DNA of 32,000 bases from Promethearchaeota archaeon (GTDB taxonomy: Archaea; Asgardarchaeota; Lokiarchaeia; Sigyniarchaeales; SOKP01), in contig JAUWGH010000001.1 in NCBI GenBank assembly GCA_030606485.1, forward strand, positions 30,001 to 62,000, given 5' to 3'. This document shows positions 1 through 32,000 of this stretch, in pieces; the stretch's first letter is position 1, and each line of letters opens with the position of its first letter. A program made the position numbers and the translations under genes. The notes under the pieces are model-generated. The model was not told the origin of the DNA, did not search any database, and was given only the letters and a program-made list of their open reading frames with translations.

Positions 1-1
1 A

Positions 2-973
2 TATTACGGAGAAATTAAATGTATTATTCCACGGATTACCTTATTTGGAAAAATAAAAGATGCAGATCCGTTATTTGCACCCTTGATAGGTGATCTTGAT
101 TTAGGTGACTTTAATCCGGAAAAATCAGAGCATAAAGGACCAATGATCGGGAATTATTCATATATAACTGAACTAATTACTTCAATGGATAAAGACACAA
201 CCAAAAATAATTTAACTCGCTATCACGAACAGTATCAAAGGCATGGAGAACCAATTTGTGATTTTCTACTAAAGGATAAAGAATTAATGGATGCAATGGA
301 AAAACTTTCCTCAGCCATAGAGTCAAAAAGAACCAGCTCATCTGTGTCAGTTTGCGCTATAGCAGTACCAAACATACAAGATAAGTCAACAATTGTTGTT
401 GTTCAAGATGAAAGTAAATCACCAAACGCATATGCTACTTGCTTTGAAGCATTATTACGGTTCTCTGCCCTATGTTATGAAGCACCCTCTACAAAAAAAC
501 CTTCAGAAATGAGTACTAGCCCAACACCTCCAACTCAAGCAGGACAGGCTATTGGACCAGGCGGACAGAGATTAGAGGTTTGGACTCAAGAAGAACTTGT
601 AAAAGATGCAGCTGAGCGCGGGCTTGGAACTGGACTTCCACCAAACATGGAACTATGGACTGAAGAGCAATTAATAGATATGGCAAAATCTCGTACTGAT
701 TTAGGAGTTAATTTACCTGAATGGTCTGAAGAAGAACTTGAAAAGCTAACAAAATCTCGTCAGGGAACACTAAATATTCCTGAATGGAAGGATACTGGCT
801 TACCTGTATGTGAAAAGTGTGGTTATACACTCAGAGAAGGTTGGTCTGAGTGCCCTATTTGCAACTGGAAGGTTGGAGCGCCAGTACCTAAAGAAGAGCA
901 AGAAAAAGATAGTTCTGATGATATTGAAAAAATCGAGCAAATTCAAAATGAAGATAAAAATGATTCAGAATGA
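2..973 (+). CDS. Hypothetical protein, 5'-truncated: globular N-terminal region, Pro/Thr linker, 3.5 Trp-anchored helical repeats, C4 zinc ribbon, acidic tail
   Basis: Frame is open from base 2 (YYGEIKCIIPRITLFGKIKDADPLFAPL precedes the TTG called at 83), so the start lies upstream of the window. W[TS]xE[EQ]L repeats; CEKC-x10-CPIC at 809-862. Confidence 0.85.
   Translation, partial: YYGEIKCIIPRITLFGKIKDADPLFAPLIGDLDLGDFNPEKSEHKGPMIGNYSYITELITSMDKDTTKNNLTRYHEQYQRHGEPICDFLLKDKELMDAMEKLSSAIESKRTSSSVSVCAIAVPNIQDKSTIVVVQDESKSPNAYATCFEALLRFSALCYEAPSTKKPSEMSTSPTPPTQAGQAIGPGGQRLEVWTQEELVKDAAERGLGTGLPPNMELWTEEQLIDMAKSRTDLGVNLPEWSEEELEKLTKSRQGTLNIPEWKDTGLPVCEKCGYTLREGWSECPICNWKVGAPVPKEEQEKDSSDDIEKIEQIQNEDKNDSE
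572..790 (+). repeat. Intragenic degenerate tandem repeat (21-25 aa period)
   Basis: LEVWTQEELVKDAAERG / MELWTEEQLIDMAKSRT / LPEWSEEELEKLTKSRQ / IPEWKD. Trp codons at 581, 656, 722, 785. Also visible in DNA (tggactcaagaagaactt vs tggtctgaagaagaactt; aaaatctcgt twice; cctgaatgg twice). Confidence 0.85.
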
Positions 974-1088
974 TATAATTAAATTTTACTATTTTTTAAA
1001 AAATTTTTTTAATCATCCAATTTTTAAATAGTTAATATTTTGAATTATTTTTAATTTACAAAACCAAAAAATAAACCTGATTATTGCT

Positions 1089-2093
1089 ATGCTAAAAGAC
1101 ATATTCTTTATAAACAGTAGAGATTCCAGTGTACTAAATGTTGATTTAACCCAAGATAATTTTTCAAATATGAAAATAATAAGCTATCCAAAAAAATTAT
1201 CTAACATTGTTAAAAACAAGTCTATCTCAGATCTAATATTGAATTTTAAAGAAAAAGTATCCAGTCTCGAGGTGGGAAAAAATAAAACTCCTGTTTTGTA
1301 TTCCCCATTAATTACTGAAGGAATTAACATATATAGCTGTCTAATTTATCCCGATGCAATTATCGGTTTAATTTTGGATAAAGATGATAATCCCTATGAT
1401 TTAAAAGAAGTTTTTCAAGATCAAATTAACAAATATTTTTTACCTCAAAAGAAAAATATTATTAATAATCATTTCGAATTAGAAACACTATTAATCTCAA
1501 TCTTTATAGACATAAGACGATATTATGATGAAATTTTAGGATATTCTCCATTTTTAGCATTTAGAGATCATGGATCGATATTAAAAGTTTTTATTTTTGG
1601 GCTTGATGAAGCTGGTAAAACTTCATATGTACGAAGAATAACTACGGGAGAATATGATGAAAATTATTATGAACCAACTAGACAGTTCAATATTGATCAT
1701 TATACACATAATGATTACAATTTTATTTTTTGGGATGTTCCTGGTCAAGTAAGACTTAGATCTAAGTGGCTTTTAGGGATGCAAGATTCTAATATGTTAA
1801 TATATATGATAGATGCAGCCGATGAAGTAAGATTTGAAGAATCTAAAAAAGAATTATGGAATATTTTAGTTCGATACGAGCTTGAGGGTGTTCCTCTTCT
1901 AATTTTGGCTAATAAAATAGATTTGCCTTTTGCTCTCACATCAGAAAAGGAATTAATCACACATATTAATTTAAATGAAATTACTAATCGGACTTGGGAT
2001 ATTATGACTATTAGTGTAGCAGATAATATTAATATTAAAAAATCTTTAGATTGGTTAAGTGAGAAAGCATCCACAATTTTACCAGATGTCTAA
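1089..2093 (+). CDS. Arf-like small GTPase with N-terminal longin-like domain
   Basis: G1 GLDEAGKT, G2 EPT, G3 WDVPGQ, G4 NKID; Arf-like C-terminus (WDIMTISVADN...LDWLSE). The N-terminal ~150 aa show a longin-like strand/helix pattern (DIFFIN..., YSCLIYPDAIIGLILDKDDN). Confidence 0.88.
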   Translation: MLKDIFFINSRDSSVLNVDLTQDNFSNMKIISYPKKLSNIVKNKSISDLILNFKEKVSSLEVGKNKTPVLYSPLITEGINIYSCLIYPDAIIGLILDKDDNPYDLKEVFQDQINKYFLPQKKNIINNHFELETLLISIFIDIRRYYDEILGYSPFLAFRDHGSILKVFIFGLDEAGKTSYVRRITTGEYDENYYEPTRQFNIDHYTHNDYNFIFWDVPGQVRLRSKWLLGMQDSNMLIYMIDAADEVRFEESKKELWNILVRYELEGVPLLILANKIDLPFALTSEKELITHINLNEITNRTWDIMTISVADNINIKKSLDWLSEKASTILPDV

Positions 2094-2110
2094 AATTTAT
2101 CTTGGCTTGC

Positions 2111-2124
2111 TTTTTTTAATTTTT
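2111..2124 (+). terminator. Putative archaeal oligo(T) terminator
   Basis: T7 run plus further T tract about 18 nt after the GTPase stop; low specificity in an AT-rich genome. Confidence 0.35.
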
Positions 2125-2271
2125 CTTGCATTCTTTTATTATAATTCAAAACATTAAATAAAATAAAAAAACTGAATTATAATTAGGAAGAATATAATAA
2201 TAATAAACACTAATAATAAACAAGAAAAAAATTATAAAAAGGAATTTCAATTAAAACGAAGGCGCGGAAGT

Positions 2272-2793
2272 ATGTTTAAACGGGTAAAAAAAGTAGAAAA
2301 TGTTGTCTTAGATGAAGAAAAATCTCATATTTATTTAAAAGATACAAATTTACCTCTTCTAATGATTAGACCAGAAGAATTAATTGAGTTCGGAGAATTG
2401 GCTGGCTCAGAATCTGTAGATATCCTAATCTGGGTTGGTAAGTCCATTGGCAAATCCATAGCTAAAGAGTTTATTAAAACTAGCGATGTAGCATCATTAA
2501 AATTTCGAGAGAAAATGAAAATAATTAATTCTATACTTGAAATATTACAGAGTTTAGGATATGGAATTCTTGTTTTAAATTATGGAAAGGGAAATATTAC
2601 TATCGATGTGGGAAATCCTCTTTCAAAAGATTATCAAGATAATATTATGGCAAAAAATATTTGTATTATTTACAATGGAATTTTCACAGGTCTTCTTGAA
2701 GTGATAGGAATAGATAGTGAAGGGAGAGAGATTAATTGTATTTTGAAAGGAGCAGATATGTGCTCATTTAAATTTGAGTTTGAGCAAGATTAA
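2272..2793 (+). CDS. V4R (4-vinyl reductase) domain protein
   Basis: LGYG hairpin and C...E-x2-C-x7-C-x-F pattern (NICII...REINCILKGADMCSFKFE) typical of V4R, with the putative Zn ligands present. Confidence 0.88.
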   Translation: MFKRVKKVENVVLDEEKSHIYLKDTNLPLLMIRPEELIEFGELAGSESVDILIWVGKSIGKSIAKEFIKTSDVASLKFREKMKIINSILEILQSLGYGILVLNYGKGNITIDVGNPLSKDYQDNIMAKNICIIYNGIFTGLLEVIGIDSEGREINCILKGADMCSFKFEFEQD

Positions 2794-3020
2794 ATCACAT
2801 TTCTTTTTTATAATAAGATAATCTAAACTTGGGTTTTAAATATTATTTTTAGTTAAATTATTTTTTAATTCAATCATTTCCAATTAAAAAGGAAGTTATT
2901 AAATATAGTTAAAACTCAAAAAAATTGATTAAATTATAAAAGTCAAAATTTAAAATCGATTTCTTTTTTTCTTTATTAATTTACGATAAATATTAACTAT
3001 TAATAAATTTGTGAAAAATA

Positions 3021-5378
3021 TTGACGGAAAAAGGCGCAAGAATAAAAATAGATGAATATAAAGGTCCACTTGGAAAAATTAAGGGTTTTGAGTTCACTGT
3101 TGGCAAAATAGTTTCCAGTGATTATGAAGAATGGGAACCGATGGGTCCAACTCCAAAACCAAGTATTGCAACTTTAAGACCTTGGTTCTTTAAATTAATG
3201 GAACGATATCCTCCTTTTTATATGCCTATCTGTGATATGTGCTGTCTTTGTACCTATGGAAAATGCAATTTATCAAAGGGAAGGACTGGTGCATGCGGAA
3301 TTAATATGGAAGCACAGCAAGGAAGAATAGTTGAGATAGCATGTTGTATAGGTGCAAGTTGCCATAGTTCTCATGGAGATCACTTAATCCATCATTTAAT
3401 GCACAAATTTGGGGATGTGCCAATAAATTTTGGAAGTAAGATTGAAGTTGAAATGCCAATGACTCGATTAATTGTAGGTATGAAACCTGAATGCCTTTCT
3501 GATTGTGCAGAAGCAATGAAATGGGCCCAAAAAACTATTTCACATCTTTTATCTGCAGGACATACTGGTCAAGAATCCAGTTATTTAGATTTTGAATCAA
3601 AAAGTTTTTTAGCGGGTCTTTGTGATAATGTGGGAATGGAGATTGCAGATGCCGTGCAAATTGCCGCGTATGGATTCCCCAAGGGAGAAGCTGATGTCCC
3701 GATAGTAGAATTGGGTATGGGAACACTAGATACAGAAAATAAAGCCATAATTTTGATGATTGGTCACAATGTAGCTCCAGGAATTGAATTAGCAGATTAT
3801 ATGAGAGAAAAAGAATTGGAGAATAAAGTAGATGTGGGTGCTATATGTTGTACTGCAATAGATCTTACTCGATATTATGAAGGTGCTAAAATAGTGGGCT
3901 CATTATCAAGACAATTAAAATACATTCGTTCTGGGTTGGCAGATGTAGTTATGGTAGATGAACAATGCGTTCATTTACGTACTTTTGAAGAAGCAAAGAA
4001 AATAAATGCACCCTATATTGCTACTAATGACAAAAGAATGGAGGGTTTGCCCGATAGAACTGCTGATCCAGCAGAAGAAATTATTGATGATCTAGTCTCA
4101 GGAAAAGCACTAGGTGTGCTCATTCTTGATCCTGAAAAAGCGGGAAAAGTGGCAGTTGAAGTTGCGATTAAAGTAAAACCAATAAGAAAAGGAAAGAAAT
4201 CTATTCCTGATAAAGAAGGGGCAATTGAAATGGCTAAAAAATGTATCACATGTGGAAATTGCCAGAGGAATTGCCCTAATGATTTACCTTTAGTAGATGC
4301 AATAGAGGCAGCAAAGAGTGGAGACTTTAAATTATTAACCGATATTTCAGAATGGTGTTTGGATTGCGGTCGCTGTGAAGGAGAATGTATGCATGGTGTC
4401 TCTCCCTTAGATTTAATCATATTTGCTGGACAAGAATATATCAAAAATGAAACATTTAATATGAGAGTTGGTAGAGGTCCCATACAAGATACAGAAATTC
4501 GTAATGTAGGAGCTCCAATAGTTTTTGGAGAAATTCCTGGTATTATTGCGATTATAGGTTGTGCAAACTATGCTAAAGAAATTCAAGAACTTTATCGTTT
4601 AGCGGAAGAATTTTTAATTAGAAATTATATTGTAGTAGTTACTGGATGCGCTGCAATGGATATTGCATTGGTGAAAAATGAGGATGGTGAAACATTATAT
4701 GATCGATTTACAGGTGAATTTGATCGAGGAGGTTTAGTTAATTGTGGAAGCTGCGTCAGTAATCCTCATATTTGTGGTGCTGCAGTTAAAATTGCAAACA
4801 TTTTTGCAAGGCGTCCATTACGTGGAAATTATGAGGAAATTGCTGATTATGTATTAAATCGAGTTGGAGCAGTAGGCGTTGCTTGGGGGGCTATGTCTCA
4901 GAAGGCGGCAAGTATTGCCAGTAGTGCAAACGGTTTGGGCATACCAGCAATATGTGGTCCTCATGCTGCAGAATATAGAAGGATGTATCTTGGTCGAACT
5001 GATAATGATGAGGTTTGGAAAGCCTATAATGCAAGAGATGGAACGTCAGGGCATCAAGTTGCCCCCGCTCCAGAACACCTTCTAACAACCGCAGAATCAA
5101 TAGAGCAAGCAATTGTCCTCTGTGCTAAGTTTTGTATTCGACCAGCTGATACTACTAAAGGTAGAATGATTAAACTTTCACACTGGATTGACTTATCTCG
5201 CAAATATCTTGGCGTTGATCTTCCAGAAGATTTAGAGAAATATATTCGAGTTGAAGCTGATATCCCAATCAGTATGAAAGCAGAAATCCTAGAATATCTT
5301 AAATCCAAGAAATGGGAGCCAAAAGAAATTATCGATCCTACTATCGTAGAAAGATTATCAAAAATATATTTAAAATAA
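3021..5378 (+). CDS. cdhA: Ni-CO dehydrogenase/acetyl-CoA synthase complex alpha subunit (archaeal type)
   Basis: 785 aa, TTG start. CDMCCLCTYGKC cluster motif; C-cluster ligand motifs GHNV, ICCT, DEQC, GCAN, TGCA, GSCVSN; inserted 2x[4Fe-4S] domain CITCGNCQRNCP / CLDCGRCEGEC. Confidence 0.96.
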   Translation: MTEKGARIKIDEYKGPLGKIKGFEFTVGKIVSSDYEEWEPMGPTPKPSIATLRPWFFKLMERYPPFYMPICDMCCLCTYGKCNLSKGRTGACGINMEAQQGRIVEIACCIGASCHSSHGDHLIHHLMHKFGDVPINFGSKIEVEMPMTRLIVGMKPECLSDCAEAMKWAQKTISHLLSAGHTGQESSYLDFESKSFLAGLCDNVGMEIADAVQIAAYGFPKGEADVPIVELGMGTLDTENKAIILMIGHNVAPGIELADYMREKELENKVDVGAICCTAIDLTRYYEGAKIVGSLSRQLKYIRSGLADVVMVDEQCVHLRTFEEAKKINAPYIATNDKRMEGLPDRTADPAEEIIDDLVSGKALGVLILDPEKAGKVAVEVAIKVKPIRKGKKSIPDKEGAIEMAKKCITCGNCQRNCPNDLPLVDAIEAAKSGDFKLLTDISEWCLDCGRCEGECMHGVSPLDLIIFAGQEYIKNETFNMRVGRGPIQDTEIRNVGAPIVFGEIPGIIAIIGCANYAKEIQELYRLAEEFLIRNYIVVVTGCAAMDIALVKNEDGETLYDRFTGEFDRGGLVNCGSCVSNPHICGAAVKIANIFARRPLRGNYEEIADYVLNRVGAVGVAWGAMSQKAASIASSANGLGIPAICGPHAAEYRRMYLGRTDNDEVWKAYNARDGTSGHQVAPAPEHLLTTAESIEQAIVLCAKFCIRPADTTKGRMIKLSHWIDLSRKYLGVDLPEDLEKYIRVEADIPISMKAEILEYLKSKKWEPKEIIDPTIVERLSKIYLK

Positions 5379-5455
5379 TTTTACATTTTTTATTCTTTTT
5401 TTTTAATTTTATCTTAATTAATTTTTAAAAAAAGTAACTACAAAAAAAGATAAGA
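5379..5455. terminator. Putative bidirectional oligo(T) terminator region between convergent cdhA and mrp
   Basis: T tracts (T9 at 5396-5404) after the cdhA stop and A7 tracts (5427-5433, 5442-5448) that read as T tracts after the mrp stop. Confidence 0.45.
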
Positions 5456-6310
5456 CTATTTCTCTAAGATATCCCTAATTTTTTTTACAGATTCTGTAAA
5501 AGCTTTTGCGGCTGGAGAATCTGGAAATTGAATTATGAATGGTAATCCTGAGTCACCAGTAACTCTAATATTTGGATCTAGGGGAATTTGACCCAAAAGA
5601 GGTACGTTAAAATCTTTTGCCGCTTTTTCTCCGCCTCCTTTACCAAATAAATCGATTTTATAGCCACACTCAGGGCAAATATATCCTGACATATTTTCTA
5701 TAATTCCTATTACATCCCTATTCATGATAAGAGACATCTTAATGGTTTTTCTAGAATCCATCAGTGCTACTTCTTGAGGTGTTGTAACTATAACGATATG
5801 GACATCAGGTATCAGTTGTAATATATCTAAAATCTCATCTCCCGTGCCGGGTGGTAAATCAATTATTAAATAATCCAAATAACCCCATTGTGCATCCCCA
5901 AGAAATTGCCTGGTTGCGCTCATTTTCATTGGACCACGCCAAATAACCGGACTATCACTATCCTCAATTAAAAATGCCATGCTCATGACTTTAATGTTAA
6001 GAGGTCCATTGATTGGATAAAATTGCATCTTATCTGGATCTACTTGTGGTTTCAATTCAGGACTAATCCCAATCATTTTCGCTACATTTGGTCCAGTGAT
6101 ATCAATATCAAGCAACCCTACAGCAGAACCTGTGCTTGCTAGTTTCATGGCTAAATTCACTGCAACTGTGCTCTTGCCAACCCCACCTTTTCCTGAAATT
6201 ATCGCTATTTTGTGTCTTATCTTTTCCATGTTTGATTTTATTAATTCCATTCTTTGCTCATTAGTAAGTCCTTTTTTTTCTTCACTTTTTTTTTCCATTT
6301 TCTCTTGCAC
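5456..6310 (-). CDS. apbC: Mrp/ApbC/Nbp35-family Fe-S cluster carrier ATPase
   Basis: Deviant Walker A GKGGVGKS, LDIDITGP, PVIWRGP, DLPPGTGD, ENMSGYICPECG. Start GTG 6310 or ATG 6298. Confidence 0.95.
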   Translation of the reverse strand: MQEKMEKKSEEKKGLTNEQRMELIKSNMEKIRHKIAIISGKGGVGKSTVAVNLAMKLASTGSAVGLLDIDITGPNVAKMIGISPELKPQVDPDKMQFYPINGPLNIKVMSMAFLIEDSDSPVIWRGPMKMSATRQFLGDAQWGYLDYLIIDLPPGTGDEILDILQLIPDVHIVIVTTPQEVALMDSRKTIKMSLIMNRDVIGIIENMSGYICPECGYKIDLFGKGGGEKAAKDFNVPLLGQIPLDPNIRVTGDSGLPFIIQFPDSPAAKAFTESVKKIRDILEK

Positions 6311-6541
6311 TTTTTGCGAAATTTATACAAAACTTATTTTAAATTAGATATGCTAAGCATCCTATTATGGTTATTTATAATAAAAAAAAGATAAAAGATA
6401 AAATTTATGAATAATTATTAAAAAATCCTGGATTTACTTTTTAATTTATAAATTAATTAAAAATTTTTTTAATTAATTAAAAAATTATAAAAAGTGTTTT
6501 AAACTTCTTAAAATATATCTAATAAATTAATCAATTAATGG

Positions 6542-7054
6542 GTGAAAAAATTGACTAAAATTTTAGCAGTAATAGGTGGAATTATTGGTATCTTGGCTAC
6601 TGTTTTAACCTTTGTTGAACCCTCGTTAGGATGGTGGGAAGTTAATCAACAGCTAATTGTTACGAACTCAGCTTATTTAAATCCATATGGATATAATGTG
6701 AATGGAGATTTTGCGGGTGAATTGTTTTTAATTGGTGGACTCTTGTTTCTTGCCAGTTCTATTTTAGTAATTTTGGCTGCTGCAAAGGGATCAAAAGGAG
6801 GATCAATTTTATTCGCATTTTTAATGATTGTAGGTCTAGCACTATTCTGTTATGCACTTTATTCTGAAGATCACTTTGAATCTATACTTTCTGGTTTAGA
6901 ATGGCTTTTTGGAGCTGATTACAACGTCTTTTTTGGAAGTGTCGATCTGGGAATTTTTGGATTATATACTTGGAGATTGGGAAATGGATTTTTTGTTGCA
7001 TGTGCTGGGGCAGCAATAAGTTTAGTTGGTGCATTTTTAGTGAAAAGAAAATAA
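6542..7054 (+). CDS. Four-TM membrane protein, claudin/PMP22-like topology
   Basis: Four hydrophobic segments (about aa 7-25, 59-81, 87-107, 146-166); Trp just after TM1; TM4 preceded by WRLGNGFFVA; basic C-terminus KRK. The family call is tentative. Confidence 0.75.
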   Translation: MKKLTKILAVIGGIIGILATVLTFVEPSLGWWEVNQQLIVTNSAYLNPYGYNVNGDFAGELFLIGGLLFLASSILVILAAAKGSKGGSILFAFLMIVGLALFCYALYSEDHFESILSGLEWLFGADYNVFFGSVDLGIFGLYTWRLGNGFFVACAGAAISLVGAFLVKRK

Positions 7055-7192
7055 TAATATTTTAATAATTTCTAATCTGTTTTTTTTTAAATTTTTTAAA
7101 ATTCTTGCAGCATTAAGAGATTTTGACTAAATATTATCTTTAGTTTTGATCTATTATAAAAATAAATAAAGAGATAAAAGAAATTTAAAGAG

Positions 7193-8404
7193 TTAAACGA
7201 AAAGATTTATCAAAGGCATTATTTCTGTGGTGAAGTAATTTAATTTTTCATCTAAAAGTGATACATCTTCACTCAACAACCAAAGATAAACTGGAATCTT
7301 TTTATCGCTATACTCAAATAGTTTTTCTCCCCGAATAGAGAATTTATTTAACCTATATTCGAGCACCATCGAATTTTCTCTTAATAATCCAACTTTTGAA
7401 TGAAAACTCAATAAAGTCTGCATCAACAAAGCAGTATTGTTAATTAATGTTTCATCTACTTCTTTTTCAGCAAAACTACCAAAAATAAGTCCATCCGTAG
7501 AAATAATAGAAATAGCTCTTCCATTAATCAAATTTGAAAATCGAGATAAAATCTTTTCAATAATCTCTGAGGTCTCGGAGATCTTTTTCAAAGCAACTGA
7601 AAACATTTGTTTAATGGTAAAACTTTCGAAAATCGTAGTATTCACAAAATCAAGAGATTCAACACCATAGTCTTTTACCATATTCTTAAATTTGGTTTTT
7701 GCAGATTCAGCATTAGCTAAAGTTGTTTTATCATTTTTCAAATCAGGATCAAATTTATTTAGAATAATTAATAACTCAGGCTTCTCGTTTAAATCCTCGA
7801 GTACTTGAAGAACAATTTTTAGATAATTTGCGGACTCTACGAATCTCTTAGGATCTTGAACGTCAACTACGTATAAAAGTAAATCCGCTTCAGAAAAATA
7901 TAATTCAGGTCTCTTAAAATATAAATTCTCCCGATACTGGATCTGGCCACCTAAATCCCACGATACTACTCCAAAACCAAAGAAATCCAATTGCTCTCTT
8001 TGTACTCCTCTTGTAGGGAGAATATTTTTAACCATAGAATATTTATCTTGAACTACATTTAAAATCGAAGTCTTTCCACCATTATCCAATCCAATCAATA
8101 AAACTTTTTTCTGTGAAAATCTGCTTGAACTTATGAATTCCTGGATTACTTTTGCAATGCTTATCCATTTTTCTAAAATATCTGCGGTAATTTCTTTATT
8201 TTCTAAAATCTTATCATCAGGTAATTCTGCCAGATCTTTAATTGTATTCACTCCCGATTTCTTGAGAATATTTGCACTAATCGTATCAATTCCAATTAGA
8301 GAATCCACTTTGTATTTTATGATTTCCATAATATCATCAATGAGAATGCTTGATTTGAAAAAGCCCTTTATTTTTTCAATGTCATTTTTTCCTGATATTT
8401 GCAT
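7193..8404 (-). CDS. Rag/Gtr-like small GTPase with N-terminal HhH (DUF4332-like) domain and C-terminal roadblock-like domain
   Basis: G1 GLDNGGKT, G2 LPT, G3 WDLGGQ followed by Y-x3-LYF...YF, G4 NKFD, Rag-type G5 TTIFE; roadblock-like ISIISTDGLIFGS; N-terminal LIGIDTISANILKKSGVNTIKDLA...KWISIAK. Confidence 0.88.
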   Translation of the reverse strand: MQISGKNDIEKIKGFFKSSILIDDIMEIIKYKVDSLIGIDTISANILKKSGVNTIKDLAELPDDKILENKEITADILEKWISIAKVIQEFISSSRFSQKKVLLIGLDNGGKTSILNVVQDKYSMVKNILPTRGVQREQLDFFGFGVVSWDLGGQIQYRENLYFKRPELYFSEADLLLYVVDVQDPKRFVESANYLKIVLQVLEDLNEKPELLIILNKFDPDLKNDKTTLANAESAKTKFKNMVKDYGVESLDFVNTTIFESFTIKQMFSVALKKISETSEIIEKILSRFSNLINGRAISIISTDGLIFGSFAEKEVDETLINNTALLMQTLLSFHSKVGLLRENSMVLEYRLNKFSIRGEKLFEYSDKKIPVYLWLLSEDVSLLDEKLNYFTTEIMPLINLFV

Positions 8405-8782
8405 ATTCTAAATTCATTTTATTTGTTTAATTTTAAAATCAAATTAAATTAATATATTAATAATATTATTTATTTAAAATTATATTAATTATTTGCAAAA
8501 ATATCATAAAAAAAATCATCAAAAACACTTTTATTTTTATCTATTTATTTACACCAATTACAAAATTTATTTCAATTAGAATTTATAGAAAAAATGAATA
8601 TATAGAGTAGAATTGAACCTTAAGTATCTTCTTGCAATCTGCATTCTATTTGTCCCTTTTTATAAAAGTTTTTATAAGAGTTAATTTCTATTATATTCAT
8701 AAATACAACTTGAAAGGATTAATTTCCTCTTAGTTCATTAAAAAATTATTTAATTATTAAAAATATTTCTTCTAAAATTAAA

Positions 8783-9985
8783 ATGAGCCAACGAGTCTCT
8801 GAAAATATTATCATATGTGTTGACGTCAGTCGTTCAATGTATAGAAAGGATTATATACCAAATAGATTAGAATCTTGTATAAAGGCTCTACAAATCCTCG
8901 TTTCTACAAGGCTTCAAAAAGATCCATCAACTTCTTTTGCGATTATAACGATATCTGACAATCCTAAACTCGTTTTGGATTTCAATAGCAATGAAGATAT
9001 AATAATTAAAAATTTAAATAATATTGAATTTGGAGGAAGATCCACTCTGGGGAATACTCTCGCTCTCGGAATCCAAAAACAAATAGGTGAACTAAGAAAA
9101 ATCAGTGCTAAAGTGCCACGAATTTTAATAATTTCTGATGGAAATTATACAAAAACTTCAATTGATCCTTTAAAGATGGCTAATTTAGCAAGTAAGTTAA
9201 AAATAAAGATAGATACAATAAGATTGGGTGAATTAACTCATTTTAATATATTAAAAAGATTGTCAGAGGTCACTAAAGGACAATACTTTTATAATAATGA
9301 TTCTGAGAGTATGCTTAATTCAGCTAGAGTAGTTGCTACATCAAATGTAAGAATTGATATAATAGATATCAAGTCAGCTATTGAAAATCCAGCTTTCTTA
9401 CGTAAAATTGCTGCCTCTCTCTTAAGAACACAGGATTTAACTACAAACCAACAAGAGCGGATAAAACAAATTCGCGGAGAGGTTGATTATAAAAAATGTT
9501 CTATTTGTTTTTCTGATATATGTCCATATTGTGGAGGAACTTTCTTTACAGAGGGAAGATATTGTCCCGATTGTCAAATCCCGATGCACCTCCACTGTGC
9601 CACGGCTTACGCGGCAAGTTTATCAGATGATAAACTAAAAGCTTCAGGGACTTTTCGTTGCCCTCATTGTTTCTATCTTTTAAAAATTCCAGTAGAGGTA
9701 CAGCAAATTACAAAACTGCAAGCATTAAGAAAACCAAGTCTGATTTCTAAATCTGAAACAAATGATGTTTTTTATGCAAAAAAGACATCTTCTTCAGAGT
9801 TAGGTGATGAGGCCCTTTATAGCTCCTGCCCTGTATGTAATATGATATTTGAGGAGGAACAAGATATAATCAAATGTGGTAACTACAAATGTAATGCATT
9901 ATACCACATAAAATGCTTTGAAAAATTAATAGATTCAAGATGTAAAAGCTGCGGAAAAGAGTTGAAATTTGAGGAAGAAGAATAA
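8783..9985 (+). CDS. vWA domain protein with two C-terminal C4HC3 RING/PHD-like zinc fingers
   Basis: MIDAS DVSRS and ISDG in aa 1-190; finger 1 CSIC..(CPYC)..CPDC-x4-H-x2-C..CPHC (9497-9670); finger 2 CPVC-x12-C-x4-C-x4-H-x2-C-x8-CKSC (9827-9952). Confidence 0.9.
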   Translation: MSQRVSENIIICVDVSRSMYRKDYIPNRLESCIKALQILVSTRLQKDPSTSFAIITISDNPKLVLDFNSNEDIIIKNLNNIEFGGRSTLGNTLALGIQKQIGELRKISAKVPRILIISDGNYTKTSIDPLKMANLASKLKIKIDTIRLGELTHFNILKRLSEVTKGQYFYNNDSESMLNSARVVATSNVRIDIIDIKSAIENPAFLRKIAASLLRTQDLTTNQQERIKQIRGEVDYKKCSICFSDICPYCGGTFFTEGRYCPDCQIPMHLHCATAYAASLSDDKLKASGTFRCPHCFYLLKIPVEVQQITKLQALRKPSLISKSETNDVFYAKKTSSSELGDEALYSSCPVCNMIFEEEQDIIKCGNYKCNALYHIKCFEKLIDSRCKSCGKELKFEEEE

Positions 9986-10062
9986 AAAGACTAATTTTTA
10001 ATAGATTCATATCTTTCTAATCTAAATTATATTAAGATATTCAAGTCTTTTAAAGTAAAATT

Positions 10063-10743
10063 ATGGAGTTCATGAATTTATTCTTTAATGAAGATTTATT
10101 TAAAAATAAGTTAAAAAAATTTAATTCGCCTTTAAGAATTTCCTTTAGAGATAATTGCTTAATAAGTTCAGCGATATTATTTTTAATTATTCCAAATGAT
10201 AAAAAACCCTATAATTTAGTTTTAATTCAACGAGCACATAGATCTAATGATAAATATTCAGGAGAAATGTCGTTCCCGGGAGGTTTATATAATCCCCAAT
10301 TAGATGATACATATAAAGATACAGCGTTAAGAGAGACTGAAGAAGAATTAGGTATCCCAAGAGATAAAATTCAAATAATCGGATGCATTGATGATGTTAT
10401 TACACCTAAAAGACATGTAATTTCTCCTTTTGTAGGATATACAGATAAACACCAGAAAATGATTAAATGTGATGATGAAGTGGAAGAAATTATAAAAATT
10501 CCGATCTCCTTCTTTGTTGATAAAAAAAATTATATTGAGAGAGCATATAAGCTAAGGGGTGAATCCATTGCCGTCGGTAAATATACTTATAAAACAAATA
10601 ACAAAAAATATGTCATATTTGGAGCGACTTCTCATATGATTGTAAATTTCATTGAATTAATTTACAATTTAAAATTCATAAAGTCAGGAGCACGGCGAAT
10701 AATTCTCGAAGATTTGAAATCTAGATATTCCAAAACATCATAA
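10063..10743 (+). CDS. Nudix hydrolase, CoA pyrophosphatase (NudL/PCD1-like) family
   Basis: Nudix box GG...TALRETEEELGI preceded by IQRA...SGEMSFPGG; C-terminal IFGATS motif. Confidence 0.9.
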   Translation: MEFMNLFFNEDLFKNKLKKFNSPLRISFRDNCLISSAILFLIIPNDKKPYNLVLIQRAHRSNDKYSGEMSFPGGLYNPQLDDTYKDTALRETEEELGIPRDKIQIIGCIDDVITPKRHVISPFVGYTDKHQKMIKCDDEVEEIIKIPISFFVDKKNYIERAYKLRGESIAVGKYTYKTNNKKYVIFGATSHMIVNFIELIYNLKFIKSGARRIILEDLKSRYSKTS

Positions 10744-10886
10744 AACGTATAGTTAATAGCGAGCTATTAATTATATTAAAATTAATTGCCGTAAAATATA
10801 AAATCAAACTTAATATTAAACAAATATTAAATTAGAGAAAAAATATTAATTTAAAATTCTCCCCCTGAATTGAAAGATTATCAAGA

Positions 10887-11225
10887 TTAGATACTAAAAA
10901 TGATCTTTTTATAAGTAATTTGAGAAATTTTCTTTACACCATGCTGCCCGGGCATATAATGACATCGAATCAATCCTGCCTTTTCAAGTCGTTTAATCTG
11001 TGCGGAAATGTTTGCTTCCGTCATATTTAATATGTCCGCCATTGATGAAACATCAATTAGCTCACCACTTATTGATTGATTTCTAATAAGGCGTAAAATT
11101 TCTCTTCTTGTCAGACTCGATAGAGCTTTTGAAATTAATTCAATTTTTTCATCATCATTTATTCTAAGATCTTGTTCAATATTATCCGGGATTTCTTTAA
11201 AAGAAGCGATTTCTGTAAATTCCAT
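10887..11225 (-). CDS. ArsR-like winged-helix transcriptional regulator
   Basis: KALSSLTRREILRLI...VSSMADILNMTEANISAQIKRLEKAGLI pattern. Confidence 0.88.
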   Translation of the reverse strand: MEFTEIASFKEIPDNIEQDLRINDDEKIELISKALSSLTRREILRLIRNQSISGELIDVSSMADILNMTEANISAQIKRLEKAGLIRCHYMPGQHGVKKISQITYKKIIFSI

Positions 11226-11306
11226 TTTATTATTTTAACCCTAAACCAAGATTTACAATTTATATTACAATCTAATTAATATTCTCTTAAGATTTAAAGG
11301 TTTTTC

Positions 11307-11340
11307 GTTGCATCAAATGTAACAAATGTACTTAATGTCA
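11307..11340. promoter_or_regulatory. Candidate operator between two divergent regulators
   Basis: AATGT at exactly 9-bp spacing (11316, 11325, 11334; caaatgta twice), overlapping the near-palindrome GTTGCA-tcaaa-TGTAAC (11307-11323). Confidence 0.4.
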
Positions 11341-11621
11341 TCATTTTGCTCTAAAAGATTTCAAAAGACTACTATTTTCATAAATAATTTCTTATACAAA
11401 TAAATACTTTTTTGGGAAAAAAAAAATTTAAATTATGATATTAAAAATCAATGAATATTATTTTCCACAAAAATGGGAAATTTTAAGGAATAAACCTAAT
11501 ACAAATTTTATTTTAAATTATCTTTTTTTGCTATATCTTAAAATTTTTTTTAATGACTTTGTAATTAATTGTGTATGATCTCTACAAAAGTATATATTCT
11601 CAAATTCGTATTATTAAAATT

Positions 11622-12212
11622 ATGAGTACAGAAAAAAAGCCTATAACAGTAAGAATTAGTTCTGATTTGGAAGAACAATTAAAATTTATTGCTGAAAAAA
11701 TACTAAATGATAAGAAAGGTAGTGTTATAAGAAATTTCCTGAGTTTAGCTGAAATCTTAGCAATACATAATGATGGAACGATACGGGGGTATAATAATCG
11801 ATCTTTAATGGTCTTAAAGCAGGAAACTATTCAAAATATATTATCAAAATTGGATGAAAAATCTCAAATGGATCTCGGTGATGATATGGCTTTATATGTG
11901 AATGATATATGCAGAATTAAGGGAGATTTCAGTTTAGAATACAAATTAAAATTATGTAATAGATTAGGTTGGTTCTTACTAATTTTTGACAGTAATAGAA
12001 ATATTCAGATACCTCATGAATTTGGACCTGAAAATTTTGTTAAGTCATTTTGTTATCGTTTAGTGAATGAAAAAAAAATGCCGATGCGATTTTTAAGCGA
12101 AAATATCTCATCTGATAAGATAAAAAAAGAATATGAGAGAGTTTTTGGCAAAGGTGAAAACGCTCCAAGTGATTATTATACCTTTACATTTATGCATTTG
12201 AGAGAAGAATAG
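11622..12212 (+). CDS. Ribbon-helix-helix (CopG-like) regulator with C-terminal degenerate V4R-like domain
   Basis: KKPITVRISSDLEEQLKFIAEK...KGSVIRNFL is RHH-like. ATG 11622 is preferred over the GTG at 11571 because RHH domains start at the N-terminus. The C-terminal LMVLKQETI...LG...LGW pattern is V4R-like (tentative). Confidence 0.75.
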   Translation: MSTEKKPITVRISSDLEEQLKFIAEKILNDKKGSVIRNFLSLAEILAIHNDGTIRGYNNRSLMVLKQETIQNILSKLDEKSQMDLGDDMALYVNDICRIKGDFSLEYKLKLCNRLGWFLLIFDSNRNIQIPHEFGPENFVKSFCYRLVNEKKMPMRFLSENISSDKIKKEYERVFGKGENAPSDYYTFTFMHLREE

Positions 12213-12498
12213 AAACAACTAATGTTTCTTTTAGGTATAAAACTCTCAATAAACTTAGATTGGCTGCAATAAATAAAGGGTTTTTGAGTTTTTTCATTCC
12301 TAAAAAATGAGTTCGATTAATACTTTTTAACAAGCTATTTTTAATAGAATAATCTTTGGCATATTTTATTAGTATGTTTATTTGCTCAAAATTATAGTAT
12401 TTCCATTTATTCTATGAATTTCGGTTATGAGTTAAATAATGAACTTTTTAGGAAAAGGCTCTTTATTAAAAATAATAGTCTTGGGGAATCTTTTTTAA

Positions 12499-13887
12499 AT
12501 GTCCTATAATAATGATAACAAAAATCATTCTAATTCTACACATATATCAAAAGAGACAAAAGCAATTAATTCTGAAGGTAATTCTCAAGAAGATGAAATC
12601 CAGGTAAAGATTACTCCAGATTTTGTTCCTATGATTCGAATTATTTTTTGGAATGGTTTGGGATTTTTCTTTTTTTCATTTTTGATACCATATATAACAG
12701 TGCAATTACTTGGAGCTTCAGGTTTGCAATTAGGTCTTACATTTTCAATACAAATAATGGGTGGGTTAATTAGTGCTCCGATTATTGGTTATTTAACTGA
12801 TCGTGTTTCAAAAAAGTTTTTGGTCCTAATAGGGAGTATTGGGCGTGCCGCATGCTATGTATTAATGTATGTGGGAATTATATTTTCTTCTTTATTGATC
12901 TTTACTATTGGCATGTTTGTTTTGGGGCTTTTTGTTGGATTTTTTTGGACACCATTAGATACATTAATTTCCGAAAAATCAAATAAAGATAATCGTTCTT
13001 ATGCATTTGGTAAAAGGGCTGCAATGATAGGAAAAGGAAATCTCATTGGATCAATTATTAGTTTTACTATCTTTGGTTTAGCAAATTTCTTTACTCCTGA
13101 AAATCTTTTTTTAGTCTACTGTCCACTATTATTATTTGCTGCATCTAATATTTTTGGAGGGATAATTTTTCATCTTAAAGTTAATGAGCAACTTACATAT
13201 GAAAAGCATGTTTTCAATTTATTTCCATCTTCAGTCGAACCAACCATTATTTTTCATGAGCCTGTGATGCAAGATTCTCTTTTTAAATCAAGGAATAATT
13301 TAACAATTGGGTTTTTTATCGGTTTTTTTGTATTAAGTATTGCTTTTATGATAAGTAGTATGAATAGAGACTTAGCATATCCATTTTTTCAAGTCTATTT
13401 GATACAAGAGTTAAAAATTGAGAACCCTACACTTGTAATGTTAATTTATTTTCCTAGTCAAGTATTATCTCTATTATTTGCAGCTAAAATAGGAAAAATT
13501 GCTGATAAAGTAAATCCAATATTAGGAATTGCTGTCGTAAGTGGATTAGGTGCATTAATGACTTGGTTAATAATTAATTCTACATCTGGATTAATGTTTG
13601 GTATGATATTACTATTTGATTCGACTTTTGCCTGGGGTGGTAATTTAATTTTACAAAATGTTCTTAGTCGAATATCAAAAATCCATCGTGGAAAAATTTT
13701 TGGAGCAGCTCAGTGGTTAAGTTTATTAGGTGCTATCTTGGGTCCCATTTTAGGTGGATTAGCCTGGGATAGTTTAGGTCCAAAAGCACCTTTCATAATT
13801 TCAATATTTATTGAATTATCCGTAATTCCTATTTACGCAATCGCAATAAAATCTTTGAAACCACATATAGCAGAAAAATTAGATTAA
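12499..13887 (+). CDS. MFS transporter
   Basis: About 12 hydrophobic segments in two halves; motif A GYLTDRVSKK and its repeat GKIADKVNP. Confidence 0.93.
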   Translation: MSYNNDNKNHSNSTHISKETKAINSEGNSQEDEIQVKITPDFVPMIRIIFWNGLGFFFFSFLIPYITVQLLGASGLQLGLTFSIQIMGGLISAPIIGYLTDRVSKKFLVLIGSIGRAACYVLMYVGIIFSSLLIFTIGMFVLGLFVGFFWTPLDTLISEKSNKDNRSYAFGKRAAMIGKGNLIGSIISFTIFGLANFFTPENLFLVYCPLLLFAASNIFGGIIFHLKVNEQLTYEKHVFNLFPSSVEPTIIFHEPVMQDSLFKSRNNLTIGFFIGFFVLSIAFMISSMNRDLAYPFFQVYLIQELKIENPTLVMLIYFPSQVLSLLFAAKIGKIADKVNPILGIAVVSGLGALMTWLIINSTSGLMFGMILLFDSTFAWGGNLILQNVLSRISKIHRGKIFGAAQWLSLLGAILGPILGGLAWDSLGPKAPFIISIFIELSVIPIYAIAIKSLKPHIAEKLD

Positions 13888-13925
13888 TTAAATTATATAT
13901 AATTTATTTATTAAAATTATCAGAA

Positions 13926-15608
13926 TTACTTTAGCAAGATTTTTTTTAACCCTAAGAATGGGATCATGATATTTTCAGGTCTAAAGTTTATCTCATAATT
14001 AAGTTCCATCAAACATCGTTGAATTGAAAAGAAATTTATAAGGAATTTTTTCATTTGAAATATTTCTTCGGATTTATAATATGCAATAGAGATTAAATCG
14101 GATATATGAGATTGCCAGAAATCCCCAACTTTTACAAGATTTTTAAGAAAAATATAATCTTTTTCCAATAATGCTATTGGTTTCTGTTTTTTATAAAAAG
14201 ATAATAAAATTTTTTTAGATATCTGGTCAGAGGTTTCTTTTATATAATATTTTATTACACCAATTAGGGAGAGAAGTTTAATATAATCAAGTGATCTGAG
14301 AAGGGAGGCGAGATCTTTTTCTACTGGATATTTTCTTTTTTGCTCCATAATAGATAATTGAGGATCTCCCTCAAAATCAGTAATAATAAGTTCCGAGTTT
14401 CCTTCCAACTTGCTAATTAAAATTTGGGCCATGTGTAAATCTTGATGAATTCTTTGAGTTTTAATATCTTTTATTTTTAAAAAATAATCTTTATTGTCCA
14501 TTATTGAGGATATATTTACTAAACTCGCAATGATTTCTTCGTTTTTAATAATTTCTAATTCTTTACTAAAATTTAAACCGTTTATAATATCAGATAAAAG
14601 ACTTTTAAATTGTTCTAATATTAAAGTCTCTGTTTCCTGATCTATTTTTTCTAAACTAAATTCATTCGATTCGTTGTTGATAAGACACTGATGCATATGC
14701 TTGAGAAAATTTCCAAGTTTTTCACTAAATTGTATTGAATTTTTACAATAATCTTTTAATTTTAGCTCTAATAGGTTTGTATTTTTCACAAAATTAATTT
14801 CATTTAATTCGTCAGGATTATTTAAATAAAAATCAAAAAGATCATTCAATTCATTCCAATAAATAAGACCAACATCTCCTTCATTCTCTATAAAATTCAT
14901 AAAATTAAGAACATTATATTCTTTAAAACTAATTAAACCCAGCATATTAGGAGCCGCATTAAAGCTGTTATTATTAAGAGTTTTAAGCATTTCTACTTCA
15001 ATATGTGGAGCATATTTTCTGTATGATTTTACCACCAACTGATTTAAACTTCCAGTGTTATTTTTGTCATTAGGTTTATCAATCTCCAATTTTAAAACAA
15101 TATTTGTAGTCTTTGCATCACCTAATTCTTTTATTTTAACTTGAAAATCATCTAATAAGAGATTTTTAAATTTTTCAGAAAATATTTCGAAATTTATCTC
15201 TGCCAATTTATTGAAATTTGAAAACAAAATCTTCCAAAAATCTGGAAAAAATTCAGCTTCAAAAAGTATTAACTCTTTTGTTTTCTCACTCAAATCTAAT
15301 ATTAAACATTTCTGCTCAATTAATTTTAAGGTACTACTCTCCTCATTGAGTGAATCGAAAGATTTTATAATACATAATGGAAGAAAATAATTACTTTCTT
15401 TATTTGAATCTATATTGATAACAGTGAATATAATTGCACAGTCATGTGGAGTTATAAATTCATTTGGAATAATATAAATAGAATTTAATTTTATATCAAA
15501 ATCCGGTAAATTTTTTTCTCCAAACCATCTTCTGTTTTTCAACCAATGTTTAAATTCATTTGTATTGATAATTTCTAAAACAATTTCTTTACTAATATTT
15601 AATAACAT
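13926..15608 (-). CDS. mak: Maltokinase (Mak/Pep2, TreS C-terminal-like) family kinase
   Basis: N-terminal WLKNRRWFGEK; kinase motifs VKSYRK, RIHQDLHMAQIL, ITDFEGDP, DLASLLRSLDY, ELNYEINFRP. Confidence 0.85.
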   Translation of the reverse strand: MLLNISKEIVLEIINTNEFKHWLKNRRWFGEKNLPDFDIKLNSIYIIPNEFITPHDCAIIFTVINIDSNKESNYFLPLCIIKSFDSLNEESSTLKLIEQKCLILDLSEKTKELILFEAEFFPDFWKILFSNFNKLAEINFEIFSEKFKNLLLDDFQVKIKELGDAKTTNIVLKLEIDKPNDKNNTGSLNQLVVKSYRKYAPHIEVEMLKTLNNNSFNAAPNMLGLISFKEYNVLNFMNFIENEGDVGLIYWNELNDLFDFYLNNPDELNEINFVKNTNLLELKLKDYCKNSIQFSEKLGNFLKHMHQCLINNESNEFSLEKIDQETETLILEQFKSLLSDIINGLNFSKELEIIKNEEIIASLVNISSIMDNKDYFLKIKDIKTQRIHQDLHMAQILISKLEGNSELIITDFEGDPQLSIMEQKRKYPVEKDLASLLRSLDYIKLLSLIGVIKYYIKETSDQISKKILLSFYKKQKPIALLEKDYIFLKNLVKVGDFWQSHISDLISIAYYKSEEIFQMKKFLINFFSIQRCLMELNYEINFRPENIMIPFLGLKKILLK

Positions 15609-15761
15609 GCTCTTAACGTGTTTTTTTCTCTAATCTAGAAGGAATTGATAAGTTATATTTTAGAATTTTACTTCATTTTTTAAAATTTATATTCTATATT
15701 TAAATTAAATGAATATTATATTCGATTTTTTAATTTGTATATAAATGAAGGAATCTAGACC

Positions 15762-17963
15762 ATGACTGAACAAAACTCTGATATGAAAGGGAAATCTATC
15801 AATTTTCCTCTCGTATTTCATTTCCATCAACCCGTAGATAATTTTAATTGGGTTATTGAGGACTGCTATAAAAAAGCATATGAACCATTGATTGATCAAA
15901 TGTTCGATTTTCCAGAAATAAAGTTTACACTCCATTTTTCAGGAAATCTTCTAGATTGGTTCTGTGATAATGAGCCAGAAATTGTGGAAAAATTGAAGAA
16001 AATGTCAAAAAGAGACCAAATTGAAATAATTGGTGGCGGTTATTATGAACCGATATATGCAATAATTCCTGATGAGGATAAAATCGCTCAAATGAATAAA
16101 TTAAGCAAACGTATAATGGATGAATTTGGATTAAAGGTCAATGGAGCATGGTTGAGCGAAAGGGTGTGGGAACCTGACTATCCATCTTTTATAAGTAAGG
16201 TTGGATTAAAATATATCTTAGTTGATGATAACCACCTCAAAGCCTGCGGTCTTGAAGAAGGAGATACATTTTATTCCTATACGACCGAAGATGGAGGCAA
16301 CATTCTAACAATTTTTCCTATTAATGAAGAGATTAGATATTTAACTCCTTGGAAACCTACTTTTATGACAATTGATTATTTAAAAAAATCCGCTGATGAA
16401 AATGGTGACCGAATAGTTGTCCTTTTAAGTGATGCCGAAAAGATGGGTGTATGGGGGACCACACATGAGATTTGTTATATTAAAGGACATTATGATGGGG
16501 ACGACAAAAAGCCATTTATTCCAGCTTTGTTTGAAACAATTTTCGATAATGATTGGATAAAAAGCCTTACTTTATCAGAATATATTAAAAAATATAGATC
16601 TAAAGGTTTAATATATATTCCGACATCATCTTATGACAAAATGGAGGAGTGGGTGCTTCCTACTAAACAGAGGATAGAATTTAAAAAAATTAAAGAAAAA
16701 ATTGAAAATCGCATTATCGATTCGAAAATTGAAAGGTTTATTAAGGGTGGATTCTGGCGGTATTTCTTAGTAAAATACCCTGAATCGAATACGATGCATA
16801 AAAAGATGCTTTACGTTCGTAATAAATTAAAAATCATCGAAAATAAAATAACAAAATTGGGGAATCAAGATCAAAAACTTCAAGAATTATTATCGAATGC
16901 TTGGGACGAGGTTTATAAAAGTCAATGCAACGACTGTTATTGGCACGGACAATTTGGGGGAATCTACCTTGCATTTTTACGCTTTTCTATATTTACTCAT
17001 ATTATAAACGCAGAAAAAATAATAACTAAGATTGAAAATCTCTTAATTAACAAATATAGCGATCAGACGATCATTCCACTCAGTAAAAGTCCAAGAATTC
17101 ATGTATTAGATTTTGATTTTGACAGTTTTGAAGATATAATAATGGAATCGGATATTTTCAATTTATATGTAAAACCAAGATTAGGATGTTTTCTTTTTGA
17201 GTTAGATTTTAAGCCAAAATCATACAATTTACTTAATGTTCTTACTAGATGGCATGAATCTTATCATGAAAAGGAAGAAGTTATTATTGATTCTTTTAGA
17301 AAAGGAATGCTTAGGACTATGATATTTCATAAAGATACCACAGTAAAAGAACTTGGTCGAAATTCTTATAAAGAATTAGGTGATTTTATTTTAGGAAATT
17401 ATGAAATTCTTGAAAAAACAATTAATGATGATATTGCAATAGTTAAATTGAAATATTCGGGAAGCATAACTGAACCAGAATCCGGTCAAAAACTTGAATT
17501 TGATCTAATTAAAATAATTAAACTTCAATCTGGGTCTAATAAATTCAATGTTTCATTTAATTTACAGCCGTCTATTGAAAACAATAATCCAGAGATATTG
17601 AACGAAATTTTAAATGATTTAAGGATAGGTATTGAGGTTCCCTTTTTCTTTAATGGAGATCCAAAACAATTTAAATACACTTTTAATGAAGATAAGTTAA
17701 AAATCTTAAAAAATGATTCAAACACTGATTTCACTAAAGTAAAGCCCTTCCAAAAATGTAATTTATTTAGTGCCTATGATCAAACATACGACTTAACATT
17801 TACAGTAAAAGTTTTGGAAAATACACAAAACGCTAATATGGGAAAATATTCAATAAAAACATTTTCAAGAACGAATACCGGATATCAAAAAATATTTCAA
17901 GGCTTAAATATCATAGTAACTAATAGTCTAGTCGATTTTGAGCTCGAATTTTCGGTAATTTAA
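15762..17963 (+). CDS. GH57 alpha-amylase / 4-alpha-glucanotransferase (AmyA-like)
   Basis: FHFHQP, nucleophile motif WLSERVW, acid/base motif SDAEKMG, QCNDCYWHGQFGGIY, C-terminal beta-rich domain. Confidence 0.93.
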   Translation: MTEQNSDMKGKSINFPLVFHFHQPVDNFNWVIEDCYKKAYEPLIDQMFDFPEIKFTLHFSGNLLDWFCDNEPEIVEKLKKMSKRDQIEIIGGGYYEPIYAIIPDEDKIAQMNKLSKRIMDEFGLKVNGAWLSERVWEPDYPSFISKVGLKYILVDDNHLKACGLEEGDTFYSYTTEDGGNILTIFPINEEIRYLTPWKPTFMTIDYLKKSADENGDRIVVLLSDAEKMGVWGTTHEICYIKGHYDGDDKKPFIPALFETIFDNDWIKSLTLSEYIKKYRSKGLIYIPTSSYDKMEEWVLPTKQRIEFKKIKEKIENRIIDSKIERFIKGGFWRYFLVKYPESNTMHKKMLYVRNKLKIIENKITKLGNQDQKLQELLSNAWDEVYKSQCNDCYWHGQFGGIYLAFLRFSIFTHIINAEKIITKIENLLINKYSDQTIIPLSKSPRIHVLDFDFDSFEDIIMESDIFNLYVKPRLGCFLFELDFKPKSYNLLNVLTRWHESYHEKEEVIIDSFRKGMLRTMIFHKDTTVKELGRNSYKELGDFILGNYEILEKTINDDIAIVKLKYSGSITEPESGQKLEFDLIKIIKLQSGSNKFNVSFNLQPSIENNNPEILNEILNDLRIGIEVPFFFNGDPKQFKYTFNEDKLKILKNDSNTDFTKVKPFQKCNLFSAYDQTYDLTFTVKVLENTQNANMGKYSIKTFSRTNTGYQKIFQGLNIIVTNSLVDFELEFSVI

Positions 17964-18083
17964 TCAATTATATTACATTTTTGTCTTAAGTATCGACGAA
18001 AATTTATATATCTTTTAAATATAAAGTAATGTTAAGAATTAAATAATAATATAATTCATTTATATTTGAAGGTTTATTTAATT

Positions 18084-18212
18084 ATGAACCCGCCCCTCAA
18101 TGAAGCAGATGGAAAATATAAAATAAAACATAATAATAAAAATTCTCAGACTCCAGATTGGGGTTTTGGCTCTAAATCTCAAAAAAAAAGACGTAATAAA
18201 AAAAGAAATTAA
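18084..18212 (+). CDS. Candidate 42-aa basic small protein (not in ORF track)
   Basis: ATG...TAA, MNPPLNEADGKYKIKHNNKNSQTPDWGFGSKSQKKRRNKKRN; GAAGGT about 11 nt upstream; GC-containing codons within otherwise AT-only intergenic DNA. Confidence 0.35.
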   Translation: MNPPLNEADGKYKIKHNNKNSQTPDWGFGSKSQKKRRNKKRN

Positions 18213-18235
18213 AAATTTATCTTATTCCTTATTTT

Positions 18236-19201
18236 TTACTTTTTTATTTTTCTCAAAGTTTCAAATGATCCATACCCATTTTTATTATCATCTAATTGGT
18301 AATCAGCAAATGATTGAATAAGAATGGATTTATTACCCTCATTATCCTGAAAGGGGACCGGAATAATTGATCTCACACGTGCTTTCAGAATATGCTTATC
18401 ATTTAAAGAGTCAATTAATTCAAGTTCTGAACTAATTGGAAATATATTATCTTCACGAAATCGTTGATTTATAATTCGAATCGTTTTTAAAGGAATGTTC
18501 TGGCCGTCTTTAAAAAGAAAACCACCTGCAGATAATCTGCCATCATCAGCTATAATAACTGCCGGGTTTATCGCTAAATTTTCATTAAACCACACAACAT
18601 AGTACAACCAATTTCCCACACCAGTCCAATCTCGAATACCGTAGGTATGATCTCGTTGCCCGAGAGTATTTCGAATAGGATATATTTTTTCACCGACCTG
18701 AATCTCCCCAGAAATCTTAGCAATCTGCTCCCAGTGTTTATCTCCCGCCTTTTTTCCAAGCTCTAACGACTCGGGGGTCATATTCTCACTAAATTCATAC
18801 ACATCATTAATTGGATCAAAATTGAGATCTATCTTTACTTTATGAGCTCCCGCTATTAATTTTGGTTGTTCCCTTACTTTCGGCAAATCTTCTGGATTCT
18901 TGACCATAATCATATTTCCATTAAATTTATATTTCCATTTTCCATCGGGTTGACACATATGAGCCATACCACCTACTTTAAATGGAGTTGAATATTCTTT
19001 AATCTTCTCAATTTGATGATATCCACCGGCTGAACCATCCGGCAAAAAGAGAAATAAAAAAGTCATTCCTTCTGGCTTATTTGGCTTAAATCCGATTCTC
19101 GACATTCCGCCTAAATTTATTTCTTTATCATAAAACACAAAATAATAGGATTCATTCCATTCGGGATGAGTTGTTTTACATTCATGAGTTTTTGGTTCTA
19201 T
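18236..19201 (-). CDS. DUF7064/DUF7065-like protein (tocopherol cyclase/CrtC/AttH-like beta-barrel superfamily)
   Basis: HWEQ...GQRDHTYGIRDW and WNESYYFVFYD...GGMSRIGFKPN motifs. The frame is open 5' of the GTG at 19138 up to the TGA at 19252, and the WNESYYF motif lies upstream of that GTG. Start placed at ATA 19201 behind an SD-like AAGGTG (inference). Confidence 0.7.
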   Translation of the reverse strand: MEPKTHECKTTHPEWNESYYFVFYDKEINLGGMSRIGFKPNKPEGMTFLFLFLPDGSAGGYHQIEKIKEYSTPFKVGGMAHMCQPDGKWKYKFNGNMIMVKNPEDLPKVREQPKLIAGAHKVKIDLNFDPINDVYEFSENMTPESLELGKKAGDKHWEQIAKISGEIQVGEKIYPIRNTLGQRDHTYGIRDWTGVGNWLYYVVWFNENLAINPAVIIADDGRLSAGGFLFKDGQNIPLKTIRIINQRFREDNIFPISSELELIDSLNDKHILKARVRSIIPVPFQDNEGNKSILIQSFADYQLDDNKNGYGSFETLRKIKK

Positions 19202-19208
19202 TTTTCTA

Positions 19209-19214
19209 CACCTT
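19209..19214 (-). promoter_or_regulatory. Shine-Dalgarno-like AAGGTG
   Basis: 7 nt upstream of the in-frame ATA at 19201; same geometry as the SD at 26605-26610. Confidence 0.45.
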
Positions 19215-19261
19215 GTTAAATTTTGAATTTTTGTTTCTAATAATTTAATTCAATTTTAAAG

Positions 19262-21994
19262 TTATTTTTGAAGGGTAATCCAACCATTATTTCCATTAAT
19301 TGTGACAATCTGACCTGTTTGGAAAAGCTTACATGCATTTGGAATATTTGTTACAGCCGGAACGCCGTATTCCCTCGATATAACTGCTCCATGGGAAAGA
19401 ATACCGCCTGTTTCTGTGATTAAACCTGCAATTTTCGAAAAAATCGGGGTCCAACCAGGATCTGTTCGAGGTACTACGAGAATCTCACCTGCTTTAACAC
19501 TTGGGATATCCTCAATCTTAGTTAATACACGTATTGGTGCAGTATTAATTCCTTGACTTGCGGGAATTCCTCGAAAAGATGTACTTTCTTTTGTAAATTG
19601 AGTTGGGTCGTTGAATTCCTGCGAACCTTCGATGAATTTTGGTGGTATGATATTTTCATATTTTAAAAATTCTTCATATCGTTTTTTAACTAAGGTCCAG
19701 ATTTTACTAACTTCGTTATCACTTAAATCCTGAAAAGCTAATTTTTTAATTTCTTTTTTGTGTAAAAAGAAAATCTCGATCGGTTTTTGTAATTTTCCTT
19801 GACGTTTGAATTGCTCTCCAATTTCCAAGAATATATGTCGATTCCTTGTAATCCACCGATCCAGATTAAACCGTTGATTCTCGCGAAATATGATATATCT
19901 GCGAGCAAATTTTAAAATTATTGAAAATATTTTCCATTTTAAAAAGCCCAATCTCGTTGATCTGATTTTTTGCTGAACTATACCATCAATATTTTCTTGA
20001 ACAATTGTTCTTTTTGAACTTTCTTTTTCTATTTCTTGAACTTCACCTGCGACTAGAGATTTTAAGATATCAAATACATATTCAGGGGCATCCCTCCAAC
20101 GTGGATAATAAGGTTCTCTCGTGAACCCACGGTCGCCATGGTCTTTTAAAAATTTTTCAAACTCTTTATAAAAACTTTTAATAACTGGAATTTTTTCGGA
20201 TGATAAATAAGAATAAAATTCTTTTGAATCCTTTTCGAGAATCTTCTCTCTCAGTTCTGGGACTCCGCGAATAAAGATCGCTAGATCATGTATTCGTTCA
20301 TTCGTTTCGGTCAATTTGTGCTTTAAATTTGATATTAATATCGGATATAACCGTTGCATCTCTTTCTTTCCAAGAAATCGAGTCAGTAGGTACTGAGCCA
20401 TTAAATTCATCCCAATATTATGAACTGGTATCCCATAGCGAACAAGACGGAAATGGGCAACCATTTTTTGGTCTAATTCTTCAGCTAAATCAATAAGAGC
20501 TTTAATATTTCCGGTTCCTATTAAATTTTCTAAACGTGGATCGAATTCATCGCAATATGGAAAAAATTCTTCTTGGGTCCAGGTCTCATACTTTGAATCA
20601 GTTTTTGTCATTGAACCATCAGAATCATATAACATTACTCGTAATTCTGCAACTATTCGCTTTAAAAGACGAAAAGGTAGTTTTTTTATAGTTTTTTTAC
20701 CAAATGGTCCAGAACCTTCTGGAAAATAATTTAAAAGATCTTCATTACGTATAAAATCCGGTATTTCATATTCTACTTTTCGCTTCATCACCTCGAGATT
20801 GAAATATACATGTGCTTTGAAGGGTTTCATTAACTTTTTCTCCATGCGTTGGTACCCCATAATTTGGTTTAGATCCATATTTACAACCAAAATCAATTGA
20901 TCTCCTAAAAGATCAAAAAATAAAGGAGTAACAGGATCATTCCAATAATCGTCGGAATATCCTCGACTCCAAATAATCTTCTCAACGGGTTGAGCAGACT
21001 TCATTGAGGTTATTGGCCGCGTTTGGAGAAGATGGATTTGATCGTTTTGATCGATTGCCCATTCAATATCTTGAGGAGATCCAAATTGATGTTCTATTTC
21101 TCTCCCTATTTGGGCGAGTTGGATTATTTGTTTATCAGAAAGGGAAGACTTTCTATTCATATCATCAGATAATTTGATATATTCAATTCCATTCTCATTT
21201 TCTGAAGATTTTGGGTGTGCAGCAACATTTTTTAAGCCAATTCTCTTCTTAAGAATCTTAAATATTTTTTTTTTAAATGAATCATCTTTATGAACTGTAA
21301 ATTGGTCCGGACTGATCTGTCCTGACATAACAGATTCACCTAATCCAAAATTAGATTCGATAAGCAAATTTGAACTTTCTAATGATATTGGGTCTGCTGT
21401 AAACATAACTCCTGCACTTTTAGCCGGAATCATCTTTTGAATAATAACTGCTAATTCAGCATTATCATGAGGAATTTGGTTTTCATTCCGATATACAATA
21501 GCTCGACTAGTCCAGACCGATGAGTAGCATCGCTTAATATATTGAAGTATCTCATCAAAACTCTTAAGATTAAGATTTAGGAAAGATTCGTATTGTCCTG
21601 CAAAAGAAGCTGTTGGTAAATCTTCTGATAAACCGGATGAGCGAATGACAAAATTATTTTTTCCTAAATATTCAAATCTTTTTTTAATCTCTTCCACCAA
21701 TTTAGGAGGAAGAAATGCTCGTTCAATTTCTTCTGTAATTTTCCTTGAACAAGTCTCAATCGTTTCATAATTAGAATAATCAATATCTTCTAGAAATTTT
21801 TGAATTAACATTTCGAGATTATTTGCTTTTAGAAATAAAGAGTATGCCGCAACAGTAATAACAAACCCTTCTGGAACAGAAAAATTTTTCTGAATTAATG
21901 TTCCAAGATTTGCAGCCTTACTCCCTATCTTATTTATATCCTTTTCAGTAATATCTTTTAGATTTAATATTAAAGACTCCGTAATTACCATCAC
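19262..21994 (-). CDS. PEP-utilising dikinase-like phosphotransferase, rifampin phosphotransferase/PigC architecture
   Basis: N-terminal ATP-grasp (GSKAANLG, IRSSGLSED, SFAGQYES, DIEWA, LQTRPIT), long central helical domain, C-terminal phospho-His swivel domain (TETGGILSHGAVISREYGVP); no pyruvate-binding barrel. Start GTG 21994 or ATG 21991. Confidence 0.88.
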   Translation of the reverse strand: MMVITESLILNLKDITEKDINKIGSKAANLGTLIQKNFSVPEGFVITVAAYSLFLKANNLEMLIQKFLEDIDYSNYETIETCSRKITEEIERAFLPPKLVEEIKKRFEYLGKNNFVIRSSGLSEDLPTASFAGQYESFLNLNLKSFDEILQYIKRCYSSVWTSRAIVYRNENQIPHDNAELAVIIQKMIPAKSAGVMFTADPISLESSNLLIESNFGLGESVMSGQISPDQFTVHKDDSFKKKIFKILKKRIGLKNVAAHPKSSENENGIEYIKLSDDMNRKSSLSDKQIIQLAQIGREIEHQFGSPQDIEWAIDQNDQIHLLQTRPITSMKSAQPVEKIIWSRGYSDDYWNDPVTPLFFDLLGDQLILVVNMDLNQIMGYQRMEKKLMKPFKAHVYFNLEVMKRKVEYEIPDFIRNEDLLNYFPEGSGPFGKKTIKKLPFRLLKRIVAELRVMLYDSDGSMTKTDSKYETWTQEEFFPYCDEFDPRLENLIGTGNIKALIDLAEELDQKMVAHFRLVRYGIPVHNIGMNLMAQYLLTRFLGKKEMQRLYPILISNLKHKLTETNERIHDLAIFIRGVPELREKILEKDSKEFYSYLSSEKIPVIKSFYKEFEKFLKDHGDRGFTREPYYPRWRDAPEYVFDILKSLVAGEVQEIEKESSKRTIVQENIDGIVQQKIRSTRLGFLKWKIFSIILKFARRYIIFRENQRFNLDRWITRNRHIFLEIGEQFKRQGKLQKPIEIFFLHKKEIKKLAFQDLSDNEVSKIWTLVKKRYEEFLKYENIIPPKFIEGSQEFNDPTQFTKESTSFRGIPASQGINTAPIRVLTKIEDIPSVKAGEILVVPRTDPGWTPIFSKIAGLITETGGILSHGAVISREYGVPAVTNIPNACKLFQTGQIVTINGNNGWITLQK

Positions 21995-22200
21995 CGAATA
22001 TTTTTTTAAAATTTTTTAAAAAAGTGATAATAGATATCAAAAAATATTAATAATTATTAAAAGTTTTTTTAAAATCTATATTAAATGAAGTTTTATAATA
22101 AGTAATCCAAACTCGGAAACATATGAATTTATTGAAAATTATAATATATTTAATGACAAATTTTTTTTTGGGGTAATGGATCATTACTGATTTAGACATT

Positions 22201-23442
22201 TTGAGTGAATCTAAAAGGACTTTAGAATTGTGGGAAATACCCTTTATGCAATTCGGCATCATTTCTAGCCATAGTTTTTCAAGTTTAAGCAAAGTTCCAA
22301 TAAAACGCTGGGATCCTCTGAGTAATGTACCAATTATTTTGCAAGATAATGGTAAACATACTGTTTTATCAAAATTTTACGGCCATTATAGTTATATTTC
22401 TCCTGTTAGAAGAAAAAGAGAGTCCAATATAGATAAGGACAATGGAGACAATGATGTTTTTAAGGCGGTTTTAAATGGAAAACCAATAAAGGATAATAAA
22501 GGCAATCTAATTGGTGATGGTTTTGGAATAATTATATGTAATGGAAATAAAAAAGTAGATAATCCTTTCAGTATCACACCAAAAAGATATATAAATATTA
22601 AAGGAAAAGCCATAACATTAATCAATAGATATCCTGCTATGGCTCGATGGATTGAAGATTCGATCCTTGATTATATAGTTAATAATTTACCTTTAAATTC
22701 TAAACTCGCATATGGAGTTAATCTAGTTACAATTTCAAAGGAATATTATGATTCTTTAAAGTTTGAAGAAATTCCGGATGATGTAATATCAGAAGTATTT
22801 CAATCAACAACTGCGGGAATATCCTATGTTATTGAGGAGGCTAATAAAAAAGGAATAAAGAGTATTCCAGTATCACCATTTTTTAATATCGGGAAACCTG
22901 TAGGGGGAAGTCAAAGAAGACTTCATTCGCAAGTATATATTGATCTAAACGAGGATGGACATGGAGCTCGTTTAGAAATGCATCTTAAAGCGTTTGAGGA
23001 AATGAGAGAACATGAATGTCGTCTATGCAAGTCAGATCATGGTGGGGGCTCTAGGCTAGTTTTGAAAACAAATTTCTGGACTTTTTTTGTTACTGGTAGT
23101 CCTTTAAGAAATTACCATCTTAGATTTTATCCAAATGAACATCTTGAAAGGTTAGATGAACTTGATAAAAAATGTTTTAATGATCTCGCACATAATCTAA
23201 AAATAATCTGGAGCGCTCTAAATGACATCTTTGCTAATCCAAATAGGAATATTATTCTTAATATGAAACCCTATGGGTATGAAAAATCACATTTTCATCT
23301 ATTTGGAGATATTTTACCTTATGAGTTTGTCGGGGGGGCGGAAATGGCAGATGATATGCGAGTAGCTCGATTACTTCCAGAAAATGTAGCTAAGGAACTA
23401 AGAAAAATTATTCATAAAAAGGATCTAATTTCTAAATCTTAA
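22201..23442 (+). CDS. GalT-like nucleotidyltransferase (HIT superfamily)
   Basis: RWDPLS N-terminal motif, NRYP, FNIGKPVGGSQRRLHSQ active-site loop, CRLC, HFHL, VGGAEM...LLPENVAKELR. Confidence 0.82.
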   Translation: MSESKRTLELWEIPFMQFGIISSHSFSSLSKVPIKRWDPLSNVPIILQDNGKHTVLSKFYGHYSYISPVRRKRESNIDKDNGDNDVFKAVLNGKPIKDNKGNLIGDGFGIIICNGNKKVDNPFSITPKRYINIKGKAITLINRYPAMARWIEDSILDYIVNNLPLNSKLAYGVNLVTISKEYYDSLKFEEIPDDVISEVFQSTTAGISYVIEEANKKGIKSIPVSPFFNIGKPVGGSQRRLHSQVYIDLNEDGHGARLEMHLKAFEEMREHECRLCKSDHGGGSRLVLKTNFWTFFVTGSPLRNYHLRFYPNEHLERLDELDKKCFNDLAHNLKIIWSALNDIFANPNRNIILNMKPYGYEKSHFHLFGDILPYEFVGGAEMADDMRVARLLPENVAKELRKIIHKKDLISKS

Positions 23443-23502
23443 AAAATTTAAAAAAATTTGATTAAAATATTTAAATTATAAAAGATTTATATCTGAAGAT
23501 TT

Positions 23503-24654
23503 ATGACTATTGAATTTTGTGCAATAATTTTAGCAGGTGGAATTGGGAAAAGGCTACACCCCCTTACATCAATACTTCCCAAACCTCTTGTCAAGGTTAC
23601 AAACAAACCAATGATTGACTATGCTATAAATCACGTAAAATACGCAGGAATTAAACATATCATTATTGCTTTAGCTCATAGGGGTAATCTTTTAAAAGAA
23701 TATTTGGAAAAAGAATGGACACAGGATAAATTAGGAGATATACGATTAGAGTATTTAATTCAAGATTCTAGCGGAACTGCGGATGCTGTAAAAAAATGCC
23801 GTGAGAATATTGACAGTGAAAAATTTATTGTTAGCATGGGAGATATTGTAACTAACCTTCCAATGAAAAATTTAATGCAATTTCACAGTGAAAAAAAAGG
23901 AATTTCTACAATTTCCATGAAAACAGTGGAGAGTCATACATCCCAATACGGCGTGGTTTTGCTAGACAAAAATAGGAAAATTTATCTTTTTTTAGAAAAG
24001 CCTCTACCCATGGAACTGTATGTAAGTGGTATGGCACAACGTACTGACCTATTTCTTCACACAAATATTATAAATACGGGAATGTATGCATTTGATGCAA
24101 AAATTCTAGACATTTTAGAAAGTCAACCACTTGGAGATTTTGGAAGTGATGTTTTTCCATACCTCCTTGCCAATAACTATGATCTATATGGTTTTATTGA
24201 AAATTATTACTGGCTTGATGTTGGAAATCCTCAGACATATCTTTGGGCAAACTGGGATCTTCTAAGAAAATATGGCTGGCCTATAACTCCCAATGGAAAT
24301 GAAGATAATAACATTTGGACCATAAATGAAATCAATACAGAAGGTTCTGTTAATATTTATAAATGGACTTGTTTTGGGGATGATGTGCGTTTAAAAAATA
24401 ATGTTCAAATAAAAGAATTATCGGTAATTGGTTCAAATGTGGAAATTAAAGAAGATTCAATTATAGATAAAAGTATAATTTGGGATAATGTATCTATTGG
24501 TGCTGGATGTAAAATTAACTCTTCAATAATATGTAATGAGTCTTCCATTGGAAATAATGTTGTTTTAAATAACGTAATTATTGGTCCAAACTGTAAAATT
24601 AGTGATGATAAAGTTATTTTTGATAAATCCATTGAAATGGGCACCGAAATATAG
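23503..24654 (+). CDS. NDP-sugar pyrophosphorylase (mannose/glucose-1-phosphate nucleotidyltransferase) with C-terminal left-handed beta-helix
   Basis: LAGGIGKRLHPLT...PKPL, SGTADAV, SMGDI, FLEKP, WLDVGN, hexapeptide repeats. Confidence 0.93.
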   Translation: MTIEFCAIILAGGIGKRLHPLTSILPKPLVKVTNKPMIDYAINHVKYAGIKHIIIALAHRGNLLKEYLEKEWTQDKLGDIRLEYLIQDSSGTADAVKKCRENIDSEKFIVSMGDIVTNLPMKNLMQFHSEKKGISTISMKTVESHTSQYGVVLLDKNRKIYLFLEKPLPMELYVSGMAQRTDLFLHTNIINTGMYAFDAKILDILESQPLGDFGSDVFPYLLANNYDLYGFIENYYWLDVGNPQTYLWANWDLLRKYGWPITPNGNEDNNIWTINEINTEGSVNIYKWTCFGDDVRLKNNVQIKELSVIGSNVEIKEDSIIDKSIIWDNVSIGAGCKINSSIICNESSIGNNVVLNNVIIGPNCKISDDKVIFDKSIEMGTEI

Positions 24655-24741
24655 CTTTCTCTTAGTTGTTTTCATCTAGAACGTAAAATAAATTGTCCTG
24701 TATTAATAAAAAAAGAAGAATTTAGTTTTTATTTAAATTTA

Positions 24742-26466
24742 TTAATCATATTTAAATGACTTAAATGCATTAGCATCTAATTTTTCGAATATGGAGTCGC
24801 TGTCCTTAACCATTCCAAGATATTCCCATTCTCCCTCGTCGACCATTTCATTATTTCCGTATTTCACTGCCATATCATACAAACGAATGAATTTTTCATA
24901 ATGTTCTGCAATTCTATTTTCCGAATAATCTCTAGCTGTCCATGTGCTTATTAAAAACTGCCAATCACTGGATTCAAGAAGTAAAAGCTCCCTCCCTAAC
25001 TGTTCAATAATATCTTTCAAATTTTTATCGGCTGAAGCATAATATTTTTCAACTACTTCTTCCATTTTTTCCTCGCATTCGTAAATATAATGATATGACC
25101 AAGATGTCCAATCATTTAACCAAGTATTATGCCAACCAGAAAGCCCCCACGATCCTTCAGGCAAAGAGATTATTTTATTTGGAGGATATTGTTCTAAATA
25201 CCTTGAACATGTTGTAAGATCAATCTCCGGGTCATCTTCCATCCATTTTAATATCTTTTTCAACCATCGTGGTCCCTCAAACCACCAATGACCAAAAAGC
25301 TCGCAATCATACGGAGCTACAACAACACCAAATCGATTATTCTTACTTTTATATTCATTTAATATATCTCTTACTTGATTTTTAAAATGAGTTGCATTTT
25401 CTTCCAGACGTTTTTCTATATCTTCTGGATAATACTCCATTTTTTGCCCAATATCAATTTTTGCTCCGGTGACTTTCCAATATCGATTTCCTCCAGGATA
25501 ATGCTTTTTATGAAAGTCTAAATAGTTTCCATCTCCAGGGAATCCATGCTCACCCGACCAAACGAGGAGACCTGTTTTTTCATCTCTTGTAAAAATAGCA
25601 ACTGGTGGTAAATTTGGTCTTGATCCCAATAAATAAGGTTCATAGGGAGTTCTGTCAAATTTTAATTCTAAAGGTTCATACTTTACTTTGAAATGTTCCC
25701 ATAACTCTAGCAATATAGGAAACCTTTCAAGATAAACACCTTTAGTTTCGCCCCCCATTGTTGAATGTGTATCTACGATAAAGTAACGAAATCCATGCTT
25801 TGCAAGAAAATATTCCACACCTTCCCTGTAATATTCCTCTTCAGTTAAAGGATTTTTCCATTTATACGCCGGTCTATAACCGCATTCTGGAAGCCACATT
25901 CCAATCGGTTCACGATTAAAGACTTGTTTATAATAATCCTTTGCAATTTTAATTTGAGCATTTACAGAACTATCCTTTCCCAGTAAAGGAAAATAGCCGT
26001 GTGTAGCAAAACAAGTCATTAATTCAATTATATTTTTATCTTGAAGGTTCTTAAATTCATTCACAATATCTTGATTGTAATTATGATTGAAAGTATCTTT
26101 TATTCCTGTATAGAATTTTTCCCATTCATGTGCTGTTTTTATTAGATTTTCAAACTTATATTTTGTAAAATCCTCAATATCATGGATAGATGCATCAATT
26201 TTCATATCTAAATACGCATTAAAATCAGCTTTGAATGAATTATGCTTTAACATTGCAACTAATGGAGGGCTCAAACTAATTGTTATTCTTGGAGTGTAAC
26301 CCTCATTTATAAGTTCATTCAAAATATTCAAAATGGGTATATAAGTCTCACTTGCTGCCTCGTTTAACCATGATGTCCCATGAGGCCAATTTCCATGGTT
26401 AATAACCCACGGTAAATGAGAATGAAGGACAAAAGAAAAACTCCCAATACCATTTTTTTCAGTCAT
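24742..26466 (-). CDS. GH57 1,4-alpha-glucan branching enzyme
   Basis: LHSHLPWV, nucleophile motif WLPECGY, acid/base motif YDCELFGHWWFEG, EGSWG, ELLLLESSDWQF. Confidence 0.93.
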   Translation of the reverse strand: MTEKNGIGSFSFVLHSHLPWVINHGNWPHGTSWLNEAASETYIPILNILNELINEGYTPRITISLSPPLVAMLKHNSFKADFNAYLDMKIDASIHDIEDFTKYKFENLIKTAHEWEKFYTGIKDTFNHNYNQDIVNEFKNLQDKNIIELMTCFATHGYFPLLGKDSSVNAQIKIAKDYYKQVFNREPIGMWLPECGYRPAYKWKNPLTEEEYYREGVEYFLAKHGFRYFIVDTHSTMGGETKGVYLERFPILLELWEHFKVKYEPLELKFDRTPYEPYLLGSRPNLPPVAIFTRDEKTGLLVWSGEHGFPGDGNYLDFHKKHYPGGNRYWKVTGAKIDIGQKMEYYPEDIEKRLEENATHFKNQVRDILNEYKSKNNRFGVVVAPYDCELFGHWWFEGPRWLKKILKWMEDDPEIDLTTCSRYLEQYPPNKIISLPEGSWGLSGWHNTWLNDWTSWSYHYIYECEEKMEEVVEKYYASADKNLKDIIEQLGRELLLLESSDWQFLISTWTARDYSENRIAEHYEKFIRLYDMAVKYGNNEMVDEGEWEYLGMVKDSDSIFEKLDANAFKSFKYD

Positions 26467-26604
26467 TTTATTATCAAATCCAATTTTTTACTTTATCAAA
26501 ATTCTATGAAAGAAAATTTATTATTTTATCTATAAAATTAAATTTCTTAATTTTATTCTTTCCATAAAATTAATTAAAAATGTTAAATTAATTTATTTTT
26601 AAAA

Positions 26605-26610
26605 AGGTGG
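26605..26610 (+). promoter_or_regulatory. Shine-Dalgarno AGGTGG
   Basis: 7 nt upstream of ATG 26618. Confidence 0.6.
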
Positions 26611-26617
26611 ATCCACG

Positions 26618-27997
26618 ATGGCTTTAGAACTAGGGAATATATTAAAGCGGGGTATTATAGCTGGAAGGGTTAATGAAAACTTACCTCCAGAGATGTCAAC
26701 TATCCTTGGATGTCTTCATGGATCTACTTTAAAGCCAAATGATATACTCGTTATGGCTAGAGATTATCATAAAGATTCTCGTATGTTAAAAAGAGCTTAC
26801 GCTGCTGGTATTTTATCGACAGGTGTAGATATCTTAAATTTACATGATTCAACCTTTCCGCTTTTACAATTTTCAATAAGAAGATTTGGAGCAAGTGGGG
26901 GTGCTTATTTTTCTACTGGCCATCTCTATAATAATGATGTAGAGATTACATTTTTAGATGCCGGTGGTTTTATTTATACATCATCTCAATTAGAAGAATT
27001 AGTTCGAACATCTAGAAAGTTTCCTAAAAATGTAAGAAGAGCAGAACCAATAAATATAGGAAAAATATCGAGTATCCCACATACAGTAGATATTTATATG
27101 AAAGCGCTCCCTCAGTTTGTAAATAAAGCTAAAATTTCTGATGCTAACTTAAAAATTGTTGTTGATTGTTCCTTTGGCCCCACTGGCCTAATAGCACCAA
27201 ATTTACTCAGTAGTTTGGATGTAAATATAATTGCCTTGAATACATTCCACCAAGAAAAAAAAGTAAAAGCATCAGTTCCTAATATTAAAACAATCAGGAG
27301 TTGTGCCGATATTGTCCGTGCCAGTCATAGTGATTTGGGGATTTGTTTTAGCAATGACGGCCAAAGATTCATCCTAGTTGATGAGAATGGAATTGAAATT
27401 GATTTTGAAGACCTTTTCATGCTTTTTATTACATACGATGATAAGATTCAAGATTCCAAACCTAATAGTGTAATTGTGTCAGAAACCTCATCAAAAGTAT
27501 TGGATGACTATGTAAAAAGTCAAGGTTTTGATCTTATAAAGAAAAAATCCAAACCAGGTCTAATTTCAAGGAGCATAAGGGAGGCTAGAGCTTGTTTTGC
27601 TGCAGCAGATTCTAATGAGTTTTATTTCCCATATTTTGGACCAATATCCGATGGTACACTTACATTAATTAAACTTTTAGATATTATGGCTTCACGTGAA
27701 AGTCTTTTAAGTGATTTAACTCGAAATTTTCCTAAAACCAATAAAATCAGTAAAAAAATTTCTGTAGATACCGAATTTATTGACGCTTTTCATAAATTCA
27801 TAACTCAAAAAATTGAAAAACACAATTTAGAATTCATCGATATTATCAATGAAGTTAAAATAATAAAAGACGATGTTAATATTACAGTAAAACTCTCGTT
27901 ATCTAGAGATGCTGTCATAATTTCAGGCGAATATGACGAAGAAAATAAAACGGCAAAGGAAAAATTAGAAGAATTAGAAAAAATTTTATTCGAATGA
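26618..27997 (+). CDS. Phosphoglucomutase/phosphomannomutase-like protein with degenerate active site
   Basis: ARDYHKDSRMLKRA, VVDCSFG and the overall length fit the alpha-D-phosphohexomutase fold. The phosphoserine loop reads STGH (canonical TASH) and the metal loop reads SNDGQR (canonical DxDxDR). Confidence 0.85.
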   Translation: MALELGNILKRGIIAGRVNENLPPEMSTILGCLHGSTLKPNDILVMARDYHKDSRMLKRAYAAGILSTGVDILNLHDSTFPLLQFSIRRFGASGGAYFSTGHLYNNDVEITFLDAGGFIYTSSQLEELVRTSRKFPKNVRRAEPINIGKISSIPHTVDIYMKALPQFVNKAKISDANLKIVVDCSFGPTGLIAPNLLSSLDVNIIALNTFHQEKKVKASVPNIKTIRSCADIVRASHSDLGICFSNDGQRFILVDENGIEIDFEDLFMLFITYDDKIQDSKPNSVIVSETSSKVLDDYVKSQGFDLIKKKSKPGLISRSIREARACFAAADSNEFYFPYFGPISDGTLTLIKLLDIMASRESLLSDLTRNFPKTNKISKKISVDTEFIDAFHKFITQKIEKHNLEFIDIINEVKIIKDDVNITVKLSLSRDAVIISGEYDEENKTAKEKLEELEKILFE

Positions 27998-28004
27998 AGA
28001 TCCC

Positions 28005-28241
28005 TTAAAATAATGTGGATTCTAATGGTGGAATTACTCCGAGTGCACTCAATATTACCCATAACACCCCAAAAATAATTGGAATTAATAATATCAAATT
28101 AACCCTTAAGATTTCATAAATATTTTTCGATTTGTATGCCTCTTTAAATCTTGGTAATATTTCTACATTATTTATTGGAAAAAATAAATAGAATTTTTCT
28201 GTTTTACCATTTCTAGATTGAAATTTAGACGAATTTAGCAA
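28005..28241 (-). CDS. Small protein with one C-terminal TM helix; start uncertain
   Basis: Hydrophobic C-terminal segment LILLIPIIFGVLWVILSALGVI; only a TTG start in frame; fills the gap between two genes. Confidence 0.45.
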   Translation of the reverse strand: MLNSSKFQSRNGKTEKFYLFFPINNVEILPRFKEAYKSKNIYEILRVNLILLIPIIFGVLWVILSALGVIPPLESTLF

Positions 28242-28441
28242 TATTTTCGCCTTTAAATTTTGATCTTTTTTTCACGAGCATATTTATCAAAAAATGGTCT
28301 TATGAAAATATATTAATAATAATTTATTTTTGAGCTTAATAAAAATTTAATACATTAAATTAAATTTAAAATAAAAAATAATTAAAAACATAAAGATTTA
28401 ATAAATTATGTAAAAATATTATAAAATAAAGTGATTTTATT

Positions 28442-29176
28442 ATGGCGCTATTTGATCTAAATTCAATAATAATTATGATAACATTAAGTATTATATTTGT
28501 AGTCTTTTTAATATTTGATATTTTTAAGCGTGGAGAGCGCTACTCACTGCTTGCATATGTTATGGCTTTACCATTAATCAATTATCTCTGGTTCAAAATC
28601 ACTGAAGGTGGTAGTTCAGCCTATGCAGAATACCAATCCTTTGGAGTATTAGGTATGTATCTTACCTTGGTCTTGCTTTGGATTGTTGCTATGATAAGAG
28701 ATGCAATTTTAGTAATAAGAAAGAGAAAGGAAATTGACGATGTTCTTTTATTTTTGCTGGTTGCTTTAATAGTTCAGTTTGTTCTCACTGCGATTCTACC
28801 ATCAAATAATTTAATACCTGATATGCAAACTGGGTGTTCCTCATATTTAGCTTTCTTTTGGTTGCCTGAATTATTTACCGCAACAGGAGACTTAAACCCA
28901 GTTATTGATCCAACCGTTGTTTTATCTTTTCGAATATGTATAACTTTTTTGGTTGTGCTAATTTGTATACCTTTGTTAAATGATATTCGCGGTGAAGAGG
29001 CAAATTTAGTTGCGGTTGTAGTTATTACTGCGATATTCATTGTACCATTTTGGATAATAAGTTATATATGGGCTCCAGAATCTACGGCGGTGCTAACCTT
29101 TTTATTCTGTGTTATACTTTTCGTGTCACTTTTACTAGTTACTAAAAGTGGTGGACAAAAAAGTTCTTCAAAATAA
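28442..29176 (+). CDS. Uncharacterised polytopic membrane protein (about 7 TM)
   Basis: 244 aa with seven long hydrophobic segments; no family motif recognised. Confidence 0.85.
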   Translation: MALFDLNSIIIMITLSIIFVVFLIFDIFKRGERYSLLAYVMALPLINYLWFKITEGGSSAYAEYQSFGVLGMYLTLVLLWIVAMIRDAILVIRKRKEIDDVLLFLLVALIVQFVLTAILPSNNLIPDMQTGCSSYLAFFWLPELFTATGDLNPVIDPTVVLSFRICITFLVVLICIPLLNDIRGEEANLVAVVVITAIFIVPFWIISYIWAPESTAVLTFLFCVILFVSLLLVTKSGGQKSSSK

Positions 29177-29190
29177 TTTTATTTTTTTTT
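29177..29190 (+). terminator. Putative oligo(T) terminator
   Basis: TTTTATTTTTTTTT immediately after the stop codon. Confidence 0.45.
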
Positions 29191-29305
29191 AAAAAATCAA
29201 TTATCTTATAAACTCCTATATTTTTATTAAAATCTAAATATATAATTTATTTAAAGAATCAAGATTTATTTTATTTTGAATAAAAAAAGGAAGGCTTCTT
29301 TTATT

Positions 29306-30559
29306 ATGAGTAATAATAATAATTCAGATTTAACCCAAATTCCCGGAATTGGAAACGCCACTGCAAAAAAGTTGATAGCTGAGGGAATTAAGACATATGA
29401 AGATTTTATTAACGCAGATCCAAAAAAAATATCAAAAATTGTAAAAAGTTCCGAGAAAAAAGTTTTGGATTGGATTTCAAATGCAAAAGAATTAATTTCA
29501 AGTCAAGATATGGTGATTTCAAGTGAGCCTAATGAAGAAATAGAAGAAACTATGGAACTTGTTATTGAAGATTCTGAAAAACCAGAAATTCAAAAAGAAA
29601 AGTCTATAGGAAAAATTGATTACGATATTTCTGATTTACCTGGTGTTGGACCTGCAACTTTAAAGAAATTAAAAGAAGCCGGTTTATTATCCGTAAGAGC
29701 AATTGCGATTACTCCAAAACAGATAATAATGGATGATTCCGGATTGGGAGATAAAACTATTGAAAAAATTATTAAATCAGCTCAGGAGTTATTGAATATT
29801 AATTTTAAATCAGCAAGTGAGGTATGGGAAGAGCGAAGATTATTAAAACGGATCTCTACAGGTAGTTCTAATTTAGATGAAGTTTTAGCGGGTGGAATCG
29901 AAACGAGAGCTTTAACTGAATTTTTTGGCGAATATAGAACAGGGAAGACTCAAATTATGCATCAATTATGTGTTAATGTGCAATTACCTGAAGAAAAAGG
30001 AGGTCTTAATGGAAAAGCTTTATATATTGATACTGAGGGGACATTTAGACCTGAAAGGATAATTCAAATGGCAGATGCTTTGGATTTAGATTATAATAAG
30101 GTTTTAAAAAATATAATTTTCGCACGGGCATACAATTCAGACCATCAAATTATGCTTGCTAAGGACGCATCTAATATAATTAAAAAGGAAAATATAAAAT
30201 TGATTATTGTGGATTCGTTAATTGGTCATTTTCGAAGTGAATACATTGGAAGAGGAACTCTTGCAGGCCGTCAGCAAACGTTGAATTCTCATTTGCATGA
30301 TCTTCTTCGATTAACCGAGATTCATGATGATCTAGCCATAGTCGTTTCGAACCAAGTTCAATCAAAACCCGATGTATTCTATGGAAATCCTCTTAGAGCA
30401 ACTGGAGGCAATATTGTTGCTCATGGTTCAACAATAAGGATTTATCTAAGAAAGGGTAAAGGCAATCAACGAGTTGCTAAAATTGTTGATGCCCCTCATT
30501 TACCAGAAGCCGAAGCAGTTTTCACCCTCTCCGAAGATGGAATTAGGGATGATATATAA
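29306..30559 (+). CDS. radA: DNA repair and recombination protein RadA with extra N-terminal HhH domain
   Basis: Canonical [16 protein letters not shown] polymerisation motif, Walker [21 protein letters not shown], Walker [18 protein letters not shown] 29306 is preferred over TTG 29276. Confidence 0.96.
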
Positions 30560-30735
30560 ATAAAAACTAATCTTTCCTTCTTAATCAATTTAATATAATC
30601 CTATTAAATACCAAAATAAATTAAAAAAAAGATAAGGTTCGATAACAATCGTAAAAAGAGATTTTTACTTATTATTATTTACTACTTAATTATTTATTAC
30701 TACTACTTTTTACAGATTTATATTAATTCATTAAA

Positions 30736-31014
30736 TTAATAGCGATAATTTCGTCTGCCGCCTTTATTATATGAATTGAATTGTTTAGGAGCCTTCTCTG
30801 TAACAACAACATTTGAAGCCTGCGGTCCTTTTTCACCTTGAACAACATCGAACTCAACTTTGTCATTTTCGTTTAGTGTTTTATATTCATCCCCTTCCCC
30901 AGATAATGCAGAGAAATGAACAAATACATCGTTACCGTCTTCTGAGCTTATAAATCCATAGCCTTTTCGGCTATTAAACCATTTTACTGTTCCATTTACC
31001 AATTTTAAAACCAA
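30736..31014 (-). CDS. csp: Cold-shock domain protein (CspA family) with basic/aromatic C-terminal tail
   Basis: GTVKWFN, RNP1 KGYGFI, RNP2 VFVHF, GPQASNV. TTG start at 31014 or 31002. Confidence 0.93.
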
Positions 31015-31199
31015 ATTTTTAATTATAAAAATTCTTTAATTCTAAAAGAATTAATTAAAAAAATAGTTCAAAGATAATAAATTTTAACTTTTTTGAGATT
31101 TTTTATAAATTTTTTTTAATATTTTGATTTATACAAGAGGAATCTCCAATTTAAATTAGAAGAGAATATAAAGGGATAAGAATTAAAAATAATAAGGCT

Positions 31200-31925
31200 A
31201 TGTTTGCTAATATTACTATATTAATAGATGATTTTAATGGAGTAGAACATGGTTTCATAAAATCTTATGGCTTTTCTGCTTTAATTGAAATCAATAATAA
31301 AAAAATATTATTTGACACAGGCACAAAGATCCAACCACTTTTACTTAATTTCAAAACTTTTGGGGTCACTCCCTCCTCCTTGGATGCTGTAATCTTAAGT
31401 CATAATCATTATGATCACACAGATGGCTTGCCAGGAATCTTTAAAGAAAATGAAAATATTCCCGTTTATGTTCACAGAGATTGGGATGCTCAAGAAAGCT
31501 ATAAAGGTATTACCGTTCCGAAAAAGAATCAAGTAATCGTCGAAAAGGGAAGAGAAATAAGTGAAATATCTCCGGGTCTCTTTTTAACGAATTCTTTATG
31601 GTCTTCAGATTATGGAGGAATACACGAACAGGCATTATTTATAAAAACTAATGAGAGTTATATTCTACTGTGTGGGTGCTGTCATCCAGGGTTGAGTGCA
31701 ATTTTAAAAGAAAGAACCAATTTAGGCATACAACTCGACACACCTTTACATATAATTGGTGGTATGCACGGCTTCAAATTTAGTAGTGAGGAAGCAATAC
31801 AGTTAAATCCTATGTTAAAATCAGTTATTTTGTGCCATTGCACGATGAATGCTCTAAATTTTAGAAGACAATTTGGAGATAAATGCTTGGTTGGTATCGT
31901 TGGAAAAAAATATAAGTTTTCTTGA
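31200..31925 (+). CDS. MBL-fold metallo-hydrolase (MJ0301-like subfamily)
   Basis: LFDTG, SHNHYDHTDG (HxHxDH), GCCHPG, IGGMHG, CHCT. Confidence 0.9.
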   Translation: MFANITILIDDFNGVEHGFIKSYGFSALIEINNKKILFDTGTKIQPLLLNFKTFGVTPSSLDAVILSHNHYDHTDGLPGIFKENENIPVYVHRDWDAQESYKGITVPKKNQVIVEKGREISEISPGLFLTNSLWSSDYGGIHEQALFIKTNESYILLCGCCHPGLSAILKERTNLGIQLDTPLHIIGGMHGFKFSSEEAIQLNPMLKSVILCHCTMNALNFRRQFGDKCLVGIVGKKYKFS

Positions 31926-31932
31926 AACGAGT

Positions 31933-32000
31933 TTATACTTTAACATACATTTGACAATGGCAATGACCAAGTTCTTCAGCTTCATCTAAACATTCTTCAC
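31933..32000 (-). CDS. 3' end of ferredoxin:thioredoxin reductase catalytic-subunit-like gene (partial, not in ORF track)
   Basis: Minus strand from 31998 reads EECLDEAEELGHCHCQMYVKV*, matching the C-terminal C...G-x-CHC-x-(L/M)(F/Y)V motif of FTR catalytic chains. Confidence 0.7.
   Translation of the reverse strand, partial: EECLDEAEELGHCHCQMYVKV

Follow-up and report, generated by a model that had tools for sequence, protein, structure and literature searches.

A conserved pairing of a Rag-like GTPase gene with a vWA-RING gene in one order of Lokiarchaeia: a possible switch and ligase

Asgard archaea encode dozens of eukaryote-like small GTPases, and almost nothing is known of their partners. 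A structural survey of the MK-D1 GTPases states that the regulators of a GTPase can seldom be picked out from the arrangement of the genome (PMC10933270). In the window analysed here (32,000 nucleotides of a Promethearchaeota archaeon contig), a Rag-like GTPase gene lies head-to-head with a gene encoding a vWA domain followed by two RING-like modules. Does this arrangement identify a partner of the GTPase, and what might the two proteins do together? A sequence-only reading had speculatively proposed a co-regulated, precursor-like nutrient-signalling module, by comparison with the GATOR control of eukaryotic Rag proteins. The literature searched yielded no paper on the GTPase/vWA-RING pair, and the supplement of the MK-D1 survey (PMC10933270) may already list the architecture of the GTPase.

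The two genes and their products

The sequence-only reading was right about both open reading frames and about their domains. The GTPase gene (7193..8404, minus strand; 403 aa) and the vWA-RING gene (8783..9985, plus strand; 400 aa) are divergent and are separated by an A+T-rich intergenic spacer of 378 nt (8405..8782). The former has a Gtr1_RagA/Arf match and three domains, supported by Pfam, an AF2 model and Foldseek; the latter has the order vWA, RING, RING, supported by Pfam and an AF2 model.

The GTPase matches the Pfam families Gtr1_RagA (E-value: 4e-22; 79.2 bits, cut-off 22; model positions 1-214 of 232) and Arf (E-value: 1.2e-21; 77.4 bits). Because these scores are about equal, sequence alone does not separate Rag from Arf. 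The AF2 model (pLDDT 82, pTM 0.78) is most similar in Foldseek to LokiRagO (8yl2) and also matches RagA/C and Gtr1/2 over 298-325 columns. The protein thus combines the features of the Rag/Gtr family: a Gtr1_RagA match above the gathering score, a C-terminal roadblock domain and intact nucleotide-binding motifs. It is one of many paralogues, as the genome contains 28 matches to the Gtr1_RagA Pfam family. One genome of family f3 has another Rag-like gene immediately downstream (L030:4708-5622), which the present window lacks.

The G domain (residues 96-277; 7574..8119, minus strand) has intact G1-G4 motifs (GLDNGGKTS, T131, WDLGGQ and NKFD). Residues G110, K111, T131, D150, G153, Q154, K217 and D219 are invariant in 26 orthologues, and the first G4 position is N, S, H or T. 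With these motifs and the switch II glutamine invariant, the GTPase looks active. The C-terminal domain (residues 278-403; 7196..7573, minus strand) has roadblock topology in the AF2 model (alpha-beta-beta-alpha-beta-beta-beta-alpha, residues 278-402) and aligns structurally with the roadblock domains of RagA/C, Gtr1/2 and LokiRagO. This domain is presumably used for dimerisation; in eukaryotes, Rag GTPases are obligate heterodimers formed via their roadblock domains.

The N-terminal domain (residues 1-95; 8120..8404, minus strand) is helical and HhH-like, with helices at residues 2-15, 25-30, 41-49, 55-59 and 74-92 of the AF2 model. Of 20 orthologue N-termini, eight give an HHH_5 match that does not reach the threshold (best E-value: 4.5e-4); this GTPase gives RNA_pol_A_CTD at an E-value of 6.8e-4. 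An ESM Atlas search with the N-terminal 95 residues gave no usable match. A defence-system reading of the pair was dropped, since PADLOC gave just a weak generic LeoA GTPase match (E-value: 9.3e-6) and none for the vWA-RING protein.

The vWA-RING protein, which public records of relatives call no more than 'VWA domain-containing protein' or 'YegL', has the conserved domains VWA_2 (E-value: 3.4e-14), VWA (E-value: 1.5e-12) and Ssl1 (E-value: 2.3e-9). Its AF2 model has a pLDDT of 83 and a pTM of 0.66. The vWA domain (residues 1-190; 8783..9352, plus strand), identified by conservation, profile and structural matches, contains the DxSxS ... S/T ... D metal-site motif of MIDAS vWA domains. Residues D14, S16 and S18 are at least 90% conserved in 27 orthologues and D119 is invariant, while position 87 is S in 24 of the 27 and N in three. 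Among solved structures, the best sequence-profile match of this domain is Rpn10/PSMD4 (E-value: 4.2e-17), and TFIIH p44 is also matched (E-value: 4e-13). Aligned with the p44 vWA domain in VIA-align, it gives a Z of 25.6 and an rmsd of 2.0 A over 182 residues.

The first zinc module (residues 236-305; 9488..9697, plus strand) is of C4HC3 type. Pfam gives a weak zf-RING-like match at residues 254-280 (18.8 bits, below the cut-off of 26.6). The module can nevertheless be classified as RING-like because its eight zinc ligands (C239, C242, C261, C264, H269, C272, C293 and C296) are invariant in the 27 orthologues. I241 is found in 26 of the 27, position 276 is W in 25 and Y in two (Y in this protein), and P294 is found in 19. 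We take these three positions to be the E2-contact positions of canonical RINGs (Ile after ligand 1, Trp after ligand 6 and Pro after ligand 7). Weak profile matches are to the RINGs of NSE1, FANCL and listerin.

The second module (residues 346-400; 9818..9982, plus strand) is C4HC3 or RING-H2-like. Seven ligands (C349, C352, C365, C370, H375, C387 and C390) are invariant in the 27 orthologues; at position 378, most have C and some have H. This module has the conserved domain Prok-RING_1 (residues 348-382; E-value: 3.8e-7), a marginal match that scores 30.4 bits against a cut-off of 29.1, or 1.3 bits above it. Profile matches are to the RING-H2 domains of Arkadia, RLIM and RNF165 (E-values: 0.0035-0.03). 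At the E2-contact positions it has V351 (23/27) and L382 (26/27) and no Pro.

The similarity to p44 raises the possibility of a TFIIH p44/Ssl1-like role. The vWA-Zn-Zn protein would then be the p44 counterpart in Asgard archaea, working alongside a helicase during repair or transcription, and the GTPase would contact DNA through its HhH head. Full-length p44/Ssl1 chains are the best matches of the vWA-RING protein in both Foldseek (E-value: 6.5e-17, about 400 columns) and VIA-align (Z 25-26), and the Pfam Ssl1 score is 37.8 bits against a cut-off of 27. The full-length rmsd, however, is 14-20 A, so that only the order of modules is shared, and the gain in Z over the vWA domain alone is 0.4. 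The C-terminal C1-like zinc domain of p44/Ssl1 (TFIIH C1_4, PF07975) is matched neither in the protein (E<=0.01) nor in the whole genome (E<=0.1), and the protein, despite its Ssl1-type vWA domain, was not assigned to this family. Tfb2/p52 (PF03849) is unmatched in the genome, in a search whose control was itself matched in no genome. Of 26 GTPase orthologues, 19 have an HhH-like head with a net acidic charge, and no helicase gene is adjacent. A nucleic-acid role of this kind is therefore very improbable.

Conservation of the pairing and of the spacer

The two genes are adjacent and divergent in 30 of the 41 genomes of the order (22 in family f1, 7 in f2 and 1 in f3). In three further genomes of the order, the pair is split by one or two inserted genes and still lies within 2-3 kb. 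A GTPase orthologue is found in 71 of 80 related loci and is adjacent and divergent in 69 of these 71; the remaining nine loci end within 452 nt upstream and were left out of the testable set. One of the two exceptions has a 2.7-kb LRR-gene insertion between the pair. The other is adjacent and co-directional (L054/L136), so here the pair was rearranged and yet stayed together. Adjacency unique to this genome, which the sequence-only reading had itself listed as counting against its proposal, is thus not what is seen. The pair is also adjacent in loci titled Promethearchaeum syntrophicum MK-D1 and Lokiarchaeum ossiferum (L139 and L141), two cultured species, and is therefore testable with recombinant proteins.

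The surroundings of the pair are less stable. Among 13 window genes, those encoding the GTPase and the vWA-RING protein are the only ones found again no more than 20 kb apart in the two f2 genomes that were examined; in f3, just one further gene is found again along with the pair. The pair is the only adjacency of the neighbourhood that survives between families. In 42 loci with full flanks and less than 60% identity, the pair is kept in all 42, and the six flanking genes are kept in 28, 28, 25, 1, 0 and 0. As the pair is kept where other synteny has been lost, a functional link is plausible. Persistence of this kind across an order, amid changing surroundings, offers an uncommon and inexpensive clue to the partner of a GTPase.

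Divergent gene pairs can persist for co-regulation alone, and the pairing might reflect this or plain synteny, with products that neither touch nor act on each other. The arrangement is indeed divergent and not an operon. Within f1, a block of about 15 kb around the pair is syntenic, so that the raw counts, drawn mostly from genomes that are related, exaggerate the number of independent cases. Homologues of both genes also occur, unlinked, in family f4 (3 genomes) and in three further orders of the class; separation is tolerated there, and the link, if real, is not obligatory. No fused GTPase-vWA-RING protein was found among relatives: a search for longer proteins gave one, with vWA only, and nine longer or odd matches of a representative search have no GTPase domain. 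Against this explanation, the pair outlasts every other adjacency of the neighbourhood (f1 compared with f2 and f3), remains adjacent after the inversion seen in the co-directional locus and remains within 2-3 kb after insertions. The spacer itself also speaks against it. In the 69 adjacent loci, the two tblastn matches are between 151 and 664 nt apart. In upstream alignments of 53 loci, motifs appear only close to the starts (an AGG-like word ahead of the vWA start, CGATGTA ahead of that of the GTPase), and no conserved element is seen in the centre. Co-regulation or synteny by itself is accordingly considered an unlikely explanation, although one to be taken seriously.

The sequence-only reading had also seen tandem TTTTATAA boxes in the spacer. 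These two words are present (8658-8665 and 8670-8677, plus strand). The motif has 25 matches in the window, where 15.6 +/- 4.5 would be expected; with as many in 4 of 100 shuffles, it is not enriched above chance. The spacer has a G+C content of 11-23%, and TATA-like words are therefore expected in it. The first box is altered in one genome of the same genus, nothing in the 197-nt spacer of the most distant genome of the genus can be aligned with the whole box segment, and the boxes are not conserved beyond near-identical relatives. Their distance is 106-125 nt to the start of the vWA gene and about 250 nt to that of the GTPase gene, which makes them weak evidence for a shared promoter. Being neither enriched nor conserved, the boxes were rejected as such a promoter. 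Rfam gave no match at E<=1 on positions 7000-10200, and the spacer contains no ORF above 33 aa.

The vWA-RING family itself has a narrow distribution. At E<=1e-40 it is found in 17 of 101 genomes of a phylum sample, all of them Lokiarchaeia, and in 0 of 84 genomes of other Asgard classes; the linkage to the GTPase gene is limited to three families of one order. These results lend no support to a precursor-like module. The pair has no bearing on the origin of TOR or GATOR signalling; among the genomes sampled, no member of the partner family turned up outside Lokiarchaeia. A vWA-RING paralogue in the same genome has no GTPase neighbour, and the genes that do surround this paralogue are not kept outside the genus. 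In a quick tree, the GTPase-linked vWA-RING proteins and the homologues of other orders form three clades that meet at one node. The earliest branch of the GTPase-linked clade is that of the unlinked f4 sequences, with an SH-aLRT of 98 for the linked rest.

A possible switch and ligase

Our preferred, though tentative, reading is that the two genes encode a functionally coupled switch and ligase: the GTPase would bind or gate a RING E3-like protein, or be modified by it. As part of the same reading, and with the same reserve, the coupling would be specific to one order of Lokiarchaeia. The functional link implied by the earlier proposal is plausible from the kept adjacency. Its precursor-like nutrient-signalling role has no support; nothing ties the pair to nutrient sensing, and no specific GATOR or TOR link was found.

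Several features of the vWA-RING protein are those of RING E3 ligases: an eight-ligand cross-brace pattern, a (marginal) match to a curated RING model and residues at the E2-contact positions. The same genome also encodes a UQ_con E2 (G000:C10:380617-381024; E-value: 1.7e-25) and a ubiquitin-family protein (C10:752621-752812; E-value: 2.7e-9), neither of them near the pair. Solved RING E3 domains are the best profile matches of the modules, yet these matches are weak (E-values of 0.0035 or worse).

The proposed model is as follows. The GTPase would be a catalytically competent Lokiarchaeial member of the Rag-like proteins, with an extra, mostly acidic HhH-like head. The p44/Rpn10-type vWA domain, with its intact MIDAS metal site, would serve as the docking module of the RING E3-like protein. 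It would be followed by two cross-brace zinc modules, the first of which appears to have the residues that canonical RINGs use to hold E2. In one nucleotide state the GTPase would dock on the vWA-RING protein, and an acidic side chain might complete the MIDAS site on docking. GTP binding or hydrolysis would then gate the transfer of the ubiquitin-like protein from the UQ_con E2; the GTPase could be the target, or a client that it holds. The gene structures, the domains, the conserved motifs, the kept adjacency and the presence of E2 and ubiquitin-like genes are observed, whereas physical binding of the two proteins, activity as a ligase and which of them controls the other are inferred.

A narrower version of this model is a GTPase-gated ubiquitin-type ligase feeding the proteasome: the Rag-like switch, seated on the MIDAS face, would turn the RING E3 on or off and substrates would pass to the proteasome. 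A proteasome alpha-subunit gene does lie beside the pair in one family, which also counts in favour of the switch-and-ligase reading as a whole: in five f2 genera it is no more than about 2 kb from the vWA-RING gene. In this genome (f1) that gene is about 11 kb away. In four other f1 genera, the additional 7-12 kb of flanking sequence does not contain it, and a conserved proteasome link in f1 was rejected on this ground. The narrower version is considered improbable. If GTPase gating of the ligase were true, the pair would be the first archaeal case in which a specific small GTPase is matched to its partner.

RING domains can also be purely structural, as the zinc modules of p44 are in TFIIH. 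The vWA-RING protein might then be a ubiquitin-independent regulator or effector of the GTPase (a scaffold, a GAP/GEF cofactor or an effector) whose RINGs are structural or bind proteins only. A vWA domain and a zinc finger form the core of Sec23/24, the partner of Sar1, and archaeal ArnA-ArnB is called its counterpart (PMC12852372; title of PDB 8s05). In the CPRas proteins of eukaryotes, a single chain combines a Ras-like GTPase with a zinc finger and a vWA domain, and the Naegleria protein has a RING as well (PMC2430557). ArnA-ArnB (8s05) does match the vWA-RING protein in VIA-align (Z 22.3). However, no Sec23/24 chain is among the structural matches listed, the model is without the beta-sandwich, helical and gelsolin domains of Sec23/24, and the conserved I241, W276 and P294 fit an E2-binding RING. 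A ubiquitin-independent role is rated as rather unlikely. The pair names one candidate partner, ubiquitin-ligase-like, for one defined Rag-like GTPase.

Comparison with known systems

The closest known relatives of the GTPase are LokiRagO (8yl2) and LokiRagM (8zla/9m28), which like it consist of a G domain and a C-terminal roadblock domain. Profile matches reach 6.1e-59 for 8yl2 and 1.2e-46 for 8zla, and the Foldseek match to 8yl2 has an E-value of 4e-18 with 28% identity and a TM of 0.77 on the target. The two proteins are paralogues of the GTPase and not orthologues, and 8yl2 aligns only from profile position 79, leaving the HhH-like head of about 90 residues as an extra feature of the GTPase. 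By their PDB titles LokiRagO is homotetrameric and LokiRagM monomeric; no paper on either was found in the literature searched. RagA/B-RagC/D and Gtr1-Gtr2 have the two-domain architecture in common with the GTPase (about 300 columns, TM 0.73-0.78 on the target). They differ in sequence (17-20% identity to RagA/C and Gtr1/2) and in having no counterpart of the extra N-terminal domain. Archaea are not known to have the Ragulator, GATOR or TOR partners.

For the vWA-RING protein, the best structural match is TFIIH p44 (GTF2H2/Ssl1), in which a vWA domain is followed by two zinc modules in the same order. The vWA-RING protein differs in that both zinc modules are eight-ligand C4HC3 modules, the MIDAS site is intact and the packing of the modules is not the same. 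Ssl1 is reported to have E3 activity. Rpn10 from plant, yeast and human aligns with the vWA domain in VIA-align (Z 23.0-23.6, rmsd 2.2-2.4 A); this match is limited to the vWA domain, as Rpn10 has ubiquitin-interacting motifs and no RINGs.

The GATOR link of the sequence-only reading found no support. No DEPDC5 chain is among the best 50 Foldseek or VIA-align matches listed for the vWA-RING protein, and no GATOR2-type WD40-RING match appears in any listed result; the vWA domain is closest to those of TFIIH p44 and Rpn10. Of the domains expected of GATOR1 or GATOR2, the Pfam scan found neither DEP nor WD40, listing vWA and RING/PHD-type domains only, and the model has no propeller.

Small GTPases are combined with vWA and zinc modules in Sec23/24-Sar1, ArnA-ArnB and CPRas, as described in PMC2430557 and PMC12852372. 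These systems differ from the present pair in domain order and accessory domains, and the GTPase here is encoded by a separate gene.

Eukaryotic Rag GTPases are controlled by ubiquitin and RING proteins, namely the RING subunits of GATOR2, RNF152 and SKP2. No chains of these proteins are among the matches listed, and the likeness to a GTPase with a RING neighbour would be one of function, by analogy. If GTPase gating of the ligase were true, archaea too would offer a case of the crosstalk between GTPases and ubiquitin that acts on the Rag, Arf and Rab switches of eukaryotes.

The GTPase gene and its divergent neighbour

The Rag-like GTPase gene (window positions 7193-8404, minus strand; 403-aa ORF) and the vWA-RING gene (8783-9985, plus strand; 400-aa ORF) are separated by a 378-nt spacer with a G+C content of 11-23%, and the divergent pair lies exactly where the sequence-only reading had placed it. 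A NUDIX gene (10063-10743) is found on the downstream side of the vWA-RING gene.

The GTPase matches the Pfam models Gtr1_RagA (E-value: 4e-22, model positions 1-214 of 232) and Arf (E-value: 1.2e-21). Because the P-loop (GLDNGGKTS), T131, WDLGGQ (including Q154) and the K and D of NKFD are invariant in 26 aligned orthologues, the protein should bind and hydrolyse GTP. Its AlphaFold model (pLDDT 82, pTM 0.78) divides into a helical head (residues 1-92), a G domain (100-275) and a roadblock domain (278-402), the last with E343, N353 and W375 among its conserved residues. In Foldseek, it is most similar to PDB 8yl2 (E-value: 4e-18, 28% identity; record title 'RagA-like small GTPase from Asgard Lokiarchaeota (LokiRagO)'), followed by RagA/C, Gtr1/2 and LokiRagM (8zla, 9m28). 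For Rag and Gtr, the alignment takes in the G domain and roadblock domain jointly over ~300 columns, and a profile of the orthologues matches 8yl2 with an E-value of 6.1e-59. Given these matches to 8yl2, RagA/C and Gtr1/2, the label 'Rag-like' is correct, the protein belonging to a known Lokiarchaeial family. The Rag model has 28 matches in the window's genome, so this GTPase is one paralogue among many. Liu et al. (bioRxiv 10.1101/2020.10.19.343400) describe RagA-like GTPases as abundant in Asgards, and the text of Tran et al. 2024 (PMC10933270) describes Rag-like GTPase-roadblock fusions in MK-D1.

The helix-hairpin-helix (HhH) signal in the GTPase head is sub-threshold (HHH_5 in 8 of 20 N-termini, best E-value: 4.5e-4). 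The head is net acidic in 19 of the 26 orthologues, which favours a role in protein docking over one in DNA binding. In one genome, of family f3, a second Rag-like GTPase is encoded directly downstream of the orthologue (locus L030, 4708-5622); this 304-aa protein, which is 36% identical and has a G domain and roadblock but lacks the HhH head, could form a heterodimer with the orthologue.

The vWA-RING protein matches VWA_2 (E-value: 3.4e-14), VWA (1.5e-12), Ssl1 (2.3e-9) and Prok-RING_1 (3.8e-7), and its relatives in public records are named only 'VWA domain-containing protein' or 'YegL'. Conserved in 27 orthologues are the MIDAS residues D14, S16, S18, S87 and D119, the eight zinc ligands of RING module 1 (C4HC3: C239, C242, C261, C264, H269, C272, C293 and C296) and seven zinc ligands of module 2 (C349, C352, C365, C370, H375, C387 and C390). 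Module 1 also has I241 in 26, W276 in 25 (Y in the window's protein) and P294 in 19 of the 27, the positions at which canonical RINGs contact an E2. Solved RING E3 domains are matched weakly by a C-terminal-half profile: Arkadia, RLIM and RNF165 for module 2 (E-values: 0.0035-0.03), and NSE1, FANCL and listerin for module 1 (E-values: 0.04-0.6). A UQ_con E2 and a ubiquitin-family protein are encoded elsewhere in the window's genome. The E2 gene (in locus L062, G000:C10:379117-382524) adjoins IS605 OrfB/TnpB-like and HAD hydrolase genes and is not part of a ubiquitin operon. Two genomes encode an extra, highly diverged vWA-like protein beyond the GTPase gene, on the side away from the vWA-RING gene (L060:5349-6650, 433 aa; L061:3297-4652, 451 aa); its identity to the vWA-RING protein is 25-28%.

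The tandem TTTTATAA boxes that had been noticed in the spacer are present at 8658-8665 and 8670-8677, but carry little weight. The word occurs 25 times in the window, compared with 15.6 +/- 4.5 in shuffles, of which 4 in 100 reach at least 25. In three same-genus genomes (92-97% identity to the window's for both proteins), the spacer is near-identical, with the first box changed in one; the segment has no counterpart in the 197-nt spacer of a fourth (68% protein identity). Neither an Rfam family nor an ORF longer than 33 aa was found in the spacer. Short words just 5' of the start codons (upstream 15 nt) of both genes are conserved in 53 related loci: for the vWA-RING gene an AGG-like word at a distance of ~10 nt, and for the GTPase gene CGATGTA at 4-10 nt. 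They may be ribosome-binding sites, in which case the mRNAs would be leadered.

Conservation of the pair

Conservation was assessed in three samples, which overlap and are made of relatives, so that the counts are not independent events. The divergent arrangement, for which conservation across Lokiarchaeia had been asked about, is conserved within one order. Among 41 genomes of Sigyniarchaeales (4 families, f1-f4, and 23 genera), the genes are adjacent and divergent in 30 (22 of f1, 7 of f2 and 1 of f3). In three others (G009, G030 and G034) they lie 2-3 kb apart with inserted genes, namely an LRR gene in G009 (L038:3627-5705; 692-aa protein) and a proteasome alpha-subunit gene plus a SNAP/TPR-like gene in G030 and G034. 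One genome has an IS110 transposase gene (L047:2985-4499) located upstream of the vWA gene, with the GTPase on a different contig, at its end; in another (G037) the two genes are not adjacent within 2.4 kb. The genes are unlinked in all f4 genomes where both occur (three; separate contigs or a distance of 187 kb), a clear orthologue of either was not found in G031, and contig ends break the locus in G006 and G010.

Retrieval of public genome contigs with the vWA-RING protein gave 80 loci, among them ones titled Promethearchaeum syntrophicum MK-D1 (L139) and Candidatus Lokiarchaeum ossiferum (L141). A GTPase orthologue is present in 71; the remaining nine have at most 452 nt of upstream sequence. 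The genes are adjacent and divergent in 69 of the 71 (151-664 nt between matches), one of the others having a 2.7-kb insertion and the last (also L054) being adjacent and co-directional. Nine loci (L081, L087, L096, L100, L106, L110, L111, L116 and L134) encode a vWA-RING protein 52-55% identical to the window's, like f1 loci, under submitter titles of Hermod-, Hod-, Thor- or Odinarchaeota and, once, a Nanopelagicaceae bacterium; the bins behind them are probably mislabelled or contaminated.

Five genomes of other orders of the class have both homologues (blastp identity 33-36% for the vWA-RING protein and 28-30% for the three-domain GTPase), not side by side. At E <= 1e-40, the vWA-RING profile matches 17 of 101 genomes in a phylum-wide sample, all in f1 or f2, and none of 84 genomes of other classes. 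In the samples covered by these searches, the family occurs only in Lokiarchaeia.

Specificity of the pairing and a proposed model

One explanation of the arrangement is co-regulation or plain synteny of genes whose products have no contact. In f1 the pair sits in a larger syntenic block, consisting of an unknown 296-aa protein, an Arf-like GTPase (1089-2093, with a 160-aa N-terminal extension), a V4R-domain protein (2272-2793), a CODH/prismane protein (3021-5378), the pair, an ArsR regulator and two unknown proteins. The part left of the pair (83-5378) is syntenic with it in five f1 genera, the window's own included; in the window's genus, Mrp/NUBPL ATPase and membrane-protein genes are inserted between the CODH and GTPase genes. 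As the larger block is syntenic, f1 alone proves little. Four observations point to specific pairing. Of the neighbourhood, f2 (two genomes, 20 kb examined) retains the pair alone, and f3 the pair with a single further gene. Among 42 loci with complete flanks and <60% identity, all 42 have the pair, compared with 28, 28, 25, 1, 0 and 0 for six flanking genes. The two genes are still adjacent after an inversion, in the co-directional locus. Finally, a vWA-RING paralogue in the window's genome (G000:C1:89825-90967, 34% identity) lacks a GTPase neighbour, and its own neighbours are not conserved past the genus. The two genes probably form a functional pair; co-regulation or synteny without contact is rather unlikely.

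In a quick tree, the unlinked f4 sequences are basal to the GTPase-linked clade (SH-aLRT 98 for the linked remainder), and linkage was therefore gained, or lost, a single time close to the base of the order. Among the relatives searched there was no fused GTPase-vWA-RING protein.

Other genes accompany the pair less constantly. In 68 of the 80 loci, spread over f1, f2 and f3, a SNAP/TPR-like protein (~380 aa) is encoded downstream of the vWA-RING gene (for example L089:6354-7493, L032:4277-5422, L139:6157-7293 and L030:904-2046). A search with this protein as query found none in five of five genomes of the window's genus, and the window has none. It cannot be essential to the pair. In five f2 genera, no more than ~2 kb separates a proteasome alpha-subunit gene from the vWA-RING gene (L139:5256-5969, L032:3542-4264, L184:104-826). 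The alpha-subunit gene is ~11 kb from the pair in the window's genome (G000:C10:25800-26495), was not found in additional flanking sequence from four other f1 genera and is not conserved in f1. The window also carries, at 15762-27997 and 29276-30559, a glycogen/sugar-metabolism cluster (GH57 amylase-like protein, GH57 branching enzyme, sugar nucleotidyltransferase, phosphoglucomutase and PEP-utilising enzyme) and a RadA/Rad51 gene with a double HhH head; the glycogen-metabolism and RadA/Rad51 genes are outside the conserved core.

The proposed model, a switch-plus-ligase module, is as follows. The GTPase, probably dimeric via its roadblock domain, would dock on the vWA-RING protein in one nucleotide state. 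RING module 1 would recruit a charged E2, and the nucleotide state would gate modification of the GTPase or of a client. Beyond the domains, motifs and conserved adjacency observed here, we infer the binding, the ligase activity and the direction of control, and rate the model tentatively, at a little under an even chance. Alternatively, the vWA-RING protein could be a ubiquitin-independent scaffold or a GAP/GEF-type partner of the GTPase, comparable to the zinc-finger-plus-vWA cores of Sec23/24 and ArnA-ArnB (as described in PMC12852372) or to CPRas fusions (as described in PMC2430557). This is rather doubtful, somewhat more so than synteny without contact.

Both genes are of known kinds; their constant pairing is a new variation on these. 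No paper on the combination was found in a literature search, and neither 'vWA' nor 'RING' appears in the main text of Tran et al. 2024 (PMC10933270), according to which operon context seldom helps to find GTPase partners. The constant pairing offers a hypothesis on a GTPase and its partner that can be tested directly in cultured Lokiarchaeia.

Comparison with known systems

The sequence-only reading had speculated that the pair could be a precursor-like nutrient-signalling module, with the control of eukaryotic Rag GTPases by GATOR in mind. That reading is supported in part: the pair is conserved, but evidence for such a module was not found, and neither gene points to nutrient sensing. In the Pfam scan the vWA-RING protein shows no DEP, WD40 or DEPDC5-type features, and there were no GATOR/DEPDC5-type chains among the matches listed (profile, Foldseek and VIA-align). 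The comparison with GATOR- and ubiquitin-based control of Rag GTPases is an analogy only.

The model of the vWA-RING protein (pLDDT 83, pTM 0.66) is closest to TFIIH p44/Ssl1 (Foldseek E-value: 6.5e-17 over ~400 columns). Membership in the p44 family was rejected, as the TFIIH C1_4 domain was found neither in the protein nor anywhere in the genome; a p52 match was also not found in the genome, in a search run without a positive control. A p44-like nucleic-acid role is very improbable. VIA-align gives p44/Ssl1 a Z of 25-26, yet the full-length rmsd is 14-20 A. The p44 vWA domain alone reaches Z 25.6 with an rmsd of 2.0 A, the full length adding a Z of only 0.4, and other vWA domains follow closely (BatB-type 23.1-23.7, Rpn10 ~23.5, ArnB 22.3, integrin I ~21.9). 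As modelled, p44 and the vWA-RING protein share the type of vWA domain (p44/Rpn10) and the order vWA-Zn-Zn, but not the packing of these parts.
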